A stretch of DNA of 60,911 nt, counting the filler. It is 7 parts of 7 records of this genome, joined end to end, with 100 filler letters (N's around TTAATTAATTAA, not from the genome) between each part and the next. Parts side by side here need not be neighbours in the genome. Positions count along the whole stretch, not along the records: positions 43,934 to 54,379 come from SRR31147125_22632; 6 more parts are not named here. The stretch is one strand, 5' to 3'. A program made the translations under genes and the position numbers. Positions 1-60,911 of this stretch are shown here, piece after piece. The stretch's first letter is position 1, and every line of letters begins with the position of its first letter. The notes under the pieces are model-generated. The model saw nothing but the letters and a program-made list of their open reading frames with translations. It had not been told where the DNA came from and made no database searches.

Positions 1-32
1 TATATTGAAACGATCTCTATGAATCAAACACA

Positions 33-926
33 TTATTGTTTAGCCTCTTTGGCTTTAAGCTCCATTAATATAAATGCTTCTTTGCCTGAAAGGCTTAAAG
101 ATGACCAGCCATACTTTCCGCCTGATTGATGTATATTAAATGGCAAACCAAAAGTATCAATTTCAGACAGATATTTTTTTGTAAATACACTTTCATACTC
201 TTGATACAAATCGGCACGCGAAACAGGCTTCTTTAAATCATCTTTGAGGCTTTCATACACAATATTGTTTTGTACTTGGGTTAAAGAGTATAAATGCGGG
301 TACATTTGTAAAGCACTTAGAAAACCGTCGATTTCATATTTCCTTAAACCTTTTTCTAGCAGCTCCCAATCCTTCGACGATAACTTCTGGTCATCAAGCT
401 GTTCTTTCTTATAGCCAAGGTCATTTAGAACATGACCTGCTTCTCGTATCCTCAAATAGTAATCAAAAAATGCCAAATCGAAGCTTTCAATGGAATCTAA
501 GATATTCTTAAGAGCGCTATATTCATTCTTGCTGAGTCGTTTCTCTGAGTGCAATTTATTAATGCTCTTTTGAGAATCTTTTATAGACCTATCAAAGGTA
601 CTCACATCCTTCATGTACTCTGAAGTTAGGTAGTGAACCAACCGCATTTGCTGAACTAGTTTTTTAGAAGTTAATTGAAATTCAGCTCTTGCTTCTTCAA
701 GTTTCTTTCTCTCACTCTCTACTTTTTCATCGACTCGTTTGTCTATATATGCGCTGACACCAAACAAACCCGCTAGCGCAGATACGGTTAAGAATGCTCC
801 TACATATGACCAAAGCTTTGATTTGAATTTTGCCCACATCCTATATTCAAGCAATTCCCATGTTTCCTCAGTAAGGATAGGAACTTGAGCTATAGGTTCT
901 TCGGTTTTTTTGTATTCTTCATTCAT
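33..926 (-). CDS. Integron cassette hypothetical protein (one N-terminal TM helix, then coiled coil)
   Basis: 297-aa ORF starting just after the GTTATGC core at 946-940; hydrophobic segment YVGAFLTVSALAGLFGVSAYI followed by a charged helical region; family not recognised. Confidence 0.75.
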   Translation of the reverse strand: MNEEYKKTEEPIAQVPILTEETWELLEYRMWAKFKSKLWSYVGAFLTVSALAGLFGVSAYIDKRVDEKVESERKKLEEARAEFQLTSKKLVQQMRLVHYLTSEYMKDVSTFDRSIKDSQKSINKLHSEKRLSKNEYSALKNILDSIESFDLAFFDYYLRIREAGHVLNDLGYKKEQLDDQKLSSKDWELLEKGLRKYEIDGFLSALQMYPHLYSLTQVQNNIVYESLKDDLKKPVSRADLYQEYESVFTKKYLSEIDTFGLPFNIHQSGGKYGWSSLSLSGKEAFILMELKAKEAKQ

Positions 927-939
927 AATTTGATTTTTT

Positions 940-1029
940 GCATAACGTTGAGCTGAGTGGCGCGCCTAGAAAATTGCCGCGTTTAGCGCCGCCGAACCTC
1001 TTCGCGTCCAATCAAGCGTTTTGATATGC
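940..1029 (-). mobile_element. attC site (downstream of KAP NTPase)
   Basis: Minus strand GCATATC...CTTGATTGGACGCG...CGCGCCACTCAG...GTTATGC; imperfect palindrome starting 4 nt after the stop codon. Confidence 0.85.
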
Positions 1030-1033
1030 CTTT

Positions 1034-3148
1034 TTATTCTTCTGGAGCTTCTTTACTCCCTTCGGATACCGATTTGAGATACTTGCTCATATGGGATCCA
1101 AATAAGGGTTTTTCATCAAGTGAATCAATCTTTTCTATCATTTCATCTATGTTGCTGATTAGCTTTTCAATTCCCGAAAAACCTTTCCCTTCATGAAAGC
1201 AACAAACAAATGCCTCGATGCCTTCTTCACTCTCAGTCAACTTTTCTATGTATTCTTGTACTTCTGCATATTTGTTTTCATTAAGTTGACCCCAACGAAA
1301 GAAAATACTAATTGGCTCGGGTTCGCTCGAAATGATATCTCTTGTGATGGAAACTTTTCTTAAAGTTGTTAACCACAGTTCCTTTGCCGCAATCAAATCA
1401 ACTGGGTTTATTGGAAAATTTTTCAACTCATGATCTTCATATTCTTGGAGACCCTTATAAATACCAGAATCCCAAATTCCACATTTAGATAGCAACCGAA
1501 CAAGAATATGCTCTGAAAGAGATAATGATTTTTCATTTGAAGACAATTCGTTGACTAAGGCTTTCCTATCTTCGTAGCCTTCTATGTCTTTAAGTATAGC
1601 GAGAATAAAATAAGCGATATCATCTGTTAGGTTCTTCCTATTCTCTTTATATGCAGTTTCAGATATGTCTAGTAATTCAAAAACAATTGACGATGGGTTG
1701 ATAATTTTAGATTTGGAAGTAAACCCTGAAGCATACTGAAGCCAACCAGGAAGCACACCTGCCTCAAAAGCATCAATTATTATCTCTCGCCTATCACTTT
1801 CAGATGACAAAAAATGTTTAATTTCATTACTTGAATATATGTATTTGGTTGGGCCACTATGCAGCAATTTAAGCAAAGATTCTTTTGTCGAAATTCTATT
1901 ATTGAATACTGCCTCTTCGTGAGAAGATGAAGACCATTCACCAAAAATAGAAGGGAAAATAAAACATAGAATTGATCTAATGTTTTTCACTTCAACTTGC
2001 TTATGTTTCGATAACAATTCTTTTATGAAAGGAGGCTCTTCTTTTTGATCATCTCTATCAGTAATGTCATCAAGCTGATCTTGGAAAATATAGTCACCTT
2101 CAATTACCGATGTTTTAAGGAATATCTCTGGATGGTTACGAATAGATTCTGATATGGGTGGATATTTTAATTCTAATGTCTCAAATGCTAATGTGTCAGC
2201 AAAATTTACTTCTTTTCGTGTGTTGTTTCCTGTTACTCTAAGTCGATTAACGAGCCGTATTACATCTCTCGGCGTAGACAAAGACCTTACAATTGCAGTT
2301 GTATCTAGCGCCTCACTTAAAATTTCTTTGTCCACAGATGACAACTCCATATTGATGTTTGTCAATAGTGATTTTATATGAAAATTTAGGAATGATTTTA
2401 AATGCCAATAGCCAATTCTTGGTAATGGGTATGATGCTTGGATTATTTTTTCTAAGTATCTACGACCATCATAAATATCATTATATGATAATGATTTTAT
2501 TACCGGTTCTGGTTCATAGGCCAACAAATACGAGACACGATCAAAATCACCGATAGCTTTGACGGCTTGAATAATTATACGAATTTCATCTGGGGGTAAG
2601 CGGTCAATATCATCAATAATGACAATTATTGGTTTCCCTAACTCGGTAATTGCTTTTTGCACTGCTTCTTTGCGGCCAGGCAGGTCAAGTTCGGCCATAC
2701 TAACAGCAGATTTAGTACTCTCGCTTACTGCAGTAATTGTTTTTTGGACTAACGTCCCCCAAGGTTCAACACCAGGTATAAGTTTGATTGGGGTTAAGAA
2801 TTGAGCAAAACTGAGAAGTTTTCCTGCCGCTTTACTTGCTATGTCGGTATTAAATGTTTGATTTATAGAGGAGGCGAGCTGAACTAAGAAACCCTCAACA
2901 ACACTCTCAAGTGAGCCAATGAGCCAAGGATTAAAATCTATGATAGCCGCATCAGTATTAATTTCTTTGATTTTTTCTTTAATTAAATTAATGGCTGAAG
3001 TCTTTCCCTCACCCCATTTACCTTCAACGGCGAGTATCAAGCTTGGCGATTTTTCGCTTAAAATTAAATACTCAGCAATTTGGCAGGCATAATTATTCCT
3101 TTCAAAAACATCTTCATCATTTTTCTTTATTGGGATTTCGCTGATCAT
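1034..3148 (-). CDS. KAP family P-loop NTPase
   Basis: Walker A GKWGEGKT, FNPW motif, Walker B IIDDIDR, YLEKIIQ and TPRDVIR motifs. Start reassigned to ATG 3148 (MISEIPI) because the longer ORF runs into the attC. Confidence 0.9.
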   Translation of the reverse strand: MISEIPIKKNDEDVFERNNYACQIAEYLILSEKSPSLILAVEGKWGEGKTSAINLIKEKIKEINTDAAIIDFNPWLIGSLESVVEGFLVQLASSINQTFNTDIASKAAGKLLSFAQFLTPIKLIPGVEPWGTLVQKTITAVSESTKSAVSMAELDLPGRKEAVQKAITELGKPIIVIIDDIDRLPPDEIRIIIQAVKAIGDFDRVSYLLAYEPEPVIKSLSYNDIYDGRRYLEKIIQASYPLPRIGYWHLKSFLNFHIKSLLTNINMELSSVDKEILSEALDTTAIVRSLSTPRDVIRLVNRLRVTGNNTRKEVNFADTLAFETLELKYPPISESIRNHPEIFLKTSVIEGDYIFQDQLDDITDRDDQKEEPPFIKELLSKHKQVEVKNIRSILCFIFPSIFGEWSSSSHEEAVFNNRISTKESLLKLLHSGPTKYIYSSNEIKHFLSSESDRREIIIDAFEAGVLPGWLQYASGFTSKSKIINPSSIVFELLDISETAYKENRKNLTDDIAYFILAILKDIEGYEDRKALVNELSSNEKSLSLSEHILVRLLSKCGIWDSGIYKGLQEYEDHELKNFPINPVDLIAAKELWLTTLRKVSITRDIISSEPEPISIFFRWGQLNENKYAEVQEYIEKLTESEEGIEAFVCCFHEGKGFSGIEKLISNIDEMIEKIDSLDEKPLFGSHMSKYLKSVSEGSKEAPEE

Positions 3149-3165
3149 ATTTGTTTTTGGTTTGT

Positions 3166-3228
3166 GCATATCGTTGAGTTGAGGGGCGCGCGGTTTTTTG
3201 CGCGTCCCTCTCAAACGATTGGTTATGT
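3166..3228 (-). mobile_element. attC site
   Basis: + strand GCATATC-GTTGAG-TTGAGGGGCGCGC-GGTTTTTT-GCGCGTCCCTCTCAA-ACGATTG-GTTATGT. Confidence 0.88.
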
Positions 3229-3735
3229 AAATTTCATTGTTTTACATTCAAAGTTCCATTGAGATCCTTGTGAATCAGACTTGAAATCAGCGTTCTACCA
3301 CCTTAAAATTACCGACTGGCGTACTTTCGTAGTGTAGTCTCTTGCTCTGTACGCACAAACCTCGGATTTCCATTCCCACCTGGCAGTCCAACCGAAAATG
3401 ATAGGCCGATAATGAGCGATGATTTGATATGTCTCTTTGGTATCTATAGCTTTTAGATCAATCTCAACATTGATATTGTCACCCGGGAATATTTTTTATC
3501 AGTGACTATTTTTTGTTCACTTATGCATCCCGATTGACCGAAACCGATTTGCATACGTTTTGGCTCTATTTTCAATTTTATTAGTTGGACGGTTCATTTG
3601 CTCTGGTTATGTATTTTAAGGGTATGTTTCTTTTTGTTCCCTTCCCTGTCGAAATGGACATAGACATATAAGCCTTTACCGAGCAGTGATAAAAGGAATC
3701 CAACTATCGGTATTGGAAACGTCATATCGGGCATT

Positions 3736-4292
3736 TTATTTTCTCCGAGACTTTTTCATTAGTTCTCGTGCCTTTTTCTGCCGCTCAACTAAGTTTTTAT
3801 ACGTTTTTCCCTTCCGGACATCTGCTATATTTTTGAAACCATATTTGTCATAATATTCTTTTATCGATCTGATATACAATTTGCAGTATTCAATTTCCTG
3901 TTTGTAGTTTTTCCCTTTCTTGAAAGAATTGCCACTCGCCGGAAGTAATACATATCCGGTTCCTTCTCTGCTTTTTCCATCTTTACTAATTCTGCTTGGC
4001 AACATCTTTTCATCATATCAATGTCATCTTTATGGGTCTTAGCGAACTCATGTGTTGTTTTCCCATCTACAAGGTTTTCCCTATTACATAGCTCACTGAT
4101 AACATCTTCGCTGCTAATGGGTCGCCCACTACTTTCTTCTAATTGTTCGGCTTTTTTCTTAAACCTTTTCTCTGCTTCAAGTGAAGCCTCTTTTTCACCC
4201 ATCTCCATTCGATATTTCCTTTGGATTTCAGCGATAACTTCATCTTCCGACGATTTAGGTTTTGGTTTAAACAACCAATCAAAAATCCCCAT
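3736..4292 (-). CDS. Cassette hypothetical protein, split by a 1-nt homopolymer indel near 3910 (about 185 aa joined)
   Basis: ORFs 3861-4292 and 3736-4005 join as ...RRVAILSRK|GKNYKQEIEYC... at GGGAAAAAC; GAGG RBS before ATG 4292. Confidence 0.65.
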
Positions 4293-4435
4293 GAAACGTC
4301 CTCAGGTTGAAAAAAGGTGGGTATGATACATTTGCAATCAATGTGCAACACACTTAATTATGAGCAGAATCTCCAGCAAAACAGGGAAACACTTTACGGA
4401 TCGAAAGGTAGCAAATCTTTGTTTTCCGTCTTTCT

Positions 4436-4500
4436 GCATAACGTACTGCTCACAGGTTGCCGGGTTGTTTCGGCAATCCTTGTGCAGCCGTTTGTTGGGA
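4436..4500 (-). mobile_element. attC site (downstream of caspase gene)
   Basis: + strand GCATAAC-GTACT-GCTCACAGGTTGCCG...CGGCAATCCTTGTGCAGC-CGTTT-GTTGGGA; 3 nt from the stop codon. Confidence 0.9.
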
Positions 4501-4503
4501 GCT

Positions 4504-5463
4504 TCATATTCTGTTGGTCGATGCGAGTCTCCAGTAGTAACGACCTGATGGTGTCAGTCTGCATGCTTTAGAGTTCATGGCGGCGTCATACATATGAGGA
4601 GCACCACTGGGAACAACAAGATGCACACGGCTAAGTTGTTGCAGTTCTTTGAATACACTGACGCTCGACGCATTGGCCACGGATGAGGTATACTCATATG
4701 TGGGATCAAGAGGTCTATCTTCCGCTGGGAGAGGAAACAATATTGGCAGCTTACGTAAGAGTGCCCGATCAATAGTTGGCTGACAGTGGCGAAGGGGAAC
4801 AAGTTGCGCAACATGCGACTTAAACAAGGGACGCTGATCCCACACTCCGAGTGCCGCTTCTACATAGGCATATATACTTGGCGCAGTTACAGCGCCAAGC
4901 ACGTCAGCAGCCCCACCAGACAATGCGTCCACCACAAGAGACGTAAATAATCCTCCACCGCCGTCTTCAACAGATGGTTGATCAGAGCGACTTGCTGTCA
5001 AAATCGAAACGCCTTCCCGAAGCAGTGCTTTAGAGTTATCTATTGCGGGAACAGCCCCAAGTTGCCCGGAAAAACAACAATCCAAAAGAATGATGACCTC
5101 ACGAGCATTGGAGTCGTTCGCCCATTTCAAGACATCTCCCATTGCCACACCCTCGTCATAATGCGTTGCATCTTGGGTGACGAGGTAACCATCAAGATTG
5201 TTCACAGTCCCGTGACCAGAGAAGTGAAATAACGCAATATCAGCCCTGATCTGGAAGAACTCATCAATTGCTTTTCGCAATGACGCCCTTGTGACTTTCG
5301 TCAATGCGCTACCAGCTGGTGCTGTCAACCGACGACATTGGAAATTGGGAGAACCGTCATGGTGTCTTGTCAGAATGTCGGATATTCGGATAGCATCCTT
5401 GGCGCAACCCTCTAAACTTCCGACAGAGTATTCATCAATACCTATGCAAAGTGCACCTCTCAT
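4504..5463 (-). CDS. Caspase-like (peptidase C14) protease with C-terminal extension; likely effector of a type IV Thoeris-like system
   Basis: ALCIGIDEY, catalytic His in HFSGHG, catalytic Cys in LLDCCFSG, ILTAS and GLFT motifs; GGAG RBS; 24 nt downstream of the TIR gene. Confidence 0.9.
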   Translation of the reverse strand: MRGALCIGIDEYSVGSLEGCAKDAIRISDILTRHHDGSPNFQCRRLTAPAGSALTKVTRASLRKAIDEFFQIRADIALFHFSGHGTVNNLDGYLVTQDATHYDEGVAMGDVLKWANDSNAREVIILLDCCFSGQLGAVPAIDNSKALLREGVSILTASRSDQPSVEDGGGGLFTSLVVDALSGGAADVLGAVTAPSIYAYVEAALGVWDQRPLFKSHVAQLVPLRHCQPTIDRALLRKLPILFPLPAEDRPLDPTYEYTSSVANASSVSVFKELQQLSRVHLVVPSGAPHMYDAAMNSKACRLTPSGRYYWRLASTNRI

Positions 5464-5487
5464 ATCGCTATCTCCTTTGCATTGGCA

Positions 5488-5877
5488 TTATCGTGTGCCG
5501 CTCACGAGCGCTTTCAAATTATCCCAGGTCCATTTGTAGATCTTGTCTGATCCCAGCGCGTTTGAAGGCTTAGTACAATTTTTGTCACTGCGCCCCCAAA
5601 GAAGAAAATAGGGCACGTGCTCTTCCTTTGCGATACTTAGTTCAGCACTCACTCCCGTGGCATTTTTTGTATATTCCCCGCAGATGACGATTACCACATC
5701 ACAACCCTTGATTCGTCTACGCGCGTGTTCTCGCCAATTCGAGGCGACAGCCTCCTTGATCGACATATCTACAATCTCGAATTCTGTGTCAGGATGCTTC
5801 GACTGCCCGATGAGAAGAGTTTTCAAATCTGCATCGTGGTCGAAGTCGAAACTTATAAATGCTCGTTTTTTTGCCAT
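5488..5877 (-). CDS. thsB: TIR-domain protein, ThsB/MTH538 (DUF1863)-like
   Basis: RAFISFDFDHD, VVIVICGEYT, candidate catalytic Glu in GVSAELSIAKE, C-terminal YKWTWDNL. Confidence 0.85.
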   Translation of the reverse strand: MAKKRAFISFDFDHDADLKTLLIGQSKHPDTEFEIVDMSIKEAVASNWREHARRRIKGCDVVIVICGEYTKNATGVSAELSIAKEEHVPYFLLWGRSDKNCTKPSNALGSDKIYKWTWDNLKALVSGTR

Positions 5878-5991
5878 ATTGTTATTCCTTTTTTCTAGCT
5901 CTACGAGTGTACTTATATTAGGGCTTCAAACAATTTTAGCTGGTTCCCATTTCTTAACTACAAAAGTTTTTCCATCATATGGTTCTTATGC

Positions 5992-6069
5992 TCCCAACGT
6001 TTAGCGTGACCCTCAATTCAAACCGCGTCCGCGCGGATTGAATTGTAGGTGTCGACGCTCTTGTTGGCA
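5992..6069 (-). mobile_element. attC site
   Basis: + strand TCCCAAC-GTTTA-GCGTGACCCTCAATTCAAACCGCG-TCCG-CGCGGATTGAATTGTAGGTGTCGACGC-TCTT-GTTGGCA. Confidence 0.9.
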
Positions 6070-6081
6070 GATTCTTCGCAT

Positions 6082-7194
6082 TTACGGTCTCGTGTCCTGC
6101 GACGGCTCCGTTGCACGAAGATGGTTCATTCGCGGTTCTCCATTGCTGAGATGCACAAGTCTATAGGGCACGACCTTGCTCCGCGGCACGACAAGAACAT
6201 TCGCATGGCTTGTAAACCAGTTCTTAAGATCAGTAGATACCACGTAAAGTGCGTTATCCGTCTCTTCGAGAACATAGACCTCTTCGGGCCACTGTGCGGG
6301 TGTTCCCGACGGGATGCTGAGGACCGCCTTGGAGGTTGGCAGCTTGCCTCCGCGACTTACGGGGATGTTGTTATATATAACGTAACTGTAGGCAGTAACG
6401 CAGAAGTAGTATCCTGCGAGCAGTAGCGGTATTCCCACAGTCCATACGGCTGCGCGACGGTTCCGGTCATCGAAGATTCCCGTCAGATAGCGCACCAGAT
6501 ATACGGCACCAAGAAGGAAGAGAACCGCTACTATGAAGTAGATACCGATAAGAAGAAACCCACCCATCCAAGGAATTGCGGCGAGAAGGAGGTAGTCGAA
6601 CATCAGTGTCACTAGGAGCGCGAGAATTCGAAGGGACTGAACCACTATGTTGATTCGCTTCGACGTTAGGGTGTTATCGAGCTCTGCCGATAGTCTGGGA
6701 AGGCCGAGGAAGGAAGGCTTCGAGAAATCAGCCATCCGGACTATCGGAAGTGCGGATAGGATCAAGAGCATTGCTACAATGTATACAGGAAAAACCACCT
6801 TGATAGGGAGAGTTGCGCCGAGAATGTGCCCCGCGGCCTCCCACTCGAATTCCGTAACGAACACGGCCCAGAACAGGAAGACTAGAAGGAAGTTGGTGGT
6901 CACGAGCACCGGGATTGCGACAGTCGGCGTTACTCGCTGATTGTGCTTATGGCGACCGTGGAGTGCCATGTTGAAAATGAGCAGTGGAATGCCAGCTACT
7001 AGACCTGTCAACATGAGGAAGACCAGGCCAGTCTCTATATACTGAGCCTTCAGCAACAGGAGAGGTGCTATGCCCCGACTCCTGACGTACAGAGCACTCA
7101 CCAGATAGCCTGACACATAGATCAGACCGAAGAAGAACGAGCCTGCCTCGGCAAGCGAAACACCATCGGCGAGTTCTTTGACCTTCAGCTTCAT
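6082..7194 (-). CDS. Cassette-encoded polytopic membrane protein of unknown function
   Basis: 370 aa with about 7 hydrophobic segments and a short soluble C-terminal domain; AGGAG RBS; GC-richer than neighbours; bounded by attC sites. Confidence 0.8.
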   Translation of the reverse strand: MKLKVKELADGVSLAEAGSFFFGLIYVSGYLVSALYVRSRGIAPLLLLKAQYIETGLVFLMLTGLVAGIPLLIFNMALHGRHKHNQRVTPTVAIPVLVTTNFLLVFLFWAVFVTEFEWEAAGHILGATLPIKVVFPVYIVAMLLILSALPIVRMADFSKPSFLGLPRLSAELDNTLTSKRINIVVQSLRILALLVTLMFDYLLLAAIPWMGGFLLIGIYFIVAVLFLLGAVYLVRYLTGIFDDRNRRAAVWTVGIPLLLAGYYFCVTAYSYVIYNNIPVSRGGKLPTSKAVLSIPSGTPAQWPEEVYVLEETDNALYVVSTDLKNWFTSHANVLVVPRSKVVPYRLVHLSNGEPRMNHLRATEPSQDTRP

Positions 7195-7214
7195 ATCTGT
7201 CTCCTTCCTTTCTA

Positions 7215-7278
7215 TGCCAACGGTGAGTTCTGCGGAAGCCGCGTTTTTTGTGGCTTCCGTAGAAACGTTTTGTTATAA
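7215..7278 (-). mobile_element. attC site
   Basis: + strand TGCCAAC-GGTGAG-TTCTGCGGAAGCCGC-GTTTTTT-GTGGCTTCCGTAGAA-ACGTTTT-GTTATAA, abutting the TAA stop at 7279-7281. Confidence 0.88.
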
Positions 7279-7497
7279 TTATTTATTCTCTTTCTTTTCT
7301 AAATGTTCAAATATTCTTACAACTTCGTCTCTAATAGGAGCAAAGAAATATTTTTTCCCCATTAAGACTAAACATTCTTCATTTGGATCAAGTAATTTAA
7401 AAACTCTATTTATTGGGTTATCTGCTTCAAAGTGACTACCAATATGTGACATTGGAAAAAACATACCAGAGACTTTTTCAATTAAATAAATATCCAA
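7279..7497 (-). CDS. Cassette hypothetical protein, probably 5'-truncated by contig end
   Basis: AT-rich ORF whose stop abuts the attC; lies at the contig edge. Confidence 0.55.
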   Translation of the reverse strand: MDIYLIEKVSGMFFPMSHIGSHFEADNPINRVFKLLDPNEECLVLMGKKYFFAPIRDEVVRIFEHLEKKENK

Positions 7498-7527
7498 TCA
7501 GTGCTGTCTCATAAATAGCTGAATAAT

Positions 7528-7627
7528 NNNNNNNNNNNNNNNNNNNNNNNNNNNNNNNNNNNNNNNNNNNNTTAATTAATTAANNNNNNNNNNNNNNNNN
7601 NNNNNNNNNNNNNNNNNNNNNNNNNNN
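7528..7627. other. Artificial contig spacer
   Basis: N-run / TTAATTAATTAA (stops in all six frames) / N-run. Confidence 0.99.
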
Positions 7628-7645
7628 CAAAATTGGAGAGACAAC

Positions 7646-9307
7646 ATGAAAAATTACAAAGAGAACTATTTATTTTGGAAAAAACAAGATTTATTGCCGT
7701 CTTTAAAACAAGATTTGGATGCACTCACAGAAAAAGAAATTGAAGATTCATTTTATAAAGATTTAACATTTGGTACTGGTGGACTTAGAGGTATTATGGG
7801 TGTGGGGACCAATAGAGTTAACATGTATACCATAAAAAAAGCAACACTTGGTCTTGCACATTATTTAAATAAACATCAATTAACCCGAGGGGTTGCTATT
7901 AGTTATGATAATCGTAAGGATTCAAAAAATTTCGCAAAAGAATCAGCAATGGTACTTGCTAAACAAGGTATTCCATCATATTTATTTCAATCACTAAGAC
8001 CAACGCCTATGTTAAGCTTTGCAGTACGTCATTTTAATTGTGATGCAGGTATTATGATTACAGCTTCACATAATCCTAAAGCTTATAATGGCTATAAAGT
8101 CTATGATAAAACAGGTGCACAAATCAATCCAGAAACTGCGCATGAAATTATTGATGAAATATCTAAAATTGATAATCCTTTTACCATAGAAACACGAGAT
8201 GATATGATCACTTATATTGATGAAGATTTTGATCAAGTTTATCTTGATGCGATTAAAGATATTAAAATCTATGATGAAGAAAAGAAAATTAAAATTGTTT
8301 ATTCACCATTACATGGTACAGGTGGTACAGTAATTCCTAAATTCTTAAAAGCGCAAGGGTTTGATGTCTATCCCTATGAACCACAAATGATCGTTGATGC
8401 AAACTTTTCAAATACAAAATCTTCTAACCCTGAAGAAAGTGCTGCCTATGAAAATGCTATTTCATATGCAAAAGATATGCATGCAGATATTGTGATGTTA
8501 ACAGATCCTGATGCGGATCGCTTAGGTGTTGCAGTTAAACATAAAGATGAATTTGTCTTATTAACAGGTAATCAAACAGCAGCTATTGAGTTAAATTATA
8601 TCTTAAGTGAAAAACAAAAATTAGGGCAACTTCAAACACATGGTTATGTGTATACAACCAATGTGACAACTGATTTAATTAAAGCAATCGCAAAAGCATA
8701 TCAAATTAAAGTCATCACTACACTAACAGGATTTAAGTTTATCGGTGAACAAGCTGAGCTCAATGGCAGCAACCATCCTTATATATTTGGATGTGAAGAA
8801 TCATATGGTTCATTAATATCAGATGTCGTCAGAGACAAAGATGCTGTACAAGCAGTATATTTGCTTGCAGAAATCGCGAACTATCTAAAATTAAAGGATT
8901 TAACCATGGTTGACTATCTAGACTATATTCATGGATATTATGGTGTCTATTATGAATACACAAATCCAATGAAATTTGAAGGTATAGAGGGTGCGAAAAA
9001 AATTGAGCGTATTATGTCATATTATCGAGAAAATCCGCCTAAAATCCCAGAAAAAGCACTGCTTGCCTATGATGATGTATTGAAAGGTATTCATGTTGAA
9101 GGTGATCAAAAATCATCATTAGGACTACCAACATCCAATGTATTAAAATACTATTATGAAGAAGACACTTGGATTGTGTTTAGACCAAGTGGCACTGAAC
9201 CTAAAATAAAAATCTATTTTGGTGTAAAAGCGAAATCGTTAGAAGAAGCAAAATCATATGTATCACAAGTAGAATCAAGTCTACTTAAAATAATTGATAC
9301 ATTATAA
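7646..9307 (+). CDS. pgm: Phosphoglucomutase/phosphomannomutase
   Basis: FGTGGLRG, TASHNP, DPDADR, GCEESYG and RPSGTEPK motifs. Confidence 0.95.
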   Translation: MKNYKENYLFWKKQDLLPSLKQDLDALTEKEIEDSFYKDLTFGTGGLRGIMGVGTNRVNMYTIKKATLGLAHYLNKHQLTRGVAISYDNRKDSKNFAKESAMVLAKQGIPSYLFQSLRPTPMLSFAVRHFNCDAGIMITASHNPKAYNGYKVYDKTGAQINPETAHEIIDEISKIDNPFTIETRDDMITYIDEDFDQVYLDAIKDIKIYDEEKKIKIVYSPLHGTGGTVIPKFLKAQGFDVYPYEPQMIVDANFSNTKSSNPEESAAYENAISYAKDMHADIVMLTDPDADRLGVAVKHKDEFVLLTGNQTAAIELNYILSEKQKLGQLQTHGYVYTTNVTTDLIKAIAKAYQIKVITTLTGFKFIGEQAELNGSNHPYIFGCEESYGSLISDVVRDKDAVQAVYLLAEIANYLKLKDLTMVDYLDYIHGYYGVYYEYTNPMKFEGIEGAKKIERIMSYYRENPPKIPEKALLAYDDVLKGIHVEGDQKSSLGLPTSNVLKYYYEEDTWIVFRPSGTEPKIKIYFGVKAKSLEEAKSYVSQVESSLLKIIDTL

Positions 9308-9315
9308 GGAGTTAT

Positions 9316-10569
9316 ATGTTTAATCAAAGAAGAAACAATTATTTAAAATACGTTGATCAAGGATCATTATCATTTTTCTTTTCAGGTGTTGAAATTCAAC
9401 GCTCACAAGATGCGAATTATCCTTTCTCAGTTGATCGAAATTTCTACTATTTAACAGGTATTAATCAATCAAATGTTGTCCTTTTAAGTATTAAAGGTGA
9501 ATCACAAGTAGAGTCATTTTTATTTATTGAACCATTTGATCCTATTAAAGCATTGTGGGATGGTGCTGGTCTATCATTTGAAGAAGTTGCTCAGTTAAGT
9601 CAAATTCCTTTAAAAAATGTCCGAGATATCCAGTCACTTGATCAATTCGTCGCTAATCTATTATCAACATCAAGACGCGCAATTTTTGGTGATATAAAAA
9701 CCGCATATCTTGATCTTGATCGACTTAAACCAGATCTACCAGATCGTCTATCACAAACATATGCGAAAAAACTTGCATCACTATTCCCATATATTTCTAT
9801 AAAACCAAATCAGGCATACCTAGCACGTCTTAGAACCGTTAAAAACGATGAAGAGATTGCGCGCATTAAAGCAGGTATAAAGATTACTCAAGAAGGTCTT
9901 CATACAATTATGGATGTCATAAAACCTGGTTTAAAAGAGTATGAAGTAGAAGCATCATTTAACTATGTACTTAACAAGCATCGCGCCATACCAGGATTTA
10001 CATCAATCTGTGCATCTGGAAAGAATGCGACAGTGCTTCATTATATAGATAATCATGATACGATGAATGATGGCGAACTCATGTTATTTGATTTGGGTGC
10101 ATGTAAGGACTTATATTCAGCTGATATATCTAGAACTTATCCAGTCAATGGTAAATTTAGTGCACGTCAAAGAGCTGTTTATGAAGTTGTTTTAGAAGCC
10201 AATAAAAAGACGATTGAATGGTTAAAACCAGGTATTACAATGGCTGAGTTTAACCAATATGGTAAAAATATTTTAATTGAAGGTGCAAAAAAACTTGGAC
10301 TTATTGAAAAAGATGAAGAGATATTAAAATATTATTATCACTCACTTGGTCACTATCTAGGTCTTGATATCCATGATGTCGGCAGATATAGTGAACCAAT
10401 TCCAGTCGGAGCAATCATTACCGTTGAACCTGGATTGTATATTGCTGAAGAAGGTATTGGTATTCGCATTGAAGATGATGTGTTAGTCACTGAAGATGGA
10501 TGTGTGAATTTAAGTCGTGATATCATTAAAGAAGTTGATGACATTGAAGCTTACATGGCAAAAAGATAA
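9316..10569 (+). CDS. pepP: Xaa-Pro aminopeptidase (M24B)
   Basis: AMP_N-like NFYYLTG; metal motifs FDLG, ADISRT, HSLGHYLGLDIHD, TVEPGLY, RIEDD. Confidence 0.93.
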   Translation: MFNQRRNNYLKYVDQGSLSFFFSGVEIQRSQDANYPFSVDRNFYYLTGINQSNVVLLSIKGESQVESFLFIEPFDPIKALWDGAGLSFEEVAQLSQIPLKNVRDIQSLDQFVANLLSTSRRAIFGDIKTAYLDLDRLKPDLPDRLSQTYAKKLASLFPYISIKPNQAYLARLRTVKNDEEIARIKAGIKITQEGLHTIMDVIKPGLKEYEVEASFNYVLNKHRAIPGFTSICASGKNATVLHYIDNHDTMNDGELMLFDLGACKDLYSADISRTYPVNGKFSARQRAVYEVVLEANKKTIEWLKPGITMAEFNQYGKNILIEGAKKLGLIEKDEEILKYYYHSLGHYLGLDIHDVGRYSEPIPVGAIITVEPGLYIAEEGIGIRIEDDVLVTEDGCVNLSRDIIKEVDDIEAYMAKR

Positions 10570-10583
10570 ATAATCATATTGAT

Positions 10584-10619
10584 AAACACTTGAAACAATT
10601 TTGTTTTAAGTGTTTTTTT
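10584..10619 (+). terminator. Intrinsic terminator
   Basis: AAACACTTGAAACAA/TTGTTTTAAGTGTTT hairpin followed by a T-run. Confidence 0.75.
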
Positions 10620-10668
10620 ATAAGTAAAATGCTAAAACAAACGTTAATATAAGTTGGAGGTAATAAAA

Positions 10669-11298
10669 ATGCTAAAAAAACTTATATTTGCAATGTTATG
10701 TTTTATGGTAACTTTTGTGTGCATGCCAAATGTAGAAGCAGATTCCAATTATCATGCATATGAAGAGATTACATTAAGTAGTGGGAAGTTATTAGATGAT
10801 TTTTCTGATAGTGAATATAAAAAATACTATAAAAAGGTTAAAAAAAGAAAATTCATGGGTTGGCGTACATATATTGTAAATGATGATGTAGATGCAAACT
10901 ATATCACTGAAACCATGTTTTCTTATTATAACGATGGTTATACACCTATTAGTTATCAATATACATTAGAACAATCTTCTCAATCAAAACTCGCACTATC
11001 TGCTAGTGGTTCTATATCAGTGAGTTCTAGTAGTACAAAAGTTAAATTTAAAAACAATTTAGAAGGATCGATTAAATTATCTGCTGATTATCAAATTACA
11101 ACCAATGAAAAAGAAACCTATGAAATAGAATTTGATGTTGATCCTGGCACACAAGTCAACCTCTATATTTATGGTGAGGGAGTTGTTACAAATGGAGTTG
11201 CAGCTAGATATTTCTTTTGGACACGTGCACAAAAAGGTGGATTTGAATTATTTCTAGTGACAACTCAATATCAGCGTTTAGAAAAAACTCGTATATGA
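10669..11298 (+). CDS. Secreted beta-rich protein with aerolysin/ETX-MTX2-like pattern
   Basis: GGAGG RBS; signal peptide ending VEA; Ser/Thr-rich alternating strands (QSSQSKLALSASGSISVSSSST...) and a VDPGT turn. Confidence 0.55.
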   Translation: MLKKLIFAMLCFMVTFVCMPNVEADSNYHAYEEITLSSGKLLDDFSDSEYKKYYKKVKKRKFMGWRTYIVNDDVDANYITETMFSYYNDGYTPISYQYTLEQSSQSKLALSASGSISVSSSSTKVKFKNNLEGSIKLSADYQITTNEKETYEIEFDVDPGTQVNLYIYGEGVVTNGVAARYFFWTRAQKGGFELFLVTTQYQRLEKTRI

Positions 11299-12074
11299 AA
11301 CATATTTTTATTTATTTAACGATCATTGTTTTATCCATGTTATGTGTTGTTATCATTAAAACAAATAGTGAGAAATTGCCGACTAAAATCTATACGGTCA
11401 ACACATATTATAGTTACGTTATTGATCATAATGATACCATTGATCTATTTTTTTATATCAATAATGATCATGTGCTAGAAGATGAGGATGCCTATGATAT
11501 CATTTATTTAGAAAATGATGATCAAAGTAAGTCATTATCCCTAGATGTTCAAGCACTCAAATACGTTGATGATGAATCATATTTAGGTGAGACATATCAA
11601 AAATATGTCCTTATGCTTGATATGCCGACACTTAATGTAGGTTTTAAAATTGATGATATGTATGCTTCTATCTATTTAATTAATGGCCAGCATTATCGCT
11701 TTTATATGGGAAGTCTTAGTCTATATAAACCAGTTAAAGAAGAAATGTCATATCTAGATTGGCAAGGTCTATCGGCGATAAAAAAAGAAGGTAGTAAATT
11801 AAGTCGTATACATGAAATATACATCACATATCTTCACTTAGATAAAACGATAACATACGTAGAAATTGGTGAAGAAAAACAGGTAAGTCATACGATAGAA
11901 GACGATAAAATTACACTAACCATAGCTGATGAGAATCAATTGCTATATGCCACACCGATTATCATTCATTATTTGGATGACACCATTCAAATCATTGATT
12001 ATTTCTTATATATTAATGATTTTCAAATTCTAAAGGAATCAGGATATTTATTAAATGGCTACGAACTTAGTTAA
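11295..12074 (+). CDS. Membrane-anchored hypothetical protein
   Basis: ATGA overlap with the upstream gene; N-terminal TM helix; beta-rich extracellular part. Confidence 0.75.
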   Translation: MKHIFIYLTIIVLSMLCVVIIKTNSEKLPTKIYTVNTYYSYVIDHNDTIDLFFYINNDHVLEDEDAYDIIYLENDDQSKSLSLDVQALKYVDDESYLGETYQKYVLMLDMPTLNVGFKIDDMYASIYLINGQHYRFYMGSLSLYKPVKEEMSYLDWQGLSAIKKEGSKLSRIHEIYITYLHLDKTITYVEIGEEKQVSHTIEDDKITLTIADENQLLYATPIIIHYLDDTIQIIDYFLYINDFQILKESGYLLNGYELS

Positions 12075-12615
12075 ACTTCAACAAGTTAAAAAATATGATA
12101 TAAGAAAATCTTTTAATTTAGATATTAATGAAGGCGATTTTATTAGTGTAAGTGGAAGAAATGGTTGTGGAAAAACAACGTTGATCAGACTGATTTTAGG
12201 TTATGTAAATCCAGATATAGGGCGTATAGATAAAAAGCAAATGAAGATTGGTTATCTACCTGAACATATTGTGTTTCCTATGTTTATGAAGGTCAATCGA
12301 TATTTTGAAGTCTTACTTAACATTAAACAAGATACTTTTATTGAAAAATGGCTTCATTTATATCAAATTCCGATGCATAAATACATTTATGAGTTATCTA
12401 ATGGAAACAGGCAAAAACTTGGGATAATTTCTGCATGTATGGGTGAACCTGACCTCATTATTTTAGATGAACCACTTGCAGCGCTTGATGAGGCTGGTAG
12501 AATCCAATTTCTTGATATGCTCCGTGCACTTAAAGATATGGGAAAAACGGTCATGATTATTACACATTATCCAAGTCTCCTTCGAGATATCGTGAATAAA
12601 GAAATAGCCTTATGA
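12055..12615 (+). CDS. ABC transporter ATP-binding protein
   Basis: Walker A GRNGCGKT, signature LSNGNRQK, Walker B IILDEP, H-loop IITH. Confidence 0.92.
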   Translation: MATNLVKLQQVKKYDIRKSFNLDINEGDFISVSGRNGCGKTTLIRLILGYVNPDIGRIDKKQMKIGYLPEHIVFPMFMKVNRYFEVLLNIKQDTFIEKWLHLYQIPMHKYIYELSNGNRQKLGIISACMGEPDLIILDEPLAALDEAGRIQFLDMLRALKDMGKTVMIITHYPSLLRDIVNKEIAL

Positions 12616-13295
12616 TCACATATGTGTTTGTTCATATGATGACAAAACAAAAGTTGATCATCTATGTATTATCAATCATCACGATGATGACGCTTGCATG
12701 TTTATTGATGCAAATCCATACACCTTACTTAGATCAAATGCTTTTTCAAGCGTCTTATCAGCTTTATTATGAACAGATGTCAATTGAGTATTTAAACATG
12801 TTTATGCCATTTTTTGTTGTAATGATATCGATGCATCACGAATCAAAAGCCTTACAACCGATGTATGCATATGTGCATCGTGATAAAGTCACGCGATACA
12901 AAATTTTATGCTATGTTCTATTTTTCTTATGGTCATCCATACTTATTATTATTCCCATATATATTTTGCCATATTTTTTGACATCATATTATCAGTTGAA
13001 CTGCACCTTTTTATTAAAACTAGTGATGACATATCTGCAATCGTTTATTGTGCTTGCGATAACTTTTATGATTATATCTCAAAAACATGTAAGCTTTTCT
13101 ATTTTAATTGCGATTGCAGCGATGGTCTATCATATGTTTTATCAAGATTATTTTCATATATATTTATTTTATATATGTCCATTTTTTCATGAAGATATGT
13201 TATCATATACATATCATATCGCATATCAAGTGATCTATATCATCATGCTTTTTTTGATTTCCCATTTAATCATGGTAAAAAAAGAGATTTCATAG
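12612..13295 (+). CDS. Putative ABC-2-type permease
   Basis: About 6 TM helices; ATGA overlap with the ATPase. Confidence 0.7.
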   Translation: MITYVFVHMMTKQKLIIYVLSIITMMTLACLLMQIHTPYLDQMLFQASYQLYYEQMSIEYLNMFMPFFVVMISMHHESKALQPMYAYVHRDKVTRYKILCYVLFFLWSSILIIIPIYILPYFLTSYYQLNCTFLLKLVMTYLQSFIVLAITFMIISQKHVSFSILIAIAAMVYHMFYQDYFHIYLFYICPFFHEDMLSYTYHIAYQVIYIIMLFLISHLIMVKKEIS

Positions 13296-13304
13296 ATTTA
13301 ATGC

Positions 13305-13333
13305 TTGACATTTAACCTTAACATCTATATAAT
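13305..13333 (+). promoter_or_regulatory. Consensus sigma-70/SigA promoter of infC-rpmI-rplT
   Basis: TTGACA-N17-TATAAT exact match. Confidence 0.9.
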
Positions 13334-13344
13334 TAATACGGTAG

Positions 13345-13450
13345 TGAAAAGAAGAGGTACCCTCTCGCCTGATGATCCTATTCATGGGCAAAGCAGTCAC
13401 AGCGTTTACGTTGACTTTAAAGTGGGTACTTAATGTACGCACTTTTTCTT
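13345..13450 (+). ncRNA. Ribosomal protein L20 leader (cis-regulatory attenuator)
   Basis: Between promoter and infC; AAGAGGTACCCTCTCGCCTG resembles the Firmicutes L20 leader and can pair with GGGTACTT; terminator AAAGTGGGTAC-TTAAT-GTACGCACTTT plus T-rich tail. Confidence 0.7.
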
Positions 13451-13483
13451 TTCATAAAAAATAAAACAAATGAGGTGAACAGT

Positions 13484-14032
13484 ATTAGACATTATAGAAA
13501 TACAAAACCCGTCAAAAGAAACTCGGACGATTTAGTTAATGATGACATTCCAAATGGCAAACTATTATTTATCGATGATGAAGGTAATAAAATTGGGATT
13601 ATTCCAAAATCAGAAGCGATGCGTTATGCTGATGAAAAAGATTTAGATTTAGTTGTTGTATCTCCTAACTCTAAACCCATGGTTGCTAAACTGATGGATT
13701 ATTCTAAATATCGCTATGAACAACAAAGAAAACAACGCGAAATGAAGAAAAATCAAAAAACAGTTGAATTAAAAGAAATTAAATTAAGTCCTACAATTGA
13801 TGTTCATGATTTCAATACGAAATTAAAACATGCAAATCGTTTTATTGACAAAGGAAACAAAGTCAAAGTCTCTATCTATTTTAGAGGACGTATGATTACA
13901 CATAGAGACGTCGGATTTGAAGTAGTCCAACGCTTTATACGTGAACTTGGTGATAAAGTGATCATCGAAGCACATCCAAAAATGGAAGGTCGTAACTTGA
14001 TTTCAATTGTTGCGCCTGCAGATAGTAAATAA
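13484..14032 (+). CDS. infC: Translation initiation factor IF-3 (ATT start)
   Basis: LDLVVVSPN, MDYSKYRYEQ, FRGRM motifs; GAGGTG RBS then in-frame ATT at 13484, the known autoregulatory infC start. Confidence 0.95.
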   Translation: MRHYRNTKPVKRNSDDLVNDDIPNGKLLFIDDEGNKIGIIPKSEAMRYADEKDLDLVVVSPNSKPMVAKLMDYSKYRYEQQRKQREMKKNQKTVELKEIKLSPTIDVHDFNTKLKHANRFIDKGNKVKVSIYFRGRMITHRDVGFEVVQRFIRELGDKVIIEAHPKMEGRNLISIVAPADSK

Positions 14033-14058
14033 TTAAACTAAGAAAGAAGGAACTCATT

Positions 14059-14259
14059 ATGCCAAAACAAAAAACACATAGTGGATTAAAGAAAAGAATC
14101 AAAGTTACTGGTTCTGGTAAATTAAAACGTGGCCATGCATATAAAGGGCATTTAGCTGCACATAAAACAACAAAACAAAACAGACAATTAAGAGGCGAAA
14201 CAAGTGTTCATCCATCAGATGAAAAAAGAATTAAATCACTTATTTCGAACATGAAGTAG
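14059..14259 (+). CDS. rpmI: 50S ribosomal protein L35
   Basis: MPKQKTHSGLKKRIKVTGSGK; canonical operon position. Confidence 0.97.
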   Translation: MPKQKTHSGLKKRIKVTGSGKLKRGHAYKGHLAAHKTTKQNRQLRGETSVHPSDEKRIKSLISNMK

Positions 14260-14271
14260 GAGGAGTAGAAA

Positions 14272-14870
14272 ATGCCAAGAGTTAAAGGTGGTACGACTAC
14301 TAGAAAACGTCGTAAAAAAATATTAAAGTTAGCCAAAGGTTATTTTGGTTCTAAACATGCATTATATCGTACAGCAAATGAACAGGTGATGCGTTCATTA
14401 GCATACGCTTATAGAGATCGTAAAAAAGAAAATCAGAATTTAGAAAATTATGGATTTCAAGAATTAATGCAGCTGCTAAATTAAATGGAATGAAATATTC
14501 TAAATTAATCCATGGTTTATCACTTGCACATGTTGAAGTCAACAGAAAAGTCTTAGCAGACTTAGCGGTTAACCAACCTGAAGATTTCACTGCATATTGC
14601 AATATCGCAAAAGATGCATTAAATGGTAATGTACCTGCTGTTACTGAAAACAAAGCAGTAGTTGCACCTAAAAAAGCAGCTAAAAAAGTTGAAGTTAAAG
14701 TAGAAGAAAAACCAGAAGAAATCGTTAAAGAAGAAGTTTTAGAAGAACCAACATCAGTTGATTTAGGATCTTTAACAGTTGCTGAGTTAAAAGCATTAGC
14801 AAAAGAAAAAGGTTTATCAGGTTATTCTAAACTTAAAAAAGCAGAACTTATTGCTGAACTATCTAAATAA
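14272..14870 (+). CDS. rplT: 50S ribosomal protein L20 with C-terminal Rho_N-like extension; apparent 1-nt deletion near 14425
   Basis: MPRVKGG...YAYRDRK; adding one A restores [33 protein letters not shown]; ends [30 protein letters not shown]. Confidence 0.93.
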
Positions 14871-14876
14871 TCTATT

Positions 14877-14904
14877 AAAACACTTCAATTGAAGTGTTTT
14901 TTTT
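14877..14904 (+). terminator. Intrinsic terminator
   Basis: AAAACACTTCAATTGAAGTGTTTT palindrome plus T-run. Confidence 0.85.
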
Positions 14905-14975
14905 ATGCTTAAATTTTCATTGTTTCTAAATATGTTAGAAAAACTAGTTCATTTCTTTAAAAAAGTTAACTTTCA

Positions 14976-15009
14976 TGAAAACATTTACATTAAATTGTAA
15001 ACGTTTACT
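14976..15009 (+). promoter_or_regulatory. Two cre-like (CcpA/LacI-family) operator candidates upstream of adhE
   Basis: TGAAAACATTTACA (14976-14989) and TGTAAACGTTTACT (14996-15009). Confidence 0.5.
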
Positions 15010-15082
15010 GCCGTTTTATATCTTGTATTGTATTTATAACTTTGATAAATTGAAAGTAACAAAACTCGAAAGGAAACTTAAT

Positions 15083-17285
15083 ATGGAAAAGAACATCCAA
15101 GGGACTACTACGTCCAACATTGATGGTCTTGTGTCAAACGCTCTTACTGCGCTTGAGTCTTTTTATGCATTAACTCAAACGCAAATAGACTATATCATTG
15201 CAAAAGTTTCTGTTGCTGCTCTAGAAGCACACGGAAGTCTAGCACTTGATGCAGTCAACGAAACAAAAAGAGGTGTTTTTGAAGACAAGGCAACAAAAAA
15301 TTTATTTGCAGTTGAGTATGTCGTAAATCACATTAGACATATGAAAACAGTTGGTATTATTGATGAAGATGAGGTCAGTGGGATTACCACAATCGCAGAT
15401 CCTGTAGGCGTACTATGTGGTATTGTACCTGTGACAAATCCAACATCAACAACATTATTTAAGGCTATTATTGCATTAAAAACAAGAAATCCAATTATCT
15501 TCTCATTTCATCCAGCAGCGATTTCTTGTTCTATAAAAGCTGCTAAGGTAGTCTATGATGCAGCGGTAGAAGCAGGTGCACCTAAACATTGTATACAGTG
15601 GATAGAAAAATCATCCATGGAAGCAACTCATAGTCTGATGAACCATGATGGTGTTAGTCTTATTCTAGCAACAGGTGGTAATCAAATGGTTAAATCCGCA
15701 TATTCATGTGGTAAACCCGCACTAGGAGTTGGAGCTGGCAATGTACCTGCATACATTCATAAATCTGCGCATTTAAAACAAGCAGTAAATGATGTCATAA
15801 TGTCGAAATCATTTGATAATGGCATGGTTTGTGCATCTGAACAAGGCTGCTTTATTGATCAAGAAATATATAAAGAAGCTATAAAACGATTTGAACAATT
15901 TGGTACATACATGCTCTCTGAAGAAGAAAAATTAAAATTAATGAGCTATGCATTTGGTGTCTCATCATATAAAGAGGGAAGTAACGCTAAATTAAATGCT
16001 GACATTGTTGGTAAATCTGCTGTTGAACTTGCAAATAAGGTCGGTATTAAAGTACCTGAACACACAACAATTTTAGGTGTTAAATGTGATGAAGTTGGCG
16101 AAATAGAGCCATTTAGTAGAGAAAAATTATCACCGATTTTAGCATTCTATGAAGTTAGAGATGATCATGATGGTATCTTAAAAGCGAAACAAATGGTTGA
16201 ATTTAATGGTTTAGGTCATAGTGCTTGTATTCATGCAAATGATGACGAAATAGTTAAACGATTTGGTATCGCGATGAAGGCCATTCGAATCATTCATAAT
16301 TCACCAACAACATTTGGTGGCATTGGTCAAGTATATAATCAATTCATTCCTTCACTTACACTTGGGTGTGGTTCTTATGGAAAAAACTCTGTCGGAGATA
16401 ATGTAAGTGCATCACACTTATTAAACTTTAAAAAGATAGGAAGAAGGAAAAATAATATGCAATGGTTTAAAATACCATCTAAAATATACTTTGAACGTGA
16501 CGCAGTTGAGTATTTGCGTCAAATGAGAGATGTGCACAAAGTATTTATTGTCACAGATAGAATGATGGTTGATCTTGGATATATTAAAAAAGTTACTGAT
16601 CAATTAAACCTACGAAGAAACCATGTTTCAGTGCAACTATTTTGTGATGTAGAGCCTGATCCATCTATTGACACAGTTAGAAAAGGTTATGACATTATGC
16701 GTAGTTTTGAACCAGATACAATTATTGCGATTGGTGGTGGTTCACCGATGGATGCAGCAAAAGCCATGTGGTTATTCTATGAGCATCCAGAAGTTAATTT
16801 TAATGACTTAAAACAAAAATTTATGGATATTAGAAAACGTGCGTTTAGATATCCTGAATTAGGTAAAAAAAGTTCACTCGTATGTATTCCTACAACATCA
16901 GGTACTGGTAGTGAGGTAACACCTTTTGCGGTTATTACAGATAAAAAAGAGAATAAAAAATATCCACTTGCTGATTATTCATTAACACCAACGGTTGCTA
17001 TTGTTGATCCAGCATTTGCTATGACACAACCTAAAACAGTGACCGCAGATACTGGTATGGATGTTTTAACACATGCCATAGAATCATATGTTTCAACGCT
17101 TGCAAATGATTATACAGATGCACTTGCTCTTTCTGCTATTGATATGGTATTTAAATATTTAAAACAAGCAGTCGATCATGGCGATGATTTTGAAGCAAGA
17201 GAAAAGATGCATAATGCATCGACAATGGCTGGTATGGCATTTGGTAATGCATTTTTAGGTATTTGTCACTCAATGGCACATAAAA
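15083..17285 (+). CDS. adhE: Bifunctional aldehyde-alcohol dehydrogenase, 3'-truncated by contig end
   Basis: PVTNPTST, GVGAGN, CASEQ, TLGCGSYG, GGGSPMD, TTSGTGSE, CHSMAHK; GAAAGGA RBS before ATG 15083. Confidence 0.96.
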
Positions 17286-17385
17286 NNNNNNNNNNNNNNN
17301 NNNNNNNNNNNNNNNNNNNNNNNNNNNNNTTAATTAATTAANNNNNNNNNNNNNNNNNNNNNNNNNNNNNNNNNNNNNNNNNNNN
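17286..17385. other. Artificial contig spacer
   Basis: N/TTAATTAATTAA/N. Confidence 0.99.
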
Positions 17386-17410
17386 AGACGGAGCATTGCT
17401 CCGTCTCTAC
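17386..17410 (-). repeat. GTAG-type REP-like palindrome
   Basis: Minus strand GTAG-AGACGGAGC-AAT-GCTCCGTCT at the contig edge. Confidence 0.55.
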
Positions 17411-17469
17411 CATTTACGTTTATTCTTTTAATGACGTCTCACGTTTTACGATTTACGTCTCACGTATAT

Positions 17470-18745
17470 TTAATATTCTACGGTCGTGCTGAACTTCTTA
17501 GCTACATCCAAATAACCTTCTGCCTTTTCTTCGTCGTACTTTTTATAAGCGCGATAGGCTAGATAGTAACCTTGAGCGATGCGTGCCGAATCGATCTTAC
17601 TTAGATTGTATGCCTCACCATGCAGTTCGGGAATGAGCAATTCTCTGCCTTCGATCAATAGATCGGGTGTTCTTAGGGTCTCTACGTTTTTACGGTAGAT
17701 GTTCGGCCACAGAGCCGTACGTTTGTAGTAATGTTTAGATAAACCCCAAAGCGTGTTGCCCGGTTTGATGATATGGATCAGAGTCTGTTCCTCTTCAAGG
17801 GTTTTTGGCTTTTCATGCTCTTCATCAGGTTCATCGACATGTTCTTTTTTCTCAAGAATGGGCTCGACATGTTTTTCCGGAACGTCCACCGTAGCTTCAG
17901 CAGAGGTGGATTCGGGTTTTTCTGACTTGACTGCACCTTCGGGCAGAGGAGCTTCTACAAAGACTTCCTCGGCTTTTACGGCCTGTACAGGTTCTTTTTC
18001 CGGTTTAGGTTCAACTTTTGTCACTATTTCAAGCTCGACATCAGCTTTAATTTCTGTATCGACTGTAGTTGTTTCAACGATCGTTGGTTGTTTCGGAATT
18101 GTATCTTTGCCCCATTTCCAATCTTTCCAGAATGCAAGATCTTCCATGGAATCGAATTTGGTTGGTACAATATAAAGCACAACAAAGATCAAAATGATCA
18201 ATAATAAAGGCAATAACCATCGCCATGCTGATTTTTTTCTTTTTTTCTTCAATAACGAAAGTTGGCATGATCTTTTTATCATCATCTTTTGGAGGTGGTG
18301 GGGGTGGGGGAGTTTTCTTCGGAGCCGGAGGGGGAGGAGGTGGTGGTGTTGGTTCACCAAAGACCCTTTGATCTTTATCAACCGGTTTTTCAATTATTAC
18401 AGGGGCAGGTTTTGGTGTTTCTTTTTTCTTGATCTTTTTAGTCTTCAATTTGGAGTATTTTGCATTAACTGTCTCGCGAAGCGCTTTCTCGGGTTTAAAA
18501 ACAACCTTTTTATGGGCTTCGATCAAGGTCGTCTGGCCCGTCTTTGGATTGACGGTTTCTCTTTCAGCTACTTCCTGCAGTTTGAAAATACCCAATCCTT
18601 TGATGTTGACATTTTCATCTCGTCTCAGACCTTCCTGGACAGTCGTGAAAACATCTTTGATAAAATCTTTGGTAAAGGCTTTGGTTCTGCCGGTCGTTGC
18701 GGAAAATTCGTCAACCATTTGCTGAAATGTGATCTTTATTGACAT
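17470..18745 (-). CDS. HU/IHF domain - Pro-rich linker - TM helix - LysM fusion; frameshift in A-runs near 18230-18248
   Basis: 18074-18745 encodes HU (VNIKGLGIFK, VNPKTG, FKPEKALR) and poly-Pro; 17470-18393 continues KKKSAWRWLLPLLLIILIFVV and LysM HIIKPGNTLWGLSKHYY...WPNIYRKN...PDLL. Confidence 0.8.
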
Positions 18746-18756
18746 GGATCCCGTCC

Positions 18757-19029
18757 TTATCTAAGGTCTTCTTTTAATTGTGCTGCCGGTGTAAAGGTCA
18801 AGAGAAGCTTCTTGGGCAAAAGAACATATTCCTTTGATGCCGGATTGAAAGATTGCCTAGCGCTTTTCTCTTTGATGTTGAACGATCCGAATTGCGGGAT
18901 CACTGCACCGGTCTCATTTTTAAAGTGTTTCTCCATGATCGAAGTGAGCGCTTCGTATAGGTCTTTACATTCTGCTTTGGAAATTTCTGATTTTTCAGAT
19001 ACGCTCTGGATCAATTCTGACGTGTTCAT
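18757..19029 (-). CDS. HU family DNA-binding protein
   Basis: MNTSELIQSVSEKS, IPQFGSF, FNPAS, FTPAAQLK; AGGAG RBS. Confidence 0.9.
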   Translation of the reverse strand: MNTSELIQSVSEKSEISKAECKDLYEALTSIMEKHFKNETGAVIPQFGSFNIKEKSARQSFNPASKEYVLLPKKLLLTFTPAAQLKEDLR

Positions 19030-19171
19030 AAACTCTCCTTAATGGAATTACTTTCAAAAATATTGGAATAAGCACTAAAATGCAAGGAAAACGATAGAAA
19101 AGACTAATAAACAAACATTTGCATAAATCTACTTTACTTAAAATGATATAAGAACAATAGAAATAGATTAC

Positions 19172-19213
19172 TCGACCATTCGACTAATCGATTGATCGAT
19201 TGATCGATTGATC
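19172..19213. repeat. Degenerate 8-bp tandem repeat (TCGATTGA)
   Basis: TCGACCAT TCGACTAA TCGATTGA TCGATTGA TCGATTGA TC in the divergent HU/rlmN intergenic region. Confidence 0.8.
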
Positions 19214-19268
19214 TTTTCCACGTAATTTTTATCTTGTATGTTTAATTTATTATATCAACATTACATTC

Positions 19269-20297
19269 ATGAACATGGGACTCAAAAACCTCGACTATGA
19301 AGAATTGCAGGAATGGGCTGTAACTAAAGGGCTAAAGCCTTTTGTGGGACGTCAGATCTTTGAATGGATCTACCAAAAGGGCGTTCATAGCACATCTGAA
19401 ATGGCTAATGTTTCTAAGCATGTAAGAGAACTGATCGATAAAGAAGGTTCTCTGCTTATGCTTGAACTTGAAAAGCATGAAATATCAGATAAAGATAGAT
19501 CGGAAAAATTCCTTTTCAGATGTTTTGACAATGAAGCGATCGAAACGGTGCTCTTAAGATCAGGTAGTCATTATACGCTTTGTATTTCCTCTGAGATCGG
19601 TTGTGCCATGGCTTGCACTTTTTGTAAAACCGGTGATATGGGACTGAAAAGAAAGCTCCAGACGGCTGAAATAGTAGAACAAGTTATTCAAGCAGCTAAG
19701 ATCTCGGATAAAAAGATTTCCAATATCGTTTTTATGGGCATGGGAGAGCCGTTCAATAATTTTGAAGCGGTGATCAAGGCTGCAAAGATCATTAATCATG
19801 ACAAGGGATTGAATATTGGTGCCCGACATATTACTTTGTCCACCTCCGGGATCGTTCCCAAGATCAGGGAATTCGCACATTTGCCATATCAGTTCAAGCT
19901 TGCCATCTCCTTGACGACCGCAAGAAATAGTCTGAGAAATGAATTGATGCCAATAAACAGACGATATCCTCTCGATGAATTATTGTCTGCAGCTAAATAT
20001 TACACAGTTGTGACAAATAAGCTCCTGACATTTGAATACGTATTGCTAAAGGGCGTAAATGATTCATCTAAAGATGCTCATGCGCTGATCGATAAGCTTA
20101 GCAGTATTCCCTGTAAACTTAATATCATTCCCTATAATGAAACTGACGGCCGTTTTGAACGTCCCGACGAAAAAGATATTAACCGTTTTGTTTCATATCT
20201 GGAAAACGTGTCCTTTACCGTTACATTGAGATATAGCGGAGGACGGGGGATCAAAGCTGCTTGCGGACAGCTTTATCATGAGGCCAGAAAAGCATGA
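19269..20297 (+). CDS. rlmN: Dual-specificity RNA methyltransferase RlmN
   Basis: Radical SAM motif CAMACTFC, MGMGEP, ITLSTSG, AACGQL. Confidence 0.96.
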   Translation: MNMGLKNLDYEELQEWAVTKGLKPFVGRQIFEWIYQKGVHSTSEMANVSKHVRELIDKEGSLLMLELEKHEISDKDRSEKFLFRCFDNEAIETVLLRSGSHYTLCISSEIGCAMACTFCKTGDMGLKRKLQTAEIVEQVIQAAKISDKKISNIVFMGMGEPFNNFEAVIKAAKIINHDKGLNIGARHITLSTSGIVPKIREFAHLPYQFKLAISLTTARNSLRNELMPINRRYPLDELLSAAKYYTVVTNKLLTFEYVLLKGVNDSSKDAHALIDKLSSIPCKLNIIPYNETDGRFERPDEKDINRFVSYLENVSFTVTLRYSGGRGIKAACGQLYHEARKA

Positions 20298-20923
20298 TGA
20301 TCGAACATTCGCAAAAACAGTCCCTGGATCTTGCTGTTAAAGCATTGAACGACGGAAGTATTTTTGTCTATCCCACGGATACTATTTATGGTTTCGGTGG
20401 CGATGCAAGGTCTCAGCAAGTTATTGATCAACTTTATGCAATAAAAGAGCGTCCCGAACAGATGCCGGTCAGCATGTTGGTGCGAGATATTGAAATGTTG
20501 AGTGAATATGCTTACATCTCAGAAAAAACCCAAAAGCTCATCGATAATTTCCTCCCGGGTGCATTAACACTGGTGCTTCCTGCAAAAGATATCGAATTAC
20601 CCGAAAAACTTTTCTCTGTGCAGGGATACTTGGGTTTCAGGATTCCTGACCATGACTTTTGTAAAAAGCTTACAGAAAAATTCGATGGACCGGTGATCAC
20701 GACATCGGTCAATATATCCGGCCAGCCGGCTTTAAATGTGATGTCAGATATTAAAAAGCAATTCGATGCTAAAGTCGATCTTATGATCTCTGATAAAGAT
20801 CTTGAGAATAAAACTCTGGCCAAAGGCAGTACCGTGATCATGATCACAAAAGATGATGAGCTAAAGATGCTTAGAGAAGGTGCTATTCCTGAAAAGGATA
20901 TTCGTCAAGTATTGGTAGATTAG
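20294..20923 (+). CDS. tsaC: L-threonylcarbamoyladenylate synthase (YrdC/Sua5 family)
   Basis: YPTDTIYG, KERP, PGALT, TTSVNISG, LREGAI. Confidence 0.92.
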   Translation: MMIEHSQKQSLDLAVKALNDGSIFVYPTDTIYGFGGDARSQQVIDQLYAIKERPEQMPVSMLVRDIEMLSEYAYISEKTQKLIDNFLPGALTLVLPAKDIELPEKLFSVQGYLGFRIPDHDFCKKLTEKFDGPVITTSVNISGQPALNVMSDIKKQFDAKVDLMISDKDLENKTLAKGSTVIMITKDDELKMLREGAIPEKDIRQVLVD

Positions 20924-20957
20924 ATCTTACAGACCCCAGACTCCAGACCCCCCAGTG

Positions 20958-21794
20958 TTACTCTTCAACAAAGGGTTGTGCTACAGAATTAAAGAAATCC
21001 TGCTCGGATGGAGCCAGTTTTCTAAATAATGGCAATAAGCTGGTATCCTGATAAACCTGAACAAAATATTCACAGTCTTTATAATGCTTGTCCATGAAGA
21101 AATTCAAGAATTTATTTTGTGAGTCCAGATTATATGCTTCATTTAAATAGTTCAAAGCTTCTTCCAGATAATACCATGCGTCCGTTCCTTGTCCATCATC
21201 GATTGCCCAGAAAGCCTGATTGTAAAGATATCTGGCTTTTCTGAGACGATAATCTCCGGTCAGCTTGTCAAAATCTTCTTTTCTCGGATTCCAACCGTTG
21301 GACCACTGTGATGAACTACCTCTTGAGTAGATCTCATTTGCCATATTGTAAAGGGAGTTGCCGCCCATATCTTCAATACCGTCCATCTCAGTTGCCATGA
21401 TCAAATAACCGTAATAATCGATCAGATCGCGAAGAGGATGGTAGATCATTTCGCGATATAGGTTTTCACCTTCGGCAAATTCAAAGCTCCAGGCATTGTC
21501 GATATATCGTTGATCAAATTCATTGGAGAAAAATCCATTGGCTGTAATGCTTTTCTTTGAACCGCTTTGACCAATTTGAGTAACGAACATATTGATCCTG
21601 AATGGTACGAACATTTCATATTGCTCATTGCTGAAACTATTGGAAGAAATATAGAGTTCTATCGTATTCTGCAATTGTTCAAGAATACGTTCTTCCTGTG
21701 CATTCAGGTTATTGCCCTCAATATTGATATTGGCGACAAAGGTCTGAGCAAAGGCTGCTGATGCTACTAGTAATATGATAAAAAATCGTTTCAT
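20958..21794 (-). CDS. Secreted protein, DUF4835 (PorD)-like
   Basis: Signal peptide ending AFA-Q; YIDNAWSFEF, DYYGYLIMATEMD...GGNSLY and GW motifs resemble DUF4835. Confidence 0.55.
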   Translation of the reverse strand: MKRFFIILLVASAAFAQTFVANINIEGNNLNAQEERILEQLQNTIELYISSNSFSNEQYEMFVPFRINMFVTQIGQSGSKKSITANGFFSNEFDQRYIDNAWSFEFAEGENLYREMIYHPLRDLIDYYGYLIMATEMDGIEDMGGNSLYNMANEIYSRGSSSQWSNGWNPRKEDFDKLTGDYRLRKARYLYNQAFWAIDDGQGTDAWYYLEEALNYLNEAYNLDSQNKFLNFFMDKHYKDCEYFVQVYQDTSLLPLFRKLAPSEQDFFNSVAQPFVEE

Positions 21795-21913
21795 TCTTTT
21801 TCCTGTAATTTTCGAGTAATCTACCGATTAATTATTAATAATTCAAGGCTTTACATTAGGGCGCAATTATAGTATTTTGTGCGCAATATTTAAAATGTAT
21901 TTGGAGTATTTAT

Positions 21914-24900
21914 ATGTCGCATAGATCTTTTTTTCGTTTACTGGTTCTTACGTTTACGGTCATGGCTGTTTTATCCGCGGCAGTGAACATTGTTCCCGTG
22001 GAAAACGCTTATTATTATACGGATGAACAATATTCCAAGATCTATTTTACAAATGGTCAAACAGATGAAGTGATCATTAATGCTCCCGGTTCGGGTCGAT
22101 TCTTTGCTCTTTCACCTGATGGTAAAACCATCGGATTTAAACATAGAGAATTACCGGGCGGACTTGAAGCTCCCGCCTTATATCATACAGAAAGTCGTGA
22201 AATTGAGCTCTTGCATGAACCCGTACATCTTTCCGGCCAGGTATCGTTTTCTCAAGATGGCAAGATCGCATATACTATCGATAATGATCTTTATGTAAAA
22301 GAGGGACAAAATTTATCAAGCTATGATCTTGGTGTATATGTTAATCTTGCCCCGATCTCTCCGGATGGAAATATGGTCGTTTTCAATGATGATAACGATC
22401 AATTATGGATCCTGGAATTGAATTCCGGGAGTAAAACTAAGATAACAAGCTCCGATTATGGAAATGTAATGCCGAACTGGTCTTCAGATAGCAGGTTTGT
22501 ATCCTATTCGGTTTTGGATGGAAGAGTAGAGATCTATGATGTTCAAAATAATTCAAAACGTTCTTTAGGCATGGCTGCCGGATTGAAATGGGATCATGAA
22601 GGATGTGATTTTTCTTATCTGAAGGTTGTTCCGGATGAGGAGGGTATGGATATTAAGACTGATGTCATAGTAGAAAACGCTGTTTCAGGTATGATCACAG
22701 AATCCCAAACCTCCAATGTGAATGAATCTGAAGTATTTTTTATGACTGATGGATCGGTGATGGCTCTGGCTGATGGTAAAATTCTATCAATTCATCAGAA
22801 TTCTCTTAAAAAGATCAATACAAGGAATTTGGAATTTCCCGTAGATCCCAAAACATACTCCTATAAAACACCCGCAGAAGATACTTATCTGGACGTTCCC
22901 TATGTTCACCAGGTCTATGATACACCCGGACAAAGAGGCTATTCTTCCTGTGCTCCCACAACCGCCGCCATGATCATGGGCTATTACGGTGTATTACCAA
23001 AATGGCCATTTCTTTCCGGATTTGGAAATTGGAGTGATTACGGTGCTTATGTTCATGAACGTTATTACTATCATGACAATTATTTTGATCTGACATATCG
23101 GGACTGTAACAGCAGTGAGTCATATTGCTATACTTGCTATGGAGGAATGGGATATATGTGGACCGGTGGTTCACCGAATTCAAGAATGGCGGGTTATTAT
23201 AATAAACATGGAATAACGACTAATCAAACATGGTATACCGATTGGAGCACTGTTTCATCTGAAATTGATAAAGAGCAACCATATTCGATATGCAATTTTC
23301 TTTCCGGTAGCGGTCATTTGATCGTTGGACTGGGTAGAGCTTCCAATGGACAACGAACAGTCATTGCCAATGATCCTTACGGTGATAGAAATCAAAGTAC
23401 TTGGCCTAATTATAATGGCGCAGTTGTGCGTTATGATTGGCCGGGTTATAATCATGGACATGCCAGCCTGAATTATGCAAATTCGAGCTATACGACCATG
23501 CCTTGGTGTATTGCAACAGATTACACTGCGCCGACACTTATTGATTCGATCGTTGACGATAAACAGTTCAATAACGGATTTTATATCAAAGCCGAAGGCA
23601 ATACGGTCCCGATGCGATATTATCGCAGTACGAAATCCGGTTACGGAGGCCACCACTGGTGGACCTTAACGGAAGAAACCGAGGAAGATATCTGTTATGT
23701 GACCTGGACTCCGCAAGTTGAGGACGGATACTATGAGCTTTATGCAGATATTCCAGCTAATGCAACAGCTACAAACGCATTGTATAGGATCAAGCATGCG
23801 GCAGGAGAGGCCAAAGTAACGATCGATCAATCCGCATACTCCGATTCCCTGGCATTTTTGGGCAAATACATGATGGTAAATGATGGCTCAAATTACATCT
23901 ATTTAGGTGATTCGACGGGAGTATCGGGCGAAAAGATCGCATTTGATGCCATGATATGGCAAAGGGCAGAACAGGAGGAATTGGACTTTATCTCGGATCA
24001 TCAAAATGGATGTCCGGATTATCCGGTCAATTTTCATGTGATCTCTTCTTTGCCTGAAGGAAATTATACATACAGTTGGGATTTTGGAGACGGTCAAACA
24101 GGGATGGGTGATACCGTCGCGCATGCCTATGCGGATACAGGTACCTATTCCATCACCCTGACTGCTGAATCTCAAGGAATAACGATCGATACGACTCGTT
24201 CTGACTATATCCGAATGCATCAAAATACTCCTCCGGGGATTGAGTTAGAACTCATTTATCCGGATAGTATGAGCATAATCAACACACGAACCCCTGTTTT
24301 GACCTGGAATGCTGACAGTGGAAGTGTATATCAGGTCCTTTTGGATAAAACACCTGAACTTGACATTGAATCGTCTCTTGGGCTTATGCAAGAAAGTTAT
24401 TACCGGATTACTGAAGAGCTTGAGGAAAACAAAATTTATTACTGGTTTGTGGGTGTATCAGGAGGAGCCCATTCAAGAATTTGGCCTTTCATAGTGAATG
24501 CACACAATTCTCTCCCATTGGCATTTGATCTGATAACACCGGCTCCCGATTTTGTTAGTGACACGCTAAGACCCTCATTTTCATGGGAACCGTCAAGAGA
24601 CAAAGATCCGGGTGACAGTATTTCATACAAACTATATATTGGTACGCATGAAGATTCCATGTTGTGCTATTATGAAGGAGCAGAAACGGAATATCAATTG
24701 ACCGAAAACCTTGTCGAAAATGAAACTTATCTTTGGTATGTTGATGCCGTTGATCTATCGCATGCAAGCACCCGATCAACTGATTTGTATAGAGAGATCG
24801 GCATCAATACAGTCAATGAAGCACCGCCCGCACCTGTGCAGATCGCTCCAAATCACAATTCTTATCAGACAACCCGCTATCCACATCTTGAATGGACAGC

Positions 24901-25399
24901 AGTTCAAGATCCAGATCCAGGTGATGAAGTGCGTTATGAAGTTTTCTACTGGTATACCGGGAACGATAAAGTATATAAGATCAATACGACGCAGACATTC
25001 CATAATGAACGGCGCTTTAACGATCTGAAAGAGTATTTTTGGACGGTTGCAGCAGTGGATCTGAGCGGTGAATATGCCTACAGTGATACTCAAACAATAT
25101 ATTTCGATACACAATTGGATATTGTAGATATTCCAGAGGAATTCTGTCTTTATGGAAATTATCCCAATCCATTTAATCCCACGACAACGATCTCTATCGG
25201 ATTGCCTGTTTCTGAAGAAGTACTTCTTACTGTTTATGATATTAACGGTAGATTGATCAAAACGCTGGCACAAGGGCAGTTTTCTGCGGGAAATCACCAC
25301 TTTGAATTTAATGCATCTGATATTCCCAGTGGAATTTACGTTTATAAATTTAAAGCCGGAGATTTTAGCTCCAGCTCTAAAATGTTATTATTGAAATAG
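21914..25399 (+). CDS. Secreted multidomain protein: TolB-like propeller, C39-like peptidase, golvesin-like, PKD, FN3-like repeats, C-terminal sorting (T9SS/FlgD-like) domain
   Basis: SPDG repeats; SCAPTTAAMIMGYY, GHLIVGLG, NDPYG; WTPQVEDGYYELYA; YSWDFGDG; NYPNPFNPTTTI...SGIYVYK...KMLLLK. Confidence 0.8.
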   Translation: MSHRSFFRLLVLTFTVMAVLSAAVNIVPVENAYYYTDEQYSKIYFTNGQTDEVIINAPGSGRFFALSPDGKTIGFKHRELPGGLEAPALYHTESREIELLHEPVHLSGQVSFSQDGKIAYTIDNDLYVKEGQNLSSYDLGVYVNLAPISPDGNMVVFNDDNDQLWILELNSGSKTKITSSDYGNVMPNWSSDSRFVSYSVLDGRVEIYDVQNNSKRSLGMAAGLKWDHEGCDFSYLKVVPDEEGMDIKTDVIVENAVSGMITESQTSNVNESEVFFMTDGSVMALADGKILSIHQNSLKKINTRNLEFPVDPKTYSYKTPAEDTYLDVPYVHQVYDTPGQRGYSSCAPTTAAMIMGYYGVLPKWPFLSGFGNWSDYGAYVHERYYYHDNYFDLTYRDCNSSESYCYTCYGGMGYMWTGGSPNSRMAGYYNKHGITTNQTWYTDWSTVSSEIDKEQPYSICNFLSGSGHLIVGLGRASNGQRTVIANDPYGDRNQSTWPNYNGAVVRYDWPGYNHGHASLNYANSSYTTMPWCIATDYTAPTLIDSIVDDKQFNNGFYIKAEGNTVPMRYYRSTKSGYGGHHWWTLTEETEEDICYVTWTPQVEDGYYELYADIPANATATNALYRIKHAAGEAKVTIDQSAYSDSLAFLGKYMMVNDGSNYIYLGDSTGVSGEKIAFDAMIWQRAEQEELDFISDHQNGCPDYPVNFHVISSLPEGNYTYSWDFGDGQTGMGDTVAHAYADTGTYSITLTAESQGITIDTTRSDYIRMHQNTPPGIELELIYPDSMSIINTRTPVLTWNADSGSVYQVLLDKTPELDIESSLGLMQESYYRITEELEENKIYYWFVGVSGGAHSRIWPFIVNAHNSLPLAFDLITPAPDFVSDTLRPSFSWEPSRDKDPGDSISYKLYIGTHEDSMLCYYEGAETEYQLTENLVENETYLWYVDAVDLSHASTRSTDLYREIGINTVNEAPPAPVQIAPNHNSYQTTRYPHLEWTAVQDPDPGDEVRYEVFYWYTGNDKVYKINTTQTFHNERRFNDLKEYFWTVAAVDLSGEYAYSDTQTIYFDTQLDIVDIPEEFCLYGNYPNPFNPTTTISIGLPVSEEVLLTVYDINGRLIKTLAQGQFSAGNHHFEFNASDIPSGIYVYKFKAGDFSSSSKMLLLK

Positions 25400-25402
25400 A
25401 TA

Positions 25403-25885
25403 TTATTTCGAGTAAATAAGACTGATACCCATAATAGGTTCAAGGCTGCCGCCCCAGGAACTCATGTCATAACCGATCATCATGACCATACCGCCTTGAG
25501 CCCCGATCCTGATATTATCGGTGATAGGATATGAAACATACATGCTCAGTCCGGGATTAATATAGAAATATCTGTCATCAAGATCTGATGTGTTATCGAA
25601 TAAACCCTGAAGAATACCGAAATTTAAACCAATATTCCAAGTGTCGTGTATTTCCATTGTTTGATACGATGCATAGGCACTGTAGCAATATTGTGATGAA
25701 GGTGCGATCACATTTACACCAAAGCCGGTTACGATATCAAGTTTATGGTTCACTTCGTACCTGATCCCCATTTTATAGCCGAGATACATATCCAGATCAG
25801 CTTGAATGCTGATTTCAGGTTCATCTGCAAGAGCTGGAGCTGCAAGAATAATGGTAAGTAGGATTAGTGTCAGTATCTTTTTCAT
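25403..25885 (-). CDS. Secreted hypothetical protein, possible small outer-membrane beta-barrel
   Basis: Signal peptide (ALA-D), Gly/aromatic amphipathic strands; GAGGA RBS. Confidence 0.6.
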   Translation of the reverse strand: MKKILTLILLTIILAAPALADEPEISIQADLDMYLGYKMGIRYEVNHKLDIVTGFGVNVIAPSSQYCYSAYASYQTMEIHDTWNIGLNFGILQGLFDNTSDLDDRYFYINPGLSMYVSYPITDNIRIGAQGGMVMMIGYDMSSWGGSLEPIMGISLIYSK

Positions 25886-25894
25886 GTTTTCCTC

Positions 25895-26302
25895 TTATTT
25901 GTCTTCTATAATTTTAATATGGACTTTTCTGTTTCTTGGACCGTCAAATTCACAAAAGTACACCGCTTGCCAAATCCCCAATAGAATTTGTCCATCTTCG
26001 TAGATCAAGGTCAAAGAAGGTGAGAAGAGCGATGATTTCATATGGCTATCGCTATTACCTTCCATGTGCCGATAGGCTACTTCATCTTTAGGGATCATAT
26101 CATTCAGTTTATATTTCAAGTCATGCTGTACATCAGGATCCGCATTTTCATTGATCGTGATAGCAGCGGTAGTATGGGTTGTAAATACAGTCATGATACC
26201 GCTCTTACATGAGTTTTGAGATAAAAGTTTCTGCAATTCGTGAGTTATATCAACGAATTCATTTCGTGATGAGGTTTTGATATTAAGTGAGGTCGTTTTC
26301 AT
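25895..26302 (-). CDS. yjbQ: YjbQ/UPF0047 family protein
   Basis: HTTAAITINEN, HMEGNSDSHMKS, LGIWQ...EFDGPR. Confidence 0.93.
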   Translation of the reverse strand: MKTTSLNIKTSSRNEFVDITHELQKLLSQNSCKSGIMTVFTTHTTAAITINENADPDVQHDLKYKLNDMIPKDEVAYRHMEGNSDSHMKSSLFSPSLTLIYEDGQILLGIWQAVYFCEFDGPRNRKVHIKIIEDK

Positions 26303-26366
26303 ATTAATTCCATTAATTGTTCGTAAAATAAAGAAACATAAATGAATATAAAAGTTAAATGATTTA

Positions 26367-26408
26367 TTAAGATTATCTTAAATTCGACTCGAATAATTCG
26401 ACTCGAAT
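26367..26408. promoter_or_regulatory. Palindrome plus tandem palindromic 14-mers (putative operator)
   Basis: TTAAGAT-T-ATCTTAA followed by AATTCGACTCGAAT x2, just upstream of an ATG (26413) at the contig end. Confidence 0.5.
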
Positions 26409-26426
26409 TTTCATGAAACAAAAAAA

Positions 26427-26526
26427 NNNNNNNNNNNNNNNNNNNNNNNNNNNNNNNNNNNNNNNNNNNNTTAATTAATTAANNNNNNNNNNNNNNNNNN
26501 NNNNNNNNNNNNNNNNNNNNNNNNNN
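26427..26526. other. Artificial contig spacer
   Basis: N/TTAATTAATTAA/N. Confidence 0.99.
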
Positions 26527-26796
26527 AAAAAAGTAATAGTAAAATTTTAAAACTAGTAATTTATAATATAATAATTGATTTTTTAGTACTTATATGACCG
26601 GATATTTCCACAATATTTCTATACGAGCATCCATATATTCTTTCAGCTTTTTGTTTTTATTTTATAATATTTCCTTAAATAAGATGTTATAATAAAAACA
26701 TGTTTCACTAATTTTAATGAAAATTAATGAAAATTAAAGCTGATTTTTTTTATTATATTGTAAATCATAATTTCATTAAATATAATATAGCTGTAA

Positions 26797-27837
26797 GTGG
26801 AGGTGTTTGAAACGGATAATTCTAAAAGAAAAGATGTTACCATGTCAGATGTAGCACAAGAAGCTGGTGTATCCGTTACCACTGTTTCTCATGTACTTAA
26901 CCATACAGCAACAATTTCGGAAGTTACGCAGGAAAGAGTACATTTAGCAATAGAAAAGCTTGGTTATCAACCAGCGCTTAGGCATATTGTGCCAAATAGC
27001 TCTAGCAGAGTGATTGGTGTTATGGCTCCAGAAATGACAAATGAGTTTTACTCAAGGTCTATACAGTCTATATGTAATGAGGGTTGGAAAAATGATTATA
27101 CCGTATTAGTATGCGGTATGCGTCATAACCATGATGCGGAACTTAGACATATTAAGACTTTAATATCAAAAAATATATCTGGGCTGATATTTTTGGGAGG
27201 TTTTTTAGAGCAAAAATACATTATGGATGCTGCTGAGTATATTCCTGTTGTGTTAGGCGACAGATATTTTCTCAATCATGCAGTGCCATCGGTAATTACG
27301 GATAATATTGGGGTTATGAGACGACTTGTTTCGAAACTGGCATCGGCGGGATATACTAAAATTGGCTATATATCTGAGGATTTTCAGATGAATAATGTAT
27401 CAGACCGATATATGGGATTCAAAACAGGAATTGAAGAAAATGGACTAAAATTTAACGAGAGTTTTGTTAGTATAGATAAAAAGCTGAGATTGAATAAAAC
27501 TACAAATGCTTATAACTTTATGAGCGAATGGATAAAGAGTGGAAAACAGATACCGGAAGTATTTGTTTGTTCAAGTGACTTGGTCGCAATTGGCATTATG
27601 AGTGCACTTAGAAAAGAAGAATTTAGAGTACCTGAAGATGTTGGAATTGTTGGATTTGACGATTGTGCATTTGCAGCACATGCTTATCCTCCGTTGACAA
27701 CAATAGCGCAGAATATGACATTGCTTGGAAAGACATGTTTTAATACCTTGATTAAGTCGATTAATGAAACAAGTCATGCTGGAAACCAGACGGTATTAAA
27801 GGCTAAAATTGTTGTTAGAGAATCTGTAAAATTATAA
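26797..27837 (+). CDS. LacI family transcriptional regulator
   Basis: VTMSDVAQEAGVSVTTVSHVLN HTH; VPEDVGIVGFDD, PPLTTI, VRES; exact start uncertain. Confidence 0.95.
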   Translation: MEVFETDNSKRKDVTMSDVAQEAGVSVTTVSHVLNHTATISEVTQERVHLAIEKLGYQPALRHIVPNSSSRVIGVMAPEMTNEFYSRSIQSICNEGWKNDYTVLVCGMRHNHDAELRHIKTLISKNISGLIFLGGFLEQKYIMDAAEYIPVVLGDRYFLNHAVPSVITDNIGVMRRLVSKLASAGYTKIGYISEDFQMNNVSDRYMGFKTGIEENGLKFNESFVSIDKKLRLNKTTNAYNFMSEWIKSGKQIPEVFVCSSDLVAIGIMSALRKEEFRVPEDVGIVGFDDCAFAAHAYPPLTTIAQNMTLLGKTCFNTLIKSINETSHAGNQTVLKAKIVVRESVKL

Positions 27838-27925
27838 TTAAAAGATTTCAAGTAATAGCTTGAAAATGGAAATATAATTTGGAGACAAATTGGCGTTAAA
27901 TATTTGGAAGTAGGAGGCATTAGAT

Positions 27926-28483
27926 ATGAAAACAGTTAAGGATAAACATGTATTAGTTGGCGCTGACTTTGCCGGTTTTCCGCTTAAAGAAGCAGTTATT
28001 GCTGATTTAAAAACAAGAGGGTGGAAAGTCACTGATATTGGTGTTAAAGCGGCGGAAGAAGAAGACCCAGAGATGTTTCATCGTATTGGATTAAAAGTTG
28101 GGGCAAAGATTGCAGAGCGAGAATTTGAGCGCGCACTTTTATTCTGTGGAACAGGCACAGGTATCCATATTGCGGCAAGCAAGTGTCCGCATGTACATGC
28201 AACAGTTGTTCAAAGTGTTGCAGCAGCAAGAAGAGCTATTACAGGCAATAATGTAAACGTATTAGCTATGGGGGCATTTTATGTAGCACCACAAATGGGC
28301 ATTGAATGTGCAAGAGAGTTTTTAGAAAATGATCTCGGAACAGGTTGGGAGTATTGGAAGAACTTTTATGAGTTCCATAAGCTAGCATATGATGAGCTTG
28401 AAGAATTTGATTATGATGAATTTAAAGCGAACGGTTTTGAGGTTAAGCGCTTGGGTGACTATCCTCTGGAATTAGAATTATAA
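27926..28483 (+). CDS. RpiB/LacA/LacB family sugar-phosphate isomerase (divergent)
   Basis: GADFAGFPLKE, LFCGTGTG, NNVNVLAMGA; AGGAGG RBS. Confidence 0.88.
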   Translation: MKTVKDKHVLVGADFAGFPLKEAVIADLKTRGWKVTDIGVKAAEEEDPEMFHRIGLKVGAKIAEREFERALLFCGTGTGIHIAASKCPHVHATVVQSVAAARRAITGNNVNVLAMGAFYVAPQMGIECAREFLENDLGTGWEYWKNFYEFHKLAYDELEEFDYDEFKANGFEVKRLGDYPLELEL

Positions 28484-28489
28484 AATCAT

Positions 28490-28530
28490 GTGCCTTTGAG
28501 ATTTTCTATCGAAGGCATTTATATTTTTTT
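28490..28530 (+). terminator. Probable intrinsic terminator
   Basis: GTGCCTTTGA/TCGAAGGCAT hairpin followed by a T-rich tract. Confidence 0.6.
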
Positions 28531-28643
28531 AAAATATACTGCATTTTTAAAATAACTACGCAATTTACGCATAGTTATTTTTTTAATCTTGTTAATTGTT
28601 TGTATTTTGATTTGAAAATACAGTATGATATACTTAATTTATT

Positions 28644-29108
28644 ATGAAAGACAATATAAAAATACGCAAATTAAAAGATGACGAACAACCACCAATGGAA
28701 CTTCTGCTTTTAGCCGACCCATCAGAAAAATTAGTAAATAGTTATCTAGAAAAAGGCTCATGCTATCTTTGTTTAAAGGATAACAAGATAATTGGCGAAT
28801 ATTTAATAATGCCAAAATCTGAAAGCATGATAGAGCTTATGAATGTTGCGGTTTTGGAAAAATATCAAGGTTTAGGGATAGGGAAAAAGCTTGTATTGGA
28901 TGCAATAATTCAAGCAAAAAGTTTAGGATTTAAAACTATGGAAGTTGGAACTGCTGATATTGGCATAATGCAAATTGCATTATACAAAAAATGTGGATTT
29001 AATGAGAAAGAAGTATGGGAAGATTTTTTTATAAAAAAATATTCTGTTCTTATATATGATGATGGAAAATTGTGTAAAGATATGGTGAGGCTAAGCATAG
29101 ACTTATAG
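28644..29108 (+). CDS. GNAT family N-acetyltransferase
   Basis: PMELLLLADPS, ELMNVAV...YQGLGIGKKLV, EVGT, LYKKCGF. Confidence 0.92.
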   Translation: MKDNIKIRKLKDDEQPPMELLLLADPSEKLVNSYLEKGSCYLCLKDNKIIGEYLIMPKSESMIELMNVAVLEKYQGLGIGKKLVLDAIIQAKSLGFKTMEVGTADIGIMQIALYKKCGFNEKEVWEDFFIKKYSVLIYDDGKLCKDMVRLSIDL

Positions 29109-29360
29109 AGTAGGGATGAAAATTATGAAACATAGGTTTTTATTTTTAGGTTCTTGTTGCCTGAGAGTAATATCAATTTCTGCCTATTAATAGAAGATTC
29201 TCTTGCATAGTATTATTTAAAATGATAAAATGTTCTGTAAAGCAAGCAGTAGTATTTAGTTAATTTCTGATAAAGTAAATGTAAATCACATAAATAAATA
29301 GCGTAATATTTTACAAGAAATTGATAATGAAATTTTATTATCGTTAAGGACGAATTGTAT

Positions 29361-30301
29361 ATGGAAGAAAAAGTTACGCTTAGATACGAAGATATACTCG
29401 AAAATATAATGGAAAGTATTGATAGTAACGTTTATTTCAAAGATAGAGATGGAAGATTTATCTATGCAAGCAAAGCTCAGATTATGGGATTTAATGAAAC
29501 GTCTTTGGATAAAGTTGTAGGTAAGACGGATTTTGATTATTTCAACAGAGAAATTGCGCAGCAATCTTATGATGATGAGCAAAAGATAATTAAAACGGAG
29601 AAACCGATACTTGGTAAAGAAGAGAAAATTATATGGGTAAATGGGGAAGTAGCTTGGTATAATGTTTCAAAATATCCGCTATATAACCAACAAGGGCTTT
29701 TAGTAGGCACATGGGGTATCTCGACTAACATCACTCATCAAAAAAATATTGAACTACAGTTAGAAGACCTTAACAGAAAGTTAAAGGAGTCTAATTCTCA
29801 TTATCAATTTATATCTGAAACTGATGAATTAACTAGGCTCTATAATCAACGCAAATTTTTTGAAGATGTACCTGCGGCATATCAACAATATTCAATAAAT
29901 AATCGAAAAGAAAATGTTTTTAGCATTGCATTTATTGATATGGACAGCTTTAAACAAGCTAATGATAAATTTGGGCATCCTTTTGGTGATTTTGTTTTAA
30001 AAGAGTTTGCAGATATTATAAATAATTCCATTAGAGATTGCGATATCGCTTATAGATACGGCGGTGATGAGTTTATGGTTTTATTTAAAGGAGCTAAAAA
30101 AGATACTGCAAAAAAAATAACAAAAGAATTAAAATTACGGTTGAATCACATATATTTGCTGATAAAAGATGCGGGTTTTCTACTACAATCAGCTCTGGTG
30201 TGGCCTTTTGTAAGGAAAGAGAAGACGTTGAAGCACTTGTGAGACTAGCGGATACAAGGTTGTATATAGCTAAAACTTCAGGGAAAAATGTTGTTATTTA
30301 G
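29361..30301 (+). CDS. PAS-GGDEF diguanylate cyclase; frameshift near 30110-30125
   Basis: PAS (VYFKDRDGRF, GKTDFD), DELTRLYN, RYGGDEF; shifted frame continues TISSGVA...ADTRLYIAKTSGKNVVI to TAG 30301. Confidence 0.88.
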
Positions 30302-30482
30302 TTGTTGACTATATAATCCGTTTAAATCTTAATTTGGATATAATTAATTCATGTTTTGTACGCGATCTATTATTAGTACGCGTATTTATTTTGTATAAAA
30401 ACTGTAATATGAAATAGTTTTAATCTTTCAATTTTGAAAGAAGATAATATTTTAACCACTTTTCTGCTATAATTATACTTAG

Positions 30483-31166
30483 GTGATAGTTATGTATAAA
30501 ATTTTGATTGTTGAAGACGACTCAACAATAAACGGTATAATTGCGGAGCATCTAAAAAAATGGGGTCATAATCCTTTTTTGGTTGAAGATTTTGAATTTG
30601 TTATAAAAGAATATACCGAAATCAAACCACATTTAGTACTAATGGATATTAATCTACCTTTTTACGATGGATTTTACTGGTGTGAGAAAATTCGCAATCT
30701 TTCCAGCATACCAATTATTTTTATTTCTTCAAGATATGATAATGTTGATAAAATTCGTGCAATATCAGATGGTGCAGATGATTATATTGAAAAACCGTTT
30801 TCAATGGATGTTTTAATTGCCAAAATTAATGCTATGCTAAGAAGAACATATGATTATAACGATAGTTCTTTTAATATAGTGACATATGAAAATATGATTT
30901 TGGACTTAGAAAAAGCAAAGCTATTAAGCGGTAATACGGAAATTGACCTTTCAAGAAACGAATGCAGTATTCTTTCAATGCTTTTAAAATCATCAGGAAA
31001 GATTGTAAGTAGGACAAAGCTTATAACCGCAATTTGGACAAATGAGAAGTTTGTAGATGAAAATACTCTTTCAGTTAATGTAACGCGGTTGAGAAAGAAG
31101 TTGAAAGAGATTGATAAAGCAGAAATGTTAGAAACAATAAAAGGCAAAGGGTACCGTATAAAATGA
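30483..31166 (+). CDS. OmpR family response regulator, BceR/GraR-like
   Basis: ILIVEDD, LMDINLPFYDGFYWC, VDENTLSVNVTRLRKKL, GKGY; ATG 30492 is an alternative start. Confidence 0.92.
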   Translation: MIVMYKILIVEDDSTINGIIAEHLKKWGHNPFLVEDFEFVIKEYTEIKPHLVLMDINLPFYDGFYWCEKIRNLSSIPIIFISSRYDNVDKIRAISDGADDYIEKPFSMDVLIAKINAMLRRTYDYNDSSFNIVTYENMILDLEKAKLLSGNTEIDLSRNECSILSMLLKSSGKIVSRTKLITAIWTNEKFVDENTLSVNVTRLRKKLKEIDKAEMLETIKGKGYRIK

Positions 31167-32167
31167 AGATTAAAAATTATATTAAGGAGAGACGTGGATT
31201 AATTGTTTTATATGCTTTAAATAGTCTTTTTTGTATTTCGATTATATTTTTGGATAATGGAAAGCTTTGGGGTTTTCAAAATTTTAGATATATAATTTAT
31301 GGGATTTTAATTTTTTCAGCTATTTATTTTTTTATAGATTTTTTTATATTGCGAGCAAGACTTATAAGAATAAGTAAAAATTGCGTTGGAGAAATATCAG
31401 ATATTAGCAATCTTTATTATCCGATAGATATTGCGCATGCAGAAAGCATAAATAAACTCATTGAGGAATATAACAACTACTACAATAAAATCAATGAAGA
31501 TTCAGCTGAAGAAATAGACTTTATTACAAAATGGATACACGATATTAAGGTTCCAATTGCAGCGATGAACCTGATTTTAGATGAAAAAGAGGACGAAGAC
31601 TTTGCAAAAATGAAGATGGCACTAACAGATGTAGAAAATGGTACACAAAAAGTGCTTTATCATATAAAACTAAAATCTTTTTATGATGATTATCAAATCG
31701 TTCAGACAAGTACGCAAAAGTTGATAATGGATATTTTATCTAATTTTACAATTTTTCTAGATAATAAGGATATAATGCTTACACTTGAAGGTGATGATAA
31801 AAAGATATTAACCGATGAAAAGTGGAGTGGATATATTCTTGCACAAATTTTGTATAATGCAATAAAAAATACGCCACATTCAGGAAAAATCACAATATCA
31901 ACTATTAAAAATGAAGAAGGTGTAAAAATCACTATAAAGAATTCGGGTGCAGGCATAAAAGAAGAAGATTTGAAAAATATTTTTAACAAAGGCTATACGT
32001 CCAGTATTAACAGAACTAAGTCGAAATCTACTGGTTATGGGCTATATTTAGCTAAGAGATTAGCTGATAAATTGGAACATAAACTGATTGCCTCTTCATC
32101 ATATGGACAGTACGCAGCCTTTTCATTGATTTTTACAAATAATGAGTTATACATGACAAAAATGTAA
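31163..32167 (+). CDS. Intramembrane-sensing histidine kinase, BceS/GraS-like
   Basis: Two N-terminal TM helices, WIHDIKVP H-box, TDEKW, GYTS...STGYGLYL. Confidence 0.92.
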   Translation: MKIKNYIKERRGLIVLYALNSLFCISIIFLDNGKLWGFQNFRYIIYGILIFSAIYFFIDFFILRARLIRISKNCVGEISDISNLYYPIDIAHAESINKLIEEYNNYYNKINEDSAEEIDFITKWIHDIKVPIAAMNLILDEKEDEDFAKMKMALTDVENGTQKVLYHIKLKSFYDDYQIVQTSTQKLIMDILSNFTIFLDNKDIMLTLEGDDKKILTDEKWSGYILAQILYNAIKNTPHSGKITISTIKNEEGVKITIKNSGAGIKEEDLKNIFNKGYTSSINRTKSKSTGYGLYLAKRLADKLEHKLIASSSYGQYAAFSLIFTNNELYMTKM

Positions 32168-32190
32168 GGTTCAAAGTATATTTGTAAGGT
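32154..32190 (+). promoter_or_regulatory. BceR/GraR-type binding site upstream of the ABC transporter
   Basis: TGACA-AAAA-TGTAAG (ACA-N4-TGT) overlapping the kinase stop; second TGTAAGGT 20 bp downstream. Confidence 0.7.
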
Positions 32191-32255
32191 TATTCGATTT
32201 TAAAATTTAACTGAAAAAAATATAATTTGCATATATCAAAATAAAGGAGTTAAAT

Positions 32256-32497
32256 ATGCAAATATTAAGAGCAAAGAATATTAGTAAACAATATGGCAGC
32301 AAAAACAAAGTATATATTGCGCTAAAAAATATATCTTTCGAAGTGGATAAAGGTGATTTTTTGGGCATCATGGGTCCGTCTGGATCCGGTAAGACAACAC
32401 TTCTTAATATCCTAGGCAGTATTGATATACCATCAACTGGTAAATTGATTGTAAAAGGCAAGGAGGTAGCAGGCTTAAGCAAGGGTGCTGTTGCAAA
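32256..32497 (+). CDS. BceA-like ABC ATP-binding protein (truncated)
   Basis: GIMGPSGSGKTTLLN; follows the BceRS-like pair. Confidence 0.88.
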
Positions 32498-32597
32498 NNN
32501 NNNNNNNNNNNNNNNNNNNNNNNNNNNNNNNNNNNNNNNNNTTAATTAATTAANNNNNNNNNNNNNNNNNNNNNNNNNNNNNNNNNNNNNNNNNNNN
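32498..32597. other. Artificial contig spacer
   Basis: N/TTAATTAATTAA/N. Confidence 0.99.
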
Positions 32598-32662
32598 CCC
32601 TGTCGGGACTTTCCCTTAAAAAGGGAAAGATGCTATGATGTAACTAAGACGCTGATTAGAAC

Positions 32663-32703
32663 TTTCTCCACTCATGAGGGGAGATGCTGATAAGCAGAGG
32701 GGG
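32663..32703 (+). repeat. About 40-bp dispersed repeat, copy 1 (upstream of sulfatase 1)
   Basis: TTTCTCCACTCATGAGGGGAGATGCTGATAAGCAGAGGGGG; similar to 34410-34447. Confidence 0.7.
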
Positions 32704-32718
32704 CAAGAAAATAAAAAT

Positions 32719-34373
32719 ATGAAAACACTACTACTAACAATCATCGCAGCTACTCTTTTTGCAGCTGCACGCAAAACTCAAAACAAGAAACTCAGAACTT
32801 AAAACGTCCCAATATTTTGTTCCTCGCTATTGACGACCTGCGTCCCGAGTTGGGATGTTACGGCTCTGAAATTGCTGTTTCTCCGAATATGGATAAACTG
32901 GCAAATGGCGGAATGCTTTTTACCCGTGCCTATTGTCAGCAAGCCATTTGCGGCCCCTCGCGTGCCAGTTTAATGACCGGTGCCCGGCCTGAATCAATTG
33001 GTGTAACACATAACTATGTTGAGTTTCGCGATGGCAAGCAGCCTGATGTTGTAACCCTTGCACAACATTTCAGAAATAATGGTTACGAAACTGTTTACTG
33101 CGGAAAAATATTCCATGGGAAAGATACGGATGAAGAGATCTCGTGGAGCCGGGAGCCTGCAACAAATGCTCCGGAAATTAAAGCACTGCCAATACCGGTA
33201 GGCTTTGCTCTTCCCGAAAATAATGAGATTCGTGCAAAAGATAAAAAAGCCATGTTTGCCAAATACGGGGAACAGGCCAAATTTGGTTTGGCAATGGGAC
33301 CTGCATACGAATGTGCCGATGTATCTGACCAAACTTACCACGATGGTTATAATGCCGACCTGGCAATTGCTACCATGAAAGACATGTTGACGAAGAATCC
33401 GGATAAACCTTTCTTTTTGGGACTTGGAATGAAAAAACCACACCTGAATTGGGTGGCTCCGAAAAAATATTGGGACATGTACAATCGCGAAGATATTCCG
33501 ATGGCAAGCAACACCAATGCACCCGAAAATGGAGCAAGCATGGGATTGCATGCCTCGTTTGAATTGCGTGTGCGTTCGGGTATTCCTAAAAAAGGCAACC
33601 TCGACCCGGAAATGGAACGCACACTGAAACATGCCTATTTATCGTGTGTGAGTTATGTTGATGCGCAACTTGGACGAATGATTGATGCTTTGGAAGAAGC
33701 CGGTGTTCGCGAGAATACAATTATTGTTCTTTGGGGCGACCATGGCTGGCACCTCGGCGATATGGGCGTTTGGGGAAAAGCTACCAATTACGAAATTGCT
33801 ACCCGCGTTCCTATGATGATTTGGACACCCAATATGCCCGATAAAAATCGTGGTTTTAAATCGGATGCTTTGGTTGAATTGGTAGATATTTATCCAACAC
33901 TTTGTGATTTGGCAGGACTAGAATTTCCTAAACATTTGGAAGGACAGAGTTACGCGCCGCTTTTAGAAAATCCGAATCAGGATTGGAAAGCAGCAGCGTT
34001 CAGCCAGTTCCCAAATTCGGCTTTGCGCGAGTGGGGAGCATATCCACTTCGCCCCGGAATGCGCGAAACATTTTTTGGTCCGCTTATTACTGAAGTTGAA
34101 GAACGCATTCAAAAACAACTTCCACAGAAATGGGACCGAGAGCTTTTCGAACAACACTTAATGGGCTATTCAATGCGTACCGAAGATTACCGGTTTATAG
34201 TGTGGAAAGACAGAAGAAATACTGAACAGCCACCATTGTACACCGAATTGTACGACCATAAAAACGATCCCCTGGAAACCTTAAATATTGCACCGGAACA
34301 ACCTAAATTAGTTGAAGAATTATTAGCTCAGTTTAATAAAGGTTGGAAAGGTAATATGGCGAAGGTGAATTAG
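32719..34373 (+). CDS. Lipoprotein sulfatase (S1, iduronate-2-sulfatase-like); 1-nt deletion in T-run near 32760
   Basis: IDDLRP, CGPSRASLMTG, GKIFH, KPHL, GDHGWHLG; one extra T restores MKTLLLTIIAATLFCSC...KRPNILF. Confidence 0.9.
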
Positions 34374-34409
34374 AATAAGAAAGATAATTACTTTACCCTT
34401 TTGAAGCCA

Positions 34410-34447
34410 TTTCCTCTCATGAAGGGAGATGCTGACAAGCAAAGGGG
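34410..34447 (+). repeat. About 40-bp dispersed repeat, copy 2 (upstream of sulfatase 2)
   Basis: TTTCCTCTCATGAAGGGAGATGCTGACAAGCAAAGGGG. Confidence 0.7.
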
Positions 34448-34488
34448 TAGAGAAAAAAGAATTTAACGACCTGAAATAAAAAACAAAA

Positions 34489-35955
34489 ATGAAAACACTA
34501 AAATTAGCAACAAGCCTGCTGGTTTTTGTTATGGCATTCGCAAGCTGCACAAGCAAATCCAGCAACAAGAATCCGGAATCTAATATCGAGAAGCCCAACA
34601 TCCTCGTAGTTCTTTGCGATGACCTTGGCTATGGCGACGTTGGTTTTAACGGTTCAAAAGATATCCGTACGCCAAACCTTGATAAACTGGCAAACAATGG
34701 AATGGTATTTTCTTCGGCATATAACACGCACCCGTTTTGTGGACCGAGCCGGGCCTCGCTAATGACCGGACGGTATGCTCAAGCCATTGGAACTCCTTAT
34801 AATATGTGGGAAAAAGATGGCAGAACTGATGATGGCGTACCTGTTTCGGAAACGTTTATCAGTAATGTTTTGCAAGATGCCGGTTATTATACTGCGGCAG
34901 TAGGTAAGTGGCACCTCGGATTTTCTCCGCGTTTTCAACCTAATAATCGTGGTTACGACGAGTTTTACGGTTTTTTAAGTGGCGGTCACGATTATTTTCC
35001 TGAAGATTTTGCTCCCAAATATCAAAAACAAAAAGAGGTAGGAATTCCACATATTCGGGAATATTTGAAACCGTTGGTTCATAACGATAAAGAGGTGAAA
35101 GAAACAGAATATATAACCGATGCTTTGTCGTGCGAAGCTGTTCGGATTATAAAAGATGCAGCGAACAAGGAAAAGCCTTTCTTTATGTACCTGGCTTACA
35201 ATGCGCCGCATGTTCCGTTGCAGGCTAAAGAAGAAGATATGGCGCAATTCCCTGAGATAAAAGATATGGACCGGAAAAAATACGCAGGCATGGTTTACGC
35301 TGTCGACCGTGGAGTTGGAGAGATTGTAAAAACGCTGAAAACACTTGGGCAGTTGGAAAATACTTTGATTGTTTTTTCGAGCGATAACGGTGGACATACC
35401 GGGCATGGTGCAACAAATACTCCCCTGCAAGGTCGTAAAGGCGATGCCTGGGAAGGTGGTTTCCGTACGCCAATGTTTTGGCATTATCCTGCAAAAATTA
35501 AAGCCGGTTCAAAATTCGATATTCCTGTTTCAACACTCGATTATTACCCAACATTTGCAGGTTTGGCAGGCGCAAAAATTCCTGAAGGGAAAATTTTAGA
35601 TGGCACCGATATTATGGACGATATTCAGGAAGGGAAAGAGGATTTAAAAGAACGCCCGATTTATTGTTGTCGCTACCGCGAAGGATATTTTGATGCCGGT
35701 ACAAGAATAGGCGATTGGAAGCTTACAAAGATGTATAACGAAGATTGGAAGCTTTTCAAAATAAACGAAGACCTCGGAGAAGCAAACGATGTTAGCGAAC
35801 AGCATCCTGAAAAAATGAATGAGCTGAAAGCGGATATGTATGAGTGGACCAAATGTCATGTTAAACCTTTGTGGTGCTACACCCCGGAAGACCAAAAAAT
35901 GTGGGACGATGGTGTATTGCCTGATTATGAAAAGGCATTTGGTTTAGAAGAATAA
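34489..35955 (+). CDS. Lipoprotein arylsulfatase-family sulfatase (S1)
   Basis: Lipobox FASC, DDLGYGD, CGPSRASLMTG, GKWHLG, APHVP, SDNGG. Confidence 0.94.
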   Translation: MKTLKLATSLLVFVMAFASCTSKSSNKNPESNIEKPNILVVLCDDLGYGDVGFNGSKDIRTPNLDKLANNGMVFSSAYNTHPFCGPSRASLMTGRYAQAIGTPYNMWEKDGRTDDGVPVSETFISNVLQDAGYYTAAVGKWHLGFSPRFQPNNRGYDEFYGFLSGGHDYFPEDFAPKYQKQKEVGIPHIREYLKPLVHNDKEVKETEYITDALSCEAVRIIKDAANKEKPFFMYLAYNAPHVPLQAKEEDMAQFPEIKDMDRKKYAGMVYAVDRGVGEIVKTLKTLGQLENTLIVFSSDNGGHTGHGATNTPLQGRKGDAWEGGFRTPMFWHYPAKIKAGSKFDIPVSTLDYYPTFAGLAGAKIPEGKILDGTDIMDDIQEGKEDLKERPIYCCRYREGYFDAGTRIGDWKLTKMYNEDWKLFKINEDLGEANDVSEQHPEKMNELKADMYEWTKCHVKPLWCYTPEDQKMWDDGVLPDYEKAFGLEE

Positions 35956-36178
35956 CGGAGCGATATAATTTAAAAGAGAAAGGTGGTAATGAGATGTGGA
36001 ACTTAAATGTGGTTTTGCATCTCATTATTTTATTGCCTCTACTGTCCAGTTAATTTTGTGCAAATTTTCCTTTCCAATATAGGTGTCAAAACAAGTATTC
36101 ATTATAAGAAAAAGAATCTTCTATAATTGTCATTAGTTGCATTATAAGTACATTTGATAATTATTAAAAATTCATATA

Positions 36179-37315
36179 ATGAATAGAAGTAAATTAAGGT
36201 TGACAAATATAAATCTTAGTGGTTTTAAATCAATAAATTCCATTGGGCAAAATATACCTATCGGGGATATTACAATTTTATTGGGAGCAAACGGGGCAGG
36301 GAAAAGTAATTTAATTTCTTTTTTTCAAATGCTCAATTTTATGACAACTGGTGCTTTGCAAACCTACTTGGGGCAAAGTGGTTCAGCTGACTCGTTGTTA
36401 TATTTTGGTTCAAAAATAACAACAAGATTAAATGCAGAAATTACGTTTTCAGATTCCAAATCAATGGATAAGTATAATTTTAGCTTGGCCCATGCTGCAG
36501 GAGATACTATGATTTTTACAGAGGAAACTCTTCTTTGGCAATCTCATAATAATCCCAGACCATTTGAAATTTCACTTGATCCCGGTGTTAAAGAATCTGG
36601 ACTTTATGAGTATTGTAAAAAGAGAGAAGCTAAAACAGCTCGTATTATTTTTAATCTGCTAAAAGACTGCCAGGTATTTCAGTTCCATGATACGTCAAAA
36701 GAAGCTAAGATTCGAAATAGTGGCTATATCAACGATGATAGTTTTCTTAGAAGTAATGGAGGGAACCTTGCAGCCTTTCTATATTCAATAAAAAAACAAA
36801 GGAATGGGGAAAAATATTATGATAGGATTGTAAGATACATTAGAATGGCAATGCCGCAGTTCAATGATTTTGTGCTAATGCCATCTGTAAGAAATGATAA
36901 TTACATAATGCTAAATTGGATTGAGAATGATTCAGACTATTTGTTCGGGCCACATCAAATCTCAGATGGCTCGCTAAGATTCATGGCCTTAACAACATTG
37001 CTCCTTCAACCACCAGCATCACTCCCCTCTGTTATAATCCTAGATGAACCAGAACTTGGATTACATCCATCTGCAATATCTTTATTAGCAGGAATGGTAA
37101 GAACAGCGAGTCAAAATTGCCAGATTTTACTTGCAACGCAGTCTACAAGGTTGATTGATGAATTTGATTCTCAAAATATTGTAATAGTTGAACGAAATGA
37201 GGAAGAAAGATGTAGTGTATTTAAAAAATTGAATGACGAAAATTTAAAAGACTGGCTGGAGCGATATAGCATGAGTGAACTTTGGGAAAAAAATGTAATT
37301 GGAGGTAGGCCATGA
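36179..37315 (+). CDS. ABC-class (AAA_21-like) ATPase
   Basis: GFKSI, GANGAGKSN, ISDGSLRF, ILDEPELGLHP, ATQS, LWEKNVIGGRP. Confidence 0.9.
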   Translation: MNRSKLRLTNINLSGFKSINSIGQNIPIGDITILLGANGAGKSNLISFFQMLNFMTTGALQTYLGQSGSADSLLYFGSKITTRLNAEITFSDSKSMDKYNFSLAHAAGDTMIFTEETLLWQSHNNPRPFEISLDPGVKESGLYEYCKKREAKTARIIFNLLKDCQVFQFHDTSKEAKIRNSGYINDDSFLRSNGGNLAAFLYSIKKQRNGEKYYDRIVRYIRMAMPQFNDFVLMPSVRNDNYIMLNWIENDSDYLFGPHQISDGSLRFMALTTLLLQPPASLPSVIILDEPELGLHPSAISLLAGMVRTASQNCQILLATQSTRLIDEFDSQNIVIVERNEEERCSVFKKLNDENLKDWLERYSMSELWEKNVIGGRP

Positions 37316-37998
37316 AAAAGTTCACAAGATTAAATATCACTGCAGAAGGTCAGACTGAAGAAAGATTTGTCAAGCAAACGCTTTCAATTCACCTTGGTAA
37401 TTATAACATTTCAACAGATGTTAGATGTGTTTTAACTAGTAAAGACAAGCAGAAATGTTATAGAGGAGGATTGATTAGCTACCAGAAAGCTAAAAGTGAT
37501 ATATTAACATGGTTAAAGGAAGATAATGATCCGAATGTCAGATTTACTTCAATGTTCGATTTGTACGCTCTTCCAAACGACTTTCCTAAATTTGAAGAAT
37601 CCAAGAAAATTAATGATGCATATAAGCGTGTCGAGTTTCTTGAATCTGCCTTTGCAGAAGACATAAATGATTACAGGTTCATACCTTACATACAGTTATA
37701 TGAATTTGAATCGCTTTTGTTGTCAAAACCAGAAGAACTGGAAATTGAATACTTTGACCATATTGAGGCAATAGAAAAATTAAAGACTTTGCTAAGTCAA
37801 GTTGGAAATCCTGAATTAATAAACGACAATCCCGAAACTGCCCCTTCAAAGCGGATAATCAAACTTATACCCGAATATGAATGCAATAAAGTTAGTGCAG
37901 GTGCTACTATCGCTGGAATAATTGGAATAGACTGGCTAAAAAGTAACTGTAAACACTTTAACGAATGGATTATGAAATTGGAAAATATAATCATCTGA
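37312..37998 (+). CDS. DUF4276 family (TOPRIM-like) protein
   Basis: EGQTEERFV, MFDLYALP, PYIQLYEFE, NPELIND...APSKR, CKHFNEW; ATGA overlap with the ATPase. Confidence 0.85.
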   Translation: MKKFTRLNITAEGQTEERFVKQTLSIHLGNYNISTDVRCVLTSKDKQKCYRGGLISYQKAKSDILTWLKEDNDPNVRFTSMFDLYALPNDFPKFEESKKINDAYKRVEFLESAFAEDINDYRFIPYIQLYEFESLLLSKPEELEIEYFDHIEAIEKLKTLLSQVGNPELINDNPETAPSKRIIKLIPEYECNKVSAGATIAGIIGIDWLKSNCKHFNEWIMKLENIII

Positions 37999-38075
37999 TA
38001 CAAGAAATTGGGACACGTAAATAAGAGTTAAATGTATATCAGAACTCAGCAAATGCTTTTTTTGTTCTGTAATTT

Positions 38076-39713
38076 CTAAATCGAATTAATAAACTTCGAA
38101 AGATTAGTATCCCTGTCAATTTCCATTTTTTTACGTAAGCGGTGACGGGCCACATTTACACTCCCCGGCGAAATCCCCAGCAAATAAGCCATTTCTTTTC
38201 CCGAAAAATTAAGTTTTATCAGCGCACAAATTTTTAAATCGGTAGCGCTTAAGTCCGGTACTTTTGCTTTTAAACGCTCATAAAAATCTTCGTTTAGTGC
38301 TATAAAACGGCTGTTAAAGGCATCCCATAAACTTGCCGATTGTTTTTGTATTGAGGCTAAAAGCGAACGCGTAGAGCTGTCGGATTGATAATTTTCCAAG
38401 TGCTGACTTAGTGTTTTTATAATTTCTTCTTTCTCAATTAACTGCAGCATTGTTGCGGTAAGTTCTTTGTTTTTATGGTCGAGCAGCCGTTTTGCTTCGT
38501 GTTGCTTTATTCGGTTTTTGTCTTTTTCTTTTTCGTGTTTTATTTTTTGTATTCTGCTGCGTACCATTAAGGCAATAACGATTATCAGAAAAATAGAAAT
38601 GAAAAATATAATTCTGAACCGTAGAATTTTTTGTTTGTTTTTAGCCAGTTCAAGATCTTTCCGGCTAAGTTCTTCATTCTTTTTAATCAATTCCTCGGTG
38701 TATCGGTTTTTTACCGACAAGAAACCATGAGTACTTTCGCTTCTTGCATTCAGGTATTTATCATCAATTCTTTTTGATTCTACCAAGGCATTGTACGACT
38801 TTTCAAATTCTTTGAGCTTCGACAATAATTCAGCATAAACTCTGTAAACATAGGCCGTGTAAAATGTATTCTCGCCGTATAAATCCTTTTCATGAATAGA
38901 TTTTTCGTAATAAATACGGGCTAAATCTTTTTTGTTTTGTAACCGGTAAACTTTAGCTATAACCGAATAAACAATAATCAGGAAGCTTTTATGAACGTAC
39001 GCCGTTTCAGAGTTTTGCTCCAGGTTTTCAAGTGTCTTCGCAGAGTATTCCAATAAATCCAAAGCCTCGTTTAGTTTATTTTGGCGAATAAGCAAAAACG
39101 CCTTTTTCTCGTTTAAATAAACCTTGAAAATATTATCCAGGCCTTCAGCATTTGCTATCGAGTAACAACTGTCAATGTACGTTTTAGTCATTTCCTCATT
39201 CTCTGTTCGCTGATAATACAACAGTTGATTGTAATACGAACGATATAAAACATCGCCTGAAATGACTCCGTTTTGATGTGCGTTTTTATAATATTTATGT
39301 GCTTGTTTAAAATGCGTTCCGGCAGTTTCATCGCGTTTAAAAAGGAAGTTTATTATCCCAAATTCTTCATGAGCTTTTGCTAAAAGTAATGCGTTTTTAT
39401 ATTCTTCTGCCAGAAATAATGCTTCACCAGATTTGTCGAACGCTGCCCCGTAATTTAGTGTTGCACGTTCAACTGAGCTTAATAAAATTAGCGACTCAAT
39501 TTTTTGCGTTGTATCGTTTTTTGCAAGGGCAATTTCATATTCTTTTTGAAGGCTGTTTTTATACGAATTCAGATTGTTTTTAGTTGGAACAATTTGAGGA
39601 TCAATGTAACGATTGAACTGTTGGGCATGTAACAGTGAAAATGATAGCAGGTTAATAATCGAAATTAGGAAGATTAACCTGTAATATTTCTGAATTAATC
39701 TTAAGTGATTCAT
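38076..39713 (-). CDS. TPR - TM - LuxR/GerE HTH regulator (Bacteroidota type)
   Basis: TPR-like helical repeats, TM IIFFISIFLIIVIAL, LSATDLKICALIKLNFSGKEMAYLLGISPGSVNVARHRLRKK; start approximate. Confidence 0.88.
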   Translation of the reverse strand: MNHLRLIQKYYRLIFLISIINLLSFSLLHAQQFNRYIDPQIVPTKNNLNSYKNSLQKEYEIALAKNDTTQKIESLILLSSVERATLNYGAAFDKSGEALFLAEEYKNALLLAKAHEEFGIINFLFKRDETAGTHFKQAHKYYKNAHQNGVISGDVLYRSYYNQLLYYQRTENEEMTKTYIDSCYSIANAEGLDNIFKVYLNEKKAFLLIRQNKLNEALDLLEYSAKTLENLEQNSETAYVHKSFLIIVYSVIAKVYRLQNKKDLARIYYEKSIHEKDLYGENTFYTAYVYRVYAELLSKLKEFEKSYNALVESKRIDDKYLNARSESTHGFLSVKNRYTEELIKKNEELSRKDLELAKNKQKILRFRIIFFISIFLIIVIALMVRSRIQKIKHEKEKDKNRIKQHEAKRLLDHKNKELTATMLQLIEKEEIIKTLSQHLENYQSDSSTRSLLASIQKQSASLWDAFNSRFIALNEDFYERLKAKVPDLSATDLKICALIKLNFSGKEMAYLLGISPGSVNVARHRLRKKMEIDRDTNLSKFINSI

Positions 39714-39910
39714 ATATTGGACGATATGTTGAATGAGAAATGCTTTTGTCAAAGATATGTTAATCGAATGTAACACGAAAAAATATAGAGGTTAATATTT
39801 TGTATATAGCTATTCCTGCAATCTTATGGTGTTTATTGGGTATTTTTACTTCCGAAAAATGAATTAATAATTCGTTTTGCTTTTCGCGGAATTCAATAAA
39901 ACTAATCGAT

Positions 39911-41836
39911 ATGAAAAGAAGAGATTTTTTCAAAAAAGGCGCAACCGGAGTAGCAGGTGCCAGCCTCATTCCTCTTTCGGGAAATGCCGGAGAATTGCCA
40001 CAGGAAAAAGGCGACCGCAAAACTGATAAGTGGATGCAAATGGGAACCGGTAAAATGGATATCCCCGACCGTAAAAAAGACCTGACTTACGACGTTGCTG
40101 TTTTAGGAGGAGGATTGGCCGGAATGTGTGCTGCAACCGCCGCTGCCCGAAATGGTGCAAAAACAGTTTTGGTGCAAGACCGTCCGGTTTTGGGAGGAAA
40201 TTCATCGAGCGAAATGCGTGTGCATGTTAATGGTGTAAATCATTTAAAACCCGCAAACAAAGCAGAGCGCGAAACCGGAATTATTGAAGAAATTCTTTTG
40301 CATAACCGTTTTAATAATCCACAAGAAGCGTATCCGGTTTGGGACCATGTTTTGTATGATTTTATTAATCGCGAAGAGAATCTGGATTTAATGCTGAATA
40401 CACAGGCTGTTGAAGCTATAATGGATGGAAACAAAATACAAGCTGCCAAATGCTGGCAATCGACTACTGAAATAGAATATACCATAAATGCCAAACAGTT
40501 TATCGACTGTTCGGGCGATGGATTACTTGCTGCGACTGCCGGAGCTTTGTACCGCACCGGCCGCGAGGGGCGCGATGAGTTTGATGAAAAATATGCCCCG
40601 GAAAAAGCAGACGGATGGCAAATGGGAGCATCGTTGTTGTTTGGCGCAAAAGATATGGGAAAACCAATGCCATACGAAGCACCTTCGTTTGCCATAAAAT
40701 ACGAAGCCGAAAAATCGCACAAAGGCCGAAAGCTTACCAATTTTAAAGATGGAATTTGGTGGGTGGAAATTGGTAGCGACCACGATATTATTGGCGATGC
40801 CGAAAAAATGCGCGAAAAGTTAATGGGCTACTCGCATGGGGTTTGGGATTATATTAAAAATTCTGGCGAATTTCCTGAAGCTGAAACCATGGCTCTGGAT
40901 TGGGTAGGTTCGCTACCTGCACGCCGTGAATCGCGTCGATTTATTGGCGACTTTATTCTTTCGGAAAAAGACTTAACCGAACACCGCCACTTTGAAGACG
41001 GTGTGGCTTTTGGTGGCTGGTCGCTCGACGAGCATTGCTGGGCTGGAATTGAAAATCTTCAGGATCCGCCAAGTTATTTCCACTACCATTTTAAAAAGAT
41101 TTACGAAATACCATACCGCTGTTTGTACTCGAAAAATATTTCCAATCTATCGTTTGCCGGGCGAAATATTAGTCAAACGCACATTGCTTTGTCTTCATCG
41201 CGTGTAATGGCAACTTGCTCGTTAGAAGGACAGGCAGTAGGAACAGGAGCTGCACTCTGTATTAAGCATGGTGTAAATCCACGTGGTGTTACCGAAAAGT
41301 ATGTTAATGAATTGCAAGAGCAGTTGTTGCGCGACGATGCATTCATTCCGCTTCGCCCTGCCAACGACCCGAATGATTTGGCAAAAAGTGCAAAACTTTC
41401 AGCTTCTTCAACTTCGTCGGGCGGTGCTGCATTATTAACCAACGGCATTTCGCGTGATATAAATGACGAAATTAATCACTGGCAATCGAACGGGCTGCCG
41501 GCTGAAGTAACTGTTGAATGGGACAAACCAACAAAGCTTTCGAAAGTTGAAATTAAATGCGATACCAATGTTAATCGTAATATTTTAATGCGTAAAGATT
41601 CGAGGGTGAGCGAAAACTTTTGGAATTCGGTTCCGCACGAGCTTTTAAAATCGCTGGAAGTTGAAGTAAAAGTAAATGGCAAGTGGCAAAACTTAGGAGA
41701 GAACAACAAAAACCAGCGCCGCTTAATCAAGTTTAATTTCGATAAAGTAAAAGCCTCGGCTGTTCGCATTAGAATGAAAGAAACGTATGGCGTTAAAAAT
41801 GCGAAGTTGTTTGAGGTTCGGTGTTACGAAAGTTAA
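39911..41836 (+). CDS. Tat-signal FAD-dependent oxidoreductase with C-terminal beta-sandwich domain
   Basis: MKRRDFFKK, GGGLAG, LGGNSSSE, IDCSGDG, RESRR, AGRNIS. Confidence 0.88.
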   Translation: MKRRDFFKKGATGVAGASLIPLSGNAGELPQEKGDRKTDKWMQMGTGKMDIPDRKKDLTYDVAVLGGGLAGMCAATAAARNGAKTVLVQDRPVLGGNSSSEMRVHVNGVNHLKPANKAERETGIIEEILLHNRFNNPQEAYPVWDHVLYDFINREENLDLMLNTQAVEAIMDGNKIQAAKCWQSTTEIEYTINAKQFIDCSGDGLLAATAGALYRTGREGRDEFDEKYAPEKADGWQMGASLLFGAKDMGKPMPYEAPSFAIKYEAEKSHKGRKLTNFKDGIWWVEIGSDHDIIGDAEKMREKLMGYSHGVWDYIKNSGEFPEAETMALDWVGSLPARRESRRFIGDFILSEKDLTEHRHFEDGVAFGGWSLDEHCWAGIENLQDPPSYFHYHFKKIYEIPYRCLYSKNISNLSFAGRNISQTHIALSSSRVMATCSLEGQAVGTGAALCIKHGVNPRGVTEKYVNELQEQLLRDDAFIPLRPANDPNDLAKSAKLSASSTSSGGAALLTNGISRDINDEINHWQSNGLPAEVTVEWDKPTKLSKVEIKCDTNVNRNILMRKDSRVSENFWNSVPHELLKSLEVEVKVNGKWQNLGENNKNQRRLIKFNFDKVKASAVRIRMKETYGVKNAKLFEVRCYES

Positions 41837-41914
41837 AAGCAATTCAAAGGTCGGATTTTTAATTGCGATATTTCTGAAAAACAGGTTAGTGTCAAGTCAT
41901 GTGTGAGATTAGTA

Positions 41915-42667
41915 TTACCAGGTGCCATTTAAACCATCGTCGAGTGCTTTTTGGTAATGTTCAATATTAAACTTGTACAAGTAAGGCGATTTATGTGCAC
42001 CACCTGTTTTTCGCTCTTCGAGTTTGGTCAGTATTTTATACGAGAGAATTTTGCGTTGAAAGTTCCTGCGATCGAGTTCGCGCCCAAGTATTGTTTCGTA
42101 CAATTTTTGGAGTTGAGGCATGGTGAATTTTTCAGGAAGGAGTTTTAGTCCAATAGGCTGTTGATTCAGTTGTACACGCAGTACCGAAAGTGCAGTTTCT
42201 ATTATGTTTCTATGGTCGAGTAACATTGGTACGTCGGAGTTCGGGCTTATCCATTCGCAACGGTCGGAAAAGAAATCGGGTGTGGGATTTACTTTCGAAA
42301 AATCGACCAAGGCATAAAATCCAACAGAGATAAAACGTTTATCAAAAAAATCTGAAATATCCTTTTGACCGGCTTTTTCCGCGTCTAATATGGCGGTGTT
42401 TGATTTCGATCTTTTGGGATCGCTAAAAACCTGAAATTGTTTTAGAAAAATGTTATCGAGTCCGGTACGAAATTTCAATGTTCTGTGTGCTGCCTGCTCC
42501 AGGGTTTCTTCTTTTTTTAGGAACCCGCCCGGAAGGGCATATTGTTCTGTATACTTCAAATGAAGCATTAAAACTTTAAGTTCGTTTTCGAAAAAGCCAA
42601 ATATTACACAATCAAGCGAGATGTGGTCGAGATATTGATTAGCACTGAAAGGTTTGATCTCTGACAA
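41915..42667 (-). CDS. NrtR-type NUDIX - winged-helix regulator
   Basis: SLDCVIFGF, ALPGGF, FSDPKR, LLPEKFTMPQLQKLYETILG...DRRNFQRK. Confidence 0.9.
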   Translation of the reverse strand: MSEIKPFSANQYLDHISLDCVIFGFFENELKVLMLHLKYTEQYALPGGFLKKEETLEQAAHRTLKFRTGLDNIFLKQFQVFSDPKRSKSNTAILDAEKAGQKDISDFFDKRFISVGFYALVDFSKVNPTPDFFSDRCEWISPNSDVPMLLDHRNIIETALSVLRVQLNQQPIGLKLLPEKFTMPQLQKLYETILGRELDRRNFQRKILSYKILTKLEERKTGGAHKSPYLYKFNIEHYQKALDDGLNGTW

Positions 42668-42990
42668 AATAGTTAGATTTAAATTCCATACAAAGTAAGC
42701 GCTTTTTTTTGAAATTACGGAGCCGGATATATCTGTACATTTGGTACCGTGTTACGGTAAAGCGAGCACCGGTTGTAGTTTTACAAATATTGTTTGAAAG
42801 AACCTTTTTCGTACAAAATTTCCAAATTAGCAAAACCGTTTTATTATATTAATAAGAATGCTTGTATAATAAACTTGTTTTTTTTATGAACAATAAACAA
42901 ATTATAATAGATTTATAGATTATTTAAATGGAATTGGATAAGTACGTGCAGCATTAACGACAAAACTTCTTGTAATTTAAATGTTTTCAA

Positions 42991-43551
42991 ATGTTAAATA
43001 GGGATCAAAATAATAAAAGAATGCTTGATTCTGTAATTTGGAAATCATTTCTGAGAGGAGATGAAGAAGCATTCAAAGTTATTTATAAAACCCACGTACA
43101 ACAACTATTTGAGTATGGATTATATTTTACAAATGATAGGGATTTAATACTGGATTTAATTCATGATGTTTTTATAAACCTACACAAGTACCGAAAAAAA
43201 TTACGTGAAACTGATAACATCAGGCTATACCTCTTAAAATCATTAAAACATTTGCTCCTAAAGGAGCTTAAGAAAATACATAAAGTTTCACATTTGGAAG
43301 AATCTGGATATCCAACCAATTTTGAGAAATCTTCGGAAGACATTATTATAGAAAGAGACATTAAAGCCCAAAGCAAAAAACAAATACAGAAGGCACTTTC
43401 GTTGTTAAGTGACAGACAGCGTGAAGCTATATTACTTAAATTTTATTTTGAATACAACTACAATGAAATCAGCGAGATAATGAATGTAAATTATCAGTCG
43501 GCGCGTAATCTTGTTCACCGTAGTATTGAAAAATTAAGAGAAAGTTTTTAA
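42991..43551 (+). CDS. ECF sigma-70 factor
   Basis: GDEEAFKVIY, DLIHDVF, LSDRQREAILLKF, YNEISEIMNVNYQSARN. Confidence 0.92.
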   Translation: MLNRDQNNKRMLDSVIWKSFLRGDEEAFKVIYKTHVQQLFEYGLYFTNDRDLILDLIHDVFINLHKYRKKLRETDNIRLYLLKSLKHLLLKELKKIHKVSHLEESGYPTNFEKSSEDIIIERDIKAQSKKQIQKALSLLSDRQREAILLKFYFEYNYNEISEIMNVNYQSARNLVHRSIEKLRESF

Positions 43552-43706
43552 TAGTTGCGGTATTCGAGAACCCAAGCATTTATTATTACTCCATAACTTT
43601 CTTCAATAAGGTTCATTTAATTTAAAAAAATCTTCAATTAAATGAGTACAAAATAATAGTTTGATTCTTATTAATGTAACTGTTTCTTTATCTTTTAATA
43701 ACATTT

Positions 43707-43833
43707 ATGAATAACAACAATAAAATAGATCAATTTCTTCATAACGAAAAATTCATTGAATGGGTTCTAAGGCCAACCCAAGAGCTTAATGATTACTGGA
43801 ATACCTATAAAAAAACTCATCCGTCTGAAAAAA
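43707..43833 (+). CDS. FecR-like anti-sigma factor, N-terminal fragment
   Basis: FLHNEKFIEWV...YWNTY...HP after an ECF sigma gene; cut by contig end. Confidence 0.75.
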
Positions 43834-43933
43834 NNNNNNNNNNNNNNNNNNNNNNNNNNNNNNNNNNNNNNNNNNNNTTAATTAATTAANNNNNNNNNNN
43901 NNNNNNNNNNNNNNNNNNNNNNNNNNNNNNNNN
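43834..43933. other. Artificial contig spacer
   Basis: N/TTAATTAATTAA/N. Confidence 0.99.
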
Positions 43934-43946
43934 AAAAAAGCCTTGG

Positions 43947-44711
43947 GTGAAATTTATTATTAAGGATTTACCAATGTATCCTGCTAATCCAAATTCTACT
44001 TGCAGGATAGGTTACGTACCTTATAATAATTGTGTGCAGGATAGGTATTTTTATATTGACAAGTCACGAAAATATGAAACGTTAGCAGCTGGCGGTATCA
44101 GTACTCAGATTTATTGGAATTATAATAAGGAAACGCTTCCTGAAGGTTGGCAGGGAGCTGTAAAACAATCCTACATTGATTCCCAAACACAGCAGAATAA
44201 GCAAAATACCATGGTTGCACTTTTGGCTTTCACATTCTCTCGGTATCGAAAGCGTGGATTTTCAGATAAGATATTATCAAAAATGTGTTTAACAGCTCAG
44301 GAAAGAAATTATAAATATTTGCTGGCTCCTGCTCTTCTGCCCTCTAAGTTTAAAAGAGAAAATGTTCGGGCAAGTATGAATGACATCATTAAAATGAAGC
44401 GTGATGATGTTGAATATTATGATTTTTGGCTGAGAACCCATACCCGTAAAGGAGCAGAAATTATTGGTTCTTGTGAATCTTCACACAGATTTATTTTAAG
44501 CCTGAAAGATTTTAATGAATTTGTAAGTTCTGACGCGATAACAAATACAGGGGAACATTGTGTTCGATTGGATAAAGATCGTGTGTTGAGCCGGAACGGG
44601 AAAAATATGTGGCAGCTGGTTTATGCTGATATCAAAAGATCATATGTGACCTTTAACTGGGGATGTGTGTGGGTTGTATATGATCTTGAAAAACTCCATT
44701 TTAGCGTTTAA
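43947..44711 (+). CDS. GNAT-like acyltransferase domain, probably the C-terminal part of a longer gene
   Basis: LPEGWQG, NTMVALL...YRKRGFS, LLAPA, DFWLRTHTRKGAEI; starts at the contig edge. Confidence 0.65.
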   Translation: MKFIIKDLPMYPANPNSTCRIGYVPYNNCVQDRYFYIDKSRKYETLAAGGISTQIYWNYNKETLPEGWQGAVKQSYIDSQTQQNKQNTMVALLAFTFSRYRKRGFSDKILSKMCLTAQERNYKYLLAPALLPSKFKRENVRASMNDIIKMKRDDVEYYDFWLRTHTRKGAEIIGSCESSHRFILSLKDFNEFVSSDAITNTGEHCVRLDKDRVLSRNGKNMWQLVYADIKRSYVTFNWGCVWVVYDLEKLHFSV

Positions 44712-44894
44712 ACCGTCTCAACCTTTTAAGAGTATCATAATTTTAAGTTCATAAATCTAAAAAATAGCTAACTCCTTAACTGAATAAGATGATAGCTGCA
44801 TTTTATTTTTCATTCAAATAGCATAAAAGAAAAACTTTGAGCAGAGATTAGATGATTCTGGCATTGACACTGGTGTGAAAATCATCATAATTAA

Positions 44895-47800
44895 TTGGAA
44901 AAGATGGAAGGGCAAAATCAATTTACTGGCTTTGGAATGATAGAAAATTTAATACCATATGGCCTGGAGGTAGAAACTTTTGAAAGTGAGCTAATCTTCA
45001 AATTAGAGGAGGGTGAGGTAAGCAAAGAAGTAATAAATTTGTTTCGAAATTCACATACTGATCTAAAAAAGCTCTTCAAAGACAATAATACTAACAATGC
45101 TAAAATTTTCCCTGCTTCATATAATCAAAATGCATTGTGGTTTCACCAGGAAATGAATCCTGAAAATTGTTCTTACAATATTTCTCTTGTCTTAAAATTT
45201 AAAGGCGATGTTTCTATTAAAGAAATAACTAACTCTCTAATACAAGTCTCAAAAAATCATATATTGCTGAGGTCGAGGCTCCTTGACTTAAAGAATCCTA
45301 AAACACCTTTATGCATTGTTGCCTTTGAAGAGAGCAATCCTTATACTGAAGAAATTGAAATTGAGACGCTGGATGAAGCTGAAATTAAAAAGATATTTTA
45401 CAACAAATATCAAATTCCATTTGACCTTAGATCAGATAAACTATTGAAGACATATGTTGCAAAAAATAATCTTTTCACATATGTATTTTTTAATATCCAC
45501 CATATAATATCAGATGCCTGGTCGGATAAAATTTTAACAAAAGAATTTCTTGATAATTTAAATAGTAGTAATGAGGAAATAAACACGCAAGAATCCACCG
45601 AGGATTTTAATGATTTTGTTTACAATCAATATAAATACCTTTCAGGTTCAGATGGAACTTCTGATTTAAAATTTTGGATTGATAAATTCAAGAATCGTGA
45701 TATAGAATTAAAATTGCCCTTTGATTATGAACGAAAACCAATTTATTCGCATGAAGGGGCAACAATTAATTTCCAAATAAAAGATGAATTATATAAGAGA
45801 TTATTAAAAATAGGTGAAACCCTGAATGCATTTCCAAACCATACGATGTATTCTCTATTTGATATTTTTTTGGCAAAGGTTTCAGGTCAGGCTGATTACA
45901 ATATTGGTATTACGGCTGCAAACCGGATGAGTAGTATTTCAAAAAATATCCTGGGATACTTTGTAAATACTTTTCCTGTAGAATCTGCTGCAAAAGAAAG
46001 TAAATCCTTTATTCAAATCATTGAAGAAAATAAAAGTAAATTCAATCAAATTGCTAAACATCAGGGAATCCCTTTTTCCAGGCTCATTGAGCAATTAAAT
46101 TTTAAACGCGATTTATCCAGGCCTATATTGTTCAGGTTCTGTATAATTTCATGAATCAGTACAGCCTTGGATATGCTCACCATTTCATAGATCCTTTAGA
46201 GAATCAATTCAAGAAATTTGGAAAATTTGAAATTGCCTCATTAAAATTAAATGATCAGGAAGGCCAGTTTGACTTAACTTTTGAAGTAGTCCAATACAAA
46301 AATAGATTTGAATGCTACTTTAAATACAATACAGCTCTTTTTAATAAGAATACAGTTGAACAATTCGTTTCGCAATTTTTGAAATTGGCAGAGACAGTTA
46401 CTAATGAGCCCGATTCCGAAAACTGGGGTAACTCACTACAAAAACAACAGCAAGTTAACATTACCGGAACTTTCACAACAGAACCCATAGATAAGGCACT
46501 TCAGTTTTGGCTCAACAAAATAAACTTACCTTCAAAAATAAACTTCGTTGGATTCAATCAAATATTCCAACAGCTACTGAACCCAGGCAGTGAGTTTAAC
46601 ACCATTCCGGATTCAATAAATATTGTTTTAATCAGGCTTGAAGACCTATTTAAAAGGGATGAAACTTTAGACAATAATTATTTAAGAATATATAAAGAAC
46701 TGAAAGAGTCTTTGTTGTCCCATACACAAGCCAATACTAGTAGCAAAATAATTGTAACATTCTGCCCACATTCTGAGCATTATATAGGGGATGAAACATT
46801 TATAAAAATCAGCAATCAGTTGGAGGATGAGATGTATACCCTATCTCAAAGCTTAAATAACTTATTTGTTATAAAGACAAATGATTTTACCGGTGCTTAT
46901 AATCTTGCCAATTATTACGAACCAATTGGTGAAGTTCAGGGAAACATACCTTACAAAAACAATTTCTTTGCATGTGCAGCAACATTAATTGCACGAATAA
47001 TGTATTCCATTTATAATTCACCGTTTAAAGCTATCGTTTTAGACTGTGATAATACATTATGGAAAGGTGTTGTTGGTGAGGATGGGGTAAGTGGTATTGA
47101 GATTGGAGAACAGGAAGAAAAGCTTCATAAATTCCTTATTAAACAATACGAGGCAGGTATTCTCTTGTGTCTTTGCAGTAAAAATAACGAAAAAGATGTT
47201 TGGGAAGTTTTCGATAAGCATGAGCAAATGTTGCTAAAAAAGAAGCACATTTCATTTTCCCGAATTAACTGGGAACCTAAGTCAAAGAATATCATTGAAC
47301 TTTCGAACGAAATTAATGTAGGCCTGGATAGTTTTATTTTTATTGATGACAATCCTATTGAATGTGAAGAGGTAAAAACACATATTCCATCGGTTTTTAC
47401 AATTCAAAAAAGAACCGACACCAATAACATTGATTATATTCTAAACTCTTGGGTATTCGACAGAAATAGAATAACCAAAGAGGATAAGAAAAGAGCCTTA
47501 ATGTATAAGGATGAAGCAAAAAGAACAAGTTTAAAATCGAAATTTAAGTCCTATGCGGAGTTCATTGACGAATTACATATTAAAATTGAGTTTAATTCGG
47601 TAAGCACAAATGAGATAACCCGCATTTCTCAACTTAGTTATCGAACAAATCAATTTAATTTTACCACAATTCGAAGAACTGAAAGTGAAATTACGGAACT
47701 CGCAAATAATTCTGAATACAAGGTTCTATATGTTCAACTTGAAGATAAATATGGAGATTACGGAATAATTGGTGCTATCATTTGTTTTGAGAGCGACGAC

Positions 47801-50800
47801 TCACTGCTTGTTGATACTTTTTTACTAAGTTGTCGTGCCCTTGGGAAAGGTGTGGAACATGCAATGCTTGCTTACCTTGGAAAGCAAGCTAAAGCAATAA
47901 GTAAGAAAAATCTTGCGATACATTTTTCCAAAACAGAAAAAAATAGTGTCGCACAAAAATTTCTGGATACAAATTTCTTAAATTATAAACTTGAAGTATC
48001 CGAAGGCTATGTTTATCAAATCCCTACCGACCTTGCAATCAACTTCAAATTTCATCCGGCTTCTGTTCAAATTCAGAATGAAGGTTCTAATAGTAAACAG
48101 AATATTGAAATAAAACCCAACATCGTTAGCCGAAATAATTTATTCAACGACATTATACAAAACTACTCCAATATAGATTCCATTGTTGAAAAAGTATATG
48201 GGGCAGACAAATTAAATTCACGTATTCATAAACAGAAAAAAGGGCTGGAAAAAAATCAAATTGAAACTGAAATTTTAGGGATATGGCGAGAGGTTCTGGA
48301 TAACAGGAATATTAAATTAACTGACAATTTCTTTGATGTTGGCGGTAAATCAATTTTAATCCCAAATATAGTTATTCGCATAAAAAATGAACTTGATTTG
48401 GAGTTAGACATTGTAGATATCTTCCAATATCCAAACGTAAAAAAACTATCGGAATACTTATCACATTCAACTAATGAATCCCAAGACAATCCTATTGATA
48501 ATCAAAAGAAAAGCACATCCAATAAGGCCAGTGATGGTGTTAATGAATACATTGATAACGATATTGCAATAATAGGATTAACAGGAAGATTCCCGGGAGC
48601 TGACAATATTGATGAATTTTGGCAGCTAATAAAAAATGGCAAAGAGACAATTACACACTATTCAAGGGAAGAACTTGAAAAAAAAGGAGTAGATAAAGAG
48701 CTGCTCGATAATCCAAACTATGTTTATGCAATTGGGAGTATGCCATCAGCAGATAAATTTGATGCTGCATTTTTTGGATTTACACCCAGGGAAGCTGATT
48801 TTATGGATCCGCAGCATCGTGTATTCCTTGAATCATGTCATGAAGCGCTTGAAGTTGCAGGTTATTCTTCTGATAATTATAATGGTTCTGTCGGCATATT
48901 TGCCGGGAGTGGGCCAGATAATTATATTTTAAAAAATTTATTTCAACATGATGATGCCATGAGAAGCATCGGTGAATTCCAGACCATTATAAATAATGGA
49001 AAAGATTTCATCACAACACATGCATCCTATAAATTAAATCTCAATGGACCCAGTTTAAATATACAAACAGCCTGTTCAACTTCGCTTGTTGCTGTGCATT
49101 ATGCATGTAACAGTCTTAGAAACAGTGAATCAGACATCGCACTTGCAGGAGGGGTATTCATTCATACACCCAGGGAAATTGGCTATATGTATGAATCTGG
49201 AGGAATTCTTTCTCCGAAAGGTCAGTGTCGGCCTTTTGATTCACAAGCCGATGGTACCCTTTTTGGAGAAGGTGTTGGCATTGTTGTTTTGAAAAGATAC
49301 AAAGATGCCATTCGGGATAATGATACAATTTGGGGGCTCATTAAAGGCTCCGCAGTCAATAACGATGGTTCTGCAAAAGTTGGCTATATGGCTCCCGGTA
49401 TTAATGGTCAATCAAAAGTTATTTCCCGGGCACAGAAATTTGCAGGAATTAAACCTTCTGATATTTCGTATATTGAAGCACATGGTACCGGTACAAACCT
49501 GGGAGATCCGGTAGAAATGAAAGCTTTAACAAATGTATTCAGGGAAGAAACACAGAATAAAAACTTTTGTGCTATTGGTTCAGTTAAAGCAAATATTGGA
49601 CACCTGGATGCTGCAGCCGGAGTCGCAGGTTTAATAAAAATAACTTTAGCCCTAAAACATAAACAAATACCCTCAAGCATTAATTTTAAAGAACCCAATC
49701 CTGAACTACAAATTCATAATAGTCCTTTTTATATTAATACGGGAGTAAAAGAATGGAAAACAAAAGATAGTAAACCACGGAATGCAGGAGTCAGTTCTTT
49801 TGGAATAGGAGGAACAAATGCACATTGTATAATTCAGGAAGCTCCGGAAACCCAAAGCGAACCGAGTAACAAAAAATATCACATTATACCGGTCTCTGCA
49901 AAATCTGAAGCAGCTCTAAATGATATAAAAACCAACCTGTACATTTACTTGACAAAGAATAACTGTAGCCTTCCCGATCTGTCATTCACTTTGATGGCTG
50001 GACGAAAACGCTATAATTACAGAAGTACAATTATTTGTAACTCTCAAGACGATGCCATAGAAAGAATAGTTAGTGCACCTGTAAAAAAGAATTTATTTAC
50101 TAGCCCCAAAATTGTTTTTCTATTTACCGGTCAGGGAAGTCAATATAACAGGATGACCGAAGGACTTTATAATGAATTTCCTGTATTCAAGGAATGTTTG
50201 GATAAGGCTTTTGGCATCGCTAAATCCAGCTTTGGATTAGATCTTGAGCAAATTATTTTTTCTGATAACTACAAAACAGAAATCAATAAGACAGAATATA
50301 CTCAACCGGCATTGTTTGCGGTACAATACGGCATGGCTAAACTTTTGAATAGCTTTGGTATTGATTCAGAGGCCCTTATTGGGCATAGTATTGGTGAAAT
50401 AACCGCCGCCTGTATATCTGGCTTATTTTCTTTTGAAGATGCACTTAAGCTGGTTATTGTACGGGGCAGGTTAATGCAGGCACAAAAAACGGGGGCAATG
50501 CTCAGCATTCAATTACCGGCAGAAAAAGTGAAACAAATCCTACCTGACAATATAGATTTTGCACTTCAAAATGCCCCAAACTTTAGTGTCGTTTCAGGAG
50601 AAATTGAAGATATAGATAGTTTTCATAAGGAGTTAGAGGCTAAATTCCCCGGGATATTGCTCTCTAAACTAAAAACATCGCATGCTTTCCACTCCAGAAT
50701 GATGAATCCAGCCTTAGACGAATTCAGAAAAGAAATAGCTGATATTTCTTTCAAAACCATTGATATACCCTTTGTTTCAAATACAACAGGTACATGGGCG

Positions 50801-52497
50801 GACATAGAAACTGTCGGCAATGTCGATTATTGGGTGAACCATATTCGATCAACTGTAAATTTTGAAGACGGTGTAAATACCATACTTAAAGACAAAAACA
50901 CAATGTTTATTGAGGTTGGTCCCGGAACCTCGTTGACCACACTACTAACACAATTTGAAAAAGACAATCAAAAGATTGTTTCAATACCCACAATTCGTCA
51001 CCCAAGAAAAAAAATTGACGATGTTCATATTTTCTTTGATGCATTATCTGATTTATGGAATTATGGTGCTGACAGGCTTTTTGATAACTGGTACGAAGGA
51101 GAAAAGAGAAAGAGAATTCCACTGCCAACCTATCCGTTTCAAAGGAAAAGATATTGGATTGATCCGCTTGTACCGTTCAGCTATCATGTAAAAACAAAAA
51201 ATAGTTACTCCAATTTGCTTCAAAGTACTGATGTAAGTCTTTCTGAAGAAACAAGTCAAACAAACGAGATTTTATCTACACTGCACCAAAGGCCGGAATT
51301 AACATCCTCGTATGTTCCTCCATCAAATGAAATCGAAGAAAAGTTAGTTCAAATATGGCAGGACTTGTTAGGGATTGATTCAATTGGCATTGATGATGAC
51401 TTTTTTGAATTGGGAGGCCACTCTCTGCTCGCAAGCAGCCTGTTAACACAAATTAAAAATGAAATAGGGGCAACAATAAAGTTTAAGGATTTGAGATCCG
51501 ATTCTATCTCTGTAAAACAGATTGCTAAACTCATCGCTAATGATCCTGAAGATCCGGTCCGGATTGAGCACAACTCCAAATTTAAGATAGTTGTTAAAAA
51601 GACCAATGAAATAACCGAAAATGAATGGTCTGTTTATGTAGAAGAATTTAATAGTAATTTCAATCGGGAATATTCGAAGGATGATTTTGTAAGAAAATAT
51701 ACAGAAACACCTTTGGGCTTTTCGTTTCATGCTTTTGTATATGTCGGTAATAATCTTGTAGGAAGCCAAAGCTATATTGTAGAGTTATTAGATTATAAAA
51801 CAGAAGTAATTAGAATGGCATGTGGTTGCGATCTCTTTATATTGGAAGAATATAGGAAAAGTTTTACCCTTTTGAATGATTTATGGGAAGCGACTGATTC
51901 CATTTTATTAGAGCATGATGTTAAAGCATATATTAGTAATCCATTGCCGGATTTGTTAGCGTATAGTGAAGCGGCTCAAACCGATTTTCAGTTAATATCG
52001 CATTTATCCACCTATGTGCTTCCATTAACGTTCAGAGTAATACATCCAAAATTGGGATTTCTTGATTTGTTGTACAGGCCAATACTTAAAATTGTGCTTA
52101 CTGTCAAAAGTTGGAATAAAACTCCCATACATAAAGAGGAGAAACTGTTTAAGGCACATGAGTATTATTCCCCTTACAACTATAAAACTTCTGGGAACAG
52201 GTTAATGAACTTAAATTTTCCTGGTTGTGGAGTAAAATGACACATTTGAAGATTATTATTATAAATGATAATTTTAAAAGCAAGGGAGACCTTTATAAGG
52301 CTTCAAAATATTTAATCAGAAAACATGGCATGAAGGCAAAGGCTCTTACATTTATTACTACAAACAGACTAACAATACCATTCAAGCACTTTCACACACA
52401 TGAACTTTTTATGGGTAAGATCTTGTCGGATGATATTAAGAGCAAAGAGTTTTTTGAAATAAAAAATTGGGAGTTTAGCAGAGGATTTTTCGATTAG
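44895..52497 (+). CDS. Hybrid NRPS/PKS megasynthase (docking-C-FkbH-ACP-KS-AT-ACP-GNAT-like), split by apparent frameshifts near 46133 and 52185
   Basis: C: HHIISDA, GYFVNT, RDLSRPILF|QVLYNF; FkbH: LDCDNTLWKG, FIDDNP, RTNQFN, LLSCR; ACPs GGKSI and GGHSL; KS: TACSTS, HGTGT, GHLDAAAG; AT: GQGSQ, GHSIG, HAFHS. Confidence 0.88.
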
Positions 52498-52502
52498 AAA
52501 CT

Positions 52503-53272
52503 ATGAAAGTTATAATAAATGCTGATGATTTAGGTTATTCGTCAGATGTAAATAGGGCAATAGCTCAAGCTTTAAAGCAAGGCTTAGTTTCGTCAACATC
52601 TATGTTGGCAAATATGCCGGGATTTGATGAAGCTGTAACTTTGGCTAAAAGTCAAGTCTTCCTTAATCGGATTGGTATTCATTTAAATTTGTTTGAAGGA
52701 AAACCTCTAACTAAAGAGATGCAGGAATGTAGTCTGTTTTGCAATGAATACGGGAATTACAAGGGAAGAAAGGATAAAAACGGAATCTTTCAGGGAAAGA
52801 AGAAAGAATTTTTGATCCTTTACTCATTGATTCCAACATTATTTTCAACGAATTGTCAGCTCAAATTGAGAAAGTTTTGAATGCGGGTATCGTACCCACC
52901 CATTTGGATTCTCATGGACAACTTCATACTAATTATTTTATTGGTCGTATATTTATCAAATTAGCAAAAAAGTATAATATACCATCCATTCGAATAAATA
53001 GTAATTTGCGCAAGAAACGAAATGTATTTTCAGAAATGGAAATAATCTTATATAATTTAAGACTAAAGCGACATGGAATAAAGTGTGTTAATTATATCGG
53101 AACAATATCGGAGATTGCGTCGAACCTGCATAGATTAAAGGGAACTGTAGAAGTTATTGCGCATCCGATATATAAAAATACAACTATAATTGATTCTGAA
53201 TTTCAAGATGAACTATCTTATCTGTTGAAACAATTTGAAGAAAAAATAAAAATAAGTTATGCTGAATTGTAA
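52503..53272 (+). CDS. ChbG/YdjC family carbohydrate deacetylase (frameshift near 52800)
   Basis: IINADDLG, GIHLNL, then ELSAQIEK...PTHLDSH, EVIAHP in the shifted frame. Confidence 0.88.
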
Positions 53273-53331
53273 TTTGATGTTTCAAAGCGTAGAGTTTTAT
53301 TGGATGTCCCAAACATTAAAATAAATTATTA

Positions 53332-54275
53332 ATGAAAAAAACAATTCGTTATCTATTATATTATCTTCCTATTACAGTGAAGAAAGGATAACAATATGTT
53401 ATAATAAAATAAGTCAACTCTTAGAGTCCGAACAAATTCCTTTTGAGTTTATTGTAATTGATGATGGCTCAAAAGATGACTCCTATAAAATTGCACAGGA
53501 ACTTGAACAATTGCACGAAAATGTAAAAGCATTTCAACTGAGTAAAAATTATACGCAGCATTATGGAGCATTTGCCGGATTATCGGTTTGCAATGGAGCT
53601 TGCGCTACACTAATTGATGATGATGAACAACAACCATATGGTACAATTGTGGAAATGTACCGTTTGTGGGAACAGGGAAATAAAGTTGTAATTCCATATC
53701 GAGATTCCCGGGCAGATCCGTGGAGAAGTAAAATTTTAGCTAATTTATTTTATGCCATAATGAATAGATTCTCCGATATTTCATTTCCTAACGGCGGAGT
53801 TGATAGTTTTTTTATCGATAGAGAATTAATTGATATTATAAATGAACGCATTCACCCAATAAACACTGCAACAATGATTGAGGTTTTAAGGTTAGGCTTT
53901 GAACCTTATTATTTGGGGTATTCAAGAGTGCTTGGTTTAAATGGTAAATCGTCACGTTGGACATTTAAGAAAAAACTCAAATTAGCTAAAGATATCTTTA
54001 TTTCATCGTCGTCTTTTCCTATTAAGTTTATTACTTATTTGGGAGTTTTTTTTTCATTGTTCTCGATAGTTATAATGATATTGTACATATATGTAAAATT
54101 ATATGGCAACGAGATGTTTTGGGGAGTGGCAGTTCCAGGCTGGACTTCGATAATATTATTTGTTACTTTCTTTGGTGGCCTTATCATGTTTTCATTAGGT
54201 GTAATTGCAGAATATATCTGGAGAATTTATGAAGAGGTAAAAAACAGGCCGGGATATATCATTAAGAAAAAATAA
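53332..54275 (+). CDS. GT2 glycosyltransferase (GtrB/ArnC-like); frameshift in A-run after the start
   Basis: LSIILSSYYSEE, IVIDDGSKD, IDDDEQQP, two C-terminal TM helices, PGWTS, LGVIAEYIWRIYEEVKNRP. Confidence 0.88.
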
Positions 54276-54362
54276 ACTGATAAGTTTGAGATGATACTTT
54301 TGTATTTGTGTTAATTCGAAAATTCTGCAAAATGTCATATCCCTTATTAAAACGTCATGCTG

Positions 54363-54378
54363 TCCGGCAGCTGCCGGA
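54363..54378. repeat. Perfect 16-bp palindrome at contig end (REP-like)
   Basis: TCCGGCAGCTGCCGGA. Confidence 0.55.
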
Positions 54379-54379
54379 T

Positions 54380-54479
54380 NNNNNNNNNNNNNNNNNNNNN
54401 NNNNNNNNNNNNNNNNNNNNNNNTTAATTAATTAANNNNNNNNNNNNNNNNNNNNNNNNNNNNNNNNNNNNNNNNNNNN
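54380..54479. other. Artificial contig spacer
   Basis: N/TTAATTAATTAA/N. Confidence 0.99.
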
Positions 54480-54567
54480 TTTAATAGTGTTCGAGCGAAG
54501 TCGAGAACCATATGCATTGAACGACTCAACGAATTGAATATTTAACTTAATTATTTAGGAGGAGAAA

Positions 54568-55494
54568 ATGGTTAGGCATCTGTTGACTCTGAAGGATTTG
54601 AGCAGTGATGAAATTGCTCACATTGTTGATTCTGCGATTGATCTAAAAAAGAGATATAAGAAAGGCGATCAACCAGAAATCTTGAAGAACAAAACATTAA
54701 TTATGCTTTTCCAAAAAACTTCAACAAGAACTCGTACTTCGTTTGAAGCAGGCATGACGCAACTCGGTGGTCATGCCATTTTTTTGGATTGGACTACAAC
54801 ACAGTTCAAAATGGCGGATATCAGAGATGAAGCAAAATGTATTGATAGATATGGCGATATTACAATGGCCAGACTTATGAGACATGCTGACTTGGCAAAG
54901 ATTGCTGAAGTTGCAAAGAAGCCTGTTATCAACGCCCTTTGTGAAAAATACCATCCATGCCAGATTCTAGCTGATTTACAAACAATGAAAGAGCATCTTG
55001 GAGATCTTAAGGGTAAGAAGGTTGTCTATCTAGGAATCGGAAATAACGTGAGTAACTCTTTAACAGTCGGCTGTACAAAATTAGGTATGCACTTTACTCT
55101 TTGTGCGCCAGAGAGACACCCAACTAGTGTTGACGAACAGCTCTTGGAAGATGCAAAAGCTACAGAACTCTACACTGAAGAATCCGATCCGAAAAAAGCC
55201 GTTGAAGGCGCAGATATTCTCTATACAGATAGTTGGGTTGATATGGAACTCTTCTTAGATCCAAAGTTTGAAGAAGAAAAGAAGCGCAGAATGAAAAAAT
55301 TCATGCCTTATCAGTTGGGCAAAGAGTTGCTGGAGATCAACAAAACAGCACTTGTTATGCACGATCTCCCAGCACACAGAGGGTATGAAATTGATGATTA
55401 TGCAATGGAGTCTGATAGAGCAATTATGTTTGATCAGGCTGAAAACAGAATGCATGCACAAAAATCCGTAATGGTTTGGCTATTGGAGAAATAG
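54568..55494 (+). CDS. argF: Ornithine carbamoyltransferase
   Basis: KTSTRTR, HPCQILAD, YTDSWVDM, HDLPAHRG, QAENRMH. Confidence 0.9.
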   Translation: MVRHLLTLKDLSSDEIAHIVDSAIDLKKRYKKGDQPEILKNKTLIMLFQKTSTRTRTSFEAGMTQLGGHAIFLDWTTTQFKMADIRDEAKCIDRYGDITMARLMRHADLAKIAEVAKKPVINALCEKYHPCQILADLQTMKEHLGDLKGKKVVYLGIGNNVSNSLTVGCTKLGMHFTLCAPERHPTSVDEQLLEDAKATELYTEESDPKKAVEGADILYTDSWVDMELFLDPKFEEEKKRRMKKFMPYQLGKELLEINKTALVMHDLPAHRGYEIDDYAMESDRAIMFDQAENRMHAQKSVMVWLLEK

Positions 55495-55497
55495 ATT

Positions 55498-56808
55498 ATG
55501 TCTAATTTAGTTGTAGTTGGAATTCAATGGGGTGATGAGGGTAAAGGAAAGATTGTTGATCTTCTGACTCCAGGCTCAGATGCCGTAGTTAGATTTCAAG
55601 GTGGCGCTAATGCTGGTCATACATTGGTCATAGGTGATAAGAAATATGTCTTACATTTGATTCCGTCAGGTATTCTTCATAAAAATGTCTCTTGTGTGGT
55701 TGGCAACGGTGTTGTCTTTGATCCTGATGCTTGTCTTGAAGAGATTGAAATGTTGAAGACTAATGGACTACTAACTGACGATTCTCAACTCATGATTAGT
55801 GAAAATGCTCATGTGGTCTTTTCTTATCATAGAGAAATTGATCGTTTAAGAGAAGAAAAGAGAGCGAAAGGATCAAAGATAGGAACAACTGGTCGTGGAA
55901 TAGGTCCTGCCTACGAAGACAAGGTCTGTCGGTTGGGGATTAGATGTGGTGAGTTGATCAATCCAGAGGTTCTTTCAAAGCGACTAGATCAGATCATTGA
56001 TGAGAAGAACGAATATATTACAAAGCTTCTTAATGGAGAGGCCATAAATAAAGATGAAACAATTGCTCACTATATCGCTCTTGGTGAAAAGTTAAAACCT
56101 TATGTGAGAAATACTCAAAAGTTTCTTGTTGAAACAACAAAAGCTGGAAAAAATATTCTCTTTGAAGGTGCACAAGGAACAGCCTTAGATATTGATCATG
56201 GTACTTACCCATTTGTAACGTCTTCAAATACAACTGCAGCTGGAGCATCAACAGGAAGTGGACTTGGTCCAAGATTCATTACTAATGTGTTGGGGGTAAC
56301 AAAAGCATATTGCACTCGTGTTGGTAATGGACCATTTATGACTGAACTTTTTGATGATACAGCGAAATTTCTACAAGAGAAGGGCGGAGAATTTGGAGCA
56401 ACTACTGGACGTTCTAGAAGATGTGGTTGGATCGATTTGGTTTATCTAAAACATTCCGTTGCTCTAAATAGTGTCAATCTTCTTACAATTACAAAACTTG
56501 ATGTCTTATCTGGCCTAGATAAAATCAAGCTGTGCACAGGGTACGAGCTTAGGGGTGAGAAGATTGATTATGTTCCATCGACTATTGCAGATCTCGAAGA
56601 GGTGAAACCGATATATACTGAAATGCCTGGTTGGAAGACCGAACTTAAGGGTGAAACTGACATAACAAAGTTGCCTGGTGAGGTTAAAGACTATATCGAT
56701 TTTATTGAAGGTTTTCTTGAAGTCCCTGTTGCAATTGTTTCGACAGGTCCAGCAAGAGAATCGACTATCGTTAATAGAAATCTTTTTTCACAAACCGATG
56801 CCATTTAA
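55498..56808 (+). CDS. purA: Adenylosuccinate synthetase
   Basis: QWGDEGKGK, GGANAGHT, EGAQG, YPFVTSS, GATTGRSRRCGW. Confidence 0.98.
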   Translation: MSNLVVVGIQWGDEGKGKIVDLLTPGSDAVVRFQGGANAGHTLVIGDKKYVLHLIPSGILHKNVSCVVGNGVVFDPDACLEEIEMLKTNGLLTDDSQLMISENAHVVFSYHREIDRLREEKRAKGSKIGTTGRGIGPAYEDKVCRLGIRCGELINPEVLSKRLDQIIDEKNEYITKLLNGEAINKDETIAHYIALGEKLKPYVRNTQKFLVETTKAGKNILFEGAQGTALDIDHGTYPFVTSSNTTAAGASTGSGLGPRFITNVLGVTKAYCTRVGNGPFMTELFDDTAKFLQEKGGEFGATTGRSRRCGWIDLVYLKHSVALNSVNLLTITKLDVLSGLDKIKLCTGYELRGEKIDYVPSTIADLEEVKPIYTEMPGWKTELKGETDITKLPGEVKDYIDFIEGFLEVPVAIVSTGPARESTIVNRNLFSQTDAI

Positions 56809-56841
56809 GCGCGTCCGATGGCTGGAATAAAGGAGGGAAGA

Positions 56842-57609
56842 ATGAAGATCGGAGTTCTACTCAAACAGGTTCCAGATACAGAGACTAGGATTAAACTAAC
56901 ATCGGATTCTATGAACATTGATGAAGCCTCTATAAAGTGGGTCGTCAATCCCTACGACGAATTTGCAGTCGAAGAAGCATTAAAATTAAAAGAGAAGACT
57001 GGTGGAGAGGTAGTAATTGTTTCAGCTGGCCCAGCAAGAGCGGTTGAAGCTATTCGAACTGCTTTAGCTATGGGTGCAGATAGGGCTGTCAGGATTGACA
57101 CAGAGGGCGTTTGTCTAGATAGTGGTACAACTGCCAAGGTTCTTTCCGATGTCATTAAAGAAGAGGGCTTTGAAGCTGTTTTTGCAGGGAAGCAAGCTAT
57201 AGACGGTGATGCATCTCAGGTTGTTCAAATGGTTGCGGAGCATCTTAATTGGCCAGGCTTATCTGTTATTGAAAAATTTGATTTTAGTGATGGTAAAGCG
57301 GTTGTCCAGAGTCCACTTGGTGGTGGTACAAAAGAAGTTCTTGAGGTTTCACTTCCGGCTATCTTCGGATGTGAAAAGGATTTAAATAAACCTCGTTATG
57401 CGTCATTACCTGGCATAATGAAGGCAAAATCAAAACCAATTGCTGAAAAGGCTGCTACAGATCTCCTTGGTGGGGAAAATTGCAAGGTCGAAGTCCTAGG
57501 TTACGCAATGCCTCCTGAGAGAGAAGCTGGTAAGAAGGTTGAAGGAGAACCTGAAGAAGTGGCTGAAGAGTTAGTAAATTACTTAAGAAATGAAGCTAAA
57601 GTTATTTAA
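56842..57609 (+). CDS. etfB: Electron transfer flavoprotein beta subunit
   Basis: KQVPD, NPYDEFAVEEAL, GKQAIDGD, PRYASL; AGGAGG RBS before ATG 56842. Confidence 0.95.
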   Translation: MKIGVLLKQVPDTETRIKLTSDSMNIDEASIKWVVNPYDEFAVEEALKLKEKTGGEVVIVSAGPARAVEAIRTALAMGADRAVRIDTEGVCLDSGTTAKVLSDVIKEEGFEAVFAGKQAIDGDASQVVQMVAEHLNWPGLSVIEKFDFSDGKAVVQSPLGGGTKEVLEVSLPAIFGCEKDLNKPRYASLPGIMKAKSKPIAEKAATDLLGGENCKVEVLGYAMPPEREAGKKVEGEPEEVAEELVNYLRNEAKVI

Positions 57610-57645
57610 ACTATGCTTAGTTATGGCTATTAGCTAAAGGAGAAT

Positions 57646-58623
57646 ATGATGAGTAATTTTTTAATAATATGTGAACAGCAAGATGGTGAAATTAAAAAAT
57701 ATAGTAAAGAATTGGCGTATAAAGTTGCTGAGATTGCACAGAAACGAGGCGCAACACTAAATGCGATCATATTTGGTGAGGAAGCGAAGGGTGATTCAGC
57801 TTCCTTAGGTGCTTATGGCGTTGATAAGGTCTTTGTGATCTCCGGAGAGGTGTTTTCTAAATATAACCTTGATCAATATCTAAATGCTGCCTCTAAAGTC
57901 GTTGAAGAAATAAATCCTGAGTCTATATTTGCTACTGCTTCGCAAATGGGTAAAGAGATAACTCCTAGATTGGCTGCTAAGTTTTCAGGCGGTATGGCCA
58001 GTGACTGCATTGATGTTATAGATTCGGGCGATCAATTGACATTTCGTCGTCCAGTATTCGCTGGAAAGGCTTGGACAGATGTTAAGATAAATAGTAAAAA
58101 AATATTTGCTTCTCTCAGACCAAATGTCTTTCCAATAGGTGATGCTTTTTCTAAAACTGCTGAAGTAAGCGTAATGGATGTTCCGGCAGTTGAGTCTAAA
58201 GTTATTTTAAAAGAGATCGTCAAATCTGAATCAAAACAGGTCGACCTTGTTGAAGCCAATGTTATAGTCTGTGGTGGTAGAGCCATTGGAAGTGCTGATA
58301 ATTTTTCAATGCTTAGGGACCTGGCAGATTCTCTCAATGCCTCGGTTGGCGCATCAAGGGCTTCTGTTGATGCTGGTTACATATCCCACGACTTTCAGGT
58401 TGGACAGACTGGTAAAACAGTTAATCCAACTCTATATATAGCTTGTGGAATTTCGGGAGCTATTCAACATTTGGCCGGTATGAGAACTTCTAAAGTCATT
58501 GTTGCAATCAATAAAGACCCAGAAGCTCCTATTTTTACAAAAGCCGATTTTGGAATTGTTGGTGATATTTTTAAAGTTGTTCCTGCGGTTACGGAAAAAA
58601 TCAAAAAGATGATGAGTGAGTAA
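57646..58623 (+). CDS. etfA: Electron transfer flavoprotein alpha subunit
   Basis: GGRAIG, GASRASVDAG, QVGQTGK, GISGAIQHLAGM. Confidence 0.96.
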   Translation: MMSNFLIICEQQDGEIKKYSKELAYKVAEIAQKRGATLNAIIFGEEAKGDSASLGAYGVDKVFVISGEVFSKYNLDQYLNAASKVVEEINPESIFATASQMGKEITPRLAAKFSGGMASDCIDVIDSGDQLTFRRPVFAGKAWTDVKINSKKIFASLRPNVFPIGDAFSKTAEVSVMDVPAVESKVILKEIVKSESKQVDLVEANVIVCGGRAIGSADNFSMLRDLADSLNASVGASRASVDAGYISHDFQVGQTGKTVNPTLYIACGISGAIQHLAGMRTSKVIVAINKDPEAPIFTKADFGIVGDIFKVVPAVTEKIKKMMSE

Positions 58624-58630
58624 TGTAAGA

Positions 58631-58678
58631 GTCATCCCGGACTACGTATGTCCACCTCTGACGGAAGCCGGGATCCAG
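58631..58678. repeat. REP-like intergenic palindromic element
   Basis: GTCATCCCGG...CCGGGATCCAG arms between etfA and the dehydrogenase. Confidence 0.5.
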
Positions 58679-58706
58679 AATTGTATATCAATCCGGAGGA
58701 AAATAA

Positions 58707-60491
58707 ATGTCTGATAATTCTATTAGTGATTTATCAAAGTATTCGAGTAGAAGTGGTTCTTTTTTAACTGAAAAGGTTGGTACAACGAAGAGTTTTATTC
58801 CCGAAGACTTGTCTATAGAACAACGTGGAATGGTTAAGACTGTCCATGACTTCATGCAAGACAAGGTTCTTCCTGGCGAAGATAAAATTGAAGCTTTGGA
58901 TCTGGAGTTTATAACAAATCTAATGAGGGAGGCTGGTCAGCTGGGTCTTCTAATGGCTGAAATTCCAGAGACCTACGGTGGTTTGGGCTTAGGAAAGATT
59001 GAAGCTTCTTCTATGACCTATATCTCTGCTCTACAAGGTTCTTTTAACGTCACCTACCTATGTCACACAGGCATTGCAACAGCTCCTTTTATTTTCTATG
59101 GATCAGAAGACCAGAAGAAACAATATTTACCACTGCTCGCAACGGGTGAAAAGTTGGCTGCGTTTGCTTTGACAGAACCTGATGCTGGATCCGATGCGAT
59201 GTCTTTAAAGACCAAAGCGGTTCTCTCAAAGGATAAGAAGAGTTATATCTTAAATGGTCAGAAACAGTTCACAACAAATGGTGCTTTAGCGGATATTTTT
59301 ACTATCTTTGCGATGGTCGAAGATGGTGGAATGACAGCTTTCATAGTAGAAAAAGGTTTTGAAGGCTTTTCGATAGGGAATGAAGAGAAGAAGATGGGCA
59401 TTCATGGCTCATCGACGACCTCCCTAGTATTGGAAGATGTAGAGATCCCAATTGAGAATGTTTTAGGGGAGCCCGGAAAAGGACATCATCTAGCCTTTAA
59501 TGTCTTAAATGTTGGTAGATTAAAATTGGGTTCAGCTTGTGCTGGAGGTTCAAATCACTTAATAGAAATTGCATATAAATATACGAAAGAGCGTGAACAG
59601 TTTGGCCATCCACTGCTTGATTTCCAAATTCTCAAGGTCAAATTAGCCAGTTTAGTAGCAAAAACATTCCTGCTTGAATCTCTCACATTTAGAAGCTCAG
59701 CCTTGTTCGATTCAGCGTTAAAATCATCTGATAATTATGAGGCTTCATTAAGAGAATATGCTTTGGAAGCTTCTGTTTGTAAGGTTTTTGGTTCCGAGAC
59801 TCTCTTTGATGTTGCGGATGAAGCTATGCAAATGCTTGGGGGTTATGGTTACTGCAAAGAGTATCTGGTTGAGAGATTTTTGAGAGACGCTAGGATTAAT
59901 AGAATATTTGAAGGAACAAATGAAATAAATCGTTTGGTAATTGCAGGAGATTTGTTAAAGAAAATTGCAAAAGGAAAAATTGATGTTCTTAAAATCCTTT
60001 CTAATGCTGAAAACGATTTACAGACACTAGTTTCGAATATTGATCCTTCAGACTCTAACTCTAAGATAGAATCAATATTGGAAATTTATAAGTTGTTGCT
60101 TCTGTCGATTAGTGCTTTATCACTTCAAAAAATGGGGCCAAAGATCAAGGATGAGCAATACCTCTTATTTGGTTTTGCCGATATGATTTCGGAAATATAT
60201 GCTCTGGATTCTGCCTACCAGCGTGCTCTTCAGGTCGATGATGAAAAGAGAAGTAAGGCAATGGTTCAAACAATAGAGTTTTATCTTCAAGAAAACTTGA
60301 TAGCTAACATGAGAATAGGTAAAAATATCTTAATCCACGTGTTTCCAGACGATTCTAAATATTTGAATCTCTATTCAAAAGTTCTCTTTGCTGTTCAGAA
60401 TTCGTTGAATTCATCTATTCCGGATTTAGCAGAAGATATTGTGAGGGCTATAGAAAATAATCAGGGCTATCCATTTAACGAAGTTGTGTAG
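58707..60491 (+). CDS. Acyl-CoA dehydrogenase (long ACAD9/FadE-like form)
   Basis: FALTEPDAGSD, LNGQKQF, EKKMGIHGSST, LNVGR, REQFG, GGYGY, RIFEGTNEINR. Confidence 0.93.
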   Translation: MSDNSISDLSKYSSRSGSFLTEKVGTTKSFIPEDLSIEQRGMVKTVHDFMQDKVLPGEDKIEALDLEFITNLMREAGQLGLLMAEIPETYGGLGLGKIEASSMTYISALQGSFNVTYLCHTGIATAPFIFYGSEDQKKQYLPLLATGEKLAAFALTEPDAGSDAMSLKTKAVLSKDKKSYILNGQKQFTTNGALADIFTIFAMVEDGGMTAFIVEKGFEGFSIGNEEKKMGIHGSSTTSLVLEDVEIPIENVLGEPGKGHHLAFNVLNVGRLKLGSACAGGSNHLIEIAYKYTKEREQFGHPLLDFQILKVKLASLVAKTFLLESLTFRSSALFDSALKSSDNYEASLREYALEASVCKVFGSETLFDVADEAMQMLGGYGYCKEYLVERFLRDARINRIFEGTNEINRLVIAGDLLKKIAKGKIDVLKILSNAENDLQTLVSNIDPSDSNSKIESILEIYKLLLLSISALSLQKMGPKIKDEQYLLFGFADMISEIYALDSAYQRALQVDDEKRSKAMVQTIEFYLQENLIANMRIGKNILIHVFPDDSKYLNLYSKVLFAVQNSLNSSIPDLAEDIVRAIENNQGYPFNEVV

Positions 60492-60499
60492 GTGAATCT

Positions 60500-60911
60500 G
60501 TGTCAGGTAAATATATAGCAATTGCTGGAAATGTCGGGTCAGGTAAATCGAGCTTAACAGAATTTCTTTGTAAGCATTTTGGTCTAAAACCTTTCTATGA
60601 ACCAAATGATATCAATCCGTATCTCGATGATTTTTATAAAAATATGAATAAGTGGGCTTTCCATTCACAGATTCATTTTCTAACTCATAAATTTAGAATT
60701 CATCAAGAGTTGGAAAAATGTGGCGAAACTGTAATTCAGGACAGAACGATCTATGAAGATGCGGAGATCTTTGCAACAAATTTGTATAGATCTGGCAATA
60801 TGGATAAGCGTGATTATGACACCTACATGGAGCTCTATAATATTATTTTAGGTGTCTTAAGGCCCCCAGATCTTATGATTTCCTTAGATTGTTCGTTTAA
60901 ATCTATAAAAA
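60500..60911 (+). CDS. Deoxynucleoside kinase (truncated at window end; not in ORF track)
   Basis: GTG start after AGGTG; YIAIAGNVGSGKS, NPYLDDFY, QDRTIYED. Confidence 0.9.
   Translation, partial: MSGKYIAIAGNVGSGKSSLTEFLCKHFGLKPFYEPNDINPYLDDFYKNMNKWAFHSQIHFLTHKFRIHQELEKCGETVIQDRTIYEDAEIFATNLYRSGNMDKRDYDTYMELYNIILGVLRPPDLMISLDCSFKSIK

Follow-up and report, generated by a model that had tools for sequence, protein, structure and literature searches.

A giant assembly line of a marine-type Bacteroidales bacterium seems to attach a small glycerate-derived acyl group to a cell-surface amino sugar

Introduction

The antigenic properties of O-antigens and capsules, and the way phages recognize them, are shaped by unusual N-acyl groups, and we know of few of the enzymes that add such groups. 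A contig of a marine-type Bacteroidales bacterium, contained in a stretch of 60,911 nucleotides (the window, meaning the whole DNA analyzed here), raises the question of what a megasynthase of the type known from natural product biosynthesis is doing directly in front of a sugar deacetylase gene and a glycosyltransferase gene. As detailed below, this giant assembly line seems to make no free product and to place a small glycerate-derived acyl group on a cell-surface amino sugar.

Assembly Structure and Reading Frames

The window is a pseudomolecule, in which separate contigs have been joined end to end by N44-TTAATTAATTAA-N44 linkers; one of these artificial linkers was seen directly in the letters, and the others were taken from the listing of linkers. 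The genes of interest lie on a real contig of 10.4 kb (43934–54379, no strand assigned) that is bounded by linkers at 43834–43933 and 54380–54479 and is tiled by contigs of the public run X1, which extend beyond it on either side. Its edges are located 1 kb upstream of the megasynthase and approximately 100 nt downstream of the GT2 glycosyltransferase gene. Because the cluster contig ends at the linkers, the megasynthase has only three genuine neighbors, namely the YdjC-family deacetylase gene, the GT2 gene, and a single ORF upstream. Genes before 43934 or after 54379 are therefore not neighbors of the cluster, and the sigma factor at 42991 as well as OTC, PurA, Etf, and ACAD (54568 onward), all of which lie on other contigs, were ruled out as such.

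The megasynthase is split in the window into three ORFs (44895–46154, 46151–52240, and 52225–52497), which are collinear with intact homologs of 2516–2525 amino acids. Residues 1–400, 379–2429, and 2422–2521 of the homolog P0001 align to frames 1, 3, and 2 of the window, respectively. The original prediction had counted two frameshifts and a joined length of about 2500 amino acids; both frameshifts are indeed present in the megasynthase, but one more was detected in each of the YdjC and GT2 genes, resulting in four within 9.4 kb. The X1 contigs differ from the cluster contig by one-base insertions behind 46132, 52190, 52802, and 53334 and by two substitutions, and by nothing else; X1 is possibly the sample behind the window assembly, and the comparison thus demonstrates assembly error and does not represent an independent strain. 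Applying the four insertions in silico yielded ORFs of 2534, 256, and 314 amino acids, the first of which agrees with the predicted length. Next to none of the cluster stretch was present in the contigs of a further run, X2.

Taken as deposited, a sequence with four frameshifts in 9.4 kb could be read as a decaying pseudogene array. This is highly improbable and was rejected, since the insertions in the X1 contigs fall exactly on these four sites and restore the open frames, the catalytic motifs are all intact, and the essential gene rplT on another contig is frameshifted as well, at an A6 run. All four frameshifts are assembly errors and not features of the genes. In practical terms, a pseudomolecule with indel errors means that neither adjacency across linkers nor apparent pseudogenes should be trusted in this sequence.

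Domain Composition of the Megasynthase

The restored megasynthase of 2534 amino acids (44895–52497, plus strand; assembly indels near 46132 and 52190) has the domain order C-FkbH-ACP-KS-AT-ACP-tandem GNAT. It starts with a condensation domain (45102–46420, plus strand; PF00668, E 1.3e-58) that covers residues 70–414 of ORF1, with its tail on residues 24–90 of ORF2 behind the indel at approximately 46132, and that carries the active-site motif HHIISDA of the HHxxxD type at 45498 (ORF1 residue 202). This domain is only 29% identical to the condensation domain of L014, a homologous locus in a Draconibacterium metagenome-assembled genome (MAG), and searches of PDB sequences with the domain and with P0001 retrieved generic PKS and NRPS matches that singled out no one C-domain subtype. 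In all, three types of N-terminal C domain were seen. An FkbH-type glyceryl-loading HAD domain follows (47027–47968, plus strand; ORF2 residues 293–606), which scores 309.2 bits with TIGR01686 (cut-off 146.65). Its motifs are DCDNTLW at 47042 (residue 298; HAD DxDxT) and SCR at 47828, the latter of which we take to contain the acyl-enzyme Cys.

Pfam found two stretches of the PP-binding domain in the megasynthase. The first carrier protein, ACP1, was placed at 48269–48460 (plus strand) by reference to residues 1119–1182 of P0003, so that its bounds are approximate, and has GGKS at 48341; ACP2 (51338–51532, plus strand) corresponds to PF00550 on ORF2 residues 1730–1794, with GGHS at 51413. Between them lie a ketosynthase (48557–49687, plus strand; PF00109, E 1.7e-67, and PF02801, E 1e-41), whose Cys/His/His triad is represented by the motifs TACSTS, EAHGTGT, and NIGH at ORF2 residues 973, 1109, and 1148, and an acyltransferase (50114–50998, plus strand; PF00698, E 2.7e-51) with the motifs GHSIGE and HAFH, the second of which indicates malonyl specificity. 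A, KR, DH, and TE domains were not matched in the window ORFs by Pfam or NCBIfam, nor did these models match an AMP-binding domain or FAAL in the megasynthase or elsewhere on the contig. As judged from its sequence, the protein fits a type I modular PKS or hybrid NRPS-PKS by its KS triad, AT motif, and carrier Ser sites. The predicted domain order was thus recovered by Pfam, TIGR01686, and structure comparison, and the predicted intact KS triad, HAFH motif, and two ACPs, together with the absence of A, KR, DH, and TE domains, were found as well.

The C-terminal Domain

The C-terminal domain of approximately 310 amino acids (51548–52497, plus strand; indel at approximately 52190) has no Pfam match even at E 10 and no NCBIfam match, and was characterized through its phmmer relatives and by AF2, Foldseek, and VIA-align. 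The structure model was calculated for the corresponding domain of L014, which is 68% identical to the window domain, and reached a pLDDT of 89.9 and a pTM of 0.86. Foldseek searches with this model retrieved Eis-like tandem GNATs (E 2.7e-11, probability 1.00), and VIA-align gave a Z score of 17.1 over 270–280 residues for N-myristoyltransferase and of 16.3–16.6 for Eis-like proteins. At the sequence level, a profile of the C-terminal family matched AAC(2') with an E of 6.5e-4, and five of 28 stand-alone relatives passed the Pfam cut-off for Acetyltransf_9 (PF13527). The domain thus models as a tandem GNAT with two GNAT lobes, which agrees with the GNAT-like terminus that had been predicted. 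That it might be a duplicate of the FemAB-like GNAT encoded downstream in L014 was ruled out (BLASTP E 0.75).

Genes on the Cluster Contig

Only 5 nt past the stop of the megasynthase starts a gene for a YdjC-family sugar deacetylase (52503–53272, plus strand; 256 amino acids, indel at approximately 52802). Its two halves match PF04794 with 84.2 and 55.7 bits (cut-off 29.7), compared to 151.7 bits for the L014 ortholog. The N-terminal half in the window scores 59 bits with the HpnK model, and the L014 protein 92 bits, both under the cut-off of 232.6. The next gene encodes a GtrB/ArnC-type polyprenyl-phosphate glycosyltransferase of family GT2 (53332–54275, plus strand; 314 amino acids, indel at 53334). 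Its nearest solved relatives, aligned over residues 4–252 with a query lacking the first approximately 60 residues, were GtrB sll0501 (E 4.3e-32) and ArnC (E 8.3e-16); it scored 115 bits with the NCBIfam model PgfS (cut-off 500) and 65 bits with ArnC (cut-off 529), so that no curated equivalog was assigned. Both downstream genes are hence of the kind, and in the position, originally predicted.

Upstream of the megasynthase, an ORF of 254 amino acids (43947–44711, plus strand) that starts 13 nt past the contig edge possibly codes for a GNAT-type acetyltransferase. It has no match in Pfam or NCBIfam and no tblastn match in the loci L001–L029; its ESM Atlas features resemble, at 0.95, clusters in which 15–16% of the members have PF00583, which is a lead only.

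Genomic Context of Homologs

The context of the fused form was read in two places, the window contig and L014. In L014, an intact YdjC gene directly follows the fused megasynthase homolog, and is itself followed by two FdtA genes, the FemAB-like GNAT gene, a DegT aminotransferase gene, Wzx, and three glycosyltransferase genes; the gene upstream of the megasynthase is an MT-ACP fusion. Judging by these genes, the L014 homolog lies in an O-antigen-type locus. The expected co-occurrence of homologs with YdjC and GT2 was therefore found in part: YdjC is retained in L014, the one other readable fused context, but tblastn detected no counterpart of the GtrB-type GT2 there. The fused form is rare: a single genome carries it among the 335 of the family to which G001 belongs, and likewise a single one among the 401 of the order; the genome-contig scan with alignment A1 used two peptide patterns only and may have missed fused forms. 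Wider relatives of the C-FkbH-ACP-KS-AT-ACP core run on into C-A-PCP(-TE) (P0008, P0013, L001, L003, L004, L006, and L010).

Stand-alone relatives of the GNAT domain were collected by phmmer (300–330 amino acids, E down to 2.5e-50) and form roughly 160 clusters. When metagenomes were scanned with A3, an alignment of the GNAT family, nine loci were obtained, none of them fused, and the four with at least 8 kb were examined, whereas L031 and L035–L038 (1.1–3.3 kb) were left out as too short; a genome search gave six stand-alone matches, from which G224, on a 1.9-kb contig, was left out. All ten loci examined are polysaccharide loci with a KR-type SDR gene in the cassette, and nine contain a Polysacc_deac_1/DUF3473 deacetylase gene. 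A PIG-L deacetylase is also encoded in two. KASIII was found in six and an AMP-ligase in three (one or the other in 9/10), and a small ACP was recognized in four. These counts link the GNAT family repeatedly to ACP-based acyl synthesis and sugar de-N-acetylation.

Proposed Function and Alternative Explanations

In our assessment, the intact hybrid NRPS/PKS probably tailors a glycan or glycolipid by delivering a glycerate-primed beta-ketoacyl chain to a de-N-acetylated amino sugar. Each chemical step, as well as the identity of the acceptor, is what we infer from the domain order, intact motifs, GNAT fold, intact frames, and gene contexts observed. The FkbH domain is predicted to transfer D-glycerate from phosphoglycerate to ACP1, and the N-terminal condensation domain would join this glyceryl unit to an acyl donor supplied in trans, by analogy to vioprolide through an ester bond; as the contig ends 1 kb upstream, this donor may be encoded outside it. 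The AT would load malonate onto ACP2 and the KS would perform one extension, which, as no KR is present, would leave (O-acyl)-3-oxo-4,5-dihydroxypentanoyl-S-ACP2. The tandem GNAT would then off-load the chain by N-acyl transfer onto an amino sugar whose amine has been freed by YdjC. A lipid-linked HexNAc is the predicted YdjC substrate because of the family membership of this enzyme, NaxD being of the YdjC superfamily, and the adjacent GtrB/ArnC-type GT2, and the acceptor for this contig would most simply be a polyprenyl-phosphate-linked hexosamine made by that GT2. In L014, the acceptor might be a 3-amino-3,6-dideoxyhexose instead, given that no GtrB-type GT2 is encoded there. That the product might go to a sugar amine exposed by YdjC had been suggested originally, and this is supported by the stand-alone relatives, which have sugar deacetylase genes beside them in nine of the ten polysaccharide loci examined, as well as genes for ACP-type acyl synthesis. 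A point against this reading is that N-myristoyltransferase, Eis, and AAC(2') all use CoA thioesters; the ACP-bound donor was deduced from the fusion and the neighboring ACP genes only. The beta-keto-gamma-hydroxy thioester could also leave by self-lactonization.

Two other products have to be weighed against a surface amino sugar. The megasynthase could make a free small molecule, either because the GNAT acylates an amino acid, a polyamine, or another soluble amine, for which the N-acyl amino acid synthases with their chain transfer to soluble amines are a model, or because the thioester lactonizes in a tetronate-like manner; YdjC and GT2 would then tailor this product or be unrelated. It is in keeping with such a product that, in its closest wider relatives, the core is followed by C-A-PCP(-TE) modules, as is typical of secondary metabolism, that peptides and aminoglycosides are the acyl acceptors of the proteins structurally nearest to the GNAT end, and that the fused form is as rare in the family and order of G001 as would be expected for a natural-product cluster. 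However, the stand-alone GNAT relatives in the ten loci examined all reside in polysaccharide loci, nine of them with a sugar deacetylase, the YdjC gene lies right next to that of the megasynthase in each of the two contexts read, and L014 is situated inside an O-antigen-type locus with Wzx, so that we regard a free product as rather unlikely. Less probable still, we believe, is a membrane glycolipid as the end product, with GT2 adding a HexNAc to a lipid, YdjC deacetylating it, and the GNAT N-acylating the lipid-bound glucosamine. The hopanoid-tailoring pair HpnI/HpnK performs such a HexNAc addition and deacetylation, and the sub-cut-off HpnK scores of both YdjC proteins, the lipid-phosphate-acting GtrB/ArnC type of the GT2, and the absence of a GT-C transferase and flippase from the contig would all be consistent with this pathway. 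Yet the contig stops so shortly past GT2 that missing downstream genes are uninformative, and L014 encodes a repeat-unit pathway, with Wzx and several glycosyltransferases.

Acylation of a surface amino sugar thus being the preferred reading, a more far-reaching version of it can be formulated, which we put forward tentatively and with slightly more doubt than conviction: a PKS/NRPS line would have been recruited for the cell envelope, passing a glycerate-primed beta-ketoacyl group via an N-myristoyltransferase-like tandem GNAT, without an intermediate, to a lipid-linked hexosamine that YdjC has freed, and the GNAT family as a whole would represent a general, undescribed route by which, in many bacteria, surface amino sugars are de-N-acetylated and then re-N-acylated from ACP. 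If true, this would be a new logic of chain release, in which an N-myristoyltransferase-like domain passes the chain to a sugar as an amide, and a case of secondary-metabolite machinery recruited for envelope building. A function open to testing could then be assigned to the roughly 160 stand-alone clusters, for which neither Pfam nor NCBIfam has a model, namely that of ACP-dependent amino-sugar N-acyltransferases that partner a de-N-acetylase, and the general route would explain unusual N-acyl groups on surface polysaccharides.

Comparison with Known Systems

C-FkbH-T modules have already been described for vioprolide, corramycin, and cystomanamide, with glycerate being loaded from phosphoglycerate and, in vioprolide and corramycin, also esterified (PMC8949500, PMC10099666). 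The window protein shares with these systems the C-FkbH-carrier order, with FkbH in the place of an adenylation domain, but the known modules have a FAAL-ACP loading module before them, a long NRPS line behind them, and a free peptide as end product. In the window, no FAAL was seen and a GNAT-like ORF is located upstream (an MT-ACP gene in L014), and C-FkbH-ACP feeds a single KS-AT-ACP extension and a tandem GNAT beside glycan genes. The architecture had originally not been recognized from any characterized cluster; this does not hold for the C-FkbH-carrier module, whereas a GNAT end for off-loading and the connection to glycans are new with respect to the open-access literature. Searches of that literature found nothing on FkbH in Bacteroidetes/Bacteroidota, nothing on topic joining FkbH, polysaccharide, and GNAT, no work on DUF3473, nothing on 3-hydroxybutanoyl transfer via acyl carrier protein in O-antigen gene clusters, and no characterized example of the stand-alone cassette.

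The deacetylase and glycosyltransferase have counterparts in the routes to lipid-linked amino sugars, in which FlmF2 partners NaxD and ArnD partners ArnC. Both FlmF2/NaxD (Francisella, Acinetobacter) and ArnC/ArnD combine a polyprenyl-phosphate GT2 with a deacylase that frees the amine of the lipid-carried sugar, as predicted for the window. These routes stop at the free amine, which leads to cationic lipid A, whereas the GNAT-PKS would re-acylate it, and the window contig contains no ArnT- or FlmK-type transferase. NaxD, a member of the YdjC superfamily, deacetylates undecaprenyl-phosphate-GalNAc (PMC11279074).

N-myristoyltransferase and the Eis tandem GNATs share the two-lobe fold with the window domain over approximately 270–280 residues (Z 16.3–17.1), and N-myristoyltransferase transfers an acyl chain, not acetyl, onto a primary amine. 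Both are, however, only 8–14% identical to the window family and are free-standing enzymes using CoA thioesters, whereas the window GNAT follows an ACP within one polypeptide and has stand-alone relatives encoded beside ACP, KASIII, and KR genes. The GNAT loading domain of the CurA type, a single GNAT at the N-terminal end of a PKS that decarboxylates malonyl-CoA and acetylates the ACP, is also a GNAT fold fused into a type I PKS beside an ACP. The window domain differs from it in being tandem, in its C-terminal position after ACP2, and in having relatives in glycan loci.

A further parallel is the stand-alone cassette consisting of ACP, KASIII or AMP-ligase, KR, tandem GNAT, and deacetylase. 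Its parts are separate enzymes of the type II FAS kind that include a KR, and its deacetylase is of the CE4/DUF3473 or PIG-L type, whereas the window encodes a single type I PKS chain that has FkbH for priming and no KR, together with a YdjC deacetylase; both nevertheless employ the same GNAT family and follow the same logic of coupling carrier-bound acyl synthesis to a sugar de-N-acetylase.

Assembly and Integrity of the Gene Cluster

N44-TTAATTAATTAA-N44 linkers occur at six places in the window (7528–7627, 17286–17385, 26427–26526, 32498–32597, 43834–43933, and 54380–54479), a usual all-frame-stop spacer by which draft contigs are joined into a pseudomolecule. The 60.9-kb window, itself such a pseudomolecule, consists of seven draft contigs and is not a single genome piece, so gene order across the spacers is arbitrary. 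The megasynthase cluster lies on one contig of 10,446 bp (43934–54379), which ends 1 kb upstream of the megasynthase. An ECF sigma factor at 42991, separated by a linker, and genes for OTC, PurA, EtfBA, and an acyl-CoA dehydrogenase (from 54568 on) were rejected as neighbors and are uninformative on the cluster because they are sited on other contigs. A source organism within the Bacteroidota is indicated by DUF4835 and a T9SS sorting domain, both encoded elsewhere in the window, and by the nearest homologs, which stem from Bacteroidales, Saccharicrinis, and Draconibacterium metagenome-assembled genomes (MAGs). Two other loci in the window resemble defense genes: a minus-strand group at 1034–5877 that looks like a defense island, with a KAP-family P-loop NTPase (1034–3214), a caspase-like Peptidase_C14 (4504–5463), and a ThsB-like TIR protein (5488–5877), and a two-gene pair typical of defense-type systems, AAA_21 ATPase (36179–37315) and DUF4276 protein (37312–37998), at 36179–37998.

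As deposited, the megasynthase is split by two frameshifts into plus-strand ORFs at 44895–46154, 46151–52240, and 52225–52497, and the YdjC and GT2 genes carry one frameshift each. A public sequencing run (X1) contains 97% of the words sampled from the stretch, and its contigs were aligned to the cluster contig. Over 10.4 kb they differed only by one-base insertions behind 46132, 52190, 52802, and 53334, which coincide exactly with the four frame breaks, and by two substitutions (52192–52193). With the X1 bases applied in silico, the megasynthase becomes a single plus-strand ORF (44895–52497) of 2534 aa, close to the approximately 2500 aa originally expected after joining both frameshifts, and YdjC (52503–53272) and GT2 (53332–54275) reach 256 and 314 aa, respectively. 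All four frameshifts are assembly (consensus) errors, and the three genes are to be treated as intact; since X1 may be the window's own source sample, the comparison reveals consensus error and does not represent an independent strain. A pseudogene reading of the cluster is very improbable, given that the X1 contigs restore all three ORFs at exactly these breaks. The essential gene rplT on another contig (14269–14870) is likewise frameshifted, at an A6 run near 14420–14430; the second part of this L20 gene encodes a C-terminal extension matching Rho_N/SAP-like domains, a feature that appears atypical of L20.

Domain Organization of the Megasynthase

The three ORFs are collinear with intact proteins of 2516–2525 aa from a collection of 5.8 billion proteins, six of which (P0001–P0004, P0006, and P0007) share 63–71% identity at 100% coverage of the second ORF; frames 1, 3, and 2 correspond to residues 1–400, 379–2429, and 2422–2521 of P0001, respectively. 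From the N-terminus, the protein comprises a condensation (C) domain (PF00668, E 1.3e-58), an FkbH domain (TIGR01686, 309 bits versus a cut-off of 146.65), an ACP, a KS (PF00109 and PF02801), an AT (PF00698), a second ACP, and a C-terminal region of about 310 residues without Pfam or NCBIfam match. The domain scan matched no A, KR, DH, or TE domain, and all catalytic motifs were found (HHIISDA, DCDNTLW, SCR, GGKS, TACSTS, EAHGTGT, NIGH, GHSIGE, HAFH, and GGHS). The YdjC gene starts 5 nt past the megasynthase stop codon and is followed by GT2. The original prediction was therefore correct in its domain order, its missing domains, its intact KS Cys/His/His and AT HAFH residues, and its downstream genes. 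Upstream, 13 nt from the contig edge, a 254-aa ORF (43947–44711) lacks Pfam and NCBIfam matches; ESM Atlas features (0.95) hint that its product is a GNAT acetyltransferase, and it may encode a further acyltransferase of the cluster.

A phmmer search with the C-terminal residues encoded by 51548–52210 against 1.84 billion cluster representatives yielded 159 matches at E ≤ 1e-3, nearly all of them free-standing proteins of about 300–330 aa, the closest being P0121–P0123 (32–44% identity). The Acetyltransf_9 Pfam cut-off was passed by 5 of 28 stand-alone relatives scanned, most others matching weakly, and none of eight family members scanned matched an NCBIfam model. A 71-sequence family profile matched AAC(2′) acetyltransferases (E 6.5e-4). 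An AlphaFold2 model of the intact domain from a Draconibacterium MAG locus (L014:15392–16339; 68% identical to the domain in the window) had a pLDDT of 89.9 and a pTM of 0.86. Foldseek related this model to Eis-like tandem GNATs (E 2.7e-11), N-myristoyltransferases, and a clavulanate-pathway tandem GNAT, and VIA-align gave Z 17.1 to N-myristoyltransferase over 270–280 residues and 16.3–16.6 to Eis-like proteins. The model and its structural matches identify the predicted fold of the terminus as a tandem GNAT, bearing out the GNAT-like end proposed earlier.

Distribution and Genomic Context

Beyond the window, GNAT-ended megasynthases make up at least seven clusters at 90% identity (P0001, P0002, P0003, P0004, P0006, P0007, and the partial P0009). 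This fused form is rare: it was found in 1 of 335 genomes of the family to which G001 belongs and, in the order, in 1 of 401 sampled genomes. The N-terminal C domain falls into at least three types (window, P0001, and P0005; L014, P0002, P0006, and P0007; P0004) on proteins that are otherwise 57–74% identical, a pattern suggesting that acyl donors vary between lineages. Context was read in two cases, the window contig and L014 on a Draconibacterium MAG chromosome, which encodes P0003. In L014, an MT-ACP fusion gene lies ahead of the 2525-aa megasynthase, which is followed by an intact YdjC and by genes for two FdtA-type isomerases, a FemAB-like GNAT, and a DegT aminotransferase; next come an unknown gene, Wzx, a pair of GT2 genes, and a single GT1 gene. 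By its gene content, L014 is an O-antigen/capsule-type locus with putative genes for a 3-amino-3,6-dideoxyhexose. The expected co-occurrence with both neighbors held for YdjC, retained in both contexts, but not for the GtrB-like GT2 of the window, which had no tblastn match in L014.

The C-FkbH-ACP-KS-AT-ACP core also occurs in other Bacteroidales MAGs (44–56% identity), where it continues into C-A-PCP(-TE) modules. This suggests that the GNAT-ended enzymes derive from an initiation unit of secondary metabolism in which a glycan-type N-acyltransferase has replaced the NRPS modules downstream. An MT-ACP gene of the L014 type is often found upstream of these core relatives and may supply the C-domain donor. 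This fusion of about 396 aa, with weak BioC-like matches, lies directly upstream of core genes in loci L003, L004, L012, L013, L014 (7547–8737), and L015.

The neighborhoods of ten stand-alone relatives, on four metagenome contigs (L030, L032, L033, and L034) and in six species-representative genomes (L048–L053), all proved to be polysaccharide loci, whose genes include those for GT1/GT4 glycosyltransferases, a Bac_transf or WecG enzyme, UDP-glucose dehydrogenase, DegT, and PglD-like proteins. Each cassette contained a FabG/KR-type SDR, and in nine a Polysacc_deac_1/DUF3473 deacetylase adjoined or lay near the GNAT, the tenth contig ending 0.8 kb past it. KASIII was present in six loci, a recognizable small ACP in four, an AMP-ligase in three, and an additional PIG-L deacetylase in two. 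This recurrent gene content suggests that an acyl chain is built on a carrier and an amino sugar is de-acetylated and then re-acylated, and the megasynthase with YdjC appears to follow this scheme in a fused form built on a type I PKS. Upstream of the GNAT in one locus (L053:619–4341), genes for an AMP-binding protein, a LuxE-like acyl-protein synthetase, and a LuxC-like acyl-CoA reductase resemble the tetronate genes of ACP/LuxE type in the rfb locus of Vibrio cholerae O1.

Proposed Function and Comparison with Known Systems

HAFH is a mark of malonyl-specific ATs, and N-myristoyltransferase uses the tandem-GNAT arrangement to transfer an acyl chain to a primary amine. In the proposed pathway, an acyl donor supplied in trans would be joined to glyceryl-S-ACP1 by the C domain, and a single, non-reducing extension with malonyl would yield (O-acyl)-3-oxo-4,5-dihydroxypentanoyl-S-ACP2, whose chain the tandem GNAT would transfer to the amine of a sugar. 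Among solved structures, the GT2 is most closely related to GtrB (E 4.3e-32) and ArnC (E 8.3e-16), which both act on polyprenyl phosphate. NaxD, a member of the YdjC superfamily, deacetylates undecaprenyl-phosphate-GalNAc (PMC11279074). Given these relationships, the simplest acceptor on the window contig would be a lipid-linked hexosamine that GT2 synthesizes and YdjC unmasks; for L014, the 3-amino-3,6-dideoxyhexose would be an alternative. The megasynthase probably serves glycan or glycolipid N-acylation. Release of a free metabolite, for which the potential self-lactonization of a gamma-hydroxy-beta-keto thioester speaks, appears rather unlikely, and a terminal glycolipid as product is improbable.

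The open-access literature searched contained no report of an N-myristoyltransferase-like tandem GNAT as a C-terminal PKS off-loading end, of a PKS of this kind within glycan loci, or of FkbH in Bacteroidetes/Bacteroidota or with polysaccharide and GNAT genes; nor did it describe the GNAT/ACP/KR/deacetylase cassette, or yield anything on DUF3473 or on 3-hydroxybutanoyl with ACP and O-antigen. The uncurated stand-alone cassette is the broader lead. The C-FkbH-carrier module is already known: a FAAL-ACP-C-FkbH-T arrangement loads glycerate in vioprolide and corramycin, the vioprolide C domain esterifies glycerate with a fatty acyl group, and cystomanamide also has a C-FkbH-T-type module (PMC8949500, PMC10099666). 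In the megasynthase cluster, the deacetylase slot of the stand-alone cassettes is taken by YdjC, a third family unrelated to the DUF3473 and PIG-L types. The structural neighbors of the terminal domain, N-myristoyltransferase and Eis-like proteins, take CoA donors, whereas the megasynthase domain would accept its chain from an ACP.
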